A stretch of 64,000 bases of DNA, from the NCBI GenBank assembly GCA_964343605.1, contig CAYFKJ010000002.1, positions 629,176 through 693,175 of the forward strand. The letters are read 5' to 3'. Both the position numbers and the translations under genes were made by a program. The notes below the pieces were generated by a model that saw nothing but the letters and a program-made list of their open reading frames with translations, searched no databases and was not told the DNA's origin. Below, piece after piece: positions 1 to 64,000 of this stretch (positions are counted from its first letter, which is position 1; each line of letters starts with the position of its first letter). Source of the stretch: an uncultured Rhodospirillaceae bacterium (GTDB lineage: Bacteria; Pseudomonadota; Alphaproteobacteria; UBA2966).

Positions 1-723
1 GACCGTGGGCAGCGAGAGCATTTCCTTCACCTCGCCGTCGGGCGAATAAACCGCCACGCTGTAACCGCCGTAGCGGGCGTTCCAGAAATTGCCTTGTGCG
101 TCGACCACGGCGCCGTCGGCGCCGAATTTCTCGCCCCTGACATCGAAGAAAACCTCCGGTTCCCCCAACGGCCAGCCATGTGTCGGATCGAGCCTTTGCC
201 GCATCACCTGCCCCTGCATGGTATCGGTGAAATACGCTACGTTGCCGTCTGGCGAAAAACACATGGCGTTGGGAACCGTAATGCCCGAAAAGAGCGCCCG
301 GACTTCGCCCCGATAGTAGCGGTAGATGGCGCCGGCCTTTTCCTCATGGGCGCAGCCCATGGTGCCGATCCAAAAACCGCCGTAGGGGTCCGCCCGTCCG
401 TCGTTGGAGCGCGTCACCGGATTGTCGTCTTCCAGGGGAACGACGGCCTCGCACTGTCCGCTTTCGATATCGAAGCGCGAAAGGGAGGAGGCGGTGGCGA
501 TCAGAAGGCTGTCGCGGTCGATCCAGCCGGCGGCGGAGATGGGTTCGCCGAATTGCCATTGACGCAACCCCTCGGCGGCGCGGTGATAAAGCTTCTGCGA
601 GATGATATCGAACCAAAACAGTTCGCCCCGTTCCGGGTGCCACAACGGGCCTTCGCCCAACACGTTGACCGTCTGATCGTAAACTTCCGCTTCCACCAAT
701 CTCTCCCCGGTTACTCGATTCAA
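1..723 (-). CDS. SMP-30/gluconolactonase/LRE family protein, 5' portion (C-terminus lies beyond window start); start TTG 723 or GTG 696
   Basis: Manual reverse-strand translation gives LNRVTGERLVEAEVYDQTVNVLGEGPLWHPERGELFWFDI...RSNDGRADPYGGFWIGTMGCAHEEKAGAIYRYYRGEV...FSPDGN...GNFWNARYGG with no stops down to position 1. These are hallmark beta-propeller motifs of the SMP-30/gluconolactonase family. It is not in the ORF track because it runs off the edge. It replaces the implausible + strand ORF 94..726. Confidence 0.7.
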   Translation of the reverse strand, partial: MNRVTGERLVEAEVYDQTVNVLGEGPLWHPERGELFWFDIISQKLYHRAAEGLRQWQFGEPISAAGWIDRDSLLIATASSLSRFDIESGQCEAVVPLEDDNPVTRSNDGRADPYGGFWIGTMGCAHEEKAGAIYRYYRGEVRALFSGITVPNAMCFSPDGNVAYFTDTMQGQVMRQRLDPTHGWPLGEPEVFFDVRGEKFGADGAVVDAQGNFWNARYGGYSVAVYSPDGEVKEMLSLPTV

Positions 724-736
724 TAAAAAATGGTCT

Positions 737-2068
737 TCATTCCTCCAGCTTGCGGCGCAGCAATTCGATGTGCAGTCGCAAGGTGTAGGCGCCGGAGGCG
801 AAGCCGGCTGGTACCGAGACCTGCTCCACCAAATCCTCGATTTCGCTGAGCCGGCGCCGGGCTTCGTCCCTGGAAATTTCGCCGAGCCTCATCCCGTCGT
901 CGACGGCCTGGAGTTCCTTGTACCAGCGGTCGACCTTTGATCGCATGCGCCAGCGGTAGGCCGGCGGCAGGATCTTGAACAGCGGATACAGCAGCGTCAG
1001 CAGCGGCAGCAGCATGATCTTGAGCCGGTCAAGAAGGTTGGCGACGCTGAACGGCAGATAGCGCTGCAGGAACGGCGGGCCACGTTCGTAAAAACGCTCG
1101 GCGGCGGGCTCCAGCGGATAACTGACATAGCGGGCCGAGGGGAACTCGCCGGCCGCCTCCAGGTGACTGCCCCGCCGGTGAGTGGCCTGCATCGTCAGCA
1201 GCAGCAGATCCACCAGCACCGGATGCAGCCGTTCGTTGGCGACGATCGTGGCGGCCGGGGCGAGGAGAACGGTATCCTCCGCCGGCAGGTTTTGCGCCAA
1301 ATCAACCGTGCCCTTCGGCAATACAATCTTGGAAAGGAAACTGTTGCGCCTGAGGTAGGCGTCGGCGCGTTCGAAACTCATCAACGCGATGCCCGGCCGG
1401 CTCAAGAGCTTGCGCACCGTCTGGGAAGTCACCGAGGTGACGAAGATGGCCGCGTCGACCTCGCCGGCGCTCAGCGCTTCAGCCGATTGGAGGCCGCCGA
1501 TCTCGACAATTCGGGTGTTTTGTTCGTTGATGCCGTTGTCCGCCAGCAGGTTGAGTGCCACCGCGCGCGTCCCGCTGCCCTTGGCCCCCACCGCGATGCG
1601 TTTGCCGGCCAGTTCGGTCAGCCGCCGGGGCGTGGCCTGATCGCGGACGAACACCCAGATGGGCTCGTAATAGATGCTGCCCAGCGCTCGGAGGTTCGGA
1701 TGATCGTCCGCTTCCCCGATGCCGCCCTGGAGGAAGGCCACATGGACGTCGCCCTCGGTCTTCGACAGATGTTCGAGGTTCTGCGTCGATCCAGCGGACG
1801 ACCTGAGCGCCAGTTCGATGCCCTCCTCGGCGAAGCGGTCTGCATAGGCCCTTCCGAAGGCGTGATAGGCGCCGCTTTCGGAGCCGGTCGCCATCACAAG
1901 CCGGTCCGGCGCTGCCGGATCGACGAACTGATAGGCCAGTACGAAGCCCGCGATTACCAGCGCAACGGCGGGCGCAACGATGCCGGCCTGCGCCCACAGG
2001 TTTCTGAGCAGGCGGCTGCGGCCCTTGCCGTTGGGCGTCTCCGGGGCGGCGTTGTCCTTATCCGGCAT
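737..2068 (-). CDS. TAXI-family TRAP-type solute-binding protein homologue with N-terminal TM anchor and C-terminal TM/coiled extension
   Basis: Core ATGSESGAYHAFGRAYADRF...STQNLEHL...VAFLQGG resembles TAXI (COG2358, Imp) receptors. There are hydrophobic segments at the N-terminus (IVAPAVALVIAGFVLAYQFV) and near the C-terminus (LLPLLTLLYPLFKILPP). No TRAP membrane subunit is adjacent. Confidence 0.6.
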   Translation of the reverse strand: MPDKDNAAPETPNGKGRSRLLRNLWAQAGIVAPAVALVIAGFVLAYQFVDPAAPDRLVMATGSESGAYHAFGRAYADRFAEEGIELALRSSAGSTQNLEHLSKTEGDVHVAFLQGGIGEADDHPNLRALGSIYYEPIWVFVRDQATPRRLTELAGKRIAVGAKGSGTRAVALNLLADNGINEQNTRIVEIGGLQSAEALSAGEVDAAIFVTSVTSQTVRKLLSRPGIALMSFERADAYLRRNSFLSKIVLPKGTVDLAQNLPAEDTVLLAPAATIVANERLHPVLVDLLLLTMQATHRRGSHLEAAGEFPSARYVSYPLEPAAERFYERGPPFLQRYLPFSVANLLDRLKIMLLPLLTLLYPLFKILPPAYRWRMRSKVDRWYKELQAVDDGMRLGEISRDEARRRLSEIEDLVEQVSVPAGFASGAYTLRLHIELLRRKLEE

Positions 2069-2086
2069 TTGGGCTGACTCGACCGG

Positions 2087-2944
2087 TTAACGGAGATCGG
2101 CGTGGGCTTGCATGGCAAGGCGGCCTTCCCCATCGGCGGCCCAAAGTTCGACACGCCCGTCCATCTCTCGGCCATTGATGGTGAAGGGCGAAATGTCGAT
2201 CAGCGGACCCATGGCCCGGAAAGCGAACTTGGCCACCTCGGCATCGGGCAAATATTTTCCGACCATGCCGATTAGCAGCGTCGAGGTGAAAGGTCCATGA
2301 ACGACCAGTCCCGGATAGCCTTCCACTTCGGTGCAGTAGGCGCGGTCGTAGTGGATACGGTGGCTGTTGAAAGTCAAAGCGGAGTACCGGAACAGTTGCA
2401 CCGGATCGGGTTCGATGTTTTCCGACCAATCGGCCCCTGTGGGCGCCGCCGGGGGTTCCGCCGGTTTGGCGTCGGGCGCATCGTCCTCCCGGTAGACGAT
2501 GTCATGTTCTTCGGATAGCCGGCATTCGCCGTCGACCAGAAAATCGTAGCGCACGGTGACGAAACACAATTCGCCCGTCCGCCCGCTTTTGGGCTGGATG
2601 CTGGTGATCGTGGCGCGTTTGGTGGCCTGATCCCCGATGCGCAGCGGCGTGTTGACCTCGACCCTTCCACCGGCCCACATGCGGCGGGGTAGGGGAAGGG
2701 GCGGAAAGAAGTCGCCTTTTTTCGGGTGACCGTCGCGGCCCAGGTCGGAATGCCGGGCGGCGGTCAGAAAATAGGCCCAGTGCCACAGTGGCGGCAGCGC
2801 GTCGCCGGCACCCGGCAGTGGAAATTCGCAATCGAAGGTGGCGTGAAACAGCGCCGCCTGTCCGGCCGCGATGAGGTCGTCGGCGCTTTCGGATTTACCG
2901 ATCCAATCTGAAAACTGTTCTTGGTTGATCGCCGTTTCTGTCAT
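2087..2944 (-). CDS. MaoC-like (R)-specific hydratase/dehydratase, two hot-dog domains (HTD2/COG3777-like)
   Basis: The N-terminal half resembles a FAS1-like dehydratase and the C-terminal half a MaoC hot-dog (YDRAYCTEVEGYPGLVVHGPFT...). There is an 18-nt gap to the TAXI gene and a 4-nt overlap with the upstream TPK gene, so they are likely co-transcribed. Confidence 0.55.
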   Translation of the reverse strand: MTETAINQEQFSDWIGKSESADDLIAAGQAALFHATFDCEFPLPGAGDALPPLWHWAYFLTAARHSDLGRDGHPKKGDFFPPLPLPRRMWAGGRVEVNTPLRIGDQATKRATITSIQPKSGRTGELCFVTVRYDFLVDGECRLSEEHDIVYREDDAPDAKPAEPPAAPTGADWSENIEPDPVQLFRYSALTFNSHRIHYDRAYCTEVEGYPGLVVHGPFTSTLLIGMVGKYLPDAEVAKFAFRAMGPLIDISPFTINGREMDGRVELWAADGEGRLAMQAHADLR

Positions 2945-3624
2945 GTCGTCTCATCCATCATCATGTCCAGCACGTTGCCGAGAAGATTGTTCGAGAGGAT
3001 TACGGCATAGGCCGCCTCCCCCGAATCCCGCACCGCGATCCGGACCGGGTCGGCAGTGACCCGGTTCGAGGTTCCGATCCTGGTTCCCTGCCTCATCGTC
3101 AGCCGGTCGAGCGCGTATTCCAGACCCTCGGAACGGTCGAACGTTACCGTTTCCATGGGATAAACGGAAATCCGCGCACCCAGGGGCAGGGACATTTCAA
3201 ATCGACCGCTGGCGAGCGTCAAGAGGTCGACGCCGTCGATCAGCACCACCGGTTTGTCGGGATGATACTTCATCACAACGTGCAGCGAGGCCAGTGAGTG
3301 GTCGAGGCGCCGGCCGAGGAAACCGAAAGCCAGGTAGAGCGGCGCTGCCGTGGCGTAGAGGCATTTCTCGAAATCGGTCGAATCCTGTTCCTCAAGATGC
3401 AGGATTTGGGTGCGGTCGTCCCAGCGGTCGCGGTCGACCAGGGAATCGAGGTCGCCGATGATCATCTCGGGCGGGGCTTCGGAGGGCGGCATGTCGTTGG
3501 CGCCGCCGTCGGCCGCCACTAGCGGAAAACCCCGGCCGCGGAGCTCGGCAACCGCGTCCCAATCGATGTCGCCGCCACCGACCAGCACAAGCGGATCGTC
3601 AAATTTGCGGGGTTTCATGTCCAT
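2941..3624 (-). CDS. thiamine pyrophosphokinase (thiamin diphosphokinase)
   Basis: LVLVGGGDIDWD...LVAADGGAN...IIGDLDSL (the GDxDS motif) and a C-terminal thiamin-binding-like region. I prefer the start at the internal MDMKPRKF (227 aa). The ORF track extends to 3741 with an alternative start. Confidence 0.6.
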   Translation of the reverse strand: MDMKPRKFDDPLVLVGGGDIDWDAVAELRGRGFPLVAADGGANDMPPSEAPPEMIIGDLDSLVDRDRWDDRTQILHLEEQDSTDFEKCLYATAAPLYLAFGFLGRRLDHSLASLHVVMKYHPDKPVVLIDGVDLLTLASGRFEMSLPLGARISVYPMETVTFDRSEGLEYALDRLTMRQGTRIGTSNRVTADPVRIAVRDSGEAAYAVILSNNLLGNVLDMMMDETT

Positions 3625-3679
3625 ACGAGTTGTTCGCCTTTTCCATCGCTTGCTTCCGGACACTATATCCTTATATTGA

Positions 3680-3768
3680 GCCTGTCTCTCTGGGGTGCCC
3701 GATAGGGCTGAGAAAAACCCATTGAACCTGAACCAGATCATGCTGGCGGAGGAAGTCGGAGACGAAAA
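3680..3768 (+). promoter_or_regulatory. TPP (thiamine pyrophosphate) riboswitch, THI element
   Basis: ctgGGGTGCCCgatagGGCTGAGAaaaACCCattGAACCTGAaCcAGATCATGCTGGCGgAGGaAg matches the conserved THI-box core (CUGGGGUGCCC...GCUGAGA...ACCC..UGAACCUGAUC..GGAUAAUGCCAGCG.AGGGA). It is flanked by a P1 pairing gtctc/gagac and lies directly upstream of thiB. Confidence 0.85.
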
Positions 3769-3833
3769 GGTACTTCACATACCCTTTCGAAAACTCATCC
3801 ACCGCCGCCCAACGCTATGAAGAGGGCGAGTTG

Positions 3834-4856
3834 ATGAAACGATCTACTATTCCAAACCTGGGCCTCCTGGTGGGGCTCGTTCTAATGGTCTGCGGCGCCG
3901 CGGCGTCGCAAGCAGCCGACAAGCCTGTGCTGACCGTCTACACCTACGATGCCTTTGCCGCGGAGTGGGGGCCGGCGCCGGCCATCAAGAAGTCGTTCGA
4001 GGCCGAATGCGACTGCATCCTCGATTTCGTCGCTACGGATTCCTCCATCGGCATTCTGCGCAAACTCCAGCTTGAAGGGGCCAACACCAAGGCGGATATC
4101 GCTTTGGGCCTCGACACCAACCTGACGGACGTTGCCCGCAAGACCGGCTTGTTCGACAGCCACGGGGCCGACACCGGCAATCTCGCACTGCCCGTGAGTT
4201 GGTCGGATGACACCTTCGTGCCGTTCGACTACGGCTATTTCTCGTTCGTCTACAACAGCGAGAAACTCAAGAATGCGCCGACCTCGTTCAAGGCTCTGGC
4301 CGAACGGGGCGGCGACTTCAAGATCGTCATTCAGGACCCTCGCTCCAGCACCCCGGGTCTCGGACTGCTGCTGTGGATCAAGGAGGCCTATGGCGACGAG
4401 GCAGCCGCCATTTGGGGCAAGCTGGCGCCGAAGATCCTGACAGTGACAAAAGGCTGGTCGGACGCCTACGGCTTATTCCTCAAGGGTGAAGCCGACATGG
4501 TATTGTCCTACACCACTTCTCCGGCTTATCACCTCATTGCCGAAAAGGACGCCCGCTTCAAATCGGCTGCCTTCTCGGAAGGACACTACATGCAGGTGGA
4601 AGTCGCCTCCGTGGTGAAGTCGACCAAGCAGCCCAAACTTGCCCGCCAGTTCATGCAGTTCATCCTGTCGGACGGCTTCCAGGGCGCCATTCCAACGGGA
4701 AATTGGATGTATCCGGCGGCCAAGACCGCGAGCGGCCTGCCCAAGGGTTTCGACACGCTTGAGGTTCCGGCAAAGTCGTTGTTGATGTCGAGCGACAGGG
4801 TCGAAAAGAACCGCAAGGCCTGGATCGACGAATGGCTTTCGGCGCTCAAGCGGTAG
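3834..4856 (+). CDS. thiB: thiamine ABC transporter periplasmic substrate-binding protein
   Basis: Signal peptide, then a TbpA/ThiB-like mature protein (LTVYTYDAFAAEWGPAPAIKK...STPGLGLLLW...). It sits downstream of the TPP riboswitch and upstream of thiP/thiQ. GAGGG lies 11 nt before the ATG at 3834. Confidence 0.85.
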   Translation: MKRSTIPNLGLLVGLVLMVCGAAASQAADKPVLTVYTYDAFAAEWGPAPAIKKSFEAECDCILDFVATDSSIGILRKLQLEGANTKADIALGLDTNLTDVARKTGLFDSHGADTGNLALPVSWSDDTFVPFDYGYFSFVYNSEKLKNAPTSFKALAERGGDFKIVIQDPRSSTPGLGLLLWIKEAYGDEAAAIWGKLAPKILTVTKGWSDAYGLFLKGEADMVLSYTTSPAYHLIAEKDARFKSAAFSEGHYMQVEVASVVKSTKQPKLARQFMQFILSDGFQGAIPTGNWMYPAAKTASGLPKGFDTLEVPAKSLLMSSDRVEKNRKAWIDEWLSALKR

Positions 4857-6517
4857 CCGACCCGCCGCCGGGGCGGACAGCCCGATCAATTGTGGTCGGG
4901 CTGGCTCCCGGCGTTGCCATTTCCGTGGCGCTGCTGGCGATTGTCGCCTCGCTTTTCGCGGCCATCATCGCGGCGGCGCCGGACAGTGCCGCCACCGCAT
5001 TCGATGTGGGCGGGATCGGCCACATTCTTTGGATTACCGCCGTTCAGGCGGGTCTTTCCACGCTGTGCTCGATCACGCTGGGCCTTTTGATTGCCTGGAG
5101 CCTAAGTCATCGGCGGGAGTTTCCCGGCCGGCGAATTTTGATCGATCTGTTGGCGATCAGCATGGTCCTGCCGACCTTGGTGGCGGTTTTGGGGCTTGTT
5201 TCGGTGCTGGGCCGTAACGGTTGGTTGAATGCCGCGTTCGACGCCCTATGGGACGGCGGTATCGGCGGCGCCATCTACGGCTTGGGCGGTATCGTTATCG
5301 CCCACACCTATTTGAACGGTCCGTTCGCCGCCCGCACGCTGCTGCATCAATTGGAAGTCATTCCGGGTGAACGCTTCAAGGTGGCCCGCAGTCTCGGCAT
5401 GACGCCGTGGCAGCGTTTCCGGTTGGTCGAATGGCCGGCCCTGGCGCCGGCGCTGCCCGGCCTTGCCGGCCTGATATTCCTGCTGTGTTTCACGTCGTTC
5501 GCCGTCGTTCTCGTGCTGGGCGGCTCGCCGAAATTCAATACGCTGGAAGTGGCGATCTACGAAGCCGTAAAGCTCGACTTCGATCTTGTCCGGGCGGTCG
5601 GGCTGGCGTTGGTTCAGCTCGCCGTGTGCGGCGCGCTGGTGTTGCTGGCGGCCGGCGCCCGGCTGGAGGATCAATCCGCGACACCCTTGCCGCGATCGGA
5701 CATTTGGTCGGATCCCATCCGCACCGTCTACCTGCAAGCCGTCTTGATCGCGGCGTTCGTACTGTTCTTTCTCGGGCCGCTGATATCCGTGGTCGCCGAC
5801 GGTTTGAGGGCCGATTTTGGCGCAATCGCCGGCCAGGCATCTTTCCGGAGAGCCCTTCTCACAAGCCTGGTGATCGCCACCGCTTCAAGTCTCCTGACCC
5901 TTGTGCTGGCCTTGAACCTGGCCGGCGCGAAACGCTTTCTGGCCTCGCCGCTGCGGGCACCGCAAACGCCGTTGACCTGGTTGTTGGGGTGGCTGATCTC
6001 GTTCTGCGGGGCGATTTATTTGGCGCTCCCCGCTTTGGTGATGGGGCTGGGATTTTTCCTTGTCGCCCGACGCGTCGGCGCCGACCTTTCCCTCGTGGCG
6101 CCGTGGGTGCTGTTGTCCGCCAACGTCCTGCTCGCGCTGCCGTTCGCCATGGTCATCCTGACGCCGGCGATGGAGAAGGCGTCGCGCAAGTACGACAGAC
6201 AGGCCTTTGCGCTCGGCGTTCGCGGCTGGTCGCGGTGGCGCATCGTCGAATGGCCGTTGCTGCGGTCGGAAATCGCCTTTGTCGGCGCGATATCGTTCTG
6301 CCTGTCATTCGGCGATCTCGGTGTTATCGCCCTGTTCGGCAATCGCGATTTCGCGACGTTGCCTTGGCTGCTCTATCAGAAAATGGGCTCGTACCGGACC
6401 GACGATGCCGCCGGGATCGCCCTCATCCTGCTGGGTCTGACCGTCCTCGTGTTTTTCGCCCTTCCCAGGTTGCTTGGCCGGCGGACCGCGGAGCGGGAAC
6501 TTCATGCTGACGCTTGA
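4832..6517 (+). CDS. thiP: thiamine ABC transporter permease (two fused permease domains)
   Basis: About 560 aa polytopic protein with two ABC permease EAA-like loops. An in-frame GTG at about 4892 is an alternative start. Confidence 0.85.
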   Translation: MAFGAQAVADPPPGRTARSIVVGLAPGVAISVALLAIVASLFAAIIAAAPDSAATAFDVGGIGHILWITAVQAGLSTLCSITLGLLIAWSLSHRREFPGRRILIDLLAISMVLPTLVAVLGLVSVLGRNGWLNAAFDALWDGGIGGAIYGLGGIVIAHTYLNGPFAARTLLHQLEVIPGERFKVARSLGMTPWQRFRLVEWPALAPALPGLAGLIFLLCFTSFAVVLVLGGSPKFNTLEVAIYEAVKLDFDLVRAVGLALVQLAVCGALVLLAAGARLEDQSATPLPRSDIWSDPIRTVYLQAVLIAAFVLFFLGPLISVVADGLRADFGAIAGQASFRRALLTSLVIATASSLLTLVLALNLAGAKRFLASPLRAPQTPLTWLLGWLISFCGAIYLALPALVMGLGFFLVARRVGADLSLVAPWVLLSANVLLALPFAMVILTPAMEKASRKYDRQAFALGVRGWSRWRIVEWPLLRSEIAFVGAISFCLSFGDLGVIALFGNRDFATLPWLLYQKMGSYRTDDAAGIALILLGLTVLVFFALPRLLGRRTAERELHADA

Positions 6518-7163
6518 AAACCTCCTCTTCCGCTATCGCGACAGCGCGGGGCCGCACAGCTATCGCTTCGACCTATCCGTCGAGCCCGGCATGATCGCCG
6601 GGTTGACGGGCCGCAGCGGCGCGGGAAAATCGACTTGCCTCGATTTGATCGCGGGTTTCCTGCGGCCCGACGGCGGCCGTGTGCTTGTCGACGGTGGCGA
6701 CATTTCCGGCCTGCCGCCGGAGCAGCGCCCGCTAACGATCCTCTTCCAGCGCAACAACCTGTTCGAACATCTGACGGCGACGGACAATGTCGCCCTCGGC
6801 ATTAATCCGGGACTGCGGTTGACGGATACGGAGCGGCAGGAGGTCGAACGGGCGCTGGCGGACGTAGGCCTCGGCGCCCTGCAGTTTCAACAGGCATCCA
6901 AGCTGTCGGGCGGCGAACAACAGCGCGTTGCCCTGGCGCGCTCGCTGGTGCGCCGCAAGCCCGTGTTGCTTCTCGACGAGCCCTTCAGCGCGCTGGACAC
7001 GGAAACCAAGCAGGAAATGTTGTCCCTGGTGCGGGAGATCGTCTCCACCAGACGCCTGGCGGCTCTGATGGTGACCCACGACGTCGAGGATTGCCGCCGG
7101 GTGGCGGATCGCCATTTCGTCATCGAGAACGATCAGGTGAAACGCTTGCCTCTTGACGGCTGA
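6504..7163 (+). CDS. thiQ: thiamine ABC transporter ATP-binding protein
   Basis: Walker A GRSGAGKST, signature LSGGEQQRVALAR, Walker B LLLDEPFSALD and an H-loop VTHD. The start at MLTLENLL overlaps the thiP stop. Confidence 0.85.
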   Translation: MLTLENLLFRYRDSAGPHSYRFDLSVEPGMIAGLTGRSGAGKSTCLDLIAGFLRPDGGRVLVDGGDISGLPPEQRPLTILFQRNNLFEHLTATDNVALGINPGLRLTDTERQEVERALADVGLGALQFQQASKLSGGEQQRVALARSLVRRKPVLLLDEPFSALDTETKQEMLSLVREIVSTRRLAALMVTHDVEDCRRVADRHFVIENDQVKRLPLDG

Positions 7164-7212
7164 TCGGGTGGACTGACGGCTGTCGACCTTTTTGCGCCGG
7201 GAGTTGTGAACG

Positions 7213-8007
7213 ATGAATTGGGACTTCGTGACAATCGAGAAGAGGGGACGGATCGCCACGGTGCGTTTTGACCGCGGCAATTCGGCCAACGCCATGTCCC
7301 GGCAATTGCTTCAGGAACTGACCGAAGCGGCCCAGTCCTTCGAGGACGACAGCCAGACTTCTGCGGTCATCCTCACCGGGCGGTCGGATAACTTCACGCT
7401 CGGCATGGATCTGAAGGATCCGGCGGTCGAACGCCTGCGGAGCGAAGGGTTGGCCGACCGGCGCCTGGCGCTGAAGGCCGGGGGCCGGATGTGCGCCGCC
7501 TGGGAAGCCATTGAGCCCATGACCATTGCCGCCATCGAAGGCTGGTGCGTCGGCGGCGGCGTGGCCCTGACCGTAGCGCTCGATCTCCGCATACTGGGGG
7601 CGGGAGCCACCATGTACGTTTCCGAGATCGAACGCGGCATGAACATGAGTTGGGGGTCGGTACCGCGCATCACCAATATTGTCGGCCCGGCCAAGGCCAA
7701 GCGCGTGGTCGTGATGGCAGAGCGGGTGGCGGCGGCAAGGGCCGTGGATTGGGGGCTGGCGGACGAGACGGTGGCGGCAGGGGGCGCCTACGACAGGGCC
7801 CTGGAGATGGCCGAACGCATCGCGGACCTGCCGCCCGTTGCCGTGCGCATGTGTAAGCAGGACATCAACGCCTACGCCAACGCCTTGAACCATGCCGCCA
7901 GCCATAGCGACTACGACCAATACGCCGTGGCGCAGGCGAGCGGCGATTTCGAGGAGGGTGTCCGCTCATTCCTCGAAAAACGGCCGCCCAAATTCAGCGG
8001 AGAATAA
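7213..8007 (+). CDS. enoyl-CoA hydratase/isomerase (crotonase) family protein
   Basis: Crotonase-fold motifs (AAIEGWCVGGGVALTVALDLRI, FLEKRPPKF). Confidence 0.8.
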   Translation: MNWDFVTIEKRGRIATVRFDRGNSANAMSRQLLQELTEAAQSFEDDSQTSAVILTGRSDNFTLGMDLKDPAVERLRSEGLADRRLALKAGGRMCAAWEAIEPMTIAAIEGWCVGGGVALTVALDLRILGAGATMYVSEIERGMNMSWGSVPRITNIVGPAKAKRVVVMAERVAAARAVDWGLADETVAAGGAYDRALEMAERIADLPPVAVRMCKQDINAYANALNHAASHSDYDQYAVAQASGDFEEGVRSFLEKRPPKFSGE

Positions 8008-8010
8008 AGC

Positions 8011-8424
8011 CTAGTCCGCCGGCTTCGGCAGTTTGGGCTCCTTGGCCTCGATGTCGCCGCCGGCTTCCTTCCAGGCGGCAAACCCGCCCGCCATGTGGCA
8101 AACCGGCGCCAGTCCCATGTCCTGAACCGCCTTTGCCGCCAGGGCCGAACGCAAGCCGCCGGCGCAGAAGAACACGAACCGCTTGCCGGTTTGGAATACG
8201 TCGCGGGCATAGGGACTTTCGGGATCGACCCAGAACTCCAGCATGCCGCGCGGCATGTGCAGGGCGCCCGGAATGGCGCCCTCCCGCCAAAGTTCCCGGA
8301 CGTCGCGAATGTCGATCAGGACAACGTCTTCGTCGCCGAAACTCTCCTTCACCTGGTCGACGGTCCAGGTTTCGATTTCGGCTTCGGCCTCGGCGCAAAG
8401 CTGCTTGATGCCTTTGGTGATCAT
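8011..8424 (-). CDS. single-domain rhodanese-like sulfurtransferase
   Basis: 137 aa with the active-site loop FFCAGGLRS (CxGGxR type). Confidence 0.75.
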   Translation of the reverse strand: MITKGIKQLCAEAEAEIETWTVDQVKESFGDEDVVLIDIRDVRELWREGAIPGALHMPRGMLEFWVDPESPYARDVFQTGKRFVFFCAGGLRSALAAKAVQDMGLAPVCHMAGGFAAWKEAGGDIEAKEPKLPKPAD

Positions 8425-8477
8425 TCGTCAAACGCTCCCGTAAAGATCATCCATTGCTGTTTCGATGGTATTCGGTC

Positions 8478-10901
8478 CTATGTGACATCATCCAGGACGC
8501 TGCGCAACTTGCTTCCGAGGTCGGCCTTGCGAAACGGTTTTTGCAACAAAACGATTCCGTCATCCAGCTTCCCGTCGTGAACGATGGCGTCGTGGGTGTA
8601 GCCCGACATGAAAACGGTTCTGATGCCGTCGATCCTTTTTTGGGCCGCCGCTGCAATATCCGGTCCGCTCATGCCGTTGGGCAGCACGACATCGGTCAGC
8701 AACAAATCAAAATTGGTGTCCTGATTGAGGATTTCCATCGCCCCGGGGCCGTCACCCGTGTCGACAACCCGATAGCCAAGGTTCTTCAGCATCATGACGC
8801 TCAATCTTCTGACGTCGAGGTGATCCTCAACCACCAGAACCCGCTCGCCCTTGGAAGCGTTGGTATTCTCCGCTTCCGGCTCGTCGTTTTTGTTGTTAGC
8901 CGCAACTGCACGCGGCAAATATAGGTCGACGGTCGTCCCCTCGCCCAGAATGCTGGCGATGGAAACATGACCGCGCGACTGTTTGATGTAGCCGAACACC
9001 ATGCTCAACCCCAAACCGCTGCCTTGGTGCAACGCTTTGGTCGTGAAGAACGGTTCGAACACCCGTTCCAGCGTCTCCGCCGTCATGCCGGAACCGGTGT
9101 CGGATACCGAAATCTTTACGTAGTCACCCGGTTCGACTTCATCCATCGCTTTGGTGTGGACCTCCTCGAGAACGACGTTTTGGGCGTCGATGGTCAATTT
9201 TCCACCGTCGGGCATCGCATCGCGGGCATTGAGTGCGAGGTTGAGGATCGAATTTTCCATTTGCGCCGGATCGACCAGGCAGTGCCAGAGGTCCTTTGCC
9301 GTGCTGGTCCGGATGTCGATGGTCGCGCCTAATGTCCGACGCAACATGAGCTCCAGGTCCGGCAGGCGGCTCTCAAGATCGACATCCCTCGGCGCCAGGG
9401 CCTGCTTGCGCGAAAAGGCCAGTAGGTTGCGCGTTAATTCGGCGCCGCTTTGCGTCGCTTTCTGCGCCCGCTCTATGAGCTCGATCAGATCGCGCCGGTC
9501 GTTCAACTCTTGTGACAGCAATTCGAGATTTCCCGAGACGACCAGCAGCAGATTGTTGAAGTCGTGCGCCAGACCGCCGGTCAATTGCCCGACGGCCTCC
9601 ATCTTCTGCGCCTGACGGAGTTGCTCTTCCTTCTCCCGCATTTCCGTCACGTCGACCCTAATCGAAATGGTCGAGCCGTCCGACATGCGGTTGTTGATGG
9701 CGTGCAGCCAGCGGCCATTGAGTTTCTGCGTCTCGATTTCCCCCGAGCCGGAATTGTGAAAGCGGTTCAGGCGTCGCTGGACATAGGCTTCAATCTCGGC
9801 ATCCGAACCGGTGGCGGCGTCGAGCTTCGCGTTGACGCGAATGTGCTCGGAAAAATGACAACCGGGTTGCATCGCCGGCACGTGTTCCGGCCAGTTCTCA
9901 AGGTGGGTTTTGTTGACCATGATCAGGCGGTCGTCGGCATCCCAAATGTGCAGCGCCAACGGCAGGCTGTCGATGACCTGGCGCAATCGCCGCTCGTTCT
10001 CCACCAAGGCGATTTCGGCTTTTTTGCGTTCAGTTGCGTCCTGCAGGATATGCAGCCGGCTGCCGTCGGGGCTCACCTGCTCGACGACGTTCATCCAGCG
10101 ATCTCCCCGCTGCACGTCCATGGGCGCTTTGGGATTGCGGTGTGCTTCGAGCCGTTCGGCGAACCACTCGTCCTCGCGGCCGTCGATTCCGGAAACCGCT
10201 CCCCTCTCGATCAAGGCGGTGAGAAGGTCGTTGAAATAGGCGCCGGGTTTGATGAGATCGATTATTTCAAGGCTCAACTCCTTGTACCTACCGTTGAAGA
10301 ACGCAAGCCGGTCGTCCGGGTCGAACAGGGCAATCCCCACGGGCAGCGAATCGGTGGCCTTGAACAGGCGGGATTCGATGTTTTTCGCTTTTTCCTTGGC
10401 CGCTATTTCCGCGGAGATGCTCTTGCCGGTCCCGCGGTAGCCGAGAAATTCGCCGTCATCATCAAAAATCGGTTTGCCCGTAAGACTGCAGTGGTGCCGG
10501 ATGCCCTCCGGATCAACGAACCAGTAACGAAAATCCCGGAATGGACGGCGATTGTCCAAGTCGTTGAAGTGTCTTTCCCAAAGTTCGGGATCTTCCTTGA
10601 TCGGCGCCACATCCTGGCGGCGTTTTCCGAGAATGTCGTCAGGACCGAGTAACAGATGATCCGCGATCCGGTCCGAGAGATAGGTAAAACGCAAATCGGC
10701 GTCCATCTCCCAAAACCAGTCGGATGCCGTTTCCGCGAAATCGTGCAGGCGCTGTTGATCCGCCGAGGACCTGCGCCGGTCGCTCGCACCTTTCCCCCCG
10801 GCACCGGCCTCCATGGCCTTCTCCAGCCGGGCGACTCGTTTAACCAGCTCTTCCTTGGACAAATCCGCCAAATCTGGCGTGCTACTCGACTTGGCGGACA
10901 T
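8478..10901 (-). CDS. PAS-domain hybrid sensor histidine kinase/response regulator
   Basis: Multiple PAS-like repeats, an H-box HDFNNLL, an HATPase region (DTGSGM...GLGLSMV) and a C-terminal receiver domain (VLVVEDHLDVR...LLLTDVVLP). Confidence 0.85.
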   Translation of the reverse strand: MSAKSSSTPDLADLSKEELVKRVARLEKAMEAGAGGKGASDRRRSSADQQRLHDFAETASDWFWEMDADLRFTYLSDRIADHLLLGPDDILGKRRQDVAPIKEDPELWERHFNDLDNRRPFRDFRYWFVDPEGIRHHCSLTGKPIFDDDGEFLGYRGTGKSISAEIAAKEKAKNIESRLFKATDSLPVGIALFDPDDRLAFFNGRYKELSLEIIDLIKPGAYFNDLLTALIERGAVSGIDGREDEWFAERLEAHRNPKAPMDVQRGDRWMNVVEQVSPDGSRLHILQDATERKKAEIALVENERRLRQVIDSLPLALHIWDADDRLIMVNKTHLENWPEHVPAMQPGCHFSEHIRVNAKLDAATGSDAEIEAYVQRRLNRFHNSGSGEIETQKLNGRWLHAINNRMSDGSTISIRVDVTEMREKEEQLRQAQKMEAVGQLTGGLAHDFNNLLLVVSGNLELLSQELNDRRDLIELIERAQKATQSGAELTRNLLAFSRKQALAPRDVDLESRLPDLELMLRRTLGATIDIRTSTAKDLWHCLVDPAQMENSILNLALNARDAMPDGGKLTIDAQNVVLEEVHTKAMDEVEPGDYVKISVSDTGSGMTAETLERVFEPFFTTKALHQGSGLGLSMVFGYIKQSRGHVSIASILGEGTTVDLYLPRAVAANNKNDEPEAENTNASKGERVLVVEDHLDVRRLSVMMLKNLGYRVVDTGDGPGAMEILNQDTNFDLLLTDVVLPNGMSGPDIAAAAQKRIDGIRTVFMSGYTHDAIVHDGKLDDGIVLLQKPFRKADLGSKLRSVLDDVT

Positions 10902-11100
10902 AAAGGGACTCCAGAAACCGTTTGCTCAACCACTCCCCTCCGGGGCAACAATAAAGTTGTTCGTTGATCACCGGGATCAAACATAGTTTAAGTGGACGAT
11001 GGTAAAAAAGCCCGGGGGACGCTCGTTGGGCGGGATTTTGCCATCTTTCCGGTTTATCGCGGGTTCGCGGCGGCATCATCGGGGAGGATGAAAGAAGAAA

Positions 11101-11475
11101 ATGCGTTTGCTTGTTGTCGATGACGATCAACCGATCCTCAAGCTGATTGGCAGCTTGGGCGAGGCGTGCGGTTATGAGGTAGAGGTCATGTCGGATGCCG
11201 CCGTCTTCCTGACCAAGTGCAGCGAATCTGCACCCGACGTGCTGGTGCTGGATCTGGTGATGCCCAACGTGGACGGCATCGAAGTCTTGCGGACGATGTC
11301 CGAATTGGAGGTCCCGTCACGTATCTTGCTGATTACCGGGTTCGATCCAGATCTGTTGGCGCGCGCTGAGGCCCTGGCCAAAGCCTGGAATCTAAATATC
11401 ATCGGCAGCATGACCAAGCCCATCGATCCTGACGCCGTACAACAGCTTTTGCGCAATACGATTGAAAGCGCCTAG
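11101..11475 (+). CDS. single-domain response regulator (CheY-like receiver)
   Basis: LLVVDDD...VLVLDLVMP...TKP receiver motifs, 124 aa, no output domain. Adjacent to the hybrid kinase on the opposite strand. Confidence 0.8.
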   Translation: MRLLVVDDDQPILKLIGSLGEACGYEVEVMSDAAVFLTKCSESAPDVLVLDLVMPNVDGIEVLRTMSELEVPSRILLITGFDPDLLARAEALAKAWNLNIIGSMTKPIDPDAVQQLLRNTIESA

Positions 11476-11519
11476 GGGCAGCGGTTCCAACATATTCCCG
11501 ATTGGATGTTTATTAGATC

Positions 11520-13706
11520 ATGACTAAGCATGTGGAAAAAAGCGGTCTGGCGATCGCTGAAGAACTTGTGGACCTGGTTGGCAACGAAATCACGCCGGGC
11601 ACGGGCATTGATGCGGATGCGGTGTGGGAAGCGCTTGCCGGCATGATCGAAGTGCTTGCGCCAAGGAACAGGGCATTGTTGCAGCGACGCGACGACCTTC
11701 AGGCCGAAATCGATGCCTGGCATTTGGAGCGCAAGGGCCAGCCGTTGGATGCCGAAGCTTATAAGGCTTTCCTCACGGAGATCGGCTACCTCGAGGCCGA
11801 AGGGGAGGACTTCGCAATTGGCACGGCGAACGTGGATGCGGAAATCGCCGTGATCGCCGGGCCTCAGCTCGTGGTGCCGGTCATGAATGCCCGCTACGCC
11901 CTGAATGCCGCAAACGCCCGCTGGGGCAGCTTTTACGATGCGCTTTACGGCACGGATGCGATTTCGGAGGCCGACGGGTGTGAGCGCAGCGGTGGCTACA
12001 ACGCCAAGCGCGGGGCCAAGGTTATCGATTTCGCCAACAGCTTCCTCGATCAAGCCGCGCCCCTGGCCGCCGGCGGCCACGGCGAGGCCGTGGCCTATCG
12101 CCTGGCGGATGGCGATGGCGGAAAAGTGCTGCTGGTCGAAATGGCGGACGGGGGCGAAACCGGCCTTCGCGATCCTGCGCAGTTCGTCGGCTACACGGGC
12201 GGTGACGTACCCGACGCCGTCCTGCTGAAGAACAACAACCTCCACATCGAAATTCAGATCGACCGCAACCACCCGGTCGGCAAGGACGATCCCGCGGGCA
12301 AGAAGGATGTCGTTCTGGAGGCCGCCATCACGACCATTCAGGACTGCGAAGATTCGGTTGCCGCCGTGGATGCCGAGGACAAGGCGCTGGTCTACCGCAA
12401 TTGGCTCGGCCTGATGAAGGGCGATTTGGAGGAAGAGCTGGACAAGGGCGGCCGCACCGTTACCCGCCGCCTGAACGCCGATCGGGAGTATTCCGCGGCG
12501 AACGGCGGGACGCTGACGCTGAAGGGCCGGAGCCTTTTGCTGGTGCGCAACGTCGGTCATTTGATGACGACCGACGCCGTGCTGTCGCCGGAAGGCGAGG
12601 AAATCCCGGAAGGTATCCTGGATGCCTTGATGACCAGCCTTTGTGCGCTTCATGATATACGCGGGCAAGGCGCCAAGGCCAACAGCACGACCGGCAGCAT
12701 CTACATCGTGAAGCCGAAAATGCACGGTCCCGATGAAGTGGCCTTCACCGGCGAGATTTTCAGCATGGTTGAAGACGCCCTCGATCTGCCGCGCAACACG
12801 CTGAAGATCGGCATCATGGACGAAGAGCGCCGAACCACGGTGAACCTCAAGGCTTGCATCCGGGCAGCCCAGGACCGCCTGGTTTTCATCAACACCGGCT
12901 TCCTCGATCGTACCGGTGACGAAATCCACACCAGCATGGAAGCCGGGCCTTTCCTGTGCAAGGACGCTATCAAGGCCCAGCCCTGGATTGCCGCCTACGA
13001 GGACTGGAATGTCGATATCGGCCTGGAGACAGGCCTGTCGGGCAAGGCGCAGATCGGCAAGGGTATGTGGGCCATGCCGGACGAAATGGACAAGATGCTG
13101 GCCGCCAAGATCGGCCATCCCGAAGCCGGCGCCAACTGCGCCTGGGTGCCGTCACCGACGGCGGCAACCCTGCACGTCATGCACTACCACCAGGTTGACG
13201 TCGCCGCCAGGCAACGGACGTTGGCGTCGCGCGAGCGGGCCAGCCTCGACGACATATTGTCGGTACCGCTGTTGGCCGGGCAGAATCTGTCGCCGGACGA
13301 AATCAGGGATGAATTGGACAATAACGCCCAAGGGATTCTCGGTTACGTCGTGCGTTGGATCGACGCCGGCGTGGGCTGTTCCAAAGTGCCGGACATCAAC
13401 GACATCGGTTTGATGGAGGACCGGGCGACGTTACGGATTTCCAGCCAGCATATCGCCAACTGGCTGCATCACGGCATTTGCAGCGAGGAACAGGTGAGGG
13501 AGACGATGGAACGGATGGCGGAAGTTGTCGATCGGCAGAACGCGGGAGATCCGACCTATCGCAACATGGCGCCGGACTTTGCCGGCAGTATCGCCTTTCA
13601 GGCGGCTTGCGATCTTGTTTTCAAGGGGCGGGAGCAACCCAGCGGCTATACCGAACCGATCCTCCACGCCCGTCGCCGCGAGGTCAAAGCCCTGGCGGCG
13701 AATTGA
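11520..13706 (+). CDS. glcB: malate synthase G
   Basis: 728 aa, colinear with GlcB-type malate synthases (the N-terminal [20 protein letters not shown]... and overall organisation). Confidence 0.9.
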
Positions 13707-13721
13707 ACGGGGCGGCGGTGT

Positions 13722-13892
13722 CTAGTGAACGGTGTCGTCGCCTTCGTGGATAACGCGGCCGGCGATACCGTGGATTTGGATCAGCACGCCTTCCCAGTGA
13801 TTGGTGCGGGCGAGATCGACGGCGGCGTCCAAACCGACGGACTTGATCAAGCTGTCGGCCAATTCGCGTTGGTAATTCCGGTTTTCTTGCAT
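13722..13892 (-). CDS. small hypothetical protein (56 aa from the internal ATG; track ORF starts at TTG 13931)
   Basis: Short ORF convergent with glcB. It looks protein-like but I recognise no family. It could be spurious. Confidence 0.2.
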   Translation of the reverse strand: MQENRNYQRELADSLIKSVGLDAAVDLARTNHWEGVLIQIHGIAGRVIHEGDDTVH

Positions 13893-14107
13893 CGTCCTGT
13901 GCCTTTTGCCAGTGCCTCGAATAAGAGACAATTTCGATGCTGTCAGAAAAACACGTCAATGCTTCTGGAATGTGACAAATCCGCGGAAAAAGGTTTCTGA
14001 TTTGCGTATTTGGTATCGCAATTGTGTCAATGCGAACCTCCCTCTCACCAGGGCCCACCGGGACACGTGCAGTTTGTCGATAACTCCTTGTTTTATTGGA
14101 GATAAAA

Positions 14108-14872
14108 ATGAAGTTGTTTGATCTCAGCGGAAAAGTTGCTCTGGTTACGGGCGGTAATGGCGGTATCGGTCTGGCGATGGCCGAAGGCATGGCCCAGGCG
14201 GGCGCAAACGTGGCCGTTGCGGCACGTGACGCCGAGAAGGGCGCCGACGCCGTGGCTAAGCTGGAAAGCTACGGTGGCGCCGCAAGGTTCGTATCGGTCG
14301 ATGTGACGGACGAAAGCTCGTGCCGCGCCATGATCGACCAGGTTCAGACCAACTTCGGACGGCTGGACATCCTCGTCAACAACGCCGGCACCAATATCCG
14401 CAAACAGCCCGAGGAATACGACATCGCCGAGTGGCATGGCGTCATGGATACCAACCTCACCAGCGCCTTCGTCTGCAGCCAGGCGGCCTATCCGGCCATG
14501 AAGGCGGTGGGCGGCGGCAAGATCATCAACATCGGCTCCATGATGTCCATCTTCGGCGCCTCGTTTTCCGTCGTCTATGGCGCCAGCAAGGGCGGCATCG
14601 TGCAGATGACCAAGGGCATGGCTTGTGCCTGGGCCAAGGACGGCATCCAGGTCAACGCAGTTCTGCCCGGCTGGATCGACACCACCCTGACCCGTCAGGC
14701 CCGCCAACAGATCGAAGGCCTGCAGGAAAAGGTCGTCGAGCGGACGCCGGAAGGCCGCTGGGGCGATCCCGCCGATTTCTGCGGCATCGCCGTGTTCCTG
14801 GCCTCGAGTGCGTCGGATTTCGTGACCGGTACGGCAATTCCGGTCGACGGCGGTTTCTCCGTTCAGATCTGA
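14108..14872 (+). CDS. SDR family oxidoreductase (gluconate 5-dehydrogenase/3-oxoacyl reductase-like)
   Basis: TGGNGGIG cofactor motif, NNAG, catalytic S...YxxxK (YGASK). A GGAG RBS precedes the ATG at 14108. Confidence 0.8.
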   Translation: MKLFDLSGKVALVTGGNGGIGLAMAEGMAQAGANVAVAARDAEKGADAVAKLESYGGAARFVSVDVTDESSCRAMIDQVQTNFGRLDILVNNAGTNIRKQPEEYDIAEWHGVMDTNLTSAFVCSQAAYPAMKAVGGGKIINIGSMMSIFGASFSVVYGASKGGIVQMTKGMACAWAKDGIQVNAVLPGWIDTTLTRQARQQIEGLQEKVVERTPEGRWGDPADFCGIAVFLASSASDFVTGTAIPVDGGFSVQI

Positions 14873-14900
14873 TTTCAAACCACGCCAAGAAAAGGATCAA

Positions 14901-15206
14901 GTGATGAAAGAAGGCGATTTTTCCGTTGTCGTGACGTTCAAACTGAAACCCGGTTCGGCCGCGGCGTTCACGCCGTTGATGCTCGACAACGCCGAGGCAT
15001 CGGTGCGGGAGGAGGCGGGCTGCCTGCAATTTCACGTCGCTCACGACGAGGCGGATCCGGACACGATCTGGCTCTACGAAGTCTACGATAACGCAGCCTC
15101 TTTCGACGCCCACCTCGAGGCGCCTCACTTCCTGGCGTTCGCCGAGAAAGCGGCGGACATGATCGAGGAACGGATCATCCAGCGTTGCGCCGTGCTCAAA
15201 ACCTGA
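14901..15206 (+). CDS. antibiotic-biosynthesis-monooxygenase (ABM) domain protein
   Basis: About 100 aa ferredoxin-like ABM fold signature (FHVAHDEADPDTIWLYEVYDNAASFDAHLEAPHF). Confidence 0.6.
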   Translation: MMKEGDFSVVVTFKLKPGSAAAFTPLMLDNAEASVREEAGCLQFHVAHDEADPDTIWLYEVYDNAASFDAHLEAPHFLAFAEKAADMIEERIIQRCAVLKT

Positions 15207-15225
15207 CCGATGCGGGGAGGACGTC

Positions 15226-16113
15226 ATGGAAAAGGTGCGCATCCAGTTTTCGAGATTCTCGGCTTTTTATTCACCCCTGATTGCCGCCATGTCCGGCGGA
15301 TTCCTCGAGGAGGAGGGGCTGGAAGGCGAGCATTCGGTATCGGCGCCCGGCATTTCGGCCATTCAGGCCCTGACGGAAGGATTGGTCGATGTCGTCCAAT
15401 CGGCTCCGAGCCAGTCATTCCGCTTCATCGAAAGGGGCGAAACGCCGCCGGCCGTCCATTTCGCGAACATCAACCACAAGGACGGATTCTTCCTCACGGG
15501 ACGACAGCCGGAAGATGAATTCACGTGGTCCGGTCTCGCCGGTCGCAATGTGCTGGTCGATCACGGCGGCCAGCCCCTGCATATGTTCAAGTACGCCTGC
15601 CTCAAGGCCGGCTTGGACTACGCCGCCATCGACGCTCTCGATGCCGGCAATACCGACGACATGACTACCGCCTTCCGGGCTGGCGAAGGGGACTACATCC
15701 ACCTGCAGGGACCGGCGCCGCAGCAGTTGGAAGCCGACGGCATCGGCCATGTCGTTGCGCGTGTCGGCGATCCCATCGGGTCTTGCGCCTTTTCCAGCCT
15801 GGCCTCGACGCGGGAGTGGTTGGAGACCGATCAGGCGGCGAGGTTCACAAGGGCCTTCCGCAAGGCGAGAGATTGGGTCGCCGTCGCCGATCCGGCAGAA
15901 ATAGCGGCCGCCGAAACGTCATTTTTTCCCGAAATCGACCGGGATGTCCTGGCCCGGACAATTGCGGCCTACCAGGGCTTGGGCAACTGGCAGTCGGGTC
16001 TGGCGATAACACCTGAAGCGTTCGCCGTGACGGTCGACGTTTTCCGCCATGCCGGCGTGATCGATGGCGAGATCGACCATCGTCCGGCGCTCGCACCGCC
16101 GCCAGGCCAATAG
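15226..16113 (+). CDS. NMT1/THI5-like (SsuA/TauA-type) domain protein without signal peptide
   Basis: Periplasmic-binding-protein type II fold resembling NMT1/THI5 proteins. No signal peptide and no adjacent ABC components. Confidence 0.5.
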   Translation: MEKVRIQFSRFSAFYSPLIAAMSGGFLEEEGLEGEHSVSAPGISAIQALTEGLVDVVQSAPSQSFRFIERGETPPAVHFANINHKDGFFLTGRQPEDEFTWSGLAGRNVLVDHGGQPLHMFKYACLKAGLDYAAIDALDAGNTDDMTTAFRAGEGDYIHLQGPAPQQLEADGIGHVVARVGDPIGSCAFSSLASTREWLETDQAARFTRAFRKARDWVAVADPAEIAAAETSFFPEIDRDVLARTIAAYQGLGNWQSGLAITPEAFAVTVDVFRHAGVIDGEIDHRPALAPPPGQ

Positions 16114-16153
16114 CCTCTTGCGCAATCGGGCGGCGACGCTATGTTGTCGCGCC

Positions 16154-16834
16154 ATGACACAGGAACAAGCTCAAGAAACGCCGTCTCCGCTTAAGGCTGC
16201 CATCCTTCCCGTTACGCCGTTTCAGCAAAATTGCTCGATCGTCTGGTGCGTGGAAACCAACCAGGCCGCCGTTATCGACCCCGGCGGCGAGGTCGACCGC
16301 ATCATCGCCTCGCTGGAGGAGCAGGGCGTGACGCTGGAGCGCATTCTGGTGACCCACGGTCACATGGATCACGCCGGCGGTGTCGCCGAACTGGCCGACC
16401 GTACCGGCGTGCCTATCGAAGGCCCGCACGAAGACGACAAGTTTTGGATCGACGAGATCGCGGAGGCCGGAGCCAAATATGGCATCATGGGCGCCAAGCC
16501 CTTCACGCCCGACCGCTGGCTCCAAGACGGGGATGAAGTGTCCTTCGGCAAGGTCACCTTGGGCGTCAGGCACTGTCCTGGTCATACGCCGGGTCACGTC
16601 ATTTTCTTCCATGAGGGCATGCGCATCGCCATGGTGGGTGATGTGTTGTTCAAGGGATCCATCGGCCGGACCGATTTTCCCAAGGGCAACCATGCCGACC
16701 TGATCCGCTCGATCCGGGAGAAGCTCTGGCCGCTGGGTGACGACATCACTTTCATTTCCGGCCACGGGCCGCTTTCGACGTTTGGCGAGGAACGGGCCAC
16801 CAACCCCTTTGTCGCCGATGGCGTCGCGGGTTAA
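16154..16834 (+). CDS. MBL-fold metallo-hydrolase (glyoxalase II-like)
   Basis: HxHxDH motif (THGHMDHAGG) with downstream His/Asp ligands (HCPGHTPGH). I prefer the start at MTQEQAQ. The overlapping minus ORF 16139..17059 is rejected. Confidence 0.75.
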   Translation: MTQEQAQETPSPLKAAILPVTPFQQNCSIVWCVETNQAAVIDPGGEVDRIIASLEEQGVTLERILVTHGHMDHAGGVAELADRTGVPIEGPHEDDKFWIDEIAEAGAKYGIMGAKPFTPDRWLQDGDEVSFGKVTLGVRHCPGHTPGHVIFFHEGMRIAMVGDVLFKGSIGRTDFPKGNHADLIRSIREKLWPLGDDITFISGHGPLSTFGEERATNPFVADGVAG

Positions 16835-16862
16835 GATTGACCGTTTCCGGGGGGATGACGCA

Positions 16863-17210
16863 ATGAGCGAAGAAGACATCAAGTTCGAGAGTCTGGACGA
16901 GCAAACGCGAATCGAGATCGAGGCCGCAGCCTTTCGCGGGCTGGTCGGCCATTTGCAGAAGCGCACGGACGCCCAGAATATCGACATCATGAACCTGGCC
17001 GGCTTCTGCCGGAACTGCCTTTCGAAGTGGATCCGCGCTGAGGCGGTCGACCGGGGCATCGAACTTACGGACGCCGCCGCGCGCGAGGCGATCTACGGCA
17101 TGCCCTACGGCGAATGGAAGGACAAACACCAGGAAGAGGCGACATCCGAGCAGAAGGCGCGGTTCGAGGAAACCAAACCGCTGCACGCCAAGATCAGCGG
17201 CCACAATTGA
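16863..17210 (+). CDS. DUF1244 family protein
   Basis: About 115 aa with the CRNCLSKW motif, characteristic of the alphaproteobacterial DUF1244 family. Start taken at MSEEDIKF. Confidence 0.6.
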   Translation: MSEEDIKFESLDEQTRIEIEAAAFRGLVGHLQKRTDAQNIDIMNLAGFCRNCLSKWIRAEAVDRGIELTDAAAREAIYGMPYGEWKDKHQEEATSEQKARFEETKPLHAKISGHN

Positions 17211-17341
17211 GACGTAATTTCCCGCCAGGTTAGAAACACATTAACACGTAACCGTTATTGGGCGGTCCTCGCCGAGCCTGCTAGGTTGGAACCTGCATAA
17301 GCGGCGCTGCGCCGGTCCGCATTCCCCAGGAGAAATTAGTT

Positions 17342-18211
17342 ATGAAATTCCAAGCCACCTCTTTTGCCCTGTCCGCCGCCATCGGCTTGGGCGCAATCGC
17401 GATCGCCAACGGCGCCGTTGCCGAGGAATTCAAGGATCCGGTTATCGCCAGGGTGAACGGCGACGCGATCTACAAGTCCGAAGTCCTGATGTTCTTCCAG
17501 AGCCTGCCGGACCAATACAAGCAGATGCCCATCGGCGTCCTGTTCCCGCAACTGCGGGCAGCGCTGGTCGACCGCAGGATCATCTCCCAGCAGGCGAAGA
17601 AGGAAAACCTCGGTGACGACGAGGCCGTCAAGCGACAGATGGCGTTCTTCCTCGACGGTGTTCTGCAGGATCGCTATCTCGACAAGCACGTCCGGGCGAA
17701 GCTGACCGAGCAACGCCTGCGCAAGATCTATGACGACACCATCGCCAAACAAAAACCCGAGGACGAAGTTCACGCCCGGCATATCCTGTTGGAGAACGAG
17801 GAAGACGCCAAGGCGGTCATCGCTGAAATCAAGGGCGGCGCCGACTTCGCCGAAACGGCCAAGAAGCGCTCGAAGGGGCCGTCCGCGCCGCGCGGCGGCG
17901 ATTTGGGTTTCTTCGCCAAAGCCGCGATGGTGCCGGAATTCGCCGAAGCCGCCTTCGCCATGAAGGCGGGTGAGGTTTCCGAGAGCGCGGTAAAAACCCA
18001 GTTCGGCTGGCATGTCATCAAGGTGGAAGCCCGCCGCGAGGGCAAAAATCCCAGTTTCGAGGATAGCGTCGACAAGATCCGCACCGCGGAGGCCCAGAAG
18101 ATTTCCCTCGAATTGATGGCGGAATTGCGCAGCGACGCCAAGATCGAGGAATTCAACGACGACGGATCGGAAATCAAGCCGATCGTCAAGCCGAAGGCTA
18201 AATCCGAATAG
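17342..18211 (+). CDS. parvulin-type peptidyl-prolyl cis-trans isomerase (SurA/PpiC-like, secreted)
   Basis: Signal peptide, then a PpiC rotamase domain (HARHILL...GGDLGFF...GWHVIKV). Confidence 0.8.
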   Translation: MKFQATSFALSAAIGLGAIAIANGAVAEEFKDPVIARVNGDAIYKSEVLMFFQSLPDQYKQMPIGVLFPQLRAALVDRRIISQQAKKENLGDDEAVKRQMAFFLDGVLQDRYLDKHVRAKLTEQRLRKIYDDTIAKQKPEDEVHARHILLENEEDAKAVIAEIKGGADFAETAKKRSKGPSAPRGGDLGFFAKAAMVPEFAEAAFAMKAGEVSESAVKTQFGWHVIKVEARREGKNPSFEDSVDKIRTAEAQKISLELMAELRSDAKIEEFNDDGSEIKPIVKPKAKSE

Positions 18212-18274
18212 CGGTTATCCGGAAGCCGCGTTTTAGCATTTGGTTTTGAAGGCCATTTCGTAAACCCAGCGCTC

Positions 18275-18400
18275 AGGCCTGGACTCCCGCCTTCGCGGGA
18301 GTGACGGGGAGGATTGGGAATCGCGATGGCGCTGCGCCAACTCCACTTCGTCATTCCCGCGAAGGCGGGAATCCATGCCGTAGCAATTCATTCCCGCAAC
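18275..18400. repeat. REP/MITE-like GC-rich hairpin repeat cluster, locus A
   Basis: Two hairpin units in opposite orientation (actcccgcCTTCgcgggagt, then cattcccgcGAAGgcgggaatc) plus a partial third (cattcccgc). The same unit recurs near 55.9 kb and 61.0 kb. Confidence 0.6.
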
Positions 18401-18580
18401 GCCTCTAGTTATTCCGGCACGCATGGGAGATGCAATCGGGCAGGAACTCGCTGAATTCCGCGGGTCGCTTTTCCTATGGCCCGTGTCGCGACCGGGATAG
18501 AATAGCGCCCAAGCCTGGGGCGAACTGCCCCAGGTAGAAATCGGGGAGCCGCCGGGAACCCCCGCCCGGCGTTTGGTTCA

Positions 18581-19831
18581 GTGACGCGCTATTCCATCTT
18601 CAGTTTGTTGCGGAACGCCATCGGTCACCATAAGGATTGGCCGCTGGCTTGGCGCAGTCCGGACCCAAAAGCGGAATACGATGTCGTCATCGTCGGCGGC
18701 GGCGGCCACGGTCTGGCCACCGCCTATTACCTGGCCAAGGAACACGGCATCACGAACGTCGCGGTGCTCGAGAAGGGTTGGCTCGGCGGCGGCAACACGG
18801 GGCGCAACACCACAATCATCCGGTCCAACTACTTGTGGGACGAAAGCGCCCACCTCTACGAACATTCGTTGAAGCTCTACGAGGGCCTGAGCCAGGATCT
18901 CAACTACAACATCATGCTGAGCCAGCGCGGGGTTCTCAATCTGGCGCACAATCAGCACGACCTCCGGGAGCTCTCACGGCGTATCTCGGCCAACCGGTTG
19001 AACGGCATCGATTCGGAATTCCTCAACCCGGTGGACATCAAGCGCATGGTACCCCTGCTGGATGTATCGCCGCGTGCCCGCTATCCGGTCCTTGGCGCTT
19101 CCCTGCAGCGGCGCGGCGGGGTCGCCCGTCACGATGCCGTGGCCTGGGGTTATGCCAGGGCAGCGGATGCGCGCGGCGTCGATGTGATCCAACAGTGCGA
19201 AGTCACGGGTATCCTGCGTGAAGGGGGCGCGGTGACAGGCGTGGAAACCTCGCGCGGCACCATCAAGGCGAAGAAGGTCGCCCTCGCGGTGGCCGGACAC
19301 ACCAGCATGCTGGCTCAAATGGCGGAAGTCCGCCTGCCGATCACCAGTCACCCTTTGCAGGCGATGGTATCGGAACCGGTCAAGCCCGCGCTCGACCAGG
19401 TCGTCATGTCGGCTGCAGTCCACGGCTACATCAGTCAATCGGACCGGGGAGAAATGGTGATGGGGGCAGGCATCGACACGCTCACCGGCTACACCCAGCG
19501 CGGCAGCCTGCCGGTGGTCGAAGAGCTGCAGCGCGCCATCGTCGTGCTGTTCCCCTCATTCAGCCGGCTCCGTCTCATGCGCCAATGGGGCGGTATCGTC
19601 GATACCTGCCCGGACGCCAGTCCCATTATTTCCAAAACCCCGGTCGAGGGACTTTACGTCAACGGCGGCTGGGGCACCGGCGGGTTCAAGGCGACGCCGG
19701 GGTCCGGTTGGGTCTATGCCCACACCATCGCCCGGGACGAAGCCCATGAACTGAACGCGCCGTTCGCCTTGGAGCGCTTCACGACGGGCGCACTGATCGA
19801 CGAACACGGCGCAGCGGCGGTGGCCCACTGA
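18581..19831 (+). CDS. soxB: sarcosine oxidase subunit beta
   Basis: FAD motif [19 protein letters not shown]. The gene is colinear with heterotetrameric SoxB. GTG start. Confidence 0.9.
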
Positions 19832-19832
19832 C

Positions 19833-20117
19833 ATGCTGATCATCGAGTGCCCCTGGTGCGGCCCCCGCGATGAGGCCGAGTTTCAATACGGCGGCGAGGC
19901 CCATATCGTGCGTCCGGAAAAACCGGCGGAACTGACGGACGAGCAATGGGCCGAGTACCTCTTCATGCGCACCAACACCAAGGGCCGCTTCCTTGAACGC
20001 TGGATGCACAGCGCCGGATGCCGGCGTTGGTTCAACAGCGTGCGCAACACCGCCACCAACGAAATCGAGGCCGTCTACCGCATGGGCGAGCAGCCGCCCG
20101 GGGACGATGGCGCATGA
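19833..20117 (+). CDS. soxD: sarcosine oxidase subunit delta
   Basis: 94 aa with MLIIECPWCGPRDEAEF, the typical SoxD zinc-ribbon start. It lies between soxB and soxA, and its stop overlaps the soxA ATG (ATGA). Confidence 0.88.
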   Translation: MLIIECPWCGPRDEAEFQYGGEAHIVRPEKPAELTDEQWAEYLFMRTNTKGRFLERWMHSAGCRRWFNSVRNTATNEIEAVYRMGEQPPGDDGA

Positions 20118-23100
20118 GCATCCAGTCGCACCGCGTCCGCGTGGAGCAGGCGCCCGCCGCCCGCATCGACCGCTCGAAGGCCCTTTGGTTTACCTTCAAC
20201 GGCCGGCGCTATCAGGGCTTTGAGGGAGACACGCTGGCCTCGGCGCTGGTCGCCAACGGTGTCCGGTTGGTGGGGCGAAGCTTTAAATACCATCGTCCGC
20301 GCGGCCTCTTCGCTGCCGGGTCGGAAGAGCCCAACGCCATCGTCCAGGTGGAGAGCGGCGCCCAGACCCTGCCGAACCTGCGCGCAACTCAGGTGGAACT
20401 TTACGACGGGCTGACGGCGGATAGCGTCAATGCCTGGCCCAGCGTCGACTTCGATATCGGCGTCGTCAACGACCTCGCGTCGCGTTTGCTTCCAGCCGGA
20501 TTCTATTACAAGACCTTCATGTGGCCGGCGGGCTGGTGGATGACTTACGAACATGTCATCCGCCGTGCCGCCGGTCTCGGCATCGCGCCCCCGTCGGGGG
20601 ATCCCGACACCTACGACCACATGCACGTCCATTGCGACGTCCTAGTCGTCGGTGGCGGACCGACGGGACTGGCCGCGGCGCTGGCTGCGGGACGGACCGG
20701 CGCCCGCGTAATCATCGCCGACGAACAGTCGGAGCTGGGCGGCGCGCTGTTGAGCAGCCGCGCTCAAGTGGACAATGCACCGGGTCTCGAATGGGTGCAA
20801 TCCACCCTGTCCGAATTAACCGAAATGGCGGAAGTTCGCGTCATGCCGAGAACCACGGCATTCGGCCATTACGATCACAATTACATTGGTTTGCTGGAAC
20901 GCCGGTCGGATCATCTCGGACCGGGACGCGGCGGCGACAACATTACGCGCCAAAGAATCTGGAAGGTCAGGGCGGGTCAGGTGATCCACGCCGGGGGCGC
21001 CATCGAACGGCCCCTAGTGTTCGCCGGCAATGACCGACCCGGCGTGATGCTGGCATCCGGGGCGGCCGCTTACGTCAACAGATGGGCGGCTTCGCCCGGC
21101 CGGCGTGCGGTGATTTTTGCCAATAATGATTCGGCTTATGCCGCCGCCGCCGACCTGGTTGACGCCGGCGTCGCCGTGGAAGCCCTGATCGACGTACGCG
21201 GCGAACCGGGTATGGATGCCCGAACGCAGGTCGAGGCGCGCGATATCGAAATTCTGACCGGGTACGCCGTCGTGGGCACTCGAGGCCGGCGAGCCGTCGA
21301 GGGCGTCGATGTGATGCGTCTCAATGAAGACGGTACGGGTCTCAACGTGGGCGACAGGAAAATCGAATGCGATCTCGTCGCCGTTTCCGGCGGTTGGAGC
21401 CCCGCCGTCCATCTCCATTGCCACGCCGGGGGCAAGGTTGCGTACGATGCCATTCAGGGCTGCTTCGTGCCCGGCGCGACGACCCAGGCGGCGCGGTCAG
21501 CCGGCGCCGCCAACGGTCAGTTCGAGTTGGCCGAGTGCCTGTCCAGCGGTTGGCAGGCAGGTGCGGATGCCGCCGATGCGCAAGGCTTCCGCAAGCCGGG
21601 AAGGGCACCCAAGCCGCCTTCCGCCGAGTTTGTTTCGACGGCGCCGCCACGCCATCTCTGGACGGTTCCGGCCAAGCCGGGGCGGCAAAACGGCGTCAAG
21701 CGCTTCGTCGATCTGCAGCATGACGTGACCGACGCCGATATCCGGCTGGCGGCGCGGGAGGGCTATCAGTCGGTCGAACACCTCAAGCGATACACGACGC
21801 TGGGCATGGGTACCGACCAAGGCAAAACGTCCAACGTGCCGGGCCTCGCGATTCTGGCGGAAGAACTCGAAAAGCCGATTCCGGAGGTTGGCACGACCAC
21901 GTTCCGGCCGCCCTATACCGCCGTCACCATGGGGGCGATCGCCGGCCGTCATGTCGGGCAGATGCTCGATCCCTTGCGCCGTTCGCCCATGCACCACTGG
22001 CACGAGGACCACGGCGCCGCCTTCGAGGACGTGGGGCAGTGGAAACGGCCGTGGTTTTACCCACGTGAGGGCGAGGACATACATGCCGCGGTCGATCGCG
22101 AATGTCTGGCGGCACGCAACGCCATCGGCATTCTCGACGCCACCACGCTTGGCAAGATCGACATCCAGGGTCCCGACGCCGCCGAATTCCTCAACCGGAT
22201 CTATACCAATGCCTGGTCCAAGCTGGAAGTCGGCCGCTGCCGCTACGGTCTGATGCTGGGCGAGGACGGCATGATCATGGACGACGGCGTAACCTCCCGC
22301 ATCGCCGAAAACCGCTATCTGATGACGACGACCAGCGGCAACGCCGCTGCGGTTCTGGGCTGGTTGGAGGAATGGCTGCAGACGGAATGGCCGGATCTCC
22401 GCGTCTACTGCAATTCCATATCGGAATACTGGGCGACTTTGACGATCAGCGGGCCGCTCGCCCGCAATCTGCTGGCGGAGCTTTGTACGGATATCGATCT
22501 TTCCGCGGACGCCTTCCCGTTTATGTCCTGGCGCGAGGGGACAGTGGCGGGAACGCCGGCCCGCATCTTCCGCATCAGCTTCACCGGCGAGGTGAGCTAC
22601 GAGATCAACGTCGGCGCCTCACACGGCCTCGGCCTCTGGCAGACCCTGATGACGGCCGGCGAGAAATACGGCATCACCCCCTACGGCACCGAGAGCATGC
22701 ACGTGCTGCGCGCCGAGAAGGGCTACATCATCGTGGGTCAGGATACCGACGGTACGATGACGCCCGGCGATTGCGGCATGGATTGGATCGTCTCCAAGAA
22801 AAAGCCGGATTTCATTGGCAAACGGAGCCTAAGCCGGCCCGATACCGTGCGCGGGGATCGCAAGCAACTCGTGGGTCTGTACACCGAAGATCCCTTGCAG
22901 GTGCTGCCGGAGGGAGCACAAATCGTCGACGATCCCGACGCCGCCCTGCCCATGCCGATGATCGGGCACGTCACGTCGAGCTACCACAGCGCCAACCTTG
23001 GCCGCTCCATTGCCTTGGCGGTGGTCAAGGGAGGGCTCGGTCGGATGGGTGAGACCGTACATCTGCCGCTGGAGAACGGGCGCACGGCGCGGGCCGAAAT

Positions 23101-23149
23101 AACCGGTACTGTGTTCTACGACCCTGAAGGGGAGAGGCTCCATGGCTGA
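20114..23149 (+). CDS. soxA: sarcosine oxidase subunit alpha
   Basis: About 1010 aa with an N-terminal 2Fe-2S-like/NAD region, an FAD Rossmann (VLVVGGGPTGLAAA) and a C-terminal GcvT-like folate-binding domain. Confidence 0.9.
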   Translation: MSIQSHRVRVEQAPAARIDRSKALWFTFNGRRYQGFEGDTLASALVANGVRLVGRSFKYHRPRGLFAAGSEEPNAIVQVESGAQTLPNLRATQVELYDGLTADSVNAWPSVDFDIGVVNDLASRLLPAGFYYKTFMWPAGWWMTYEHVIRRAAGLGIAPPSGDPDTYDHMHVHCDVLVVGGGPTGLAAALAAGRTGARVIIADEQSELGGALLSSRAQVDNAPGLEWVQSTLSELTEMAEVRVMPRTTAFGHYDHNYIGLLERRSDHLGPGRGGDNITRQRIWKVRAGQVIHAGGAIERPLVFAGNDRPGVMLASGAAAYVNRWAASPGRRAVIFANNDSAYAAAADLVDAGVAVEALIDVRGEPGMDARTQVEARDIEILTGYAVVGTRGRRAVEGVDVMRLNEDGTGLNVGDRKIECDLVAVSGGWSPAVHLHCHAGGKVAYDAIQGCFVPGATTQAARSAGAANGQFELAECLSSGWQAGADAADAQGFRKPGRAPKPPSAEFVSTAPPRHLWTVPAKPGRQNGVKRFVDLQHDVTDADIRLAAREGYQSVEHLKRYTTLGMGTDQGKTSNVPGLAILAEELEKPIPEVGTTTFRPPYTAVTMGAIAGRHVGQMLDPLRRSPMHHWHEDHGAAFEDVGQWKRPWFYPREGEDIHAAVDRECLAARNAIGILDATTLGKIDIQGPDAAEFLNRIYTNAWSKLEVGRCRYGLMLGEDGMIMDDGVTSRIAENRYLMTTTSGNAAAVLGWLEEWLQTEWPDLRVYCNSISEYWATLTISGPLARNLLAELCTDIDLSADAFPFMSWREGTVAGTPARIFRISFTGEVSYEINVGASHGLGLWQTLMTAGEKYGITPYGTESMHVLRAEKGYIIVGQDTDGTMTPGDCGMDWIVSKKKPDFIGKRSLSRPDTVRGDRKQLVGLYTEDPLQVLPEGAQIVDDPDAALPMPMIGHVTSSYHSANLGRSIALAVVKGGLGRMGETVHLPLENGRTARAEITGTVFYDPEGERLHG

Positions 23150-23747
23150 TCCCTTGAGGCAAAGCGCCCTGGCGCATCTCCATCTCATCGCCCGGGCGGA
23201 AGCTTCGCCGGCCGATGCCGGGGTGGTTCTGGGTGAGCGAGGATTCCGCAGTCAATGGACATTGCGCGGGCATTTCGAAGATGAAGTGTTTACTGCCGCG
23301 GTCTTAAGCGAAACCGGCAGCGCGCCGCCGCTCAAGCCCAATACGGTTCATGCCAGCGGCGGCATCGAGGTGCTGTGGCTCGGTCCCGACGAATGGCTGG
23401 TCGTGGGGCCGGACGGCTCCGAGGTCGGTAAAAGGCTGGGCGAAGCCCTTAAGGACACGCATGCCGCGGCAACCGAAGTTAGCGAAAGCCGAACGTTGAT
23501 AGCGTTGTCCGGTCCCCATGCGCGCGATGTCTTGGCGAAGGGCTGTGCCCTTGATCTGCATCCCAGCAAATTTGCCGCCGGTCAGTGCGCCCAGTCGACG
23601 CTCGGCCATATCCACATTATTCTGCATCAGCGAACGAACGAGCCTGAGTTCGACATATTTGTCCATCGCAGCTTCGCCGAATCCCTGTGGCAGTGGCTGG
23701 AAGACGCCGCCGCCGAATACGGCGTGGCGATTTCAAACCCCTCATAA
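23142..23747 (+). CDS. soxG: sarcosine oxidase subunit gamma
   Basis: 201 aa directly after soxA with an 8-nt overlap, carrying the SoxG family signature. Confidence 0.85.
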   Translation: MADPLRQSALAHLHLIARAEASPADAGVVLGERGFRSQWTLRGHFEDEVFTAAVLSETGSAPPLKPNTVHASGGIEVLWLGPDEWLVVGPDGSEVGKRLGEALKDTHAAATEVSESRTLIALSGPHARDVLAKGCALDLHPSKFAAGQCAQSTLGHIHIILHQRTNEPEFDIFVHRSFAESLWQWLEDAAAEYGVAISNPS

Positions 23748-23762
23748 CAAGCGGATGAGTCC

Positions 23763-24980
23763 ATGAGCAGTATCGACGACATGCCCCGTCTGATCCGCAT
23801 CGACAACGGCGAACGCCTGCCAGCGACATTCAGCCAGGCGGAGATGGACCGCCGTCTGGCGGGCGTCCGCGGACATATGGCCGAGGCGGAACTCGATGCG
23901 GTTCTCTTCACGTCGTACCACAACGTCAACTACCACGCCGATTTCCTCTATTGCGCCTTCGGACGTCCGTTCGGCGTGGTCGTGACGGCCGATGACAGCA
24001 CGTTGATTTCGGCCAACATCGACGGCGGGCAGCCGGGACGGCGCAGTCCCGGAAATTTGGTCTACACCGATTGGCAGAGGGATAACTTCATTGCGGCCGT
24101 GCAGCAGTTGGCGGGCGGGGCGATGCGGCTGGGCATCGAGTACGACCACGTCACGTTGGATGTCCGGGCCAAGCTGGAAGCGGCGCTGCCGGGTGTCGAA
24201 CTGATCGATGCGGCCCTGGCGGCAATGAAACGGCGCATGGTCAAATCGCCCGAGGAAATCGTCCTCATCAAGAACGGCGCACGGACGGCCGATATCGGCG
24301 GTGCCGCCTGCGTCGAAGCGATTTCGGAGGACGTACCCGAATACGAGGTCGCCAACCACGCCACCGCAGCCATGATCCGGGAGATCGCCAAGACTTATCC
24401 AGACAGCGAACTGCGCGATACCTGGACCTGGTTCCAGTCCGGCATCAACACCGACGGCGCGCACAATCCGGTAACCTCGCGCAGGCTGCAATCGGGAGAT
24501 ATCCTCAGCCTGAATTGCTTCCCCATGATCGCCGGTTACTACACGGCATTAGAGCGCACGCTGTTTTTGGACCACGCCTCGGAACGCCACCTGGAGCTGT
24601 GGCAGATTAACTGCGAGGTCCACCGCCGCGGCCTCGAACTGATCAGGCCCGGTGCACGCTGCTGCGATATCGCTCTGGAACTCAACGAAATCTACCGCGC
24701 CCATGGTCTCCTGGACCGCCGCACGTTCGGCTACGGCCATTCCTTCGGCGTGTTGTCGCATTACTACGGGCGCGAGGCGGGTCTCGAGCTGAGGGAGGAT
24801 ATCGAAACCGTGCTGGAGCCGGGCATAGTCGTCTCGATGGAACCGATGATCATGATCCCCGAAGGCCAGCCCGGCGCCGGCGGCTACCGGGAGCACGATA
24901 TTCTCGTGCTGACCGAGGACGGCGCCGAGAACATCACCAAATTTCCCTTCGGGCCGGAACACAACATCGTTTCAGGCTGA
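23763..24980 (+). CDS. creatinase (creatine amidinohydrolase, M24 family)
   Basis: By my recollection it is near-colinear with Pseudomonas putida creatinase (SANIDGGQP...VYTDWQRDN...TWTWFQSGINTDGAHNPVT...LSLNCFPMIAGYYTALERTLFLDH...FGYGHSFG...GGYREHDIL...ENITKFP). Confirm by BLASTP. Confidence 0.88.
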   Translation: MSSIDDMPRLIRIDNGERLPATFSQAEMDRRLAGVRGHMAEAELDAVLFTSYHNVNYHADFLYCAFGRPFGVVVTADDSTLISANIDGGQPGRRSPGNLVYTDWQRDNFIAAVQQLAGGAMRLGIEYDHVTLDVRAKLEAALPGVELIDAALAAMKRRMVKSPEEIVLIKNGARTADIGGAACVEAISEDVPEYEVANHATAAMIREIAKTYPDSELRDTWTWFQSGINTDGAHNPVTSRRLQSGDILSLNCFPMIAGYYTALERTLFLDHASERHLELWQINCEVHRRGLELIRPGARCCDIALELNEIYRAHGLLDRRTFGYGHSFGVLSHYYGREAGLELREDIETVLEPGIVVSMEPMIMIPEGQPGAGGYREHDILVLTEDGAENITKFPFGPEHNIVSG

Positions 24981-25032
24981 TAGGCTATCATTGCGACAAA
25001 TGGCCTAATCCCTGTCTTGAGGAACATTCGGC

Positions 25033-26202
25033 GTGAGCGACCGCAATATTGCCAGCGTCAGTTGGGGCGATCATGTCGTCTTCGGCGACGGCGATGGCAA
25101 TTTGCGTACCGCCGATTCGCTGAAACGCCGCCTGGATGTCTGGCGGGATGAACTCGGATGCGGCGTCCTCCACTGGCGGGTGGAGAATTTGGGCATACCA
25201 GTAAAATTTCACACCCCCGATGGAAGTCGCCATCCCTATCTGGAGCGCTTCGGCAGCGTCGCAATCGATGAATTCATGGACGTGCCAGACGCCGCTCGGG
25301 ATGCGGGGTTACAATCATATCTCTACGTCACGCTGTTCGACGAAGGTTGGCCTTTACCGCCGGCGGAAGAACGCGCAGTGAGTTATCACAATGACATGCA
25401 CTGCCAGCATGTCAGCATTCAAACACAGTTTTGCGCGGATCATCCCGAGTTCATGATGACCGACAGGGAGGGGAACGAACGGCAATGGGGCGTGGTTTGT
25501 TTGGCCTACGAGGAAGTGCGCCAGGAATTTACAAACCGCTTTTGCCGTCTTATCACCGATACCGGGTATGACGGGCTATTCGTTTGTCTCCGGTCCCAAT
25601 CCCGGCCTCCCGAATTTGCCGATCAGTTCGGCTACAACGAACCTGTCCGCCAGGACTACGCCGAAATAAAGAAACGCGATATCGACGAGGGAAATTTCGA
25701 CGAACACTGCTGGCGGCAGTTGCTCGGGAGCTATCTAACATCGTTCCTGGAAGAGTTGCGTGCCGAACTCAAAAAACTGGAAAAGAAGCTTGCGGTGGGC
25801 GGTCCGCGAGGCGACACGCTTGGCCCGCCCCTTGGAAACGGAGAGTTGCAGTGGCGCGACTGGGCAAAGCGCCACCTCGTCGATCAGCTTGTCATCGAGC
25901 AGAGCTCATCGCGTTGCCCGTCGATTGGTCATAACCTCTGGCCGATGCACAGAGGCGGCGGATATGTTCAGAACTACATCGACGGCAGCGGCATGCCGCC
26001 GCTTCTGGAACATCTTGCCGATGACTACAGCCCGGTTTTCGAAAACAGCTCCGCCGCGCTTTATGTCGCTCGCCAATGGGCGGAACGCGACGAGGATTTT
26101 GAGACGGCACTTACCAGCGTGCCTGGTTTGGAGGGCCTGGTTTTCAGCACCTTCCGTCACGACAATCCCGAGGCGCTTGCCAGAGGGGATTGGCGGTATT
26201 AA
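25033..26202 (+). CDS. hypothetical protein, possible glycoside-hydrolase-like (GHL/COG1649-like) TIM-barrel; atypical low GC
   Basis: 389 aa with a GTG start and no signal peptide. The motif VVCLAYEEVRQEFTNRFCRLITDTGYDGLFVCLRS is reminiscent of YngK/GHL10-type proteins, but this is uncertain. GC content is noticeably lower than in the flanking genes. Confidence 0.45.
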   Translation: MSDRNIASVSWGDHVVFGDGDGNLRTADSLKRRLDVWRDELGCGVLHWRVENLGIPVKFHTPDGSRHPYLERFGSVAIDEFMDVPDAARDAGLQSYLYVTLFDEGWPLPPAEERAVSYHNDMHCQHVSIQTQFCADHPEFMMTDREGNERQWGVVCLAYEEVRQEFTNRFCRLITDTGYDGLFVCLRSQSRPPEFADQFGYNEPVRQDYAEIKKRDIDEGNFDEHCWRQLLGSYLTSFLEELRAELKKLEKKLAVGGPRGDTLGPPLGNGELQWRDWAKRHLVDQLVIEQSSSRCPSIGHNLWPMHRGGGYVQNYIDGSGMPPLLEHLADDYSPVFENSSAALYVARQWAERDEDFETALTSVPGLEGLVFSTFRHDNPEALARGDWRY

Positions 26203-26277
26203 GCAGAAAATGGTCGAGCCCCGCCTCATCGGCTCGATTTCCCATCGCAGGTATTCGAATGACCAAGATTGGAATCA

Positions 26278-26832
26278 TTAGGATCGCCGATAGGTGTAGA
26301 CGCCGTTTTTCCTGCCCAAATGCGAAAATAATTCTGACCGAGAGATGGACGTCGGAACCCAGCCGGCGACCGGAAACATCCATACCGCCATCATTCCATC
26401 CTCTTTCAGCACCCTGTGCATTTCTGGAAGCAATTTATCCAATGGCAGAGTTGGAAATGGCAATACGCCGAACAGAAGACACAAGTCGACGCTCGCGTTC
26501 TCCAAGCCGGTGTTGAGCGCATCGCGGCGCACCACTTCGACATTGTCCAACCCGGCTCGGCGGACTTTGTTCGTCACCTTCTCGACATAGTGGGAGACCG
26601 GGTCCATGGCGATGAGGCGGCCGGTGTTGCCGATCATTTCTGCCGCCGGCAGGGTGAAGAAACCCGTGCCGCAACCAACCTCCAGAACGGTTTGTCCGGG
26701 TTTCAGGTCGGCCCCTTGCAACGTTTTCCGGGGATCCATCAACCGCTCCCGCAACCGGCTTTCCATGGATACGCCGCCGGGCCAGGAGAGAACGTTCATA
26801 AACCAGGATTTGCCGAGATCTTCGGTATTCAT
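26278..26832 (-). CDS. class I SAM-dependent methyltransferase
   Basis: Motif I VLEVGCGTGFF, post-I acidic residue (IAMD), motif II/III region. Confidence 0.7.
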   Translation of the reverse strand: MNTEDLGKSWFMNVLSWPGGVSMESRLRERLMDPRKTLQGADLKPGQTVLEVGCGTGFFTLPAAEMIGNTGRLIAMDPVSHYVEKVTNKVRRAGLDNVEVVRRDALNTGLENASVDLCLLFGVLPFPTLPLDKLLPEMHRVLKEDGMMAVWMFPVAGWVPTSISRSELFSHLGRKNGVYTYRRS

Positions 26833-26884
26833 GATCGATATCCGATCCGGGATTGCTGATCAGGCATGAAGGAAGATTGGCAGC

Positions 26885-27493
26885 TCACTGTGAGGTCAGG
26901 TAAGCCCGAATGAGCTTCTTGGCCTTCGCCAGGTCTTTTTTCGAGAGCTTTTTGGCGATCCGTTTCCTGGCTTTGAGGGCGTTTTCCTTAAGTTTGCCGT
27001 GGGAATTGGTGATGCACAGCGACAACCACTTGAGGGCCTCAATGGCGTTGTCCTTGCCGCCCTTCGCCTTTTCCAAACGAAGCGCAACGACGTACTGCGC
27101 ACGGGCGTAACCGTTTTGCGCCGCGTTCATATAGAGCTCAAACCCGGTCGCCGGGTTCTTCTCGACGCCCTGTCCCTTCATGTACATCAGCCCGAGGCTG
27201 AACTGGGCCTTACCGTAATCTTGTTCCGCCGCCCTTTCGTACCATGCAGCGGCTTTGGCAAAGTTCTTCTTGACGCCATAGCCGCGACGATAGAGTAAGC
27301 CCAGATTGGCCTGAGCTCTCGGGTCGCCGGATTTTGCGAGAGGCAGCCATTCGGCATAGGCTTTTTTGTAATCCTTGACCTTGAAAGCAGCGACGCCTTC
27401 GGGAAAGCCCGCCTGGACTGCGGTCGGTGCGGCGGTTAAGACGACAAGGCCAATGATCAGCAGGCACAAAATCAGTGCGCGCATCGTGGTCAC
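26885..27493 (-). CDS. secreted Sel1-repeat (TPR-like) protein
   Basis: Signal peptide followed by 4-5 Sel1 repeats (AQANLGLLYRRGYGVKKNFAKAAAWYERAAEQ...). Confidence 0.75.
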   Translation of the reverse strand: MTTMRALILCLLIIGLVVLTAAPTAVQAGFPEGVAAFKVKDYKKAYAEWLPLAKSGDPRAQANLGLLYRRGYGVKKNFAKAAAWYERAAEQDYGKAQFSLGLMYMKGQGVEKNPATGFELYMNAAQNGYARAQYVVALRLEKAKGGKDNAIEALKWLSLCITNSHGKLKENALKARKRIAKKLSKKDLAKAKKLIRAYLTSQ

Positions 27494-27562
27494 CTTGTTC
27501 CTTTCCCTGGCAAGAATACTACTCCGCCCACGATTGAGAAAATAGGTTGAACACCTGAGTGC

Positions 27563-28714
27563 TTAGCGCGACAGCACCCGGATGCGACTTTCCATGTCCG
27601 AGCGATCGATATAGAAGCCCTTGAGATGGCGGTGACCGGTTTGCGGGTGAAATTCCGCCCGGCCATGAAGAACACGGCGGTTGTCGAATACCACCATTTC
27701 CCCGGCCGTAAGTTCCACCTCGACGAGATAGGTCGGATCCCGTACCAATGCCATAAACCGCCGATAGGCGTTGTAGTAAGCCGGAATTTGATCGGCCGGC
27801 ATGTCAAACGTATCGGCGAGATGGGCGTTGAACGCAATCATGCTGATCTCGCCGTCTCCATTTACCGTGATGACGGGCCGGTGGACACGGATGTCTGCCG
27901 AACTGTCGTGAAAACGGTAGGGAAGGGCTATGTTGGCCAGCAACTCGAAACATTCGGGTTCCTCGGCCCGAAGATCCTCCGCAATCCGCAATCCGTCACA
28001 AAAGAGTGATCCCCCGCCCTCGGCGCTGTTGCTTATGCAATGCAGGAACTGGTAGCCCGGCGGAATCTCCTGGTTCGGTAGATCCGTGTGCAGCGGCAGG
28101 CTATCGGCTGTGTATGCCGAATTGTTGGGGTCCGGTTTGCTGACGACATCGAAGGTCGTGTCGAAGTTGGAGTTGCGCATCGGCCCGATCCGATTTCCGA
28201 GTTCGAGTCCGGCATCCTCGCGCGCGTCCAGACCCTCGACGATGGCGAGCCCGTGCGATGAAGCGGTCCGCAGGCAGGTCAACAGACCTTCGTCACCGGA
28301 CAGCAGGTCCATCGCCGCGAAGCGTGGAATGGGCATACCTGAAACGGCATCCCATGAGACCCAGTCCACTCGGCCCGGGTCGTCCCTGTGTCGACCCGGC
28401 GCGTGTGAATAGAGCCAGGCCGCCGAAAAACGGCTTTTGTCCCCGACGTCGGGCCATGACAGCAATATTTCGTCTTCACCGGGCGTGTGTTCGATGGCGC
28501 TCGGTGAGATGTCGGCGGCAACGCTTAGGAGGTCGAAAGTCCGTTCGCGCGTATCCGGATGGAAGCCGGAGGGATCGTTGTCGCGGAGCCAGAGGAAAGG
28601 AAAAGCGCTTTCTACTCCGTCCGCCCACAGGATGACGAGGGCGTCGTCGCCCCGTCTGATACCGTTGATCTGCATGAGAGAAACTCCATCATGGTAAGTT
28701 GTTCGGAAAAACAA
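27563..28714 (-). CDS. gamma-butyrobetaine hydroxylase-like Fe(II)/2-oxoglutarate dioxygenase (TauD/TfdA fold with DUF971 N-domain)
   Basis: I recall it as colinear with eukaryotic BBOX1/TMLH (LMQI..., LHTD facial triad, GGxSxxxDG, FDNRRxLHGR). Confidence 0.75.
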   Translation of the reverse strand: MFFRTTYHDGVSLMQINGIRRGDDALVILWADGVESAFPFLWLRDNDPSGFHPDTRERTFDLLSVAADISPSAIEHTPGEDEILLSWPDVGDKSRFSAAWLYSHAPGRHRDDPGRVDWVSWDAVSGMPIPRFAAMDLLSGDEGLLTCLRTASSHGLAIVEGLDAREDAGLELGNRIGPMRNSNFDTTFDVVSKPDPNNSAYTADSLPLHTDLPNQEIPPGYQFLHCISNSAEGGGSLFCDGLRIAEDLRAEEPECFELLANIALPYRFHDSSADIRVHRPVITVNGDGEISMIAFNAHLADTFDMPADQIPAYYNAYRRFMALVRDPTYLVEVELTAGEMVVFDNRRVLHGRAEFHPQTGHRHLKGFYIDRSDMESRIRVLSR

Positions 28715-28843
28715 TTACGCATGACATCTGCCGGCGGCGGCCACCACCAGCCAATCTTGGCTGTACGAACTCTCTTGCACGGAGCCATGGACGTCTCGCA
28801 GATAGGTTCCTGCGGCGATGTTAACCAGCAGCGGGACGATTTG

Positions 28844-29758
28844 TCAGCCCAAAATTGAGCCACCGACTTCGTCGGTACGGACCCAACCTTCCTGGCCGTG
28901 AATGAAGCCGTTCGCCGTGGGCTCGCCGTCGATCAAGCTGTCCAGCACCAGCCCGCTTTCCTCCTCGTCCAGATGCCCGTCCAGGAGGTTGCGGAAGACG
29001 TCGGCGACGGCGACCATATCGGCGCTGTGTGGCGACAGGCGGAACATGCCGACACCCTCTTTCGCCAAGCTTCTGACCTCGCCGACAAGGCTGACGTAGG
29101 AATGGGAGATCGTCTGGGTGCCGTTGACCGCGAGGAACGGGCGGCGGTCCAGGGTTTCCACGTCCATGCCGTCGGGATCCTGCTCGCAAACGTACTGGCA
29201 GCCGTCTTTGCTCAAATTGTGGGCGCGGGCGTGGTAGCACCGGGCCGACAACGCCAACGGCAGGCGGCCGAAGGCCTGCAACTCGATTTCCGTCAAGTTC
29301 GCCGCGGCAATGGCGGCAACGGCGTCACCGGGAAGTTCGGCGGGCAGACAAATCCGCCGCGCGCCGTTGGCGACGAGATAGGCGACTGTGTCCTCGTTGT
29401 AGACGTTGACGTAAGGCCCGACGCAATGGGGCTTGCCCATCAGCAGCGAAGCGGTAGCGATATCGTTGGCTTCGATTTCGAAATCGTCGTTTTGGCAAAG
29501 CTCGCGGGCCGCCGCCTGTTCCCGCTCGCTCATAATCAGGGCGAGCGAGGAAAGCACGACCTCCTTGCCGGCGGCCCTGAGCCGGTCGACGACCTCCGGC
29601 AAATAAGGCGTGAAGAAAGGCTCGCGCTTCGAACAGACCACTTCGCCGACGTATACCGCGTCGACAGGACATTCGTCGGCCATGCGGAAATAGAAATCCC
29701 GTTTTTCCTCGGCGGGCCAATTGAAGATCAAAGGGCCCAGAGACAGTTTTGCGGTCAT
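28844..29758 (-). CDS. ubiV: U32-family protein UbiV (O2-independent ubiquinone biosynthesis)
   Basis: Peptidase-U32 fold protein of about 300 aa immediately downstream of a larger U32 paralogue and an SCP2 protein. Cys residues are present for a 4Fe-4S cluster. Confidence 0.7.
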   Translation of the reverse strand: MTAKLSLGPLIFNWPAEEKRDFYFRMADECPVDAVYVGEVVCSKREPFFTPYLPEVVDRLRAAGKEVVLSSLALIMSEREQAAARELCQNDDFEIEANDIATASLLMGKPHCVGPYVNVYNEDTVAYLVANGARRICLPAELPGDAVAAIAAANLTEIELQAFGRLPLALSARCYHARAHNLSKDGCQYVCEQDPDGMDVETLDRRPFLAVNGTQTISHSYVSLVGEVRSLAKEGVGMFRLSPHSADMVAVADVFRNLLDGHLDEEESGLVLDSLIDGEPTANGFIHGQEGWVRTDEVGGSILG

Positions 29759-29769
29759 GTCGGGTATCC

Positions 29770-30762
29770 CTAGCGCCAGGCTTTTTCGTAAGCGCCGGCG
29801 GTTTCGCGCTGGCCTTCCGTCAGTTCATCGAGATTGTTGATGGGGGCAGGATTGCCGGCCGCCTGGGCGTCGACGGCGGCGCGGAAGGCCTTGACGACCT
29901 GGGCGACGTAGGCCCGGCCCCGTTGGCGGCCCTCGATCTTGAGGGCCACGACGCCCGCTTCGACCAATTCGGGCAACATGCCGGCGGCGTTGAGGCTGGT
30001 GGGCTCTTCGAAGAGGTACGAGCTTTCGCCCTCGGCGACGAAGCGGCCTTTGCAGAGTGTGGGGTAGCCCGCGGATTCGCCGTCGTTGAACACATTGATG
30101 GTGAACTCGCCGAGGCGGGAGACGAGGCCGTCACCACGTTCTTCGTAGCGTACATGGCTGGCGGGCGAACAAACCCCGGTCAGGTTGGGCGACTTGCCCG
30201 TCGCATAGGAGGAGAGCGCGCAGCGCCCCTCGGCCATTACGCAGAGCCCGCCAAAGGCGAACACTTCGGTTTCCACGGGGATTTGCTTATTGAGGGCGGC
30301 GATTTCAGCCACCGTCAGAACGCGCGGCAGCACAATGCGCCGGACGTCGAATTCGCGGTGGAAAAAGTTGATCGCTTCGGCGTTGGAGGCTGACGCCTGC
30401 ACGGAAAGATGGCGCCGCAGGTCAGGATGGTAGTCCGTGCAGTATTTGAGCAGGCCGATATCGGCCAGGATCACGGCATCCGCGCCCAACGCGGCGGCAT
30501 CGTCGACGGCGCGGCGCCATGGGCCCGGGTCGCCGGCCTTGGGAAAGGTGTTGATGGCGACGTAGACCTTGGCGTTCCTTTGGTGGGCGTAGGCCAAACC
30601 TTCCCTTAGCTCTCGGCGATCGAAGTTGAGGCCGGGAAAATTCCGCGCATTGGTTTCGTCGCGAAAGCCCAGGTAGACCGTATCGGCGCCGGCATCGACA
30701 GCACTGCGCAGTGCGGCCGGCGTGCCCGCCGGGCAGACGAGTTCGAGCGGTTCGTTGATCAT
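29770..30762 (-). CDS. ubiU: U32-family protein UbiU
   Basis: U32 core (ELVCPAG...AGADTVYLG...) of about 330 aa with conserved Cys. It lies between the SCP2-domain gene and ubiV. Confidence 0.75.
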   Translation of the reverse strand: MINEPLELVCPAGTPAALRSAVDAGADTVYLGFRDETNARNFPGLNFDRRELREGLAYAHQRNAKVYVAINTFPKAGDPGPWRRAVDDAAALGADAVILADIGLLKYCTDYHPDLRRHLSVQASASNAEAINFFHREFDVRRIVLPRVLTVAEIAALNKQIPVETEVFAFGGLCVMAEGRCALSSYATGKSPNLTGVCSPASHVRYEERGDGLVSRLGEFTINVFNDGESAGYPTLCKGRFVAEGESSYLFEEPTSLNAAGMLPELVEAGVVALKIEGRQRGRAYVAQVVKAFRAAVDAQAAGNPAPINNLDELTEGQRETAGAYEKAWR

Positions 30763-31436
30763 CCGGATTTCCTCGCGCGGGCTTTTTCGCGGCGCAGTTT
30801 CCTTTCCAGATCGTCGATCCGGCTTTCCAGGCGCTCGATTGTCGCGGCCTGGCCGTCTGCGCGGCGGTCCAGCGGGCGCACCGCGGCGCGGCGCACCATC
30901 TCCAAGTCCTGGGCGGCGCGCTCGTAGGTCTTGGCCAGCACCCCGGCGGCTTTTACGCCAGCCCGGGCCAACGGGGCGGGCAGGGGCGCCAGATCGGCCA
31001 ACCTGATTTCGGCCCCGTCCATGGCGTTGCGCAGCGCGACGACGGCTTCTGTATCACCCTCGAACGTCAGTTCGCGGGAGAAGAACAGGGCGTCGCCGTC
31101 GACGCGGCCTTCCAGCAGGTCGACCAGGACTTCAACCGGTCCGCGGACGGCGGCCAGGGCGTTGGCTTCGTCCTCCGGTCGGGCGCTGCGCAGTTCGGGA
31201 CGCTCGCGGTCGAGGGTCAGAACTATGCTGACGGGAAGATCAGTCGGGTCGATCAGAAGCGTTTCATCGCCTTCCCCGCTGCCCATGTCGGGGAGGCGTT
31301 CGAACAAGTGCTCGTGGCGTTTCAGCAACATGTTCATGGTGGCGGACAATGCCCGGTCGATGACTGCGCGCGGCACCGGACGTAGGAACATCCCCGCAAT
31401 CAATGCGGGCGTTAAAGGGGGGGATGATTGCTTCAT
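30759..31436 (-). CDS. ubiT: SCP2-domain lipid-carrier protein UbiT
   Basis: An N-terminal SCP2 sterol-carrier-like domain of about 150 aa plus a C-terminal charged tail, overlapping the ubiU start by 4 nt (yhbT-yhbU-yhbV order). Confidence 0.65.
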   Translation of the reverse strand: MKQSSPPLTPALIAGMFLRPVPRAVIDRALSATMNMLLKRHEHLFERLPDMGSGEGDETLLIDPTDLPVSIVLTLDRERPELRSARPEDEANALAAVRGPVEVLVDLLEGRVDGDALFFSRELTFEGDTEAVVALRNAMDGAEIRLADLAPLPAPLARAGVKAAGVLAKTYERAAQDLEMVRRAAVRPLDRRADGQAATIERLESRIDDLERKLRREKARARKSG

Positions 31437-31525
31437 GGGGTGTATTTAGCCGACCTCGCAGCGCCTGTCGAATAGTCGCTCCGGAGGCACCCGTGGGGCC
31501 TTGATGATGGTCAAGCTGAGTGAGC

Positions 31526-32284
31526 TTAACCCCTTCCGACAAACGGCATTTTGGTCGCCATCACGGTCATGAACTGCACGTTGGCCTCCAGCGGCAGGCT
31601 CGCCATGTGAACGACAGCATCCGCGACGTGTTTGAGATCCATCAGGGGCTCCGCCTTGATCGATCCGTCGGCCTGCGGCACGCCGTCGGCCATGCGCATG
31701 GCCATCTCGGTCTTGGCATTGCCGATATCGATCTGGCTGCAGGCGATGTCGTGGACCCGGCCGTCGAGCGACGTCGTTTTGGTGAGGCCGGTGATGGCGT
31801 GCTTGGTGGATGTGTAGGGCACCGAAAACGGCCTTGGCGCATACGCGGAGATTGAACCGTTGTTGATGATGCGGCCGCCCTTGGGATCCTGGTCCTTCAT
31901 CAACCGAAAAGCTTCCTGGGTGCAGAGGAAGGGGCCGGTCAGGTTGATGTCGACGACGGACCGCCATTGTTCGACGCTGAGTTCATCCAGCGGTATGCCG
32001 GGTGCGTTGACGCCGGCGTTGTTGAACAGCACGTCGAGGCGGCCATAAACCTCTTTGGTTTTGGCGAAAAGGGCAGCGACGGAGGCCGGGTCGCTGACGT
32101 CGGTGGGCACGACCAGCGCCCGTTCGGCGGCATCGCCCGACAAAGTCCTGGTTTCCTGCAAGGGGTCCTCGCGGCGGCCGGCCAGAACGACTGCGTAACC
32201 GTCCTCCAGCAGCGCCAGCGCCGATGCCCGCCCGATACCCGACCCGGCACCCGTCACAATGGCTATTTTTCCTTGTCCGCTCAT
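31526..32284 (-). CDS. SDR family oxidoreductase
   Basis: [12 protein letters not shown] and S...YxxxK (YTSTK) motifs. Confidence 0.8.
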
Positions 32285-32467
32285 CGATTTGCCCCTTCAT
32301 GTCGTTGAATTCCGACAACATAACGCCGAAGCCCCGGTCTGGTAAGAGTCGCCCGAAAAAAAGAGCCATTCCACCCATCAAGAAATTTGAATACAGTATA
32401 CAAAATAATTATTCGTACCGGCCATGATCGAATAACGGCGGGCTGGGCAACATCGGGGGAACGCGTC

Positions 32468-33199
32468 GTGGACCGCTCCAAGCTGAAAATTCTCGTCTTT
32501 CAACACCATCCTATCGAACATGTCGGGCGATTCGCCCGGCTGATGGAATCGGACGCGGTTCACCGCCATGTCGTGCAGTTGGATCGGGGCGACGAAATTC
32601 CGAAGCTCGACGACTTTGACGGATTGTGGGTTTTCGGCGGGCAAATGCAGGTGTGGGAGGAAGCGGAGAACCCTTGGCTGGTGCCGGAAAAGGCGGCCAT
32701 CCGTGAGGCCGTTGAGAACTTCGGCATGCCGTACTTCGGTGTTTGCCTGGGCCACCAACTGCTGGCCGACGCGCTCGGCGGAGCCGTCAACCGAATGGCG
32801 GACCCGGAGGTCGGCAATCTCGACATCGAACTAACGTCAGAGGGGCGGCAAAGCCCCTTGTTTGAGGGCATCTCAACGCCGCAGGTGTTCACCCAAGGTC
32901 ACGGCGCAGAGGTTTCCGTTCCGCCCGCCGGGACACGTGTTCTGGCAAGCTCACCGGCCTGCGCCGTGCAGTCCATGCAGGTTGGGGAAAGGGCTTTCAG
33001 CGTCCAGTTTCACCCGGAACTGACGCCTGAAATGATCGTCGAGTGTCTGGAGATTCCGGAATACCAGGTCGAGTTTGACGCCATGCTCGGTGAGGCCGGC
33101 ACCAAAGATCTCATCGCCTCAAGTACCGAGCTCGCATCCCGGTTCGACGACCTGACAGCCCAACTGTACGAAAACTGGATGACGGCCTGCTTCGGTTGA
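32468..33199 (+). CDS. class I glutamine amidotransferase-like protein
   Basis: Catalytic GVCLGHQ and the HPE triad region (QFHPE). I prefer the GTG start at 32468; the track ORF begins at 32387. Confidence 0.65.
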   Translation: MDRSKLKILVFQHHPIEHVGRFARLMESDAVHRHVVQLDRGDEIPKLDDFDGLWVFGGQMQVWEEAENPWLVPEKAAIREAVENFGMPYFGVCLGHQLLADALGGAVNRMADPEVGNLDIELTSEGRQSPLFEGISTPQVFTQGHGAEVSVPPAGTRVLASSPACAVQSMQVGERAFSVQFHPELTPEMIVECLEIPEYQVEFDAMLGEAGTKDLIASSTELASRFDDLTAQLYENWMTACFG

Positions 33200-33202
33200 G
33201 TT

Positions 33203-33967
33203 CTATACGAGCGTGACGTTAACGCCGCAAAGTTCAAACCGACTGTCGTCGGTCATGAGGCCCCGCTGATCGGCCGCCGCCAAGATGGCCGATCGATTTT
33301 GCGGCGTCAGCAACAGCCCCGAAACGCCGGGACCGCGGCCATCCTCTGTTTTGACAAAGTGGAGCGTGGCGTTGTCGAGCGGCAGGCAAGGCCCCTCCGA
33401 TCCTGTCTTGGTCCGCCCGCCGACAACCCGGGCCCAAAGGTCCGCCATGCCGCCGGGATCGTCGGACTGGATCTGAAGTCCCACCATCGCGGCGGTGACG
33501 TCGGTTTGCATGTGGTTGCGCCAGTCCGGCCCCGCCCACTCCCAGTCCGCGGCTTCGATGTGGAAATCCGGCGCAGCCGCCATCGAATCGATGGACAGGA
33601 TGGCGCCGCCGACATCGGCCGGGTGGAAGTGCGTGGCGAAAGCGTTGGGTCCGTCGTGGCGCCATACGTCGCGGATGCCCAGGGCGGTAATGCGCTCACG
33701 CTGCGGGATGGCGTCCTCGCATTGCAGGATGACCATGTATCCGCCGTTGCCGCCGCGTCGTTCGAGATAGCGCCCCGCCGCCGTGCCGGCTTGCGTAGGC
33801 GCCACGACTTCGAGGAAGTTACCGCCAACGGCAAACAAGGCGTTTTCCAGGCCGAATTCCGCCACCCCGGGATCGCGGTAGCATTCCTCTAACCCCAATA
33901 CCGAACCGATCTCCTCAATCGCAGGATCAAGCTTTTCCGCTACAAAGACAAATTGGCGTAGACGCAT
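33203..33967 (-). CDS. VOC/glyoxalase-like domain protein
   Basis: A glyoxalase-like domain pattern is repeated twice. I prefer the start at MRLRQFVFV; the track extends to 34081. Confidence 0.5.
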   Translation of the reverse strand: MRLRQFVFVAEKLDPAIEEIGSVLGLEECYRDPGVAEFGLENALFAVGGNFLEVVAPTQAGTAAGRYLERRGGNGGYMVILQCEDAIPQRERITALGIRDVWRHDGPNAFATHFHPADVGGAILSIDSMAAAPDFHIEAADWEWAGPDWRNHMQTDVTAAMVGLQIQSDDPGGMADLWARVVGGRTKTGSEGPCLPLDNATLHFVKTEDGRGPGVSGLLLTPQNRSAILAAADQRGLMTDDSRFELCGVNVTLV

Positions 33968-34118
33968 ACAGTATCCTTCAAACCGTTGTTGGGCACCGAC
34001 GGTAGCACACAGGATCCGCGGACGTGAACTTGCGGTAAACGATTTGCGAAGTTTGCTCAACCCGCCCCTTTCCTGTTTCATGGCCCGGCAGGAATGATTT
34101 GCTAGTAGGGAAGAAATC

Positions 34119-34916
34119 GTGACCCAGGAAAACGACTACGACGTGAGTGCGGCAAATCTGCAAGCTCTGGCGGCCGAACTCATCGAGGCTTTGCGCATCC
34201 GCACCATCCCCATCGGCATGAAATTGTTCGAGGACGCGGCGGACATGCACAACATCAAGGGCGTGCGTGCGCCCACCGAGGATTTCCATTTCACCATGTG
34301 CCAGATGGTGGGGCAGTCGCGAACCGCCGGTTTCACATTGGGCATCGTTCACGAAAACACCCGCATGAACAGCAATTGCGGCGGCGTTGCCGGACTGAAT
34401 GCGCCTTCGGAAAGCTTCCTGTCCGGCGAACAGATGGACGGCGTCTGGTTCGGCAACCGCGAGGCATCGCGAGCGCATCAGGCGGAAATGGTGCGGGTGG
34501 AGCCCAAGTATCAGGGACTATGCGTCTCGCCCTTGCGTTCCGGCCGCCTGGACCCGCCCGATATCGTGCTCTTTTACGCCAACCCGGCGCAAACCATCCT
34601 GTTCGTCAACGGGCTGCAATACAAACGCTATAAGCGCTACGACATGACTATCACCGGCGAAACGGCCTGTTCGGATTCTTGGGGTCGGGCCCTGGCGACC
34701 GGCGAAACATCGATTTCCATCCCCTGCTACGCGGAGCGCCGCTACGGCGGCGTTGCCGACGACGAAATGCTGCTGGCCATGCCGCCCGACGAGTTCGCGC
34801 GCGGTATCGAAGGCTTGCGGGGCCTGGGAAGGGTGGGATTGCGATACCCCATTCCGCCGTATGGCACCCAAATGGATCCGGCGCACGGTATGTCGGCAAG
34901 TTACCCTGGTAAGTGA
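34119..34916 (+). CDS. DUF169 domain protein
   Basis: Pfam DUF169-like signature (FTMCQMV...CGGVAGLN...CSDSWG). Confidence 0.6.
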   Translation: MTQENDYDVSAANLQALAAELIEALRIRTIPIGMKLFEDAADMHNIKGVRAPTEDFHFTMCQMVGQSRTAGFTLGIVHENTRMNSNCGGVAGLNAPSESFLSGEQMDGVWFGNREASRAHQAEMVRVEPKYQGLCVSPLRSGRLDPPDIVLFYANPAQTILFVNGLQYKRYKRYDMTITGETACSDSWGRALATGETSISIPCYAERRYGGVADDEMLLAMPPDEFARGIEGLRGLGRVGLRYPIPPYGTQMDPAHGMSASYPGK

Positions 34917-34931
34917 CGACGGGAGGATGGA

Positions 34932-35762
34932 GTGACGTTGGCAAGGGCGGATATCGAGCAGTTCAAGCAAGCGGGCTACATTTCGCCGGTGGACGTGATG
35001 GGTGAAATGGAGGCCAGCGTGCTGCGCGCCCGTCTTGAGGCCGTGGAGGCCGGACAGGGCGGGGCGCTTGAGGCGGGACAGCGGGCCAAATCTTTTTTGC
35101 TGTTCAAGTGGCTCGACGACCTGATCCGCGATCCCCGCGTGTTGGATCCCGTCGAGCAGTTGATCGGGCCCAATATTCTTTGTTGGAACACCATCTTCTG
35201 GATCAAGGAAGCAGGCGCCAAGAGTTTCATCTCCTGGCACCAGGATACGCGGTACTGGGGGCTTTCCAGCGACCGTGTGGTCACCGCCTGGCTGGCCCTG
35301 TCGCCCGCTACCATTGAAGCCGGCTGCATGCGGGTCATGCCCGGCACGCATGTCGGCGATGTCCTGCCGCACGAGGACCGCTACCACGAGGACAATATGC
35401 TGACGCGCGGGCAGGAGATCACGGCGGGCGTGGATGACTCTGACGCCGCCTTCATGCCGTTGAAAACGGGTCAGATGTCGCTTCACAACTACCGTCTGGC
35501 GCACGCTTCCGGGCCCAACAACTCAACCGACCGCCGCATCGGCGTCTCCATGCATTTCATGCCCACCGATACGCGACAGGTTGTCGGCGATTGGGACTGT
35601 GCGGCTTTGGTGCGCGGCATCGACGAATTCGGCAATTTCGAACCCACGCCCAGGCCATCCCGGGATTTCGACCAAGATGCGGTGGCCTTCCACGACAAAG
35701 CGGCTGAGGCCATGCGGCGGGTTTTGTTCAATGGCGCAACGGAGGCACCGCAGAAACTCTAG
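34932..35762 (+). CDS. phytanoyl-CoA dioxygenase (PhyH) family Fe(II)/2OG oxygenase
   Basis: WHQDTRYW...(H-x-D)...HNYRLAHASGPN motifs. 15-nt gap from the DUF169 gene. Confidence 0.75.
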   Translation: MTLARADIEQFKQAGYISPVDVMGEMEASVLRARLEAVEAGQGGALEAGQRAKSFLLFKWLDDLIRDPRVLDPVEQLIGPNILCWNTIFWIKEAGAKSFISWHQDTRYWGLSSDRVVTAWLALSPATIEAGCMRVMPGTHVGDVLPHEDRYHEDNMLTRGQEITAGVDDSDAAFMPLKTGQMSLHNYRLAHASGPNNSTDRRIGVSMHFMPTDTRQVVGDWDCAALVRGIDEFGNFEPTPRPSRDFDQDAVAFHDKAAEAMRRVLFNGATEAPQKL

Positions 35763-35962
35763 CATTCGCGCCCCTCCAAAAATTTAGCTTAAATGCCAAC
35801 TACTTAGGCCTTGCAAAGGCCCAAGTGGCTCCCCATATGCCGATTACGCAATCGTTGAGATTGTCCTCGACAAAGGCAAACCGTCGGAAACGGCGGGACG
35901 CAAAGCTTCGTACCTAAGGCTCACAGAGCTACGGCGGACGAGTTACCGAAAGGAAAGTAACG

Positions 35963-36778
35963 ATGCTCTCCATCAATACCAACCCGGTCGCCCATACCGG
36001 CATCCGGAATTTGAACGAGACGACGCGTGCGCTCGACCGGACCGGGGTGCGCATTTCCACCGGTCTCAAGGTCAACCGCCCACAGGACGACGCGGCGACG
36101 CTGGCCATCGCGCAAAGATTGATCGGCGACGTCGGCGCCGCCAAATCGGTAAAAATCGGGCTGGATTCGGCCCAGGCGAGCATCGGTGTCGCGGCCGTCG
36201 GCGCGGCGAATATTTCCGATCTTCTGGTGGATATGAAGTCGATCGCGGTAAAAGCGAGCCAGGAGAATCTCGACGCCGAATCCCGGCAGGCGCTGAACAA
36301 CGATTTCAACGCCCTGCGCGACCAGATCGGCACCATCGTGTCGTCCTCCGAATTCAACGGCACCAACCTGATCAAACCGGGGGCAGCGGATCTCAATGTT
36401 CTGAAGGATGTCGACGGCGGCCGCATCAACGTCGCCGCCCAGGACTTCAGCACCGCCGGGCTCGGTATCGACACGGCCGCCCTCGATTCGGCGGCCAATG
36501 CCCAGTCGGCCTTGAGCGCGATCGAAGCCGCCCTGAGCCAGGCGACCAGCCAGGAAGCCAGCCTTGGCTCCGCGGCCAAGCGCATCGAAAACCAGCAGGA
36601 CTTCACTGTCCAACTGCGCGACATCCAACAACAAGGCATCGGCAATCTGATCGATGCCGATCTCGGCAGGGAAAGCGCCGCGTTGCAGGCGGGGCGCGTC
36701 AAACAGCAATTGGGGTTGCAGGCCCTTTCCATCGCGAACTCGAGCCCGAAGCACATCCTCAGCCTGTTCCAGGGTTGA
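35963..36778 (+). CDS. flagellin (short, about 271 aa)
   Basis: Conserved flagellin N-terminus (MLSINTNPVA...LNETTRALDRTGVRISTGLKVNRPQDDAA) and C-terminus (...QQLGLQALSIANSSPKHILSLFQG). GGAAAG RBS. No other flagellar genes in the window. Confidence 0.8.
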   Translation: MLSINTNPVAHTGIRNLNETTRALDRTGVRISTGLKVNRPQDDAATLAIAQRLIGDVGAAKSVKIGLDSAQASIGVAAVGAANISDLLVDMKSIAVKASQENLDAESRQALNNDFNALRDQIGTIVSSSEFNGTNLIKPGAADLNVLKDVDGGRINVAAQDFSTAGLGIDTAALDSAANAQSALSAIEAALSQATSQEASLGSAAKRIENQQDFTVQLRDIQQQGIGNLIDADLGRESAALQAGRVKQQLGLQALSIANSSPKHILSLFQG

Positions 36779-36811
36779 GGTGTATGGGCTTTCTATCAGG
36801 GGCGCTAAGCC

Positions 36812-37012
36812 ATGCAAATCGACAGGAACCTACTCGCAAGACACCATCAAGAAACACCTCCGTCACCAGAACAGATGTCTGAGGAGGAATGGCTCAAGGA
36901 CGTCAAGCCGGGACGCTACGAGACTCCGTTTTGGCAGTTCGTCGCCATTCTGGGGTGGGCGGCCGCGACCGTCCTGGGTGTCATCATCATGGTGGATCGG
37001 CCGATCTTCTGA
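36812..37012 (+). CDS. small hypothetical membrane protein
   Basis: 66-aa ORF with one C-terminal TM helix (FWQFVAILGWAAATVLGVIIMV), directly after flagellin. Weak. Confidence 0.25.
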   Translation: MQIDRNLLARHHQETPPSPEQMSEEEWLKDVKPGRYETPFWQFVAILGWAAATVLGVIIMVDRPIF

Positions 37013-37078
37013 ACCTGGACGGCAAGCGGGGAGGGAAGCGGCCGGTCGAGGCGGATCGTGCCGCTTCCCGTTACCGGG

Positions 37079-37651
37079 TCAGTAGGTCTCAAGCTTGAAT
37101 TCCACGGGGAGCGAATTCGAGACGATGTCGTAAACCGGGCTGTGCAGAGCCAGGGCGGTGAGGTCTTCGGCACTGGCCTCGCTTTTCACCCGAAAACCGA
37201 CCCGCACCTCTCTGTAACCCTTGCGTACGGCCTCATCCAGACCCAGCATTCCGCGTGCGTCCATATCGCCTTCCAAGTTCGATTCGACGGCCTCGATCTC
37301 GATGCCTTGCACGGCCGCGTGGTAGACCAGCGTATTCGTCAGACAGGAAGCCAGGCCATGCAGGACGAATTCCATGGCGTTGGGTGCGACGTCTCCCCCG
37401 GCCATGATTTTCGGCTCGTCGGAGTCCACGACAAAAGGTTGGGTGCGGGTCTCGTCTTCCGCACAGGCGGCATAGAAGCCTTGGATGCGGGACCGGTTCA
37501 GACCGCCGCCGATCCAGTCGTTCCGCACTCTGAACTGCATTTGCCCTGCCGCCGGTTCCGCCTGGATGGTTTCGATGACGTTGCTGACCGTGGTGACGTC
37601 CACACCGTTCACGACGGTCGGGCTTTCGATGACTTTGCTATTGATGCTCAT
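37079..37651 (-). CDS. OsmC/Ohr family protein
   Basis: OsmC fold with paired Cys regions (LASCLTNTL ... ALHSPVYD). I prefer the start at MSINSKV. Confidence 0.7.
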   Translation of the reverse strand: MSINSKVIESPTVVNGVDVTTVSNVIETIQAEPAAGQMQFRVRNDWIGGGLNRSRIQGFYAACAEDETRTQPFVVDSDEPKIMAGGDVAPNAMEFVLHGLASCLTNTLVYHAAVQGIEIEAVESNLEGDMDARGMLGLDEAVRKGYREVRVGFRVKSEASAEDLTALALHSPVYDIVSNSLPVEFKLETY

Positions 37652-37699
37652 GATCACTTTCCTTCTTGGGATTTCTATTGATGAAATTGCAATCAACCA

Positions 37700-37800
37700 C
37701 CGAATTCCGTCGGTTGATTGCGCCTGACGGTAGGCGGCGTGGAGCTTGCGGAATACTGCGCGATGCGTAGTATTGGACTACGGATTACGTAGTTAGGGGG
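37700..37800. promoter_or_regulatory. putative divergent promoter/operator region with several perfect or near-perfect palindromes
   Basis: caatcaacc-N13-ggttgattg (9-bp inverted repeat), aatactgcgc-gat-gcgtagtatt and ctacg-gat-tacgtag lie between the divergently transcribed OsmC and HxlR genes. Confidence 0.3.
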
Positions 37801-37805
37801 GCGGA

Positions 37806-38489
37806 ATGACGAGCTACGGACAGTATTGTCCGGTTGCCAAGGCAACCGAGATCATCGGCGAGAAATGGACGCTGCTGATCCTGCGCGAGCTTTTGATGGG
37901 GACGAGCCGGTTCAACGATTTCCAGCGCAGCATGAGCCGCATCTCGCCCACCGTTCTCAACAAGCGTCTGAAGGAACTGGAAGACAACGGCATCATTCTC
38001 CGAAAACGGTTGTCGGGAAAGAAAGGGCATGAATACCGGCTGACGCCGATGGGGCGGGAACTTGAACCGGTGGTGGACCAAGTCGCCAGGTGGGGTCAGA
38101 AGTGGGCGCGGGGCCAGATGTCCGATGAAGAATTGGACGTCGAGCTTTTGATGTGGGACATCCACCGCCGCATCGATCCCACCGGTTTACCCGACGGCGA
38201 AACCGTCATCGGCTTCATTTTCACGGATCTCGAAAAATTCAAGAACTGGTGGCTTGTGGTCGACGGCGGCGACGTCGACCTCTGTACCGAGGATCCGGGC
38301 AAGGACGTCGATATTTACCTGTCGACCGATGTGCGCACGATGATCGAGATCTGGCAGGGCGACGTCGAACCAAACGCCGCCATTCGCGATGACCGCCTGG
38401 TGGCGCTGGGCACCAAAGGTCTAATCCGTAACATGCCGAAGTGGTTCAGGCTTTGCGTTTACGCCGATACGAAGCGGGTTCGGGTCTGA
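37806..38489 (+). CDS. HxlR-family winged-helix transcriptional regulator with extended C-terminal domain
   Basis: CPVAKATEIIGEKWTLLILREL...FNDFQRSM is the HxlR/MarR-like HTH signature. Divergent from the OsmC gene. Confidence 0.75.
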   Translation: MTSYGQYCPVAKATEIIGEKWTLLILRELLMGTSRFNDFQRSMSRISPTVLNKRLKELEDNGIILRKRLSGKKGHEYRLTPMGRELEPVVDQVARWGQKWARGQMSDEELDVELLMWDIHRRIDPTGLPDGETVIGFIFTDLEKFKNWWLVVDGGDVDLCTEDPGKDVDIYLSTDVRTMIEIWQGDVEPNAAIRDDRLVALGTKGLIRNMPKWFRLCVYADTKRVRV

Positions 38490-38503
38490 CCTGGATTACC
38501 GCC

Positions 38504-38848
38504 CTAATTCCCGATGGCGTAGATGGCGCGGGCGATTTCACCCTCAAGGGGGAAGGACAGCATGCCCATGACCTCGTAGCCCAGCAGCCAGGGCACGAGA
38601 TAGAAGCGGATCATGAAGAAGAACCAGGCCACGAACAGCGGCACCACGGGCGCCACGAGAAAACTCGGCGTAATGAATTCGAAGGCGTCGATGATGGGAT
38701 CGGTGACGCGGACGAAAAACCGCATGAAGAAAAAACTCGAATTGATGGGCAGGAAGATCGACATGCCGGCACGCCCGATCAGCGTCCACATGACCATGCC
38801 CAGGAGATAATCGATAACGATGACCCAAATGGGGAAGGCGTCCAACAA
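38504..38848 (-). CDS. YggT family membrane protein
   Basis: About 114 aa polytopic protein with a YggT-like RVTDPIIDAFEFITP motif. Confidence 0.55.
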   Translation of the reverse strand: MLDAFPIWVIVIDYLLGMVMWTLIGRAGMSIFLPINSSFFFMRFFVRVTDPIIDAFEFITPSFLVAPVVPLFVAWFFFMIRFYLVPWLLGYEVMGMLSFPLEGEIARAIYAIGN

Positions 38849-38945
38849 AGCTTTGCTCCAGGCTAGTTTCTGGCGGCGAGTCTAATTCAAAAAAATGGGG
38901 CGGAACAGAGTTCCGCCCCAGTAAACGCGTGCTTGTACGGTACGA

Positions 38946-40760
38946 CTAGTGCGAAGCGGAGAGCACCGTGGCGCCCTTCGGAATACGCATGTTGTCGACC
39001 ATTGCCTGAGTTTCGGCGTCCGGTTCCGGAGTCATCTTGGAAACGATGATCATGGCAACCAAACTCACCGGCATGCCGATGATACCGAAGCGCAGGTGAT
39101 CGATACCCCACCACATGTCGCCGCCGAGGAAGCGAATGTGGACGAGGTACAGCGTACCCGCCACGAAACCCGCGACCATACCGGCGATTGCGCCTTGGGT
39201 GTTTGCCCGTTTCCACCAGATGCCGAGCACAAGTGGGAAGAACAAACCCGAGCAGGCGAAATCGAACGCCCAGGCCACGGCACCGAGAATGCTCGTCAAC
39301 TTCAGACTGGCGACGAACGCGCCGGCGCCACCGATCCCGACAAGCAGGATACGTGCGACGATAAGGCGTTTCTTGGTGTCAGCTGTCGGATCGATCATCT
39401 TGTAGTAGAGATCGTGCGACAGGGCGTTGGCGATGGCCAGGAGCAGACCGTCGGCGGTCGACATGGCGGCCGCCATGCCACCGGCGGCGACCAGACCCGA
39501 GATCACGAACGGCAGGCCGGCGATTTCCGGCGTTGCCAGCACGACGATGTCGCCGCGCATAAAGAATTCGTTGATCTGGAGTAGACCGTCCCCGTTGCTG
39601 TCGACAATCTTCAGGAAGCCGACGTTACTCCACTTTTGAATCCAGTCGAGTGACGAGACCTCCGAGAAGGCTTTGCCGATGATACCCGTTGCCAAGTTCG
39701 GATCCAGCACCTGCAACTTGGTGAACGTTGCCAGCGCGGGTGCCGTGAAGTACAGCAGGAAGATGAACAGCAGCGACCAGGCCACGGACTGACGCGCGGC
39801 TTTCACCGAAGGCGTGGTGAAGTAACGCATCAGGATGTGCGGCAAGGACGCGGTGCCGGCCATCATACAGGCAACCAGTGTGACGAACTTCCAGCTCGCC
39901 ATGGCGCTCTCTCCCGCCGCGGCGTGCGGAACCGTCAGCGCGCGCAGGCCTGCGAAGGCCTCCGTGGGCTTCAGTTCGCCAACCCTGTGCAATGCTTCAA
40001 GCTCACCCAAGCGGGCCACCGCGTCACCATAGGCGAACTGCGGAATCAAGCCGAAGCCCTGCTTGCTGGACATCCAGAACACCGGAATCAGGTAGGCGAT
40101 AATCAGCACGATGTACTGCGCCACCTGGGTCCAGGTCACGGCCCGCATACCGCCCAGCATGGAGCAGAGCAGGATGCCGAGAAGACCGAACCAGACGCCA
40201 ACCTCGAACGGAATTTGCAGCGCGCGAGCGGCGATGGTGCCGGTGGCGTTGATCTGCGCCGTCACGTAGGTGAAGGACGCCACCACCAGGATGATCACCG
40301 CGCAAAGGCGGGCCAGGTTACCGCCATAACGCGTCCCGATGTAGTCGGGCACGGTATAGCAGCCAAATTTCCGCAAATACGGCGCCATCAGCGATGCGAC
40401 GAGCACATAGCCGCCGGTCCAACCGACCACGAAGGCCAGGTAGCCGTGTCCGCCGAAGTAGATGCCGCCTGCCATGGCAACGAAAGACGCCCCCGACATC
40501 CAGTCGGCGGCTGTCGCCATACCATTAAAAACGGCGGGTACTTGCCGTCCCGCCACATAGTAAGCTTCGACCTGCATTGTCCGCGACAACCAGCCGATGC
40601 CGGCATAGATGAACACGGTAAACGCAACAAACAAAATGCCGATGGCTTCAGCGCTCAGACCTACTTGCTCCAAGATCGCCATCAACAGGATAAACACGAT
40701 GAAACCACCGGTGTACATCCCGTAAATCTTGGGTAGGTTGTCGATAAATGTGTTCTTCAC
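38946..40760 (-). CDS. sodium:solute symporter family transporter (VC_2705/ActP-like subgroup)
   Basis: About 600 aa, 13-14 TM SSF core (GRQVPAVFNGMATAADWMSGASF...). I prefer the GTG start at 40760, preceded by GGGAGAGG. The track ORF extends to 40841, which would overlap the upstream DUF4212 gene. Confidence 0.85.
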   Translation of the reverse strand: MKNTFIDNLPKIYGMYTGGFIVFILLMAILEQVGLSAEAIGILFVAFTVFIYAGIGWLSRTMQVEAYYVAGRQVPAVFNGMATAADWMSGASFVAMAGGIYFGGHGYLAFVVGWTGGYVLVASLMAPYLRKFGCYTVPDYIGTRYGGNLARLCAVIILVVASFTYVTAQINATGTIAARALQIPFEVGVWFGLLGILLCSMLGGMRAVTWTQVAQYIVLIIAYLIPVFWMSSKQGFGLIPQFAYGDAVARLGELEALHRVGELKPTEAFAGLRALTVPHAAAGESAMASWKFVTLVACMMAGTASLPHILMRYFTTPSVKAARQSVAWSLLFIFLLYFTAPALATFTKLQVLDPNLATGIIGKAFSEVSSLDWIQKWSNVGFLKIVDSNGDGLLQINEFFMRGDIVVLATPEIAGLPFVISGLVAAGGMAAAMSTADGLLLAIANALSHDLYYKMIDPTADTKKRLIVARILLVGIGGAGAFVASLKLTSILGAVAWAFDFACSGLFFPLVLGIWWKRANTQGAIAGMVAGFVAGTLYLVHIRFLGGDMWWGIDHLRFGIIGMPVSLVAMIIVSKMTPEPDAETQAMVDNMRIPKGATVLSASH

Positions 40761-40794
40761 AGAACCTCTCCCATTCTTCCCAATTTTCGGGGTG

Positions 40795-41067
40795 TTACTC
40801 TTCTTCGTCCTCGGCGACGCCGAATTCGTTGTCGATGGCATCCTGGCGCCTTGCGAGCCAGAAAATCAGAACAACAAAGACGATGAGAGATCCTTGAGCT
40901 GCCATATAGAACCCGAGTGGGAAGCCAAGGAAGGAGACGGAGTTTAGTGAGTCGGCGAACCAGTGCACGACAAAGGAAAAGATGAACCAAAGGACCAGAA
41001 CCGTGATCGTAAGGCTCTTGGTCTTGGACCAATGTGCTGCAAGCACATTAGGGTCGGTTTCAGCCAT
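40795..41067 (-). CDS. DUF4212 small membrane subunit associated with sodium:solute symporters
   Basis: 90 aa with two TM helices and an acidic C-tail (...AEDEEE), immediately upstream of the SSF gene. This is the canonical DUF4212-SSF pairing. Confidence 0.75.
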   Translation of the reverse strand: MAETDPNVLAAHWSKTKSLTITVLVLWFIFSFVVHWFADSLNSVSFLGFPLGFYMAAQGSLIVFVVLIFWLARRQDAIDNEFGVAEDEEE

Positions 41068-41286
41068 TATGAAGCCCCCTTTGAGGTTATGACCAAACGA
41101 CCGCGAAGACGCTATATGTTGTGCCCCCGCAATCGACTCAATCCACCTATCGAGCCGTCACTCCCTAATCTTATTTTATCGGCGATCTTTCACTGCCGCC
41201 GTTGGTTATGATTCGTTTTTGGCTCGACAAGCGAATATTCTCTTCTACAAGCACGCGGATACTACTCAAATTTGAAAGCAGAATCT

Positions 41287-42042
41287 ATGCTTCGTTCGTT
41301 AGCCCTCGAACTATTAAAATTTAAGAATTCGTTAAAAGAGGTCGCTTTCTACGTTTTTCTCGCCCTCAAGGCGTTGCGCTTCTGGCGCCGCGAACCCCCC
41401 GTTACTTCGCCGGACGAACTCGCCCGGTACGCCGATACACGGTCGAAATTCGTAGCCCAGACAACGCTGTACGGCTACCTAAAGACCCGTTCGGGCACGC
41501 TTTACCGGTCATTATTCGAGGACGAAAAGTTCGCCAACTCCATCAACATCGCCAAATGGGAGATCTATCTGGCTTGTCTCTGCGATTTCGCCATTTACGC
41601 CACGGCGCGTGTCGGTCTCACGGCGGGTGCCACGGACGAGGAATTTCAAGGCCTTGCCCGCTACCTCGTTTCGTCTGTCCTCGAGGCAGAGGAAATTCCC
41701 GCCGAGCGGCCCGACGGCTTCGACGACGTGCGTGAGGCCTTCGACATACGGATCAGGGGCGTTCTCTGGCGCGATACCAGCGAAAGCGACGATTTCTTTG
41801 CCGCCAGCCGCAAAGCGCTGGTCAAATGGGCGCCGATTGCCGACGAGCTCAAGGACCTGGATACCGAAATCGTCGAGAACTCGATGTATTTCAAGTGGAA
41901 GCAGGTCCGGGGACAGTTTACCGAATTGCTTGAGGCCCAGGCGGTGCTCGAAGCTTGGCAGGAGCAGGCTAAGAGCACCGCGTACGAGGGCGAGCGCCAG
42001 GAATTGATTTCGGAGACTTCCGTCACACCGCAAGAATCATAA
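41287..42042 (+). CDS. hypothetical protein (no recognisable domain)
   Basis: 251-aa ORF with coding-like composition and a low-GC 5' end. 25 nt upstream of the CBS-DUF294 gene. Confidence 0.45.
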   Translation: MLRSLALELLKFKNSLKEVAFYVFLALKALRFWRREPPVTSPDELARYADTRSKFVAQTTLYGYLKTRSGTLYRSLFEDEKFANSINIAKWEIYLACLCDFAIYATARVGLTAGATDEEFQGLARYLVSSVLEAEEIPAERPDGFDDVREAFDIRIRGVLWRDTSESDDFFAASRKALVKWAPIADELKDLDTEIVENSMYFKWKQVRGQFTELLEAQAVLEAWQEQAKSTAYEGERQELISETSVTPQES

Positions 42043-42067
42043 GAAACGGAACGGGGACCGGAACCCG

Positions 42068-43525
42068 ATGACCACCGCCACCGACATCTTTTTCAAACGG
42101 GTCGACCAGCACGCCGACGGACAGCCGGCGGAGGTGCCCGCCGAAACAACGCTGCGGGAAATTGTCGGACTTATGGCCACCGGCAAGTACACCGCCGTTA
42201 TCGTGGTGGACGGCGACCGGCGACCCGTCGGAATCATTACCGAGCAGGACATCGTCCGCCGCGTCGCCTTCAATGCCGATCCCGATCAGCCGGCGCCGGA
42301 TATCATGACCCGGCCTGTCCACACGATCGGCGCTCGGGAGCGCTTGTTTATCGCCATCGCGCGCATGCGCAGGCTCGGGCATCGCCACATGCCGGTGGTC
42401 GACGGACATGGCCGTCTTTGCGGTATTTTAGATCTGCACGACACGATGGTTCATGCCGCCGGGAACCTGATCGGTGAAATCGAGGAACTGACGCAGGACG
42501 ATTCGATCGACGGCTTGACGGAGATTAAGGCCGCCCAGGTCGACGTGGCCGACCAGATGCTGCGGGACGGCGTTTCGGCCAGTGAGATCCAGACCCTGCT
42601 AAGCCACGTCAACAACGACATCTACCGGCGACTGACGGAGTTGAATCTCGCGGCCCTGGCGGATGAAGGCAGCGAGCCGCCGGCGGGTTTCAACGTCATC
42701 ATCATGGGATCGGGCGGGCGCAGCGAAAACTATATCTACCCCGATCAGGATTTCGGTTTCATCGTGGCCGACTATCCGGACGACCGGCACACCGAAATCG
42801 ACCAATGGTTTATCGAGTTGGCGGCACGCGTGTCCGACGACCTCAACAAAGTCGGTTTGCCTTACTGCACCGGCAACGTCATGGCGACCAATCCTTTGTG
42901 GCGAAAAACCGTCTCGCAGTGGAAGGGACAAGTCGACTACTGGAACCGGCGCGCAAATGTCACGGCGCTTATCAGTTTCGACATCTTCTTCGACTTTCAG
43001 GCCTCGTGGGGCGATCCCTCGTTGGCGGCCGAGCTGCGCAGCTATGTGACGAAGGTGACGAAAGGGAACGAGCCGCTCCTGCGGGCGCTCTATACGGCGG
43101 ATCGCGACCACGGTACGGCACGCCGCTGGTTCGGCCGCTTCGCCACGGAGAAGAAGGACCCGGCGCATCGCGGCGAAATCAATCTCAAGCTTTACGGCAC
43201 CCTGCCTTTGATCGAGGGTGTACGCATGCTGGCGTTGCGCGAAGGCGTTGAAAACACCGGCACCTTAAGGAGGTTGGATGTTCTTCTGGCGCAAAACGTC
43301 GTCACGCGCGACGAGTTCGACGATCTCACCAGCGCCTACAAGACGATTTGCGATCTTTTGCTTCGTCATCAAATCGAGGACTTCAAGATCGAGCGCAAGG
43401 TTTCGGGGTTTGTCCATCCCAAGAAGCTCAGCCGGTGGCAAAAGCGCCGGCTCCGCGAAGCTTTCAAGGCCGTTGAAGGTCTGCGCCAGCGCATCAACTT
43501 CGAGTTCGGCGGCGAGATCTTCTAG
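42068..43525 (+). CDS. CBS-pair + DUF294 putative nucleotidyltransferase (GlnD/GlnE-like pol-beta NTase) with DUF294_C substrate-binding domain
   Basis: Two CBS motifs (AVIVVDGDRRPVGIITEQDI; MPVVDGHGRLCGILDLHD), the NTase signature GSGGRSENYIYPDQDFGFIV (GS...D.D) and a helical C-domain. Confidence 0.75.
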   Translation: MTTATDIFFKRVDQHADGQPAEVPAETTLREIVGLMATGKYTAVIVVDGDRRPVGIITEQDIVRRVAFNADPDQPAPDIMTRPVHTIGARERLFIAIARMRRLGHRHMPVVDGHGRLCGILDLHDTMVHAAGNLIGEIEELTQDDSIDGLTEIKAAQVDVADQMLRDGVSASEIQTLLSHVNNDIYRRLTELNLAALADEGSEPPAGFNVIIMGSGGRSENYIYPDQDFGFIVADYPDDRHTEIDQWFIELAARVSDDLNKVGLPYCTGNVMATNPLWRKTVSQWKGQVDYWNRRANVTALISFDIFFDFQASWGDPSLAAELRSYVTKVTKGNEPLLRALYTADRDHGTARRWFGRFATEKKDPAHRGEINLKLYGTLPLIEGVRMLALREGVENTGTLRRLDVLLAQNVVTRDEFDDLTSAYKTICDLLLRHQIEDFKIERKVSGFVHPKKLSRWQKRRLREAFKAVEGLRQRINFEFGGEIF

Positions 43526-44505
43526 AACCGCTCCTGCATCTTTCGCACGTGCTCGATTTTTGAGCTGGCGTCGACCACCTGCCTGAGCGTCGTGATGCCG
43601 CGCGCCTCCAAACGCTGCATCATCTTCAACAGGATCTTGGCGGTGGCAATGCTGTCGCCCAGGGCGGTATGCCGGCCTTCGATGGAAATGCCCATGCGCT
43701 CGGCGATGGCATCCAACGAGTGGTTATGGCTTTCGTGTTCGAGGAAGACGTTGATGAGCAACGTGTCGAGAACCAGATTGGGAAAGATGACGCCTGTTTC
43801 CTCTTCCTTGAGCTGAAGGAAGCGCATGTCGAAAGCGGCATTGTGGGCAACCAAAATGGCATCCCCAACATAGTCTCGAAACGACGGCAGGACATCGCCG
43901 ATGCGATCCTCGGCCGCCACCATGTCGTCGGTGATGCCGTGGTATTTGATCGACAAGGGCGGAATGGTCATGCCGGGATTGACAAGCCTGGAGTACACGT
44001 CCGCCTCGTTCAGCTCGCCATTGTCGATGCGGACGGCCGCGATGGAGATGATTTCGTCGCCGTCGGAGGGTCGCAGGCCCGTAGTTTCCGTATCGAACAC
44101 CACGAAGTGGAGGTCCTTCAACAACTTGCCTTGGATTTCGTCCCAATGCATGGGCTGGGAGTGATCGTCGAAATCATAAAACTCGGGTCGTGCCGGCAGG
44201 CTACGGTGATCGGTGTTTCGGGCAACCAGCAATCGGTCCGCCATCAACCAGAAAGCGGCTGTCGCGAACAACGCCAAAGCCAAGATCGACCATAGATAAC
44301 GAACAGATACGCCCGGACTGCCGTCTGCCAACTGATCGGACAGGAGCCAGGCCGTAACGCTGATCAGCACGGCCAGTATCACAACCACGCCCGTGAATGC
44401 CAACGCGACAATGCGACGGATACTCATACCTCTAAACTGGCGAATGCGATCCATACGGCGAACCCAAACATTACTGTCGGCTGCGGAACGATGCCCGCGC
44501 ATCAT
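43522..44505 (-). CDS. membrane-anchored DEDDh 3'-5' exonuclease (DnaQ/PolIII-epsilon-like)
   Basis: Two N-terminal TM helices, then Exo I FDTETTGL...D, Exo II HNAAFDMRFL and Exo III H..GDSIATAKIL. Convergent with the DUF294 gene and overlapping it by 4 nt. The true start may be an internal Met. Confidence 0.75.
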   Translation of the reverse strand: MMRGHRSAADSNVWVRRMDRIRQFRGMSIRRIVALAFTGVVVILAVLISVTAWLLSDQLADGSPGVSVRYLWSILALALFATAAFWLMADRLLVARNTDHRSLPARPEFYDFDDHSQPMHWDEIQGKLLKDLHFVVFDTETTGLRPSDGDEIISIAAVRIDNGELNEADVYSRLVNPGMTIPPLSIKYHGITDDMVAAEDRIGDVLPSFRDYVGDAILVAHNAAFDMRFLQLKEEETGVIFPNLVLDTLLINVFLEHESHNHSLDAIAERMGISIEGRHTALGDSIATAKILLKMMQRLEARGITTLRQVVDASSKIEHVRKMQERF

Positions 44506-44863
44506 AGTTGATCTTTATGCGAATGCAGAGATATCACGGTAAGCTGATTGTTGGATCCAAATTGACGGTTCAACTTAAGCCCCGGTCGTGGTACCTAAAT
44601 AGCGTCTAAAATTTCGATAGGCTGCATCGATCAGGGGGAGAGAATGACGCTGCAGCCAAACTGGCGAAGTGTGGCATATTTTGGTTGCTGCCTTTTGTCA
44701 GGGGATTTCCGTTTCGAAAAAAATCGCTTGAGATTTGTATGCCGGTGGGCGTCCGGCTGTGTGGTCCGCGTTGCTCTCTCACAGTCTATCGGCGGAGTCG
44801 ATGCGTATTGGGACCGGCCCCGCCCAACAAACAAGAACTCAAAACGATAAACAGGAGGAGTGC

Positions 44864-45979
44864 ATGTCCAAATCGAAAGTCAAATCGTCCCGCCGCAAAT
44901 TCCTGAAAGGAATGGGCGTTGCGGGCGGTGCGGCGGTAGCCGGCACAATCGCTGCGCCGAACATTGTGCAAGCCAAGACCAAGGTGCTCAAGGTGCAGGC
45001 AGCCTGGGGCGGCGGCATTTTCCTTGAGAACGCCAAAAGCTACGTCAAGCGCGTCCATGACATGGCGGGTAAGGACCTGAAGATCGACCTCTTGTCGGTC
45101 AACTCCGTGGTCAAGACCAGCCAGATGCAGGATGCGGTGCACCGCGGCGTCCTCGACGGCGCCCACTACGTGCCGGCCTACTGGTATTCGAAGTCCAAGG
45201 CCGCGTCGTTGTTCGGCACCGGTCCTTGCTTCGGCTGGTCGGCTCAGGAGCTACTGGGTTGGATCCATTACGGCGGCGGTATGGAACTCTTCAACGAGTT
45301 GATGGGAAGCCTTCAACTCAATCTGGTGAGCTTCTTCAACAGCCCGATGCCGGCGCAGCCCTTGGGCTGGTTCAAGGAGGAAATCAAAGACGCCTCCCAG
45401 ATGAACGGCCTGAAGTACCGCACGGTCGGCCTAGCCGCGGACGTTCTATCCGTTATGGGCATGTCCGTCGCGCAATTGCCGGGCGGTGAAATCCAGCCGG
45501 CCATGAAATCAGGCCTGATCGATGCTGCCGAGTTCAACAATCCGACTTCGGATAAGGACTTCGGCATGCAGGACGTTTCGAAGCACTATCATCTCGCCAG
45601 CTTCCACCAATCCCAGGAAGCCTTCGAGATTACCTTCAACAAGAAGACGTTCGACGCACTGCCCCAGGAGCATCAGAAAATTCTCGAGTATGCTTCCGAA
45701 GCGGAAAACTCGAACTTCTACTGGCACAACACACTGCGTTATGCCGACGATCTGATCGTGCTAAAGGAAAAGAGTGGCGTGAACGTCTACCGCACACCCG
45801 ATTCCGTGATGCAGGAACAGTTGAAGGCTTGGGACGTCGTGGTCGACCGTATTTCCGGAGAAGATCCTTTCTTCGCCAAGGTCGTGGCCTCGCAAAAAGC
45901 CTACGCCAAGAAAGTGATGAACTACCTGCTGTTGAACCAGCCTGACTACAGCATGGCTTACAGGCATCACTTCGGTTAA
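44864..45979 (+). CDS. TRAP transporter substrate-binding protein (DctP family, Tat signal)
   Basis: SRRKFLKGMGVAGGAAVAG twin-arginine signal with a DctP-like body. Start moved to MSKSKV (GGAGGAG RBS). Confidence 0.8.
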   Translation: MSKSKVKSSRRKFLKGMGVAGGAAVAGTIAAPNIVQAKTKVLKVQAAWGGGIFLENAKSYVKRVHDMAGKDLKIDLLSVNSVVKTSQMQDAVHRGVLDGAHYVPAYWYSKSKAASLFGTGPCFGWSAQELLGWIHYGGGMELFNELMGSLQLNLVSFFNSPMPAQPLGWFKEEIKDASQMNGLKYRTVGLAADVLSVMGMSVAQLPGGEIQPAMKSGLIDAAEFNNPTSDKDFGMQDVSKHYHLASFHQSQEAFEITFNKKTFDALPQEHQKILEYASEAENSNFYWHNTLRYADDLIVLKEKSGVNVYRTPDSVMQEQLKAWDVVVDRISGEDPFFAKVVASQKAYAKKVMNYLLLNQPDYSMAYRHHFG

Positions 45980-46091
45980 ACAAAACGGCAATCATTGGTC
46001 GATCAAACGATGAATGATGAATGTTTGGGATAGGGACAGCCAAGGGGCTGTCCCTGTTCTTTGCTTCGACGAGTAGAACGGGAGAAAGCGC

Positions 46092-46658
46092 ATGAGAGCC
46101 GTCATTCATGCCATCGAAAGCCTCAACATCTGGATCGGACGCGCATTTGGTTGGTGCATCGTGATCTTGACGTTGTCGGTTTCGTACGAGGTTTTCGTGC
46201 GCTATGCCCTGAACGCTCCGACAGTCTGGGCCTTCGACATGATGGTCCAAATGTATGGTGCGCTTTTCCTGATGGCCGGGCCTTATGCCTTGGCCCAGGA
46301 CGGTCATGTCCGTGCGGACGTGGTTTACCGGCTAATTCCGGTCGAGTGGCAGGCCCGGTTTGATTTCTTTCTGTACATCATTTTCTTTTTCCCCGGCATG
46401 CTGGCGCTATTCTGGTACGGCGCCGAGATCGCCAGCGATTCCTGGCGTTACCAGGAGGTAAGCTGGAACAGCCCGGCCCGCATCCAGATTTATTTCTTCA
46501 AAACACTGATCCCCATTGCAGGCGGACTGCTGATCGTCCAAGGCATTGCCGAATGCATGCGCTGTTATCTCGCCATCAAAACCGGCCGTTGGCTGGAACG
46601 CCTGGAGGACGTCCAGGAAACCGAGAACGTCCTTACCCACGAAGCGGGACTCGATTGA
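46092..46658 (+). CDS. TRAP transporter small permease (DctQ)
   Basis: About 188 aa with 4 TM helices, located between DctP and DctM. Confidence 0.75.
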   Translation: MRAVIHAIESLNIWIGRAFGWCIVILTLSVSYEVFVRYALNAPTVWAFDMMVQMYGALFLMAGPYALAQDGHVRADVVYRLIPVEWQARFDFFLYIIFFFPGMLALFWYGAEIASDSWRYQEVSWNSPARIQIYFFKTLIPIAGGLLIVQGIAECMRCYLAIKTGRWLERLEDVQETENVLTHEAGLD

Positions 46659-46713
46659 GCCCCAAGAACCAACACCGTCCGATCGTTGTCGGAGTGACGG
46701 AGTACGCCAAAGA

Positions 46714-48081
46714 ATGACAAACCCCGAAGTCGCCATTCTGATGCTGAGCTTGTTCATCCTGCTCGTGCTGCTTGGATTCCCCATAGCCTTTACATTGGTC
46801 GCCATGGGCGTGGGTTTCGGCTACTACGCCTATTACGACCCCGACCGGATCGACGTATTTTCCGATCTCTTCGACAACCAGATATTTTATCTCCTGAATC
46901 AGAATACATACTCCGTGATGGAGAACGACACGCTTGTCGCTGTGCCGTTGTTCCTATTTATGGGCTACGTGGTCGAACGGGCGGACATTGTGACGCGACT
47001 GTTCTCGTCGCTCAGGTTGGCTGCCCGCAACATGCCGGGATCCATGGCGATCGCGGCATTGATAACCTGCGCTGTGTTCTCCACCGCCAGCGGCATCGTC
47101 GGCGCGGTCGTGACCCTGATGGGCCTATTGGCCTTTCCGGCGATGGCCCAGGCCAACTACAACAAACAATTCGCATCCGGCGTAATCTGCGCCGGCGGTA
47201 CCCTGGGCATTTTGATCCCGCCCTCGATCATGCTCATTGTCTACGCGGCGATTGCTGAACTGTCGCCGCTCCGGCTTTACGCCGCCGCAGTGTTTCCGGG
47301 ATTCATGCTGGCCGGGTTCTACATTCTGTATGTGATGGCTCGCGCCAAGATCAACCCGTCACTGGCGCCGAAACCTCTTGACGAGGAGGTGCCGCCGAAG
47401 AGCGAAATTTACATCTCTCTGCTGACGTCGTTCGTGCCGCTAACGGTCCTTATCATGATGGTGCTGGGATCCATCCTCGGCGGCCTTGCCACTCCCGCGG
47501 AAGCGGCCGCGATGGGGGCCTTGGGCGCGGTCATCCTGGCGGCGCTCTATCGCTCCCTGACCTGGGAGAAAATGAAGGAATCGGTGTTCCTCACGGCCAA
47601 GGCGACCGCCATGGTCTGTTGGCTGTTCGTCGGCTCTTGGACCTTCGCGGCCGTGTTCTCCTATCTCGGCGGCCACGACATCATCGAACACTGGATCGTG
47701 TCGTTCCAGTTGGAGCCCTGGCAGTTCCTTATCCTGGCTCAGGCCATCATCTTCCTGCTGGGTTGGCCGCTGGAGTGGTCGGAAATCCTGATCATCTTCG
47801 TACCGATCTTCCTGCCCATGCTGGATACTTTCGGCGTCAATCCTTACTTCTTCGCCATGCTGGTCGCGCTGAACCTGCAAACCTCCTTCCTGACTCCGCC
47901 CATGGCGATGTCAGCCTATTATCTCAAGGGGGTTCTGAAGTCGCAGATCGAGCTGATGGACATCTTCAAGGGCATCATGCCCTATCTGGCCATCGTCATC
48001 TTTGCCATGGTTCTGATGTACCAGTTCCAAGGCTTGGCGCTGTGGTTCCCGGACTACCTGTTCGGACCGTACATTCCTTAG
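46714..48081 (+). CDS. TRAP transporter large permease (DctM)
   Basis: 455 aa polytopic DctM-like protein. Start moved to MTNPEVAILM; the track ORF starts upstream inside the dctQ overlap. Confidence 0.85.
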   Translation: MTNPEVAILMLSLFILLVLLGFPIAFTLVAMGVGFGYYAYYDPDRIDVFSDLFDNQIFYLLNQNTYSVMENDTLVAVPLFLFMGYVVERADIVTRLFSSLRLAARNMPGSMAIAALITCAVFSTASGIVGAVVTLMGLLAFPAMAQANYNKQFASGVICAGGTLGILIPPSIMLIVYAAIAELSPLRLYAAAVFPGFMLAGFYILYVMARAKINPSLAPKPLDEEVPPKSEIYISLLTSFVPLTVLIMMVLGSILGGLATPAEAAAMGALGAVILAALYRSLTWEKMKESVFLTAKATAMVCWLFVGSWTFAAVFSYLGGHDIIEHWIVSFQLEPWQFLILAQAIIFLLGWPLEWSEILIIFVPIFLPMLDTFGVNPYFFAMLVALNLQTSFLTPPMAMSAYYLKGVLKSQIELMDIFKGIMPYLAIVIFAMVLMYQFQGLALWFPDYLFGPYIP

Positions 48082-48105
48082 TTTTGAGTACATACGGTCA
48101 AGCTT

Positions 48106-49434
48106 ATGTCTCTGCATTTCAAATCGGCCACGGAAGCGACTGCCGACATCAGGGCGGGCGAGTACTCGTCCGAGGATTTGGTGCGGGACTGCCTCAACCG
48201 GATCGATGCGACCGACGCTGCGATCAAGGCCTGGGTGCACCTCGATCCCGATCAGGCCCTGGCCCAGGCGAGATCGCTGGATGAGATGCGCCAACAAGGA
48301 AAGCCGCTCGGGTCCCTTCACGGGGTGCCCGTGGGTATCAAGGATATCTACGATACCGCCGACATGCCGACCGCGTACGGTTCGCCGATCTACAAAGATC
48401 GGCAGCCCGCTGCCGATGCAACCACCGTGGCCAAGCTGCGCCAAGCCGGCGCCGTCATCATGGGCAAAACAGTGACGGCTGAGTTCGCCTTCGTAACCCC
48501 CGGGGAAACGACCAATCCGCACGATCCGGATCATACACCGGGCGGCTCCTCCAGCGGTTCCGCGGCGGCTGTGGCGGCAGGCCACGTCCCCCTGGCCCTG
48601 GGCAGCCAAACCAACGGCTCGGTCATTCGTCCGGCGTCGTTTTGCGGAATCGTCGGCCTCAAACCGAGCCGGGGCATGATCTCCCGCCACGGTGTTTTGC
48701 GGACCTCGGAGACCCTGGATCAAATCGGCGGCTTCGCCAGGACGCTGGAGGATATTGCACTTCTGACCGACGCCTTAACGGGCTATGACGCAGCCGACGA
48801 GGCCACCTACGCCCGGCCCAAGCCGAATTTCTCTGAGGGTAGTCGGGAGGAGGCTCCTGTCGAACCTTCGCTGGCCTGGCTTGAACTGCCGTACTACGAA
48901 CGTCTGACAGACGATGCGCGGAGCGGGTTCGCCGAATTGCGGGAAGCGCTCGGCGATCTTGTCGAGGAAGTGGCCTATCCCGACAGCCTCGGTGACGTGA
49001 TCGATCATCACCAGGTTATTCACGAGTACGAAGTGCGCCGAAATTTGGCCGATGCCTACGAAAAAGCGCCGGACCAGATTAGCCCGCAACTCATGGAAAA
49101 GATCGAGCATGGCGGCAGCTACACCGAGGAGCAATACACCGGTGCGCTGGAGGCAGTCGCCGACACCGGCGCCTACTTCGCCGAGTTCTTCAACGACTAC
49201 GACGCAGTTCTGACGCCTGCAGCGTCTGGCGAGGCGCCGGAAGGTCTGGGCTGGACCGGAGATCCTATCTTTTGCACAATCTGGACGTTCTGCGGTCTGC
49301 CGAGCTTGTCGCTGCCGCTGTTGCAGGGTGAAAATGACCTGCCGGTCGGCGTGCAACTTGTGTCCGGGTTGGAGGAAGATGCACGGCTTTGCCGTACGGC
49401 CCGTTGGTTGATGGAGCATATATCGGACGGCTAA
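48106..49434 (+). CDS. amidase-signature (AS) family amidase
   Basis: Ser-cisSer-Lys signature region GGSSSGSAAAVAAG and KD.YDT, the GatA-like fold. Confidence 0.85.
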   Translation: MSLHFKSATEATADIRAGEYSSEDLVRDCLNRIDATDAAIKAWVHLDPDQALAQARSLDEMRQQGKPLGSLHGVPVGIKDIYDTADMPTAYGSPIYKDRQPAADATTVAKLRQAGAVIMGKTVTAEFAFVTPGETTNPHDPDHTPGGSSSGSAAAVAAGHVPLALGSQTNGSVIRPASFCGIVGLKPSRGMISRHGVLRTSETLDQIGGFARTLEDIALLTDALTGYDAADEATYARPKPNFSEGSREEAPVEPSLAWLELPYYERLTDDARSGFAELREALGDLVEEVAYPDSLGDVIDHHQVIHEYEVRRNLADAYEKAPDQISPQLMEKIEHGGSYTEEQYTGALEAVADTGAYFAEFFNDYDAVLTPAASGEAPEGLGWTGDPIFCTIWTFCGLPSLSLPLLQGENDLPVGVQLVSGLEEDARLCRTARWLMEHISDG

Positions 49435-49460
49435 GTTTGCCCGTTCGTGGAGGAGATCAA

Positions 49461-49667
49461 ATGTCGCAAAAAGGCATCGACCGAATTTCAGCCGTTATCG
49501 GCGCTGTCATGCTGATCGTCTTCATGGTCGGTCTGGCTGAGAGCATATCCTCGGGTCTCGCCGGATTCTGGGGCGGCCTGCCGTTCTGGGTCATCACCCT
49601 CGCGTCGCTTTGCCTGGTGATCTACGACGTCTGGGACAATTTCTTCCGCCGCAACAGGGCCAATTGA
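49461..49667 (+). CDS. small membrane protein (2 TM)
   Basis: 68 aa, GGAGGAG RBS 6 nt upstream, two hydrophobic helices. Immediately downstream of the amidase. Confidence 0.4.
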   Translation: MSQKGIDRISAVIGAVMLIVFMVGLAESISSGLAGFWGGLPFWVITLASLCLVIYDVWDNFFRRNRAN

Positions 49668-49670
49668 GTT

Positions 49671-50237
49671 TCAGCCCGGCAGCGGTAGATCGGTATCGGC
49701 CGAATCGTTCAACGCGACGACGCTCATCTCACCATCCTTCAAATCGAGAACGGTGTGCGAACAGTGCGCCGGCGAAAAGCATATCAACCGGTCGTCGCCC
49801 CTGGCCGCCGCAACCGCTACGTTGATCGCCACGTAGTGGCTGACGACGACGGATTCCTCGGCAATCTCGTGCAGGGCTTCCAGCACCCCCCGCCGCCAGG
49901 CCTGAAGTTCCTTCTTTAACTCCGACCAGTTCGAATTCAAGGTTTCCTGCAGCCAGGCGCGGCGCTCATCCGGACTGCCCTGAGGGCCGGGAATTTCGGC
50001 CACCCGCGGTTCCAGCCGGGGTGCGATTTGCCAGCGCTTGGCCAATGCGGACGCCGTTTCCTGCGTGCGTTTCAAGGGGCTCATCAGCATCGGCAGGGGG
50101 CCGAGCGACGAAATCGTCGCGGCCATGTTTTCCGCCTGCTCAAAGCCGAGTTCGCTGAGACCCGGATCGGGCTCGTCCGCCCATTGCGCTGCGGTGTCGC
50201 CGTGACGGATCAGGTGAATACGGACGGTACTACTCAT
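49671..50237 (-). CDS. histidine phosphatase (phosphoglycerate-mutase-like) family protein
   Basis: N-terminal catalytic RHG motif (LIRHGDT) and the SH region. Confidence 0.7.
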   Translation of the reverse strand: MSSTVRIHLIRHGDTAAQWADEPDPGLSELGFEQAENMAATISSLGPLPMLMSPLKRTQETASALAKRWQIAPRLEPRVAEIPGPQGSPDERRAWLQETLNSNWSELKKELQAWRRGVLEALHEIAEESVVVSHYVAINVAVAAARGDDRLICFSPAHCSHTVLDLKDGEMSVVALNDSADTDLPLPG

Positions 50238-50240
50238 GAC

Positions 50241-50564
50241 TTAACTCATTCCCATATAGGTGCCGATTATTCTTTCTATTTCGCCCGCCTCGCGCAAGCG
50301 CCTGACTGCATCGCGCAATCGCGAAATCACATTCTCCGCCAAACCGGAATTCCGGCAGAACAACCCCATGGGAAGGCTTCGCAAAATCAGGGGTTCATCG
50401 ATCAGGTATCTGCTGGGTTCGGAGTTCTGGTAGCGACAACCGTAAGGTTCGATTTCCATGGTGCCGAACCTAACAACCGCACCCGGCTTCGATTCGGCGG
50501 CGATTGCGCCCGCGCGCAGGGCTAAAAGGGTGACCAGGACGAGCGCTAGGTAGCGCAAAACCAT
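50241..50564 (-). CDS. hypothetical secreted protein resembling a collapsed family-3 solute-binding protein
   Basis: Signal peptide plus about 80 residues. Its C-terminus resembles the last helix of SBP_bac_3 proteins. Possibly a remnant. Confidence 0.3.
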   Translation of the reverse strand: MVLRYLALVLVTLLALRAGAIAAESKPGAVVRFGTMEIEPYGCRYQNSEPSRYLIDEPLILRSLPMGLFCRNSGLAENVISRLRDAVRRLREAGEIERIIGTYMGMS

Positions 50565-50733
50565 GGGAAATCCTCTCCGGGGGCATTCGGAAACAATATT
50601 AAGCCGATTGTTTGTGGATCAGTAGGACTTATCCGGCGGAGACGATCGGTCCGGCCCGCAATACGAAGCGACGGGAATACTGGGCCGCCGGAAAACAGCT
50701 AGTCAAGGGCGGCCGCCACAATCTACGAAATAT

Positions 50734-52314
50734 TCAGTAGTTCTTGTCGGGAATCGATGCCTTCTTGTCATTGACGAACGCCTGCAAGGCTTCGTCGACG
50801 GCGGGATCGATTTCCGGTGCTTCGTAGTCTGACAAACGTTGTTTCCAAATGGCGTTTGCCCGCTGTGCGGCGTCCAGGGAACCCTCCGCTTCCCATTGCT
50901 CGAATGAGTTGTTGTCGGCGACGGAAGAACGATAGAACGCCGTTTCAAAATGCGCTTGCGTATGCGTGCAGCCGAGATAGTGGTTGCCCGGCCCGACCTC
51001 GCGCACCGCATCCAGGGCCTGGGCGTCTTCCGAAAGATCGATGCCCTTGGCCAGCACCGCCATCATGCCGCATTGATCTTCGTCCATGATGAATTTCTCA
51101 TAGGACGAAACAAGGCCGCCTTCCAGCCAGCCGGCGCCGTGCAGCATGAAATTGACGCCGCCCATCAATGCCGGCCAGATCGATTGGGCGCTCTCGTAGG
51201 CGGCCTGGGCATCCGGCAGCTTGGCGGCGCAAAGCGACCCGCCGGAGCGGAAGGGCAATCCCAGCCGCCGCGACAACTGCGCCGCCGCCAGCAAAACCTT
51301 GTTGGGTTCCGGCGTCCCGAAGGTCGGTGCGCCGGACTGCATGGAAAGGGCGCTGGAAAACAGGCCGAACACGACCGGGGCGCCCGGGCGGACGAGTTGC
51401 GCAAAGGCCGCACCCGCCATGGCTTCGGCCAGCGCCTGCGCCAGGGTTCCGGCTTCCGATACCGGGCCCATGGCGCCGGACATGATGAACGGCGTCACGA
51501 TGACGGCCTGGTTGGCGCGTGCATAGGCCTTGAGCGCCCCCAGCATCGTGCCGTCGAAGGTCATGGGAGAATTAACGTTGATGAGGCTCATCACCACCGT
51601 GTTGTCGGCGACGAATTGCTCGCCGAACAGGATTTCCGCCATGCGCACGGTATCCTTGGCCCTTTCAGGATGCGTCACCGACCCCATGAAGGGTTTGTCC
51701 GACCAACGCATGTGGGCGTAAACCATGTCGAGGTGGCGTTTGTTGACCGGCTTGTCCACCGGTTCGCACACCGTGCCGCCCGAGTGGTGGATATGTGGCG
51801 ACTGGTAGGCCAGCTTCACGAAATTCTCGAAGTCTTCGAGAGTCGCATAACGGCGGCCCTGCTCGAGGTCGCGGACGAAGGGCGGTCCGTACACGGGCGC
51901 GATGACGGTTGCGTCGCCGCCGATCTGAACGCTGCGTGCGGGATTGCGCGCGTGCTGGGTAAAGACGGCGGGCGCCGTGGCGATGAGTTTGCGGGCAAGA
52001 CCGGCCGGCAGACGTACGCGGGTGCCCTCGATGTCGGCGCCGGCCTGTTGCCACAGCGCCAGGGCTTCTTCATCGTCCCGGAACTCGATGCCGATCTCCG
52101 ACAGGATGGTGTCGGCGTTGGCCTCGATGATCGCCAGGCCTTCTTCCGAGAGGATTTCGCTTAGCGGAATGTTGCGCCGGATATAGGGCGCGCTTTCGAC
52201 CGCGGCGGCGCTTCGGGCGGCGCGGCGGGCGTCTCGTCCGCCCCTTCGTCCACCTTCCCGGCCCGGCCGGGCTTCTGCTGCATCACTCATGGTCGGGTCC
52301 TCCCCGTAGCTCAA
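50734..52314 (-). CDS. MttB-superfamily (non-pyrrolysine) quaternary-amine:corrinoid methyltransferase, glycine-betaine/MtgB-like
   Basis: About 500 aa TIM-barrel trimethylamine-methyltransferase family with no in-frame amber codon, as in the betaine-type members. Arg-rich N-terminal extension. Confidence 0.8.
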   Translation of the reverse strand: MSYGEDPTMSDAAEARPGREGGRRGGRDARRAARSAAAVESAPYIRRNIPLSEILSEEGLAIIEANADTILSEIGIEFRDDEEALALWQQAGADIEGTRVRLPAGLARKLIATAPAVFTQHARNPARSVQIGGDATVIAPVYGPPFVRDLEQGRRYATLEDFENFVKLAYQSPHIHHSGGTVCEPVDKPVNKRHLDMVYAHMRWSDKPFMGSVTHPERAKDTVRMAEILFGEQFVADNTVVMSLINVNSPMTFDGTMLGALKAYARANQAVIVTPFIMSGAMGPVSEAGTLAQALAEAMAGAAFAQLVRPGAPVVFGLFSSALSMQSGAPTFGTPEPNKVLLAAAQLSRRLGLPFRSGGSLCAAKLPDAQAAYESAQSIWPALMGGVNFMLHGAGWLEGGLVSSYEKFIMDEDQCGMMAVLAKGIDLSEDAQALDAVREVGPGNHYLGCTHTQAHFETAFYRSSVADNNSFEQWEAEGSLDAAQRANAIWKQRLSDYEAPEIDPAVDEALQAFVNDKKASIPDKNY

Positions 52315-52484
52315 TCGTTACGAATATGGGGTCGCCCCTGTTTGGTGACTAACTTCCGCCCGACATCAAGTTGTGCAAAGCCGCCCATCCCGATCGAGGG
52401 TTCGGAACCGGCGTTGGATTTCAAAGGGGAGTTGATACAAGGTTTGTGCAATGATCTGCCGATTCCACTTCGAGGGAGACGTGA

Positions 52485-53261
52485 ATGTCTTTTTACGGGC
52501 TGCCGCCGGATGAAATGGCTGAAGCCATGCGCCACATAAACGCGGCGATCGAAATATACGTTCGGAATGATCAATCGGTATTGGCCGTCGACAATATGCT
52601 CGTCGCCCGGCGGACCTTGAGTTTCATGCGCGACAAAAAATTCGCCAAAATTATCGAGAAGTACTGTTACGACGAAAACGGCGCCGAAGTTCCGACGGAT
52701 CTGGTCAAGGTCTGGCGTCTGCACGTGTACGCCTGGTGCGCCCAAAATGCGCTAAAAATTGACGGCGACCTCGTTGAATGCGGCGTCCACATGGGATTGT
52801 ACTCCCTTGTGATGCTGGAATATCTCTCGCCGTTGCCAGAGGAAAAATCGCTTTACCTTTACGATACCTTCGAAGGGCTGGATGACGAGCTCTCGACGGA
52901 ACAAGAGCGGGATCAGGTCGAGGGTGTCTACGATATCGAGGATTGGTTCGAAGCCGTTTCCAACAGCTTTGCCGATTACTCTTGCGCCAAGCTGATCAAG
53001 GGTAGGGTCCCCGATATTCTCCATGAGAGCGCGCCGGAAAAGGTAGCTTTTCTGCATCTCGACATGAATTCGGCGAGTGCGGAAGTCGGCGCCATCGACT
53101 TCTTTCAAGACAGGCTTGCACCCGGTGCGATCATACTCATGGACGATTATGGCCGGACGGATCACGTCGAGCTGCATATTGCCTTGAGGGACTGGTTCGA
53201 GTTCGCCAAGCGGCCCATCGTCGAACTTCCAACCGGCCAGGGTCTCGCCCTCTGGCTTTAG
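52485..53261 (+). CDS. TylF/MycF-type class I SAM-dependent O-methyltransferase; low GC
   Basis: Macrocin-O-methyltransferase family pattern (VECGVHMGLYSL...LDMNSA...DDYG). Local GC is below the surrounding genes. Confidence 0.6.
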   Translation: MSFYGLPPDEMAEAMRHINAAIEIYVRNDQSVLAVDNMLVARRTLSFMRDKKFAKIIEKYCYDENGAEVPTDLVKVWRLHVYAWCAQNALKIDGDLVECGVHMGLYSLVMLEYLSPLPEEKSLYLYDTFEGLDDELSTEQERDQVEGVYDIEDWFEAVSNSFADYSCAKLIKGRVPDILHESAPEKVAFLHLDMNSASAEVGAIDFFQDRLAPGAIILMDDYGRTDHVELHIALRDWFEFAKRPIVELPTGQGLALWL

Positions 53262-53428
53262 GCCTTGGGCTTGCCGGGCCGGCTTGACTTGGGCGATGAC
53301 GGTATCGCGATAATTGGTGGCGGCGGTGTGCTAGTTCAGGCTAAGGCGGGTAAGCAAGATTGGCCGAAAGCGGACCTCGCCGGGTCCGCGGTGCATTGGG
53401 CGACCAAAGTGTCAGTTGGGGAAGAGCA

Positions 53429-55864
53429 ATGAAATCTCAAGCGCGAGTTGTGGTTATCGGCGGCGGCGTCGTCGGCGTCAGTACACTTTATCATCTGGCC
53501 AAGAAGGGCTGGTCCGACGTCGTCCTGTTGGAGCGCACGGAACTTACGGCGGGCTCCACCTGGCACGCGGCCGGATTGCTGCCGCTCTTCAACATGAGCT
53601 ACACGGTTGGCCAGATCCACAAGTACTCCGTCGATCTCTACAAGACGCTGGAGGCGGAAACCGGTCAGGACGTCAGCTTCCATGTCACCGGCAACTTGCG
53701 CCTAGCCACAAACAAGGAGCGCATGGACGAGTATCAGAAGTACTGCGGTACGGCCAACACCATCGGGGTCCCGTTTGAACTGATCACGCCCGCCGAAATC
53801 AAGGAGTTGTGGCCGCTTTGCAACGTGGAAGGCCTGGTTGGCGCGCTATACCACCCCGACGACGGCCACATCGCGCCGGTGGACGTGACGCAAGCCATGG
53901 CAACCGGCGCCCGCAACAACGGCGCCGAGATTTACCGCCAGACCCAGGTCGACGCCATCGAACAGAAACCGAACGGTGAATGGCTGATCAAAACCAACCA
54001 GGGCGACATTACCTGCGAGCACGTGGTTTCCTGCACCGGCAACTACGCCCGCCAAACCCTGGCCATGGTCGGGCTGGATATTCCCGTCATTCCGGTCGAG
54101 CACCAATACATCGTCACCGACGAGGTGCCGGATCTGGTGGAACGCAAGAAACAGGGCTTGCCCGAGATGGCGGTATTGCGCGAATCGGACGCCTCCTATT
54201 ACCTGCGTGAGGAGCGCCAGGGCTACATCCTAGGTCCCTACGAGAAGGGTGCGCCGGCGTGCTTCGTCGACGGCGTGCCGGAGACCTTCGGTCAGGACCT
54301 CTTCCCCGGCGATCTCGAACGCTTGATGCCCCACGTCGAAGCCGCCATCAACCGTGTACCGACCTTCGAGGACGCCGGCATTAAGGACATCGTCAACGGA
54401 CCAATCGCCTATACGCCGGACGGCAGCCCGATGGTCGGACCGGCCTGGGGGCTCAAAAATTTCTGGATGTCGGAAGGTCACAGCTTCGGCGTTACCGCCG
54501 CCGGCGGCGCCGGCTGGCAATTGGCCGAGTGGATCGTCGAGGGGGAACCGGGAATCGACATGATGGACGTCGATCCCCGCCGCTTTGGCCCGTACGCCAA
54601 CAAGGCCTATACCAAGGCCAAGAACGAGGAATGCTACGAGCACGTCTTCATCATCCATTATCCGGACGAGGAACGCCCAGCGGCGCGCCCCGCCAAACAA
54701 AGCCCGTGTCACGAACGCCTCGATGCCGAGGGCGCCGTCTGGGGCCAGCGTTATGGTTGGGAGCGGCCCAATTGGTTCGCCCCCGAAGGCGTCGAGCGCA
54801 AGGACGTCTGGAGTTTCCGTCGCAGCAATTACTTCGAACATGTCGGTAACGAATGCCGTGCCGTGCGCGAGGGCGTGGCGCTGATTGACCTCACCAGTTT
54901 CACCAAGCATCTGGTAACGGGTCCGGGCGCAGCCGACTATCTGGCCGGTCTCGTTTGCCGCAAGCTGCCGATCAAGATCGGCCGTATCAACCTGGCCCAC
55001 GCCCTGACGGCGAAGGGCGGCGTGCGCTCGGAGTTCACCATCATGCGCGAAGGGGAGGAACAGTACTTCCTCGTCAGCTCGGGTGCCGCCGAGCGCTTCG
55101 ACAACGACTACCTGACCAAGCATCTGCCGGATGACGGCAGCGTGCGGCTCGACAACATCACCACGGCCAACGGCTGTTTCGTCGTTGTGGGACCGAAATC
55201 GCGCGAGCTGATGGCGCGGATTTCCGATGCCGATTTCTCCAACGAAGCCTTTCCCTGGCTCACGGGACAGACCATCCAGCTCGGCATGGCCCGCACCAGG
55301 GCACTGCGCGTGAATTTCGTCGGCGAACTAGGCTGGGAACTGCATCATCCGATCGAGTACCAGAACCACATCTACGACACCTTGGTTGCCGCGGCCGAGG
55401 ATCTCGGCGGTCTATCCATGTGCGGCATGCGCGCGATGGACAGCTTGCGTATCGAAAAGTCCTACCGCATGTGGGCCCAGGACCTGACGCGCGACTACAC
55501 GGTGCTGGAAGCCGGCCTCGACCGTTTCGTCCACCTCGACAAGGGCGAATTCATCGGCCGCGAGGCCTTGGTTGCCCAGAAGGAAGCAGGCATTCCCAAT
55601 ACCTTTGTCACGTTGGAGGTCGACGCTGTCGATGCCGACGCCTGGGGATCGGAGCCCTTGTTCGTCGGCGATACCATGATCGGCCGCGCTACCGCCGGCG
55701 CCTATGGCCATTGCGTCGGCAAGAGCCTGGCGCTGGCCTACGTCCAGCCCGACTACGGCGCCGTCGGCACCGAAATGGAGATCAACATCCTCGGCGACCG
55801 CCGCGCCGCCCGCGTCATCGAAGAATCCCCCTGGGATCCGGAGAACGAGAGGTTAAGGGGATAG
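53429..55864 (+). CDS. dimethylglycine dehydrogenase-like (FAD DAO domain + GcvT folate-binding domain)
   Basis: VVVIGGGVVGVSTLYHLA FAD motif, covalent-FAD His region (STWHAAG) and a C-terminal aminomethyltransferase fold. Start moved to MKSQARV. Confidence 0.85.
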   Translation: MKSQARVVVIGGGVVGVSTLYHLAKKGWSDVVLLERTELTAGSTWHAAGLLPLFNMSYTVGQIHKYSVDLYKTLEAETGQDVSFHVTGNLRLATNKERMDEYQKYCGTANTIGVPFELITPAEIKELWPLCNVEGLVGALYHPDDGHIAPVDVTQAMATGARNNGAEIYRQTQVDAIEQKPNGEWLIKTNQGDITCEHVVSCTGNYARQTLAMVGLDIPVIPVEHQYIVTDEVPDLVERKKQGLPEMAVLRESDASYYLREERQGYILGPYEKGAPACFVDGVPETFGQDLFPGDLERLMPHVEAAINRVPTFEDAGIKDIVNGPIAYTPDGSPMVGPAWGLKNFWMSEGHSFGVTAAGGAGWQLAEWIVEGEPGIDMMDVDPRRFGPYANKAYTKAKNEECYEHVFIIHYPDEERPAARPAKQSPCHERLDAEGAVWGQRYGWERPNWFAPEGVERKDVWSFRRSNYFEHVGNECRAVREGVALIDLTSFTKHLVTGPGAADYLAGLVCRKLPIKIGRINLAHALTAKGGVRSEFTIMREGEEQYFLVSSGAAERFDNDYLTKHLPDDGSVRLDNITTANGCFVVVGPKSRELMARISDADFSNEAFPWLTGQTIQLGMARTRALRVNFVGELGWELHHPIEYQNHIYDTLVAAAEDLGGLSMCGMRAMDSLRIEKSYRMWAQDLTRDYTVLEAGLDRFVHLDKGEFIGREALVAQKEAGIPNTFVTLEVDAVDADAWGSEPLFVGDTMIGRATAGAYGHCVGKSLALAYVQPDYGAVGTEMEINILGDRRAARVIEESPWDPENERLRG

Positions 55865-55879
55865 ACATAAGTTTCGTCA

Positions 55880-56036
55880 ACACCGTCACTCCCGCGTAAG
55901 CGGATTGACCGGAGGGCGGCAGCCATAGAAAAACCAATGTCACCCCGGACTTGATCCGGGGTCCAGGTTGTATTTTTTCTAATTCCTGGGAACAAAAAAC
56001 TAAGACCTGGATTCCGGCATGCGCCGGAATGACGAT
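55880..56036. repeat. REP/MITE-like GC-rich hairpin repeat cluster, locus B
   Basis: Degenerate unit gtcactcccgcgTAAGcggattgacc, then caccccggaCTTGATccggggtc, then ggattccggcATGCgccggaatgacg. Lies between convergent genes. Confidence 0.55.
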
Positions 56037-56045
56037 GTTTTTCTG

Positions 56046-57509
56046 TTACCTGAACGCCGGTTCGTCGAAGCTGCGGAGTTTGCGGGAATGAAGGGTGTGT
56101 TCGGCGACGTTCTCGCGCATGGCGTTGAGCGTTTCGACGCCGATCTTCAGATGCTGGCTGACGCGCTCTTGATAAAATGCGTTGGCCATGCCGGGCAGTT
56201 TGATTTCGCCGTGCAGCGGTTTGTCCGAGACGCATAGGAGCGTGCCGTAAGGCACCCGCAGGCGGAAGCCGTTGGCGGCGATGGTGGCGCTTTCCATGTC
56301 GACGGCGATGGCGCGGGATTGGTTGAAGAACTCCGCCAGCTCGTCGTAATGCAGCTCCCAGTCGCGATCGTCGGTGGTGACGACGGTGCCGGTACGCAGG
56401 CGCTGTTTCATCTCCGCGCCCTGGACGCCGGTTATGCGGCCGAAGGCAGCGGTGAGCGCCACCTGGACCTCGGCGATGGGCGGTACCGGCACCCCGGTGG
56501 GCAGATCGTTGTCCAGCACGTGGTCCAGCCGCGAATAGGCGTGCGCCAGGACATAGTCGCCCAGCCGCTGGCTTCGCCGGAGGCCGCCGCAATGGCCGAT
56601 CATCAGCCAGCAGTGCGGCCTGAGCACGGCGATGTGGTCGGTGATGGTTTTGGCATTGGACGGCCCGACGCCGATGTTGACCAGCGTGATGCCCATGTGC
56701 TCGTCGGTCACGAGGTGATAGGCGGGCATCTGGGGCAACTTCTCGACGGGCGTTCCCGCCGAGGCTTCGTCCGTCAGGCGCGGGTTCGTCGTAACCGCGT
56801 TGCCCGGCTCGACGAAGGCACGGAAGGTATCGCCTTCGGCGACTTCCTTGCGGCCGTATTCGACGAACTCGTCGACATAACGCTGGTAGTTTGTGAACAA
56901 AACGAATCGCTGGAAGTGCCTCGGCGAGGTGCCGGTGTAGTGTCTGAGCCGCGAAAGCGAAAGGTCGACGCGTTCGGCGCCGAACAGCGACAGCGGTTTG
57001 ACTTCGTCCGCGGCGGAGCGGCGCGTGCCGTTGGCGATGCTGTCGTCGATCTGGGAAAGGTCCGGCAGGTGGAACATGTCCGCCAGCAGCGGCACCTCGT
57101 CGGCGTTGAGATCGGCGGTCAGGGATTCCATGGCGAATGTGAGGGGGATTTGCCGGTTGGAAATGCCGACCTGAATCGGACCGCCGTGGTTTTCCATCAG
57201 AAGCTGGAGCTGCTCCAGGTAATAGCTGCGGAAGAGCGCCGGCTGGGTGACCGTGGTGCCGTACTCACCGGGTTCGGAAACCGCGCCGTAGGCCAGGCCG
57301 CTCCGCGTTCCCGTCACGACCGACGGCACCTCGATCCCGATGTAGGGGTAGCAGGCGTCGACCTTGGGCAGGTCCTGCTCCCCGGCGACAAAGCGGTCGA
57401 AGTGCTTCTGCAGCAAGCCGCAGCCGTCGGCATAGATTTCGCTTATGCGGGCAACCGCTTCTTCGGGATCGGTATAGGGGCGGAGCTCCCTGATTTCACT
57501 ATCGGGCAC
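56046..57509 (-). CDS. amn: AMP nucleosidase
   Basis: I recall it as near-colinear with E. coli Amn (RLRHYTGT...FVLFTNYQRYVDEF...TLVNIGVGPSNAKTI...GHCGGLR...TGTVVTTDDR.WEL...AVDMESATIAA...YGTLLCVSDKPLHGEIKLPG...HSRKLR.F.EP.FR). I prefer the GTG start at 57509; the track ATG is 57584. Confidence 0.88.
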   Translation of the reverse strand: MPDSEIRELRPYTDPEEAVARISEIYADGCGLLQKHFDRFVAGEQDLPKVDACYPYIGIEVPSVVTGTRSGLAYGAVSEPGEYGTTVTQPALFRSYYLEQLQLLMENHGGPIQVGISNRQIPLTFAMESLTADLNADEVPLLADMFHLPDLSQIDDSIANGTRRSAADEVKPLSLFGAERVDLSLSRLRHYTGTSPRHFQRFVLFTNYQRYVDEFVEYGRKEVAEGDTFRAFVEPGNAVTTNPRLTDEASAGTPVEKLPQMPAYHLVTDEHMGITLVNIGVGPSNAKTITDHIAVLRPHCWLMIGHCGGLRRSQRLGDYVLAHAYSRLDHVLDNDLPTGVPVPPIAEVQVALTAAFGRITGVQGAEMKQRLRTGTVVTTDDRDWELHYDELAEFFNQSRAIAVDMESATIAANGFRLRVPYGTLLCVSDKPLHGEIKLPGMANAFYQERVSQHLKIGVETLNAMRENVAEHTLHSRKLRSFDEPAFR

Positions 57510-57676
57510 GTGTCGCTTTCTCAATTGTCGTCGAAGATGAAGGGCAATGATGCCCGATCGGGGCCGCGAGCACAATTGCGCCAAAACATTTCGTCGCGCA
57601 AAAAAGTTCTGGACCTGTCTACCGCTTCATAGTTGATGGTACGGGCTTTCCAACCCCAAACGATGAAGGAAAGCCA

Positions 57677-58153
57677 ATGTCCGAATTCAAAAGCAGCCGT
57701 ATTGAGGTCTCCCATGTTCAGCACCTGGACGGCACGTTGAGCGAAATATTCCCGTTGCTCTGCCCGACCCGCGAGTACGACTGGATCGAAAGTTGGGCCT
57801 GCGACCTGATCCATTCCAACTCCGGTATCGCGGAGAACAATTGCGTCTTCTCGACGGAGCTGCCCGACGGCGGCCTCGAATATTGGATCGTCAACCGTTT
57901 CGAACCCAACCGGACGATCGAGTTCGTGAAGTTCGCCGCCGGTCTCTACGTCGTGAAGTACGACATTACGCTCTCGCCCCTGCCGGACGGCCGTAGCGTG
58001 GCGGTCTGGAGCCAGATCATCACGGGTCTCTCGGAGGCCGGCAACGAGCTCATCGACAACTTTGACCGGGACGCCTTCCATGCCAAGTTCGAGCGCGTGG
58101 AAAAGGAGTTGAACCACTACCTCACCACGGGCCAAATGCTGGTCGCTGCATAA
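57677..58153 (+). CDS. SRPBCC (START/Bet v1-like) family protein
   Basis: About 158 aa helix-grip-like composition. Weak family assignment. Confidence 0.45.
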   Translation: MSEFKSSRIEVSHVQHLDGTLSEIFPLLCPTREYDWIESWACDLIHSNSGIAENNCVFSTELPDGGLEYWIVNRFEPNRTIEFVKFAAGLYVVKYDITLSPLPDGRSVAVWSQIITGLSEAGNELIDNFDRDAFHAKFERVEKELNHYLTTGQMLVAA

Positions 58154-58162
58154 AGGAACCAC

Positions 58163-58687
58163 ATGACGACCGTTGGAAGGCTGGCCCGGCGATTTGGGCT
58201 CTCACGGAGCACGTTGCTGTACTACGACCGGGAAGGCGTGCTCACGCCCTCCGGCCGTTCGGCCAAGGGCTATCGGGTCTACTCGGATGCCGACGCGGAA
58301 CGGCTTGAGCTGATCTGCCTCTATCGCAAGGCCGGTCTTTCATTGGATGCCATCAAACATGTGCTCAAACCGAGGGGCCGTGATCTCAACGCGGCGCTCA
58401 ACAAGCGGCTTGCCGAATTGAACGAGGAGGCCGATCGACTGCACGAACAACAAGCTCTGGTATTGTCTCTGCTCAAACGGGAGCCGCCGGAAATGCCCGG
58501 CCGGTTGGATCGTGAGGGTTGGTCCGACACGCTGGCGGCTTCTGGCTTCAGTGAAGAGGACATGCACGCCTGGCATATCGGCTTCGAAAAATTGGCGCCG
58601 AAAAAGCACCAGTCGTTTCTGGAGTACCTCGGAATCCCGGAGGACGAGATTAAAGAAATTCGGCGCTGGTCGAAGGATGGCCGCTAG
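58163..58687 (+). CDS. MerR family transcriptional regulator
   Basis: N-terminal MerR HTH (VGRLARRFGLSRSTLLYYDREGVL) and a coiled-coil dimerisation helix. Confidence 0.75.
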   Translation: MTTVGRLARRFGLSRSTLLYYDREGVLTPSGRSAKGYRVYSDADAERLELICLYRKAGLSLDAIKHVLKPRGRDLNAALNKRLAELNEEADRLHEQQALVLSLLKREPPEMPGRLDREGWSDTLAASGFSEEDMHAWHIGFEKLAPKKHQSFLEYLGIPEDEIKEIRRWSKDGR

Positions 58688-58705
58688 TCCGTCGCTGAAA
58701 CCTCT

Positions 58706-59806
58706 CTATTCGCCCGCTCGCCGGATGCCGAACAATTCGACGCTCTCCGCCTTGCCCCGCAATTCGTAGCCGCCGAGATCGACCGCCACCAGCTCGTCGG
58801 GGACAATTGTATTTTTGACGACGTCCGCGGAGGCGACGAGGTTGTAGCCCAGTTCACGGCAGGTCTTTTCAAGTCTTGCGGCCGTGTTCACCGTATCGCC
58901 GAAATATGAAATCTGCCGCTTCGAATCTCCGGTAAAGCCCGCCACGACCTGGCCGCAGTGCAGGCCCGCTCGAAACTTGGGAACGCGGCCGAACCGTGCC
59001 TGATAGATATCCGCCCGCCGGGTAATGATGTCCTCTATGGCGAAGAAACAACGCAGACAATTGGCGTTTCGCAGGCCGACGGTCAGCGGCCAGGTAATGA
59101 CCACCTCGTCGCCGATGTAACGGTGCGCCTCTCCTTGGTAATCAAGAATCGCCTCGTCAATGTCAAAATAGAATGTCGAGATCAAGTCATAGGCGCCGAG
59201 GTCGCCGAGTTCCTCCGCCATCGCCGTCGATGCTTCGATGTCCAGGAACAGAAAGACGCGCTCCTCGTAAATGCCGGAGCGATACCGCCCGAGGATAACG
59301 TTGGCCAACTGGCGGCCGCCGATCACGCGCCGGATGGTGACGAAAAACAGCAGCAGCGAGATCATCAGGAAGGTGGTGACGATATCCAGCGCCAGCGCGA
59401 TGTCGTGGTCGATTTGATAACCGAAATAGGTATCGGGTCCGGCCTCCGGATAGGCCAGGATCTCGTATGGCACAACAACGGCGGTGATGGTGACGAGGTA
59501 AACAGCAATACTGAGCGTCAGGCTTACCAGAAAGTGGGCGCGTCTTATTCTGCGCCCATAGCGCCCCTCTACGAACAGCAATTCGTAAGACGCAAGCAGC
59601 GCGCCGATCAACGCCCCGAGGATGGTCGCCTCCAGGAGATTCCGGTTGGTCACCTCCTGCCCCATGAGAGTTGAAATGAAGAAAATCGACGCAACGATCA
59701 GTCCCGCCAAACCGATTGAGACGGCGACGACGCTGCGCAGGCGGGCGATTGTTCGGCTGGAGACCACCATGTCAGACCACATACTCCGGGGACTCAACCA
59801 GGCCAT
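58706..59806 (-). CDS. membrane-anchored class III adenylate/guanylate cyclase
   Basis: 4-5 N-terminal TM helices, then a CHD catalytic domain (FLFLDIEASTAMAE...GDEVVITW...GLHCGQVVAG..GD....YFGDTVNTAARLE). Confidence 0.8.
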   Translation of the reverse strand: MAWLSPRSMWSDMVVSSRTIARLRSVVAVSIGLAGLIVASIFFISTLMGQEVTNRNLLEATILGALIGALLASYELLFVEGRYGRRIRRAHFLVSLTLSIAVYLVTITAVVVPYEILAYPEAGPDTYFGYQIDHDIALALDIVTTFLMISLLLFFVTIRRVIGGRQLANVILGRYRSGIYEERVFLFLDIEASTAMAEELGDLGAYDLISTFYFDIDEAILDYQGEAHRYIGDEVVITWPLTVGLRNANCLRCFFAIEDIITRRADIYQARFGRVPKFRAGLHCGQVVAGFTGDSKRQISYFGDTVNTAARLEKTCRELGYNLVASADVVKNTIVPDELVAVDLGGYELRGKAESVELFGIRRAGE

Positions 59807-60195
59807 GATATTCCGGTGAACGGATCATGTCGCCCCATGTAGGGCTTGAAATTTTCTTTCGAATTTGGGCAACAATTCGCAAAATTCGTACATTACGCTA
59901 CACCCCAGGATCGCTCTGTGGTAGATTTCAATTACGGATACTAGTTGGGGTATCGATCAGTAGGGAGGGCAGGTAACTGTATGGATCCACCGGACAGTTG
60001 TTTCGCCCCCTCTTATGAGGGCGGACGGTAGGCGACGAACTATTCCGCGGAATTTTGAAACTCGATGCTTTCACGATTTCAGTCGATTTTCGCCGCCCCG
60101 CTGACAACCTGACTACTGACCTACGGACGGCTAGTCCGTCCTGTATCAAGATCCCGGCTTTCCAGTTGGGACACGGCTATTAGGCCAAATACAAG

Positions 60196-60240
60196 AGCAG
60201 CCCCGCCCGGGATAAAGTCCGAGACGGGGCTTGCTTTTTG
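60196..60240 (+). terminator. possible intrinsic terminator (GC hairpin + T-run) at the end of a candidate small RNA or leader
   Basis: gccccg...cggggc stem followed by ttgcttttt, about 55 nt upstream of the DUF899 start. The loop is long (about 19 nt), so confidence is low. Confidence 0.3.
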
Positions 60241-60295
60241 GCGAATCCGACAAAATTTCATATGCAGTGATCATTGTTTCACACGGGGGCCAACG

Positions 60296-60997
60296 ATGGG
60301 CGTGCATCACGACAAGTCATTTCCGGGCGAAAACCTGAAATACCGCAAAGCCCGCGACGAATTGCTCGCTGCGGAAAAAGCGCTGCGGCGGCAGGTGGCG
60401 GAAGTCGCCGAAATGCGGAAGAACCTGCCCGCCGGCGGCCCGATCCCTACCGATTACGTATTCGAGGAGGGAGGGACCGATATTGGCGATACGGCAACCG
60501 TCAAGCAAACGCACTTTTCGGATTTGTTCGCAGACGGCAAGGACAGCCTGATCATCTACAGCTTCATGTACGGGCCCAACGCCGACAATGCCTGCCCCAT
60601 GTGCACGTCGTTGCTCGACAGCCTCAACGGCGCCGCCCCCCACGTAACCGATCGCGTGAACCTTGCGGTCGTTGCACGCTCCTCCATCGGCCGCATTCGG
60701 GATTGGGGCCGGGCGAGGGGCTGGAACAATCTCAGGCTCCTATCGTCGGCGAACAACACCTACAACATCGACTACTTCGCCGAAGGGCCCGAGGGCGATC
60801 AGTGGCCTGACATCAACGTTTTCGTGCGCCGAGACGGCGTCATTCACCACTACTACAATGCGGAGCTGTTTTTCGCGGAGACGGAGGAAGGCCAGCATCC
60901 CCGCCATGCCGACATGATTTGGCCGTTGTGGAATATCTTTGATCTCACGCCCGACGGTCGGGGTGACAACTGGTTCCCGAAATTGGATTACGGGTAG
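60296..60997 (+). CDS. DUF899 thioredoxin-fold family protein
   Basis: Characteristic DUF899 length (233 aa) and the CPMCTSLLD redox-like motif. Confidence 0.7.
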   Translation: MGVHHDKSFPGENLKYRKARDELLAAEKALRRQVAEVAEMRKNLPAGGPIPTDYVFEEGGTDIGDTATVKQTHFSDLFADGKDSLIIYSFMYGPNADNACPMCTSLLDSLNGAAPHVTDRVNLAVVARSSIGRIRDWGRARGWNNLRLLSSANNTYNIDYFAEGPEGDQWPDINVFVRRDGVIHHYYNAELFFAETEEGQHPRHADMIWPLWNIFDLTPDGRGDNWFPKLDYG

Positions 60998-61014
60998 TTT
61001 GTCTAAAAACCGAC

Positions 61015-61128
61015 AATCCGTCATTCCCGCGCAAGCGGGAATCCATGCCGTTACGGATAAATTTGAAACCTCGTCCCGAAAATCCTCTGCTCAGCCATGG
61101 ATCCCGGATCAAGTCCGGGATGACGAAA
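61015..61128. repeat. REP/MITE-like GC-rich hairpin repeat cluster, locus C
   Basis: gtcattcccgcgCAAGcgggaatccatgccg, then about 45 nt, then ggatcccggaTCAAGtccgggatgacg. This is the same family as loci A and B. Lies between convergent genes. Confidence 0.55.
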
Positions 61129-61141
61129 TAAATTTGGGCAC

Positions 61142-62149
61142 CTACCCCGCGATCGCCTGCGCATCCTGATCGATTTGCGGCGGACGACGCTCGGCTCGCG
61201 GGGTGTGTCCGAAGTGGTCGCGGTAGCACTTTGTGAAGTGCGAGGCGGAGACGAAGCCGCAGGCCAGCGCCACGGCCAGGATCGAGAGGTCGGTCTGCAG
61301 CAGCAGGAGGCGGGCGCGGTTGAGGCGCAATTCCAGGTAATAGCGCGTTGGCGTCTTGTCGAAATACTTGCGGAACAGGCGTTCGAGGTGACGGGTGGAT
61401 AGACCCGCCGCCTCGGCCAGTTGGGCGCACGATTGCGGTTCTTCGAGATTGTCTTCCATGTGGGCCACGATGGACAGCAGCTTCGGGTGGCTGGTGCCGA
61501 GGCGGAACCTGAGTGGCATGCGCTGATGGTCGTGCCTGTCGCGAATGCGTTCGTGCAGCAACTGATCGGCGACCTGAGAGGTGATGTCGTGGCCGTAATC
61601 CATGGTGATGATGTTGAGCATCATGTCGAGCGATGCCGTGCCGCCCGAACATGTGAAGCGGTCGCGGTCGATCTCGAACAGTTCCGACGTGACTTCAAGG
61701 TCGGGGTAACGTTCGGCAAAGCCGGCCAGATTTTCCCAATGGATGGTGCAGCGGTAATTGTTGAGTAGGCCCGCCCGGGCAAGTACGGCGCTGCCGGCGC
61801 AAAGCGCTCCCAATTTGGCGCCGCGGGAACCCAACCGCCGCAGCCAGCCGAGCGCCTTGCGGTCTTCGTAGGTGTGGGAGCCGAGGCCGCCGCAGACGAC
61901 GATGAAGGGGTGGTTGTCGATCTCGGAAATAGCGTGATCGGCGGGCATTCCAATGCCGTTGCTGGCAGCCACCGGACCGCCGTCGACCGAAAACAGTTTC
62001 CATTCGTATAGCCGGTGCCCTGTGACGTACTGGGCTAATCTTAGGGGTTCGATGGCTGACGTTAGGGCAATCATCGAGAAATTCGGCACCATAAAGAAGC
62101 CGATTCGCCTGGGAACACTGCCGCCGTCAAGCCGTTCCATGATCTGCAC
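61142..62149 (-). CDS. GlxA/GbdR-like AraC-family transcriptional regulator with N-terminal DJ-1/PfpI (GATase1-like) domain
   Basis: N-terminal class-I amidotransferase-like sensor domain (IVVCGG...LGALCAG) and a C-terminal double AraC HTH (LAEAAGLSTRHLERLFRKY...). Confidence 0.8.
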   Translation of the reverse strand: MQIMERLDGGSVPRRIGFFMVPNFSMIALTSAIEPLRLAQYVTGHRLYEWKLFSVDGGPVAASNGIGMPADHAISEIDNHPFIVVCGGLGSHTYEDRKALGWLRRLGSRGAKLGALCAGSAVLARAGLLNNYRCTIHWENLAGFAERYPDLEVTSELFEIDRDRFTCSGGTASLDMMLNIITMDYGHDITSQVADQLLHERIRDRHDHQRMPLRFRLGTSHPKLLSIVAHMEDNLEEPQSCAQLAEAAGLSTRHLERLFRKYFDKTPTRYYLELRLNRARLLLLQTDLSILAVALACGFVSASHFTKCYRDHFGHTPRAERRPPQIDQDAQAIAG

Positions 62150-62333
62150 GCTCCACCGTCAAGCCACCAAAAGCATGATTATCACGGGCGAATGATACTC
62201 CAAAGCGTGTCGTTGTCTGGCTAAAAAATGTCGTGGCGGCGCTAGCGGCAATACCCCTTGAAATCCCATATGGATTTCGATTGAAACAGTCTGGAATGAT
62301 GCCGGGCGGGCGTTGGCTTTAAGGGTGGTTCAC

Positions 62334-63056
62334 ATGGCCGATGATGACGATCTCGATCTCTCTACATTGAGTGATGACGATCTCGTGCAGCAGATGCACG
62401 ACGACCTCTACGATGGCCTCAAGGAGGAAATCGAAGAGGGTGTGAACATTTTGCTGGAGCGCGAGTGGGAAGCCTATGACGTGCTGACCAAGGCGCTGGT
62501 CGAAGGCATGCGGATCGTCGGTATTGATTTCCGCGACGGCATCCTGTTCGTGCCGGAGGTCCTGATGGCGGCCAACGCCATGAAGGCCGGCATGGCGATC
62601 CTGCGTCCTTTGCTGGCCGAAAGCGATGCCCCGCAGATGGGCAAGATGGTGATCGGCACCGTAAAGGGCGACATCCACGACATCGGCAAGAATCTCGTCT
62701 CCATGATGATGGAAGGTGCCGGCTTCGAAGTCATCGACATCGGCATCAACAATCCTGTGGAGGATTACCTGGCGGCGATCGAGGAACACCGGCCCGATAT
62801 CCTCGGCATGTCGGCCCTGCTCACGACGACCATGCCCTACATGAAGGTGGTCATCGACACGTTGAAGGAAAAGGGCATCCGCGATGATTATGTCGTGCTG
62901 GTTGGGGGCGCACCTTTGAATGAGGCCTTTGCCGAAAGCATCGGCGCCGACGCCTATTGCCGGGACGCCGCCGTGGCAGTTGAGACCGCCAAGGACTTGA
63001 TGGGCCGGCGTCAGGGCTCGGGCGTTGCCCGCATGCAGGCGGCCGAGGTGGGATAG
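62334..63056 (+). CDS. corrinoid (cobalamin-binding) protein of a methyltransferase system
   Basis: B12-binding cap helix domain followed by a Rossmann B12-binding domain with the DxHxxG motif (GDIHDIGKN) and the SALLTT/GG motifs. Confidence 0.8.
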   Translation: MADDDDLDLSTLSDDDLVQQMHDDLYDGLKEEIEEGVNILLEREWEAYDVLTKALVEGMRIVGIDFRDGILFVPEVLMAANAMKAGMAILRPLLAESDAPQMGKMVIGTVKGDIHDIGKNLVSMMMEGAGFEVIDIGINNPVEDYLAAIEEHRPDILGMSALLTTTMPYMKVVIDTLKEKGIRDDYVVLVGGAPLNEAFAESIGADAYCRDAAVAVETAKDLMGRRQGSGVARMQAAEVG

Positions 63057-63059
63057 ACC

Positions 63060-63677
63060 ATGCCGGCGCCGTCGCTCTTGTTGGCCTGCGGCGCCCTGGG
63101 ACGTGAGGTCATCGCGGTGCTGGATGCCGGTGGCATTGACGGTCTCGAAGTGACCTGTCTGCCGGCCAACCTGCATAATAAACCCCAACTCATTGCCGAA
63201 GCGGTGCGCGAGAAGGTGCGCAAGCATCACGACGAGTACGAGAACATCTTCGTGCTCTATGCCGATTGCGGCACCGGCGGTGACCTGGACAAGGTCTGTG
63301 ACGAGGAGGGCGTTGTGCGTATTCCCGGCGCCCACTGCTATGAGTTCTACGCCGGAGCGTCGGCATTCGAACAATTGGCCGACGCCGAGCCCGCGACCTT
63401 TTACCTGACGGATTACCTGACCCGGCATTTCGAAACGCTGATCATGGTCGGATTGGGGCTTGACCGCTTCCCTGAACTGCTGCCTGACTACTTCGGCAAC
63501 TACAGCCGTGTGGTCTACCTGGCGCAAACCGATGATCCTGAACTCGACGAACAAGCTCGAAAGGCGGCCGAAAAACTCGGTTTGGCGTACGAACGCCGAT
63601 TTACGGGCTATGGCGAGCTGGCCGAATTCATTGTCGGGGCGGCTGAGAGCGAACCGCAAAAAACGCTCGTTTCCTGA
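63060..63677 (+). CDS. DUF1638 domain protein
   Basis: 205 aa family member. By my recollection DUF1638 is typically encoded next to corrinoid-dependent methyltransferase genes. 4 nt after the corrinoid gene. Confidence 0.6.
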   Translation: MPAPSLLLACGALGREVIAVLDAGGIDGLEVTCLPANLHNKPQLIAEAVREKVRKHHDEYENIFVLYADCGTGGDLDKVCDEEGVVRIPGAHCYEFYAGASAFEQLADAEPATFYLTDYLTRHFETLIMVGLGLDRFPELLPDYFGNYSRVVYLAQTDDPELDEQARKAAEKLGLAYERRFTGYGELAEFIVGAAESEPQKTLVS

Positions 63678-63691
63678 CAGGCGGAGCTGAG

Positions 63692-64000
63692 ATGTACGCG
63701 CTGCGCCGCTGGTCCGTTCGCCACGCGCGTGGGATGGAACGGACATATCTGATCTTTCGTCCCGTGTTCGAAGCGTTCCGCCCGCTTTGGAGGTTGATCG
63801 GCGTCCGCCGCCTCGAACGTCCCATCGCCGGTGTCGAGAGCGCCATCAAGGGCGCCCTGTTCGACTGCCAGATGTGTGGCCAGTGTGCGCTCACGGATAC
63901 CGGTATGTCGTGTCCGATGAACTGCCCTAAGAGTTTGCGCAATGGCCCCTGCGGCGGCGTTCGCGCAGACGGCAGTTGCGAGGTCGATTCCGGCATGGCC
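63692..64000 (+). CDS. methylenetetrahydrofolate-reductase C-terminal-domain-like (Cys-rich zinc-ribbon) protein, 5' portion (continues past window end)
   Basis: ATG at 63692 after a GGAG RBS. Cys cluster FDCQMCGQCAL...CPMNCPKSLRNGPCGG typical of MTHFR_C/MetV-like proteins. Not in the ORF track because it runs off the edge. Confidence 0.5.
   Translation, partial: MYALRRWSVRHARGMERTYLIFRPVFEAFRPLWRLIGVRRLERPIAGVESAIKGALFDCQMCGQCALTDTGMSCPMNCPKSLRNGPCGGVRADGSCEVDSGMA

Follow-up and report, generated by a model that had tools for sequence, protein, structure and literature searches.

Paired CGTC-tagged hairpin repeats in an uncultured bacterium, most likely targets or former targets of an Ssn-type nuclease

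Short GC-rich hairpins recur at three intergenic loci in a 64-kb stretch of DNA from an uncultured bacterium, the whole of which is referred to here as the window. We asked to which family these hairpins belong and what might act on them. The initial annotation had called them a REP-like repeat family, and this was right: the window units are ordinary copies of a known, very widespread superfamily, the CGTC-tagged REPs (PMC3733652), which are the same elements as those named NTS/SRM since 2025 (PMC11893778). Membership was judged on sequence, structure, arrangement and context. The window adds copies in an uncultured bacterium and is nothing mechanistically new.

CGTC-tagged REPs were first described in 2013 by Di Nocera, De Gregorio and Rocco in BMC Genomics (PMC3733652). 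Each consists of a CGTC or TGTC tag, an 8-9-bp stem, a 4-5-nt loop and a CCA tail. They are predominant in alpha-Proteobacteria, and several CGTC families can share one genome. Dimers are mostly of opposite orientation with the tags outside ("HH"), have spacers of 20-100 bp and are often heterodimers. The repeats lie between convergent or co-directional ORFs, near 3' ends; they were equated with Neisseria dRS3 and some Rickettsia RPEs and have "no dedicated transposase" (PMC3733652). The names Neisseria Transformation Sequence (NTS) and Ssn-related motif (SRM) come from a 2025 report in Nature Communications, according to which the NTS in Neisseria overlaps the older dRS3 repeat (PMC11893778). 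The search pattern for the SRM is HGTCWYN(0-2)YYVSBRHN(0-5)WNVSBRGN(0-2)RNCYNB, and the Neisseria NTS consensus is CGTCATTCCCGCGMAVGCGGGAATCYRG (PMC11893778).

Every sequence quoted in the initial annotation was found again where it had been placed. Six complete units, three degenerate or partial candidates and one dimer are listed below.

18279-18306, minus strand: complete unit of CGTC-1 type, CGTCACTCCCGCGAAGGCGGGAGTCCAG; left member of the locus A dimer; SRM match.
18349-18376, plus strand: complete CGTC-1 / NTS unit, CGTCATTCCCGCGAAGGCGGGAATCCAT; locus A; SRM match, NTS 27/28.
55938-55966, plus strand: complete unit of CGTC-2 geometry, TGTCACCCCGGACTTGATCCGGGGTCCAG; left member of the locus B tags-outside dimer; SRM match.
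56007-56034, minus strand: complete CGTC-1-like unit with a CCGGCG stem, CGTCATTCCGGCGCATGCCGGAATCCAG; right member, locus B; SRM match, NTS at three or fewer mismatches.
61019-61046, plus strand: complete CGTC-1 / NTS unit, CGTCATTCCCGCGCAAGCGGGAATCCAT; left member, locus C; SRM match, NTS 27/28.
61097-61125, minus strand: complete unit of CGTC-2 geometry, CGTCATCCCGGACTTGATCCGGGATCCAT; right member of the locus C dimer; SRM match.
55884-55911, plus strand: decayed CGTC-1 unit, CGTCACTCCCGCGTAAGCGGATTGACCG; left arm intact, right arm eroded.
18388-18399, plus strand: left-half unit remnant, TCATTCCCGCAA; a loose left-arm match, weak by itself.
18408-18436, minus strand: possible decayed unit, ..ATTCCGGCACGCATGGGAGATGCA..; resembles the 56007-56034 unit by eye, without an SRM match; low confidence.
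18271-18384, no strand assigned: locus A dimer, tags-inside ("TT" in the 2013 nomenclature), holding both 18.3-kb units.

A common frame of (C/T)GTC tag, 8-bp stem, 4-5-nt loop and CCA tail was present in all six complete units, which measure 28-29 nt. The tag reads CGTC in five of them and TGTC in one, and the loop has 4 nt in four and 5 nt in two. The first stem pair is A-T in four of the six, and the second is C-G instead of T-A in two. The GTC before the palindrome and the C after it did not vary in any of the six, those with differing stems included. The initial annotation had presented three hairpin types as separate companions; they are instead variants of this one frame, with the same 5' GTC tag and 3' CCA tail and with compensatory changes in the stem.

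The relationships among loci were also recovered by a repeat finder, which paired 18344-18381 with 61014-61051 as direct repeats (38 nt, 89% identity), 55939-55965 with 61098-61124 as inverted repeats (27 nt, 93% complementarity), and the two arms of locus A with each other in inverted orientation (48 nt, 79% complementary). The two 18.3-kb units, 18279-18306 on the minus strand and 18349-18376 on the plus strand, do lie in opposite orientation, as had been noted. Their spacer is 42 nt long with the tags inside; those of loci B and C are 40 and 50 nt, both with the tags outside. Six units in 64 kb correspond to about 94 per Mb, which, if the density of the window held throughout an assumed genome of 3-5 Mb, would extrapolate to a total of approximately 280-470 units.

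The flanking genes, from the ORF map and Pfam, were as follows.

Locus A, 18.3 kb: between co-directional plus-strand genes, a PpiC-type rotamase (stop 18211) and soxB (start 18581).
Locus B, 55.9 kb: between convergent genes, a dimethylglycine-dehydrogenase-like gene (stop 55864) and AMP nucleosidase (stop 56046).
Locus C, 61.0 kb: between convergent genes, DUF899 (stop 60997) and an AraC-family regulator (stop 61142).

The ORF map and the Pfam assignments of the flanking ORFs thus bear out the placement first proposed, at gene 3' ends and twice between convergent genes. The distance between units and stop codons is 11-21 nt at loci B and C, while at locus A it is 67 nt, counted from the end of the rotamase gene.

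The window units are like the CGTC REPs of 2013 in tag, stem, loop, CCA tail, opposite-orientation pairing and 3'-end location (PMC3733652). Units with a 4-nt loop have the CGTC-1 geometry and those with a 5-nt loop the CGTC-2 geometry, the latter being assigned by stem and loop lengths and not by comparison of consensus sequences. That the locus A dimer is of the less common tags-inside kind is no difference of substance. The type-1 units have the M-A-V loop of NTS/SRM, and the location is intergenic in both. Whereas NTS/SRM form large clusters in Neisseria or Wolbachia, the density in the window is modest at 6 units in 64 kb, and three of the six window units differ from the Neisseria NTS in the stem.

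When the SRM pattern was run on the 64-kb window, it returned exactly the six complete units and no further site. Shuffled versions of the window gave 0.51 +/- 0.71 matches, with a maximum of 3 (100 dinucleotide-preserving shuffles). A simpler core, TCCCGC-N4-GCGGGA, matched four times against 0.66 expected. The NTS consensus was found in two units with at most one mismatch (27/28 each) and in four units with at most three. As an outside control we used 337 kb of metagenome DNA that had not been selected for repeats, made up of loci fetched via a relative of the rotamase gene of the window; it contained one SRM.

We then looked beyond the window for the exact core GTCATTCCCGCG-N3-GCGGGAATCCATG; GTDB genomes contained it in more than 120 stretches. 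The initial annotation would have been refuted by a count of only its three copies without conserved flanks; the core instead extends far past these loci and belongs to a very large cross-phylum family. Among the matches listed, the proteobacterial hosts comprised alpha-, beta-, gamma- and delta- classes, and MAG labels included Sedimentisphaerales, Pirellulales and Planctomycetales, Bacteroidota and Cytophagales, and Anaerolineae and Dehalococcoidia, together with an Elainellales cyanobacterium, Spirochaetes, Candidatus Omnitrophus and Candidatus Daviesbacteria. The organism of the window itself was not represented among the GTDB matches listed. It is striking that a 28-nt sequence should be near letter-perfect in genomes whose labels range over Proteobacteria, Planctomycetes, Chloroflexi, cyanobacteria and a candidate-phylum MAG; both this breadth and the associated enzyme have already been published.

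The copies from other genomes show which positions are held constant. The three free loop positions obey the M-A-V rule of Neisseria, with A in the middle in 130 of 131 copies and no T in third place, among the matches listed. Beyond the unit, the only features common to the same 131 listed copies were a pyrimidine before GTC and a scarcity of G among the eight upstream bases. As the flanks beyond it are not conserved, the repeated entity is the unit of about 28 nt and not a longer element. Among the 132 distinct 28-mers in the matches listed, 97.9% of stem cells were paired, compared to 89.6% when the 3' halves were re-dealt, and double-sided compensatory changes occurred at four of the eight stem pairs. 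The excess of pairing and the compensatory changes together indicate that the hairpin is under selection.

Pairing of units was assessed in the same material. Close pairs (n = 73, among the matches listed) were tags-outside in 58 cases, tandem in 10 and tags-inside in 5, which reproduces the orientation statement of 2013 (PMC3733652). The 29-mer at 61097-61125 is letter-identical in an Allosphingosinicella MAG (L079), where it is likewise arranged beside a CGTC-1 unit. A conserved composite of a type-1(+) and a type-2(-) unit was considered and rejected: the pair was seen again in L079 and L017, both Sphingomonadales MAGs, but the spacers align poorly.

Folding of each complete unit as single-stranded DNA gave an 8-bp stem and a 4-5-nt loop, with dG values from -8.4 to -9.7 kcal/mol and z-scores from -2.5 to -4.1. 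The complete units fold in one common register, and the tag was unpaired in every fold. Values were -9.7 for the 18279-18306 unit, which has a GAAG loop, -8.9 for 18349-18376 (z -3.9), -9.4 for 55938-55966, -9.0 for 56007-56034 and -9.0 for 61019-61046 (z -4.1). The decayed copy at 55884-55911 has lost the in-register fold (dG -5.6, z -1.7). The locus A dimer, taken as a single strand, folds into one long hairpin with a dG of -43.7 kcal/mol and a z-score of -7.05.

What might act on such hairpins is suggested by published work on Ssn, a small single-domain GIY-YIG nuclease (CDD cd10448; PMC11893778). Ssn from Neisseria and Wolbachia binds the folded unit and makes its cut a few nucleotides to the 5' side, in single-stranded DNA only, and is inactive on double-stranded DNA, RNA and the complementary strand (PMC11893778). 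For SsnA of N. meningitidis, cleavage mainly needs the three bases 5' of the palindrome and binding needs above all the C directly 3' of it, while mutations in the palindrome reduced binding (PMC11893778). In the same species, transforming DNA with the repeats is integrated less when Ssn acts on it (PMC11893778); for the organism of the window no link to natural transformation follows from this. Of the surveyed genomes holding more than 200 SRMs, 81% and thus not all encoded an SsnA homologue (PMC11893778).

We compared repeat-bearing loci with the control for ssn-like sequences. In loci selected solely for carrying the repeat, such a sequence stood directly beside a unit in 6 of 120 from GTDB and in 5 of 120 from IMG/VR, among the matches listed. 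Seven of these 11 sequences are intact genes of approximately 95-105 aa, and four are fragments or broken (L049, L058, L067 and L104, the last cut by the end of the locus). Two intact Ssn-like proteins matched the Pfam GIY-YIG family PF01541 with E values of 6e-14 and 2e-12; a PDB sequence search with an Ssn-like protein returned marginal matches (E approximately 0.005), one of them the UPF0213 protein BH0048. A unit(+)-ssn-unit(-) bracket was read in four loci (L024, L049, L058 and L240), and in L104, L119 and L259 ssn lies downstream of a unit of the same orientation. None of the 80 control loci (337 kb, not repeat-selected) contained ssn. Adjacency of ssn to the repeats, set against the empty control, agrees with the published association (PMC11893778).

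No ssn gene or fragment was detected within the 64-kb window by a scan with a regular expression for the GIY-YIG motif. By tblastn with two Ssn-like proteins the best E value in the window was 0.34, and an HMM of seven Ssn sequences run on the six-frame translation gave a best E value of 2.6. We consider it likely that an Ssn whose gene lies outside the window, in the same genome, targets or once targeted the window units, which are CGTC-REP/NTS/SRM copies; the organism would then probably encode an Ssn-type single-stranded-DNA nuclease. Under this proposal the units would have built up, mainly in inverted pairs, in the intergenic DNA that closely follows gene 3' ends, where insertions may simply be tolerated. 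Against the proposal stand the absence of ssn from the window and the stems: palindrome mutations lowered binding by N. meningitidis SsnA, and the three units with differing stems would need an Ssn of another specificity, or would stay uncut.

A bolder extension is that gene-less tags-outside dimers, those at loci B and C among them, are miniature unit(+)-ssn-unit(-) cassettes, multiplied in trans by Ssn. The case for it is circumstantial, and we regard it as possible but doubtful. Tags-outside close pairs (58 of 73, among the matches listed) are oriented like the unit(+)-ssn-unit(-) cassettes of the four loci, the ssn copies between the units of L049 and L058 have internal deletions, and near-identical spacers occur in some betaproteobacterial dimers, both within and across MAGs (L012, L023, L026, L086 and L112). 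The 2025 paper notes a likeness to insertion sequences and demonstrates no mobility (PMC11893778). If the extension were true, Ssn and the CGTC repeats would be the GIY-YIG counterpart of RAYT (REP-associated tyrosine transposase) and its REPINs, a second and mechanistically distinct mobile system based on single-stranded-DNA hairpins.

Compatible with Ssn targeting is a role of the units in RNA, where the hairpins would block 3' exonucleases or aid termination. The position of the three loci just past stop codons, at the convergent loci with only the 11-21 nt noted above, fits such a role, as do the stability of the hairpins and the fact that in both tags-outside dimers each convergent transcript meets a unit tag-first. 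The 2013 authors favoured it from the location downstream of ORFs (PMC3733652). In the locus B spacer, runs of T6 and A6 also follow the two stems at a distance of about 12 nt, and one weak terminator-like match overlaps 55947-55964. However, in every unit the stem lacks a T-run immediately behind it, and terminator-like matches numbered 3, 1 and 0 against 0.9, 0.7 and 0.4 expected, respectively, with no enrichment over shuffles and none of them formed by a unit's own stem. For want of a T-run the units are not classical terminators; in a wider sense the initial suggestion of terminators or mRNA stabilisers may still hold.

Other observations bear on an RNA role in the same direction. At gathering thresholds, Rfam returned only a TPP and a c-di-GMP-I riboswitch in the whole window, both away from the repeats, and thus no family above threshold for the units. 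In a permissive Rfam search of the three loci, locus A gave sub-threshold matches to eukaryotic miRNA-precursor models, which we read as a generic resemblance among long hairpins, and loci B and C gave none. SsnA is inactive on RNA, and the conserved asymmetric flanks of the units are, in Neisseria, the determinants of single-stranded-DNA cleavage and binding by SsnA (PMC11893778). An asymmetric tag and tail and a constrained loop, near-identical across phyla, point to recognition by a protein over a generic RNA hairpin. We judge an RNA-level role to be rather unlikely, and retain targeting by Ssn as the preferred reading.

The initial annotation had further proposed a MITE-like element or the relic of a miniature transposon. 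In the classical sense of a MITE, an insertion-sequence derivative that moves by cut-and-paste and duplicates its target site, this was not supported, as only the unit of about 28 nt is conserved and target-site duplications did not exceed the control. Flank matches of 0, 2, 3 and 4 nt were counted in 37, 11, 4 and 3 of 55 dimers (among the matches listed), compared to 35.7, 13.6, 4.3 and 1.1 when flanks were re-paired. Paired inverted units do look like terminal inverted repeats, gene-less tags-outside dimers are oriented like the unit(+)-ssn-unit(-) cassette, and L049 and L058 have, between their units, ssn copies that are broken or have lost internal sequence. Yet internal sequence, flanks and spacers lack conservation, both in the 131 copies from other genomes (among the matches listed) and between the window loci; the two arms are of different stem type in 43 of the 55 listed dimers and in both window dimers; and Ssn is a nuclease for which no strand transfer has been demonstrated (PMC11893778). 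We consider a MITE origin very unlikely.

Classical REPs and REPINs are mobilised by RAYT, which is IS200/IS605-like, and their anatomy is similar: short tagged hairpins in intergenic DNA, with inverted pairs able to form long hairpins. In GTAG REPs, BIMEs and REPINs of E. coli, Pseudomonas and Stenotrophomonas, the repeats flank a small nuclease gene too ("REPtron" logic), but RAYT is an HUH/Y1 transposase, whereas Ssn is a GIY-YIG nuclease from a different superfamily. The tag rules out RAYT-type REPs, as theirs is GTAG and all window units carry CGTC or TGTC. Moreover, RAYT/IS200 genes exist in many CGTC-bearing species and none is flanked by CGTC units (PMC3733652), and in our sample, which was scanned for ssn-like sequences, the gene directly beside the units is of the GIY-YIG type wherever such a match was found. 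REPIN doublets have conserved spacers and are copied whole, whereas the spacers of the window dimers are unrelated. Mobilisation by RAYT is accordingly highly improbable here, and copying of whole doublets, MITE- or REPIN-like, is unsupported because of the missing target-site duplications and the unrelated window spacers.

That the units are chance GC-rich palindromes without a common origin, for which a G+C content of 60% in the window is the sole point in favour, is ruled out for practical purposes by the match counts (a 28-nt pattern matched six times where 0.5 matches were expected), and also goes against the non-palindromic tag and tail common to the units, the 29-mer identical in an unrelated genome and the more than 120 exact core matches elsewhere.

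The repeats have consequences for annotation and assembly. The pseudo-ORFs announced in the initial annotation are present, with peptides of the kind ...VIPAKAGIHA... and ...GMDSRLRGND..., and short ORFs of the VIPAKAGIH or MDSRLRGND type should be regarded as repeat artefacts, which gene callers do call; a 52-aa ORF across the repeat was called as a gene on one metagenome contig (L002). The rotamase protein of locus A was found on only four short ENA/Logan contigs, which are 99.96-100% identical to the window and show the repeats without difference; in JGI metagenomes the nearest rotamase is 48% identical. One of the four contigs (L004) stops within the 18349-18376 unit, at window position 18377. 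The repeats thus coincide with a short-read assembly break, and a break within a unit hints at multiple copies in the genome.

The bases 5' of the CGTC tag were compared in 131 copies of the repeat, drawn from many phyla among the GTDB loci listed (L005-L124). G was scarce and pyrimidines were enriched in the eight upstream positions (-8 to -1). The share of G was about 10-18% at -8 to -3, 20% at -2 and 9% at -1. The upstream octamers of the six units in the window were free of G or nearly so. The nuclease Ssn has been reported to cut in this upstream region (PMC11893778).

Tags-outside dimers, in which two oppositely oriented units carry their CGTC tags at the outer ends, were found to share a near-identical spacer of approximately 19-21 nt (TTGGCC..TCAAAGTCAAC or its complement) in several betaproteobacterial MAGs. 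This spacer recurred both within a single MAG and between MAGs, in the following dimers:

L012, 518-594
L023, 3703-3778 and 7481-7557
L026, 4485-4560 and 6196-6270
L086, 644-717
L112, 2734-2808

In these lineages the dimer may be copied whole, as a REPIN is. The dimers of the window had no spacer in common.

Viral or proviral contigs (IMG/VR, L205-L324) also carried the core CGTCATTCCCGCG-N3-GCGGGAATCCA, in at least 120 stretches. An intact ssn-like gene lay beside the core in five of the 120 stretches listed. Many of these core-bearing stretches may be Neisseria prophage regions.

Among short metagenome contigs of the window's own organism, the copies in L001-L003 matched the window without differences across the repeats. 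One short-read contig, L004, ended at window position 18377, inside the unit at 18349-18376, which is consistent with assemblies being broken by the repeat; L002 ended at 18627. Compared with the window, L002 also lacked one nucleotide at window position 12296, within malate synthase G:

11520-13706 (window), one ORF of 728 aa
3176-5361 (L002), two separate gene calls of 297 and 446 aa

We infer that this deletion split the gene in L002. Either a true variant or an error in sequencing or assembly could account for the deletion.

Genes of methylated-amine metabolism adjoined or neighbored all three repeat loci, a proximity that is most likely coincidental. The breakdown cluster occupied two stretches:

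18581-24980 and 53360-55864, methylated-amine breakdown cluster

It consists of the sarcosine oxidase genes soxB, soxD, soxA and soxG together with a creatinase/M24 peptidase gene, and a dimethylglycine-dehydrogenase-like gene lies farther along.

Two riboswitches were identified elsewhere in the window:

35865-35950, + strand, c-di-GMP-I riboswitch (Rfam RF01051, 79.6 bits, E 5e-14)
35963-36778, + strand, flagellin gene (Pfam Flagellin_N and Flagellin_C)
3681-3771, + strand, TPP riboswitch (Rfam RF00059, 63.4 bits)
3831-6517, + strand, ABC-transporter solute-binding protein and permease genes

The flagellin gene begins 12 nt downstream of the c-di-GMP-I riboswitch, an arrangement that suggests direct control of flagellin expression by c-di-GMP in this organism. 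The transporter genes downstream of the TPP riboswitch presumably encode a thiamine-related uptake system.

Follow-up and report, generated by a model that had tools for sequence, protein, structure and literature searches.

A probable junction of unrelated genes in an alphaproteobacterial genome, with a single-gene indel and a distinct dioxygenase subfamily

In a window of 64,000 nucleotides from an uncultured Rhodospirillaceae bacterium, four genes lie between a creatinase gene and the ubiTUV genes. The best explanation of this region as a whole, which we hold with fairly good confidence, is a junction of unrelated genes: the dioxygenase, Sel1-repeat and methyltransferase genes (the trio) are inherited, the gene of a 389-aa protein was inserted singly, and the dioxygenase belongs to a distinct subfamily. 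The low-GC islet proposed here earlier, from a reading of the sequence alone, is as such unimportant, an ordinary gene adjacency; two uncharacterised enzymes are its useful by-products.

Results

Gene content of the locus

The features of the locus are the following.

18581-23747: soxBDAG, in an operon-like run with the creatinase gene
23763..24980, plus strand: creatinase (creatine amidinohydrolase), the left flank; matches to Creatinase_N and Peptidase_M24
24982..26280, no strand: window-specific segment of 1,299 bp, a single-gene indel (blastn of the window against the related locus L089)
25033..26202, plus strand: predicted cytoplasmic (beta/alpha)8 protein of 389 aa; its uncharacterised family has relatives in both GHL10 (Cwp19) and GH156 sialidases
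26214..26237, plus strand: inverted repeat TCGAGCC-N10-GGCTCGA followed by TTT, 3' of the 389-aa frame, read directly from the sequence
26278..26832, minus strand: predicted class I SAM-dependent methyltransferase, 184 aa (Methyltransf_25/31/11)
26885..27493, minus strand: predicted secreted Sel1/TPR-like repeat protein (Pfam Sel1 at 61.9 bits)
27563..28675, minus strand: predicted Fe(II)/2-oxoglutarate dioxygenase of the GBBH/TmpA clade, 370 aa (TauD and GBBH-like_N)
28844..31436, minus strand: ubiT-ubiU-ubiV, O2-independent ubiquinone biosynthesis, the right flank; NCBIfam equivalogs above their cut-offs (UbiV 369 bits versus 275, UbiU 530 versus 440, UbiT 68.6 versus 46.9)

All four reading frames named by the sequence-only reading are present. 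By its match to the P. putida creatinase 1CHM (638 bits, E = 5.7e-191), the gene upstream of the 389-aa frame is identified as a genuine creatinase. The dioxygenase frame, when called mechanically, reaches a TTG at 28714 (27563-28714); the true start is likely the ATG at 28675, from which the protein has 370 aa, the length of database entry P0121. The Sel1 gene probably starts at 27484, which yields 199 aa, and is called as 199 aa in the loci L006 and L089. The inverted repeat, which the terminator scan did not call, may at low confidence be a weak terminator.

The methyltransferase was correctly recognized earlier as SAM-dependent: it matches the Rossmann-type domain Methyltransf_25 at 64 bits versus 27, as expected of a class I enzyme, and no NCBIfam equivalog reached its cut-off with it. 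With 1,760 homologues, the best 120 of them 63-79% identical, it represents a large, well-conserved alphaproteobacterial family. The Sel1 protein contains Sel1 repeats, and its N-terminus, read directly as MRALILCLLIIGLVVLTAAPTAVQA, is signal-peptide-like, in agreement with the secreted protein that had been proposed. The models for MerG, AlgK and MotX give it scores far under their cut-offs.

Synteny with relatives and the single-gene indel

The related loci L089 and L090 have the gene order ubiTUV-dioxygenase-Sel1-methyltransferase-creatinase-soxGADB, conserved at 79% protein identity, and lack the 389-aa gene. The genome containing L089 shares 79-84% DNA identity with the window, in two collinear blocks, 18462-24981 (83.8%) and 26281-36631 (79.3%). 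Between them, the 1,299 bp at 24982-26280 of the window correspond to 14 bp in L089, where the stop codons of the methyltransferase and creatinase genes abut. The 389-aa gene is thus a clean 1,299-bp single-gene indel. In a third relative, L121, no 389-aa gene follows the creatinase gene.

Since the related genome keeps the order without the 389-aa gene, we attribute this gene to an indel and the trio to inherited synteny; close relatives do not lack the region as a whole, only the 389-aa gene being an indel. As to direction, judged from two comparison genomes only, we infer that the 389-aa gene was inserted at the point where the creatinase and methyltransferase genes converge, and consider its loss from the sister lineage less likely. 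The trio would then be inherited local synteny of this alphaproteobacterial lineage, situated between ubiTUV and creatinase-soxBDAG, and the 389-aa gene a single-gene insertion of 1.3 kb.

Base composition

The sequence-only reading had described a drop in GC content immediately after the creatinase gene. A dip does exist, but it is weak: GC is 0.571 in the region and 0.602 +/- 0.021 over the full set of 3,682-bp windows (z = -1.5), values as low or lower occur at 6.5% of the positions in the window, and the minimum of 0.552 is found at about 43 kb, outside the proposed islet. The four genes have GC contents of 0.572, 0.564, 0.563 and 0.589, compared with a mean of 0.605 (SD 0.029) for 55 reference reading frames, chosen heuristically and a few possibly in the wrong frame; their third-position GC is 0.65-0.71 versus 0.731 (SD 0.067). 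By both measures, each gene lies within 1.5 SD of the mean. The islet claim fails because this deviation is within normal gene-to-gene variance, and the composition is not clearly deviant in the sense expected of a genomic island, other segments of the window being lower in GC. Further, no tRNA genes were found in the window, no repeats above chance flank the 1,299-bp segment, and no mobility signatures were found at the region.

Distribution of the four genes

By tblastn, none of 83 loci of the 389-aa family contains a match to the methyltransferase, Sel1 protein, dioxygenase or creatinase, and none of 82 loci of the dioxygenase subfamily has one to the methyltransferase, Sel1 protein or 389-aa protein. 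The contexts of three methyltransferase homologues are mutually unrelated, without Sel1 and dioxygenase genes. One methyltransferase homologue shares a metagenome-assembled genome (MAG) with a 389-aa homologue, on different contigs. Outside this lineage, therefore, the four genes were never found together (83 + 82 + 3 loci), as a unit of island type would be.

These counts bear on the suggestion that an AT-rich four-gene cassette, acquired horizontally, makes or modifies a trimethylammonium compound. In its favor, the four genes adjoin one another, each a little under the mean GC of the window, and the dioxygenase is GBBH-like; against it stand a GC deviation inside the variance, the absence of both co-occurrence and mobility signatures, and a relative without the 389-aa gene in which the trio keeps its synteny and is AT-shifted to an equal degree (about 0.03 under the GC of the L089 locus). 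With the 389-aa gene a separate indel, and with the recurrent neighbors of the dioxygenase being catabolic and not biosynthetic, we regard the acquired cassette as largely refuted and highly improbable.

The trio might instead be a lineage-specific functional operon in which, for instance, the methyltransferase and a periplasmic adaptor formed by the Sel1 protein would act on the metabolite of the dioxygenase. All three genes lie on one strand with gaps of 69 and 52 bp, and their order is kept in L089/L090, but with about 80% DNA identity L089 comes from a close relative, in which descent would be expected to conserve the order. No dioxygenase-subfamily locus (0/82) carries a methyltransferase or Sel1 relative, the methyltransferase homologues stand alone in unrelated contexts, and promoter and terminator scans were uninformative. 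We consider such an operon unlikely; because its three members have independent distributions elsewhere, the trio is probably not one pathway.

The dioxygenase subfamily

The dioxygenase matches TauD/TfdA (PF02668) at 144.6 bits (gathering score 27) and has the HxD...H triad. Its colinearity with BBOX1, including the DUF971 N-domain, had been pointed out earlier and is confirmed. In hBBOX numbering, with residue roles in the GBBH clade after PMC9296572, it retains the iron triad H202, D204 and H347, the 2-oxoglutarate arginine R360, the aromatic cage F177, F181, Y194 and Y366, and also the carboxylate-binding N191 together with N292 of the N292/N293 motif. In contrast to GBBH, it has N293->A and A294->H, and the N-domain (DUF971/GBBH-like) reads DNDPSGFHP, without the Zn-binding cysteines; of the phosphonate-binding residues of TmpA, N287 is replaced by Ala and R288 by His. 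All 120 closest homologues have F177, N191, Y194, H202, D204, H347, R360, Y366, H294 and A296, and nearly all F181 (119/120), N292 (118/120) and A293 (114/120). Within the GBBH/TmpA clade, the protein thus belongs to an uncharacterised subfamily, marked by an essentially invariant N-A-H-[LI]-A motif.

Is it nevertheless an ordinary bacterial gamma-butyrobetaine hydroxylase, providing L-carnitine and then glycine betaine? Among NCBIfam models it matches the GBBH equivalog TIGR02409 best, several database entries are so named, and the cage and N191/N292 are conserved. However, the score of 291.8 bits is far under the curated cut-off of 414.75 (the TmpA model NF049936 likewise gives 276 bits against 400), the nearest solved structure is TmpA (180 bits, versus 161 for DfmD and 155 for BBOX1), and the subfamily shows, almost without exception, N293->A, A294->H, R296->A, Y205->L and D228->G. 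No carnitine dehydrogenase-type genes were seen adjoining it, and neither carnitine genes nor a TmpB-type (HD-domain) partner nearby. We consider this reading unlikely. Of the carnitine-type hydroxylation proposed earlier, the membership in the GBBH clade with its cation-pi cage stands, and gamma-butyrobetaine as the substrate does not (292 versus 415 bits, with an acid-binding motif unlike that of BBOX1). From the conserved residues, hydroxylation of a quaternary amine is plausible: the onium head group would be held in the retained aromatic cage, and the anionic end recognized differently, via N-A-H-[LI]-A.

The substrates and physiological roles of the dioxygenase and the 389-aa protein we infer, in part, from their neighbors. 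Recurrent at dioxygenase-subfamily loci are genes for GMC oxidoreductase (six cases), MttB (five), DMGDH-like proteins (five) and Aldedh (four), though catabolic context is found in a minority of loci only, the Rhodobacterales members lying mostly among housekeeping genes. In the window, as in L089 and L121, creatinase and sarcosine oxidase (sox) genes accompany the dioxygenase gene; the locus L091 corresponds to the glycine-betaine demethylation system MtgB/MtgC/DUF1638 (PMC12478193); and MttB, together with a DMGDH-like oxidase and a regulator of the GbdR type, is encoded in the window itself. Because these recurrent neighbors are methylamine-catabolism genes, the dioxygenase most likely degrades a quaternary amine. 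We suggest that it could catalyze the first oxidative step in the catabolism of a quaternary ammonium compound, neither gamma-butyrobetaine nor TMAEP, with the product entering the route from glycine betaine via dimethylglycine and sarcosine to glycine encoded around its gene. The subfamily is widespread in marine Alphaproteobacteria and routinely annotated as gamma-butyrobetaine dioxygenase, although its pocket is unlike that of either characterised relative. It may be the enzyme through which a marine quaternary-amine osmolyte enters glycine-betaine demethylation.

The 389-aa protein family

The 389-aa frame has 881 homologues at 54-64% identity, none of them named or with a Pfam domain, and a confident AF2 model (pLDDT 87, pTM 0.90). 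It is thus coding. The family occurs in 170 of 185,579 species representatives, and the 80 carriers examined are all MAGs from at least seven phyla. Clustering at 50% gives 972 representatives, including distant multidomain relatives with GHL10 and Laminin_G_3.

The faint glycoside-hydrolase-like TIM-barrel flavor noted earlier is borne out. The modeled (beta/alpha)8 fold is most similar to Cwp19, and a profile of the family (A3) reaches both Cwp19 and GH156 by sequence; the protein, predicted to be cytoplasmic, is a (beta/alpha)8 barrel homologous to GHL10 (Cwp19) and the GH156 exosialidase. The Pfam search gave no match at E <= 0.01, so that the gathering score of GHL10 (PF02638) is not reached; only distant relatives, 27-35% identical, match that model. 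Direct reading agrees that a signal peptide is absent and finds no wall-binding domain. The invariant motifs are SWGD(13)H, FD(103)EGWP, DGLFVC(185)LR(187)SQS, AD(197)QFGFN, R(259)GD, LVD(284)xLVIxQ(290)xSSxC(295)PS, LWPMH(306)RG, ARQW and FRxDN.

Genes for NeuB, HAD or CTP_transf_3 are found on the same strand within 5 kb of the 389-aa gene in nine of 82 loci (about 12%). These nonulosonic-acid (NeuB/CMP-sugar) loci show two operon architectures in at least two phyla, Desulfobacterota and Chloroflexota; most family members, including that of the window, have unrelated neighbors, and no NeuB or CMP-transferase genes are present within the 64 kb. Since in about one in eight loci the gene is adjacent to and co-directional with those of NeuB, a CMP-sugar synthetase and a HAD phosphatase resembling KdsC, the protein could be a cytoplasmic glycosidase-type enzyme acting on an anionic sugar, for example one derived from a nonulosonic acid or a precursor of the nucleotide- or phospho-sugar type.

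More specifically, and tentatively, since we give it a rather low probability, the family may be an unrecognised cytoplasmic nonulosonic-acid enzyme, a GH156/GHL10-related barrel that would use Asp13, Arg187 and Arg259 on a ulosonic acid, activated or in glycosidic linkage, or on its nucleotide-sugar precursor. One example would be non-orthologous replacement of the NeuC/PseG/LegG-type nucleotide-sugar hydrolase step; no such hydrolase was recognised among the annotated genes of the NeuB operons carrying the 389-aa gene. For steps that are missing from bacterial nonulosonic-acid pathways, or follow an alternative course there, the family provides a concrete candidate. Tightly conserved, with no name, Pfam model or cultured host, it also links the still-unclassified GHL10 group to the GH156 sialidases, and can serve to test how catalytic residues are exchanged in GH-like barrels.

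Comparison with known systems

TmpA (2-(trimethylammonio)ethylphosphonate hydroxylase, PDB 6NPB), human BBOX1 (PDB 3MS5/4BG1) and the dioxygenase have in common a GBBH-like N-domain and a TauD core, with H202/D204/H347, R360, the cage positions 177, 181, 194 and 366, N191 and N292 conserved. Like TmpA, the dioxygenase has no N-domain zinc cysteines. The acid-binding motif is N-A-H-[LI]-A in the dioxygenase, N-N-R-S-S in TmpA and N-N-A-T-R in BBOX1; the dioxygenase further shows Y205->L, A207->N and D228->G.

In Cwp19 of Clostridioides difficile (PDB 5OQ2), an Asp-Asp-Tyr at the end of beta4 was proposed to be catalytic (PMC5765458), whereas in the 389-aa protein the positions of Asp195-Asp196-Tyr197 align, by a weak sequence alignment, to Cys185-Leu186-Arg187. 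This replacement, the missing GHL10 match, the absence of a signal peptide or wall-binding domain, the equal closeness of GH156, and 50-60% identity across phyla, which suggests a conserved small-molecule substrate, speak against a canonical Cwp19-type GHL10 enzyme (a glycosidase acting on cell wall or exopolysaccharide, or a lytic transglycosylase), which, despite the similarity of fold, we consider very unlikely.

GH156 uses Asp14 as base, His134 as acid and an Arg129/Arg202/Asn346 carboxylate triad (PMC6811678). Compared with EnvSia156, an inverting exosialidase (PDB 6RZD), Arg129 aligns to Thr/Ser100 of the 389-aa family and is not kept, His134 has no clear counterpart, R202 corresponds to R187 within one residue, and Asp14 corresponds to D13 by position only, neither it nor N346 lying within the alignment; as with Cwp19, these equivalences come from weak alignments (E about 1e-5 to 0.2). 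The 389-aa protein thus seems to lack the proposed catalytic residues of both Cwp19 (beta4 Asp-Asp) and GH156 (Arg129, His134), and keeps the superfamily-invariant Asp directly after beta1 (D13), together with D103, D197, R187 and R259. Finally, at about 500 aa, the catabolic sialidase GH156 is longer than the members of the 389-aa family, which occur in biosynthetic-type operons.

Gene content and base composition of the region

The region between the creatinase and ubiquinone biosynthesis genes is an ordinary junction of genes that happens to hold two uncharacterised enzyme families, a (beta/alpha)8 barrel protein of 389 aa and a dioxygenase. The sequence-only reading had seen at 25033-28714 a low-GC islet of four genes that could be an acquired cassette for trimethylammonium chemistry. 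The four ORFs themselves are all present as it described them, the dioxygenase likely starting at the ATG at 28675, which gives a product of 370 aa matching the database copy:

25033-26202, plus strand: 389-aa protein without Pfam, NCBIfam or PDB sequence match
26278-26832, minus strand: class I SAM methyltransferase
26885-27493, minus strand: Sel1-repeat protein with a classical signal peptide
27563-28714, minus strand: TauD-family dioxygenase with a GBBH-like N-domain

The gene upstream of the 389-aa ORF is a genuine creatinase (638 bits to 1CHM), and the ubiV, ubiU and ubiT genes downstream of the dioxygenase in window coordinates each exceed the respective curated NCBIfam cut-off. The genes of O2-independent ubiquinone biosynthesis, ubiT-ubiU-ubiV (28844-31436), lie directly upstream of an O2-dependent dioxygenase on the same strand, and this adjacency recurs in L089 and L090, two related-genome loci. 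Promoter and terminator scans of the region gave only background-level signals. A PADLOC match of the methyltransferase to 'mad2' was set aside as generic similarity of methyltransferase domains.

The GC content of 25033-28714 is 0.571, compared to a mean of 0.602 (SD 0.021) for all equal-length stretches of the window. The dip is weak (z = -1.5), 6.5% of window positions being as low or lower, with a minimum of 0.552 near 43 kb. For the individual genes, both GC (0.563-0.589 versus 0.605 +/- 0.029) and GC3 (0.65-0.71 versus 0.731 +/- 0.067) are within 1.5 SD of the mean, that is, within the usual gene-to-gene variance, an outcome that the sequence-only reading had itself named as refuting; the low-GC islet does not hold. 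In L089, the dioxygenase, Sel1 and methyltransferase genes are likewise approximately 0.03 below the GC of their locus; thus, the mild AT-richness of this trio is a property of the genes and not a mark of recent arrival.

The GC of the window is lowest in the segment 40500-47500 (0.51 at 40.5-41.5 kb; 0.552 in the lowest 3.7-kb stretch, at ~43.2 kb), which deviates more than the claimed islet and covers the intergenic gap 40842-41271 together with genes for a DUF294/CBS nucleotidyltransferase and TRAP transporters. Elsewhere, a 306-aa ORF (16139-17059, minus strand), coding-like in its GC3 and without a Pfam family, lies between genes for an NMT1/THI5-like binding protein and a PpiC-type rotamase.

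Gene order and co-occurrence

The closest homologue of the dioxygenase (79% identity) is found on the L089 and L090 contigs, in the order PhyH-DUF169-Glyoxalase_3-GATase-SDR-ubiT-ubiU-ubiV-dioxygenase-Sel1-methyltransferase-creatinase-soxGADB, which is that of the window except for the 389-aa gene. Blastn comparison with L089 yields two collinear blocks, 18462-24981 (83.8% identity) and 26281-36631 (79.3%), and the intervening 1,299 bp of the window (24982-26280) face 14 bp in L089, where the stop codons of the methyltransferase and creatinase genes abut. Nor does the 389-aa gene follow the creatinase gene in L121, a third relative whose creatinase is 80% identical. We infer a single-gene gain in the lineage of the window; loss of the gene from the other lineages is less likely. 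At the site of the presumed gain, no flanking repeats above chance were detected, and no tRNA gene is present in the window. An 11-nt direct repeat (24941 and 26237, 1,296 bp apart) was considered as microhomology and rejected, since it sits 40 bp inside each boundary and its family is among 23 at chance level.

The four genes do not travel together as a cassette. In the 83 loci with relatives of the 389-aa protein, no methyltransferase, Sel1, dioxygenase, creatinase, Ubi or Sox relative lies within 10 kb on either side, and 82 dioxygenase-subfamily loci likewise contain no methyltransferase, Sel1 or 389-aa relative. With 1,760 matches (the best 120 at 63-79% identity), the family of the methyltransferase is a large alphaproteobacterial one, and the three contexts of its homologues that we looked at are mutually unrelated. 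One of the three is in a Thalassospiraceae MAG (GCA_964490815.1) that also possesses a 389-aa member (57% identical) on a different contig; this methyltransferase homologue (67%) sits among aldehyde:ferredoxin oxidoreductase genes.

The dioxygenase subfamily

The dioxygenase scores below the cut-offs of both the NCBIfam GBBH equivalog (292 bits, cut-off 415) and TmpA, the TMAEP hydroxylase (276 bits, cut-off 400); among solved structures, the closest are TmpA (180 bits), DfmD (161) and human GBBH, BBOX1 (155). The earlier family call, GBBH-like, is borne out. GBBH is the nearest NCBIfam family, and a GBBH-like N-domain is present, though without zinc cysteines. In BBOX1 numbering, and with residue roles taken from PMC9296572, the iron ligands H202/D204/H347, as well as R360, N191 and N292, are conserved, and so are the cage positions 177/181/194/366 (F, F, Y, Y). 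The acid-binding motif, in contrast, is N-A-H-[LI]-A, compared to N-N-A-T-R in BBOX1 and N-N-R-S-S in TmpA. Among the 120 closest homologues, H294 and A296 are invariant and A293 is found in 114; further subfamily-specific residues are L205 (119/120), N207 (120/120) and G228 (106/120). The scores below both cut-offs, the altered motif and the N-domain therefore define a distinct, uncharacterised subfamily, which is common in marine Rhodobacterales and their relatives, culturable carriers including Thalassovita gelatinovora and Limimaricola hongkongensis.

Many members of the subfamily reside among housekeeping genes. In three distinct arrangements, the dioxygenase gene has neighbours for methylamine catabolism:

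Creatinase-soxBDAG: window and L089
MttB plus a DMGDH-like oxidase, creatinase-sox being close by: L121
HAD-SDR-dioxygenase by MttB, DMGDH-like oxidase, corrinoid protein, DUF1638 and MTHFR: L091 and L094-096

The last of these corresponds to the MtgBCDE system of glycine-betaine demethylation (PMC12478193). We suggest that the dioxygenase is a catabolic hydroxylase of some quaternary ammonium compound, probably neither gamma-butyrobetaine nor TMAEP.

The window as a whole is a methylated-amine catabolism region, with the following genes:

18581-24980: soxBDAG and the genuine creatinase
50734-52314: MttB homologue
53360-55864: DMGDH-like oxidase (DAO-FAO_M-GCV_T)
61142-62149: DJ-1/AraC regulator of the GbdR/CdhR type

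The L121 locus is rearranged (5690-14054): the DMGDH-like, MttB and same-subfamily dioxygenase genes are adjacent, followed by a PAS/HATPase sensor kinase, apparently split over two ORFs, and then by creatinase-sox. Because this dioxygenase is only ~52% identical to that of the window, compared to 80% for creatinase, it may be a paralogue.

The 389-aa barrel family

The 389-aa protein has 881 homologues, nearly all of ~389 aa and 54-64% identical, named 'hypothetical' by their sources and containing no Pfam domain. The family occurs in 170 of 185,579 species (one genome per species), and the 80 fetched loci come exclusively from MAGs of Alphaproteobacteria, Acidobacteriota (Vicinamibacterales), Chloroflexota, Desulfobacterota, Rokubacteria, Verrucomicrobiota and Actinomycetota. 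In the literature searched, neither this family nor the dioxygenase subfamily turned out to be characterised.

Most neighbourhoods resemble lineage-specific synteny. For instance, a 178-aa protein without Pfam match is encoded ~50 bp upstream in ten loci (e.g., L059, 9380-9916), and an ABC1/UbiB-type kinase immediately downstream in eight; these adjacencies may be due to synteny within a lineage or point to a further functional association. In nine of 82 loci, from Desulfobacterales, Chloroflexota/Anaerolineae and one deltaproteobacterial MAG, the gene is tightly packed on the same strand with genes for NeuB, a KdsC-like HAD phosphatase and a CMP-sugar synthetase, in two differing operon architectures. 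Further partners are an NAD-epimerase, aminotransferase, SDR, ABC exporter, aldehyde dehydrogenase and FkbM methyltransferase; no NeuC/PseG/LegG-type gene was recognised among the annotated genes of these loci. The window copy is an orphan, NeuB and CMP-transferase genes being absent from all 64 kb. In the Chloroflexota operon L022 (9996-12659), the ORF list has just a 170-aa ORF followed by one of 579 aa that overlaps the aldehyde dehydrogenase; tblastn nonetheless covers the whole 389-aa query (10001-11158), and the break could be a frameshift, pseudogene or assembly error.

No signal peptide was seen on direct reading of the 389-aa sequence. Because of the neighbouring NeuB and CMP-sugar genes, we propose with modest confidence, as the best explanation, that the protein works in the cytoplasm as a glycosidase-type enzyme, with a nonulosonic acid derivative or the activated precursor of one as its substrate.

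Comparison with known glycoside hydrolases

The sequence-only hunch of a glycoside-hydrolase-like TIM barrel was right. The AlphaFold model is a confident (beta/alpha)8 barrel (pLDDT 87.3, pTM 0.90), and the family alignment (65% mean column identity) has invariant motifs after the predicted beta-strands. PDB searches with the sequence and with the family profile gave no match, nor did the Pfam GHL10 model match the protein. An exhaustive profile search collected 972 representatives, including multidomain relatives of 560-1,480 aa that combine Pfam GHL10 with ConA-like lectin or HEAT domains; the broadened profile, the sole route to both structures, matches by sequence the GHL10 protein Cwp19 (5OQ2, E = 8.6e-6) and the exosialidase GH156 (6RZD, E = 1.6e-5). 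Conserved throughout the superfamily are D13 (just after beta1), R49, R163, D180, D197, W227-R228, N269 and D284, with D103 and R187 nearly invariant.

The proposed catalytic Asp195-Asp196-Tyr197 on beta4 of Cwp19 (PMC5765458) would be replaced by Cys185-Leu186-Arg187. MAFFT puts the DDY of the Cwp19 fragment under ADQF, at odds with the HMMER placements, which we favour because the beta4 'DG' strand stays in register in them. In GH156, His134 is the general acid (PMC6811678); it appears to have no counterpart in the 389-aa protein, and Arg129 would correspond to Thr100. A colinear match with an offset of 15 (R129/H134/R202 to R114/H119/R187) is overruled by the profile alignment, which puts R129 on T100 and R114/H119 inside a family-specific insertion. 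Judged by these alignments, the protein is a standard member of neither GHL10 nor GH156. The barrel is the more novel of the two families, bridging GHL10 and GH156 and recurring with nonulosonic-acid operons.

Follow-up and report, generated by a model that had tools for sequence, protein, structure and literature searches.

Glycine betaine ranks among the major osmolytes and is also a major nutrient; the route that demethylates it by way of cobalamin connects its turnover with the demand for vitamin B12 and with the synthesis of methionine. In 2018, a split MetH was described in Phaeobacter inhibens (Price et al. 2018, PMC5764234), and work that built upon it subsequently demonstrated, in Ruegeria pomeroyi DSS-3, that the glycine betaine demethylase MtgBCD(E) is also a split methionine synthase (Mausz et al., PNAS 2025, PMC12478193). 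In R. pomeroyi the system comprises a methyltransferase of the PF06253 family, a corrinoid protein that stands alone, a methyltransferase with a pterin-binding domain, a DUF1638 protein, a second MetF and an activase resembling RamA. The cobalamin route in aerobes was established in 2025 (PMC12478193), the homologous system having been studied by genetics and proteomics in both R. pomeroyi and P. inhibens (PMC12478193, PMC5764234); in S. meliloti, the genes for these components were noted to be colocalized (PMC12478193).

Three further groups of described systems share individual parts of this arrangement with the locus considered here. The MtgB/MtgC/MtgA proteins of Desulfitobacterium hafniense, which transfer methyl groups from glycine betaine to THF (2QNE, 9YCE; PMC13080624), share its presumed chemistry, its three-component logic and the MttB-family TIM barrel. 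Type II MetVF of acetogens (Clostridium ljungdahlii, C. formicoaceticum; PMC8760232) likewise has a small, cysteine-rich PF12225 subunit encoded directly upstream of MetF. Finally, the regulators GbdR, CdhR and SouR, which act in betaine and carnitine catabolism in Pseudomonas aeruginosa, also combine a DJ-1/PfpI domain with HTH_18, and are also encoded divergently from a catabolic operon.

The stretch of DNA that was analysed (64,000 nucleotides from an uncultured alphaproteobacterium whose closest relatives with names are Rhodospirillales-like, hereafter 'the window') probably encodes the greater part of a pathway, dependent on cobalamin and tetrahydrofolate, for the demethylation of glycine betaine to glycine. 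The locus belongs to the system already described, because its layout matches that of R. pomeroyi MtgB, MtgC and MtgD together with DUF1638, RamA and MetF2; it is a real but ordinary case of that system, and adds nothing fundamental to it. Two features of the window, a divergent GbdR-like regulator with a candidate direct-repeat operator and a MetV-like, putatively Fe-S subunit, are unmentioned in the 2025 paper (PMC12478193). Beyond that account, the analysis contributes a candidate operator common to Alpha-, Beta- and Gammaproteobacteria, Chloroflexi and Actinobacteria, the predicted Fe-S (MetV-type) character of the methyl-THF-oxidising enzyme, and a conserved Cys4/His2 signature in DUF1638.

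Gene content and conserved linkage

The MttB-family, DMGDH-type, GlxA/AraC, corrinoid protein, DUF1638 and MTHFR_C-like genes named in the earlier note are all present approximately where it had placed them (Table 1), with two corrections to their arrangement. The MttB and dimethylglycine dehydrogenase genes, which had been called neighbours, are near one another but are not adjacent, a TylF-like gene lying between them; this gene was considered as a member of the pathway and rejected, being confined to close relatives. The corrinoid operon, which had been said to follow the GlxA/AraC regulator, indeed adjoins it, but the regulator is divergent and on the opposite strand. Also located in the stretch that separates MttB from the regulator (52.3-61.1 kb) are genes for AMP nucleosidase, MerR, an adenylate cyclase and DUF899, which are unrelated to the pathway. 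The MttB gene is 8.8 kb from the operon, whereas the corresponding genes of R. pomeroyi are scattered further.

Table 1. Features of the window relevant to the predicted pathway
Feature	Position	Strand	Basis or remark
soxB, soxD, soxA, soxG (heterotetrameric sarcosine oxidase)	18581..23747	+	Pfam DAO, SO_alpha_A3 + GCV_T + Fer2_4, SoxG
SoxD ORF	19833-20117	+	within soxBDAG
Second-best match to the operator repeat	18464..18488	+	about 90 nt upstream of soxB; suggestive
MtgB-type methyltransferase, non-pyrrolysine MttB family	50734..52290	-	PF06253, PDB matches, public gene call from 52290 (518 aa); ORF 50734-52314
TylF-like methyltransferase	52485-53261	+	between the MttB and DMGDH-type genes
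DMGDH-type flavoenzyme with THF-binding GcvT domain	53429..55864	+	DAO + FAO_M + GCV_T + GCV_T_C; gene call, 811 aa
GlxA/AraC regulator (GATase1-like + HTH), GbdR-like	61142..62140	-	DJ-1_PfpI + HTH_18; divergent from mtgC
Direct repeat TGTCGT-N15-TGTCGT, candidate operator	62208..62234	+	roughly 100 nt ahead of the mtgC start
MtgC, stand-alone corrinoid (cobalamin-binding) protein	62334..63056	+	B12-binding_2 + B12-binding (PF02607 + PF02310)
DUF1638 protein, proposed corrinoid-reactivation accessory	63060..63677	+	PF07796, 108 bits
Small Cys-rich subunit resembling MetV (DUF5981/MTHFR_C), truncated at the window end	63692..64000	+	PF12225, 69 bits

In the proposed scheme, the MtgB-type enzyme would transfer a methyl group of glycine betaine to the Co(I) form of MtgC, with release of dimethylglycine, and MtgD, whose gene lies immediately beyond the end of the window, would pass that group from methyl-Co(III) to tetrahydrofolate; a MetV/MetF-type methylene-THF reductase, running in the oxidative direction, would then convert methyl-THF to methylene-THF. 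An ATP-dependent RamA/RACo-like activase would return the Co(II) corrinoid to Co(I), with DUF1638 participating in some manner, and the DMGDH-type enzyme followed by SoxBDAG would take off the last two methyl groups. The divergent GbdR-like regulator probably governs the mtgC operon through a direct repeat with a period of 21 bp. If R. pomeroyi is a guide, the synthesis of methionine may also draw on MtgC and MtgD. The sequences demonstrate the set of genes, their order, their motifs and their conserved linkage; the identity of the substrate, the direction of flux, the regulation and the dual role are inferred.

Comparison with approximately 90 related loci (80 of them from a genome scan, of which 53 were well-flanked) demonstrated that this gene order is conserved. 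It recurs in S. meliloti (whose proteins are 49-81% identical to those of the window), in Azoarcus KH32C, in Paracoccus aminovorans and in loci from the genome scan; of the 53 well-flanked loci, 48 have MtgC, 43 have MtgD and 45 have RamA. DMGDH-type orthologues adjoin either the MttB gene or the mtgC operon in six relatives (L090, L091, L092, L003, L046 and L056), and the MttB genes linked to the operon are repeatedly found near DMGDH-type genes, soxBDAG and OpuAC/ProV betaine transporters. In one locus (L092) the operon, a DMGDH-type gene, MttB and soxGADB are contiguous. The earlier suggestion that the distant MttB is of the cognate type is borne out, in the nearest relatives, by proteins 76-78% identical to it that adjoin the same regulator and operon (L010, L090 and L092), the regulator being the immediate neighbour of MttB in L090 and L010. 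L086, a close relative, lacks the MttB/DMGDH module at this position. The corrinoid/THF route had been called uncommon and only lately recognised in aerobes; it was described, with genetics, in 2025 (PMC12478193), and it is not rare in genomes, since relatives of DUF1638 are encoded in at least 590 matched stretches of a collection of species-representative genomes.

The corrinoid protein and its operon

The corrinoid protein displays the cobalt-ligand motif DxHxxG as D113-x-H115-x-x-G118 (encoded at 62670-62687), and its SxL and GG motifs are also readable. Its identity to the counterparts in S. meliloti and Paracoccus is 81-82% (81% to S. meliloti MtgC), and, as a difference from the D. hafniense system, it falls below the cut-offs of both models for MtgC of anaerobes (213 against 370, and 187 against 310).

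A metagenome contig (L001), which overlaps the window by 3540 nt at 100% identity, carries the operon onward, in the order MTHFR, MtgD and RamA/RACo-like activase. Both of the proteins that the earlier note had expected downstream, a methyl-THF:corrinoid methyltransferase and a RamA-like activase, were found there. The first, MtgD, contains the pterin-binding domain PF00809 and scores 354 bits on NF005719 (cut-off 259), and is of the MetH/AcsE-like Pterin_bind type, which distinguishes it from the THF methyltransferase of D. hafniense. The activase contains Fer2, RACo_linker and Raco_middle domains, and its full-length counterpart in the relative L086 (660 aa) includes RACo_C_ter.

On the same contig, the MetV-like protein that is cut by the window end is full length (149 aa, PF12225 87 bits), and its stop codon lies 4 nt before the start of MetF, a PF02219 protein of 341 aa encoded directly upstream of mtgD. 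A search of the PDB with the MetV-like protein gave no match. Eight cysteines of the small subunit are invariant across 46 loci, a number that fits the two [4Fe-4S] clusters predicted for MetV. Judged by its sequence, the operon MTHFR is of the MetV/MetF (Fe-S) type. The host, presumably an aerobe, encodes O2-dependent enzymes and in this differs from both the acetogens and D. hafniense; the reaction catalysed here would presumably be the oxidation of methyl-THF to methylene-THF.

The roles of DUF1638 and of the MTHFR-C-like protein had been called unknown, which for DUF1638 is not wholly so: mutants in it are methionine auxotrophs, and co-vary with RamA (PMC5764234). Six of its residues (C10, C33, H39, C70, H92 and C93) are invariant in 67 sequences, and in the AF2 model (pLDDT 93) the invariant Cys and His residues are predicted to lie at, or just past, the C-terminal ends of successive beta-strands. 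Neither a specific fold match nor a relative of solved structure was found for DUF1638, and the best match to the window protein in the genome collection is 64-67% identical. The mtgC operon here contains no PF13769 gene, whereas 45 of 53 related loci have one; fusions of PF13769 occur both with DUF1638 and with RamA.

A more far-reaching interpretation of these two proteins would be that they form a previously unrecognised redox module, enabling Co(I)-dependent methyl transfer in oxygen-respiring cells, in which DUF1638 acts as a metal- or Fe-S-containing electron partner of the RamA-like activase and the electrons from MetV-MetF pass to an acceptor above the potential of NAD+, with the whole operon under a GbdR-type regulator acting on the 21-bp-period repeat. 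The PF13769 fusions with both partners, DUF1638 and RamA, hint that a physical complex may exist. In its entirety this interpretation is speculative, and we consider it rather unlikely.

The regulator, its candidate operator and methionine synthesis

The resemblance of the regulator to GbdR extends to its DJ-1_PfpI and HTH_18 architecture and to a score of 400 bits on the NCBIfam GbdR equivalog NF052371, but that score is under the cut-off of 480, so the resemblance noted earlier stops short of equivalence. In 17 of the 53 well-flanked loci, a homologue of this GlxA-type protein is encoded no more than 10 kb from the operon. The predicted target of the regulator would also differ from that of GbdR, in that it would govern a route through cobalamin and not the one through the GbcAB oxygenase.

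Of 70 related loci, 54 have the pattern GTCG-N17-GTCG on the sense strand upstream of mtgC (consensus TGTCGY-N15-TGTCGY), while other spacings of the GTCG pair occur in 0-6 of the same loci and shuffled sequences give a mean of 0.5. A position weight matrix trained without the window sequence places its top match within the window at 62208-62234, although the matrix is a weak one, on which shuffled sequence scores 11-20. This repeat is proposed to be the operator of the GlxA-type regulator. With its predicted GTCG(C/T) half-sites in direct repeat and its 15-bp spacer, it fits operators of the GbdR/CdhR type, such as the CdhR site GGTCGC-N15-GGTCGC (PMC5806209), and the common architecture and half-site layout suggest a regulator resembling GbdR in its mode of action without being its equivalog.

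The match upstream of soxB (18464-18488) is an exact GTCG-N17-GTCG and scores 14.3 on the matrix; it is a possible operator shared with mtgC, and suggestive only, because shuffles reach similar scores. Upstream of the MttB and DMGDH genes of the window the repeat is absent (best scores 3.2 and -4.2), as it is upstream of the MttB orthologues in 18 other loci. A single operator common to the mtgC operon and the MttB/DMGDH group is consequently not supported, and neither is co-regulation of the two gene groups.

That the MttB promoter is without the mtgC operator speaks for the alternative that survives best, according to which mtgC-DUF1638-metVF-mtgD-ramA would be mainly a split cobalamin-dependent methionine synthase replacing MetH, with the MttB gene 10 kb away encoding just one of several optional methyl donors and no dedicated partner. 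The mtgC and mtgD mutants of R. pomeroyi are methionine auxotrophs, which also favors this alternative. Against it, the operon includes a second MTHFR together with a subunit resembling MetV, the regulator paired with it is of the GbdR-like catabolic kind, and in relatives it adjoins MttB, DMGDH, sox and betaine transporter genes; furthermore, the 64-kb window contains no PF02574 homologue that would correspond to the homocysteine-binding module MtgE. The two roles are in any case compatible, both having been demonstrated in the 2025 paper (PMC12478193). As an account of the operon's main function, methionine synthesis retains an appreciable likelihood, while falling short of being probable.

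The methyltransferase and its substrate

The MttB-family protein, for which glycine betaine is the proposed substrate, matches PF06253 across the whole model (779 bits) and is 69% identical to an S. meliloti protein (PDB 4yyc) encoded beside mtgC. When it is aligned with D. hafniense MtgB, three residues of the glycine-betaine site, Y97, R312 and H348, have Y142, R356 and H392 as their counterparts, the latter two pairs corresponding to the carboxylate contacts R312 and H348. The aromatic pair Y97/F356, which serves cation-pi binding, is incomplete, since F356, the fourth residue in contact with glycine betaine, is replaced by G400; a tryptophan four residues upstream, W396, is invariant in the MttB orthogroup, and might substitute for the missing aromatic residue.

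The replacement of F356 by glycine means that the substrate could differ, and the aromatic pair is what varies among MttB-family enzymes of differing specificity. An alternative substrate would be another quaternary amine, such as proline betaine, carnitine, gamma-butyrobetaine or choline, with the DAO-GcvT enzyme acting on the resulting product. In keeping with this, as many as seven MttB paralogues of unassigned substrate occur in roseobacters, and the window also contains a gamma-butyrobetaine-dioxygenase/TmpA-like gene. On the other side, Y97, R312 and H348 are kept in all 18 of the operon-linked MttB proteins (59-78% identical to that of the window), while Y97 is lost in paralogues of lower identity; the linkage with DMGDH-type genes, soxBDAG and OpuAC/ProV transporters is recurrent; and the S. 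meliloti cluster that encodes the 69% identical protein is the one described as MtgBCDE in the 2025 paper. A substrate other than glycine betaine is accordingly judged improbable.

The remaining reading, that the protein is a true trimethylamine methyltransferase requiring pyrrolysine, has in its favor only the name of the Pfam family and the generic public label 'trimethylamine methyltransferase family protein', and can be set aside as next to inconceivable, in agreement with the earlier description of the protein as non-pyrrolysine: its frame is free of in-frame stops, and hence of an amber codon, its score on TIGR02369 is 260 bits (cut-off 525), and it matches the true MttB structures 7xcl/7xcm at 132 bits as compared with 772 bits for 4yyc and approximately 421-422 bits for D. 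hafniense MtgB (2qne/9yce).

Gene content of the locus and its continuation

All of the genes named in the earlier note were found in the window as domain matches and open reading frames. The MttB-family methyltransferase, whose gene begins at 52290 in public gene calls, is free of a pyrrolysine stop, as had been proposed, and the corrinoid protein carries the DxHxxG Co-ligand motif. The description of the methyltransferase gene as lying beside dimethylglycine dehydrogenase held only in part: a dimethylglycine-dehydrogenase-type (DMGDH-type) gene is indeed near, but a TylF-like gene intervenes, which is probably not a member of the pathway, since it was found only in close relatives (78% identical in one of them, L089) and is absent from the other loci.

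Features of the system in the window
Feature	Position	Strand	Remarks
soxB, soxD, soxA, soxG	18581-23747	+	
MttB-family methyltransferase	50734-52314	-	full-length Pfam MTTB match, 779 bits; no internal stops
TylF-like SAM methyltransferase	52485-53261	+	between MttB and DMGDH-type genes; divergent from MttB
DMGDH-type enzyme	53429-55864	+	DAO, FAO_M, GCV_T and GCV_T_C domains
GlxA/AraC regulator	61142-62140	-	NCBIfam GbdR model 400 bits, below cut-off of 480; divergent from corrinoid-protein gene
Corrinoid protein (MtgC)	62334-63056	+	cap and B12-binding domains; DxHxxG at 62670-62687
DUF1638	63060-63677	+	followed by a DUF5981/MTHFR_C gene interrupted by the window end

The genes at 56.0-61.0 kb (encoding AMP nucleosidase, a 158-aa reading frame, MerR, adenylate cyclase and DUF899) are unrelated to the pathway. 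The 158-aa frame (57677-58153, + strand), which also adjoins a MerR gene in the relative L086, and a second frame of 389 aa (25033-26202, + strand) matched no Pfam or NCBIfam model. A 475-aa antisense frame (62319-63746, - strand) overlapping the corrinoid and DUF1638 genes was taken to be a shadow reading frame typical of G+C-rich DNA.

A metagenome contig (L001), identical to window positions 60461-64000 across 3540 nucleotides (100% identity), carries the operon onward through a full 149-aa DUF5981 protein, a 341-aa MTHFR, a pterin-binding methyl-THF:corrinoid methyltransferase (NF005719, 354 bits, above the cut-off of 259), and a protein with a 2Fe-2S domain and the RACo linker and middle regions. 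In L086, whose DUF1638 protein is 92% identical to that of the window, the RACo-type protein is complete at 660 aa, with RACo_C_ter included. The prediction that a methyl-THF methyltransferase and a RamA-like activase would follow downstream was therefore borne out. Directly 3' of ramA in L086, among close relatives of the window genome, lies a gene of the glutathione-dependent formaldehyde-activating enzyme (GFA) family (14984-15388).

A described aerobic system and its probable MttB partner

In aerobic Ruegeria pomeroyi, MtgC and the methyltransferase MtgD were demonstrated to be essential for growth on glycine betaine and also for methionine synthesis, and levels of two PF06253 proteins, of DUF1638 and RamA, and of a second MetF increased on betaine (Mausz et al. 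PNAS 2025, PMC12478193). The corresponding genes of Sinorhizobium meliloti were reported to be colocalized (PMC12478193), and the gene order of that locus is the same as in the window. Because of that work and the matching gene order, the window locus is a member of an already described kind of system. The window corrinoid protein scored below the cut-offs of models of MtgC from anaerobes, in agreement with the placement of aerobic MtgC in a separate lineage (PMC12478193).

A scan of species-representative genomes by means of a DUF1638 alignment gave at least 590 matching stretches that code for a relative; 80 loci were retained, and on these the homologues of the window proteins were placed. 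In Alpha-, Beta- and Gammaproteobacteria as well as in Chloroflexi and Actinobacteria, the gene order MtgC-DUF1638-(PF13769)-(DUF5981-MTHFR)-MtgD-RamA recurred; 53 of the loci were well flanked, and of these 48 contain MtgC, 43 MtgD and 45 RamA. At 18 of the 80 mapped loci, an MttB protein 59-78% identical to that of the window is encoded within 10 kb of the operon, the remaining paralogues at these loci being merely 24-44% identical. In L010 and L090, which are the closest loci, the MttB gene immediately adjoins that of the regulator (for L010, 78% identity in MttB, 70% in the regulator and 89% in MtgC). S. meliloti and Paracoccus aminovorans have MttB and the corrinoid gene in divergent orientation, and in a further relative, L092, MttB forms a single contiguous cluster with the operon, a DMGDH-type gene and soxGADB. 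At L091, MttB and a DMGDH-type gene diverge from each other, and genes for an OpuAC betaine-binding protein and a homocysteine methyltransferase (PF02574) are nearby. The S. meliloti homologue corresponds to PDB 4yyc (772 bits to the window protein).

Given the tight linkage of MttB to the operon in these relatives, the window layout is a loosened form of an arrangement that is compact elsewhere; even among close relatives the MttB/DMGDH module differs in place, being kept at this position in L089 and absent from it in L086. The downstream genes and this linkage support the proposed cobalamin/THF demethylation of betaine. The observation is confirmed, and the system is a genuine and coherent one, ordinary among its kind; its interest is confined to small additions and to the roles of DUF1638 and the MetV-like (DUF5981) subunit.

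The MttB region is immediately preceded by genes for TRAP transporter components DctP and DctM and an amidase (44735-49434, + strand); they are kept together with MttB in L089, where gene calls add DctQ. Two U32 peptidase genes and an SCP2 gene (28844-31436, - strand), a trio that also adjoins the P. aminovorans mtgC operon (L004), resemble the genes of the UbiU/UbiV/UbiT set, by which ubiquinone is made without oxygen, and hint at a facultative rather than strictly aerobic host.

Substrate and regulation

In MtgB of Desulfitobacterium hafniense, glycine betaine is contacted by Y97 and F356 (cation-pi) and by R312 and H348 (carboxylate) (PMC13080624). Residues Y142, R356 and H392 of the window MttB align with Y97, R312 and H348; F356 is not kept, the aligned residue being G400, with W396 four residues upstream. 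The whole operon-linked orthogroup shares a common Y/R/H pattern with GWLExGL, and in lower-identity paralogues Y97 is replaced by Ser or Gly. Because of this contact-residue pattern and the repeated linkage to DMGDH-type, sox and betaine transporter genes, glycine betaine is the most likely substrate predicted for the window enzyme.

A TauD-family dioxygenase whose N-terminal domain is GBBH-like is encoded at 27563-28714 (- strand); it scored 292 bits as gamma-butyrobetaine dioxygenase and 276 bits as TmpA (2-trimethylaminoethylphosphonate dioxygenase), both below cut-offs. Either activity would supply the carnitine/betaine pool. An M24 creatinase/prolidase-like gene (23763-24980, + strand), directly 3' of soxG and with a similar gene flanking the operon in L090, might be a source of sarcosine; every NCBIfam match fell far under its cut-off.

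No regulator is mentioned in PMC12478193. Upstream of mtgC, a TGTCGT-N15-TGTCGT repeat (62208-62234) constitutes a candidate operator, with the layout of the GGTCGC half-sites and 15-bp spacer of the GbdR/CdhR/SouR group (PMC5806209). In 54 of 70 related loci, an exact GTCG-N17-GTCG stands on the sense strand no more than 330 nucleotides ahead of mtgC, as compared with 0-6 loci for each other spacing from 10 to 25 and a mean of 0.5 in shuffled sequence; it was present in 24/26 loci with a GlxA homologue and 30/44 without. A scan with a weight matrix, weak in itself and trained without the window, gave its highest score in the window to the mtgC site and its second highest to one about 90 nucleotides upstream of soxB. 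No such repeat was found upstream of the MttB or DMGDH genes, in the window or in other loci, which leaves shared control of the two gene groups unsupported.

Conserved cysteines in the DUF5981 and DUF1638 proteins

The DUF5981 protein contains eight cysteines that are invariant across 46 loci, and its gene lies immediately 5' of MetF, a pairing that resembles the type II MetV/MetF reductases of acetogens; two [4Fe-4S] clusters are predicted for acetogen MetV (PMC8760232). No specific function was proposed for DUF1638 by Price et al. (PMC5764234). Its invariant residues include C10, C33, H39, C70, H92 and C93, as well as a DCGTGG motif, and a confident AlphaFold model (pLDDT 93.2) predicts a Rossmann-like alpha/beta fold in which the invariant Cys/His residues would sit at or just past the C-terminal ends of strands.

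Next after DUF1638, 45/53 well-flanked loci have a small PF13769 ('Virulence_fact') gene (for example, L003 15588-15923), which is missing from the operons of the window and its closest relatives (L086, L087, L090 and L010). One database protein (P0082) combines this domain with DUF1638, and in Terrarubrum it forms a fusion with RamA (L005 11756-14038). Elsewhere in the window, a DUF169 protein and then a PhyH-family dioxygenase are encoded at 34119-35762 (+ strand), apparently unrelated to the betaine finding.
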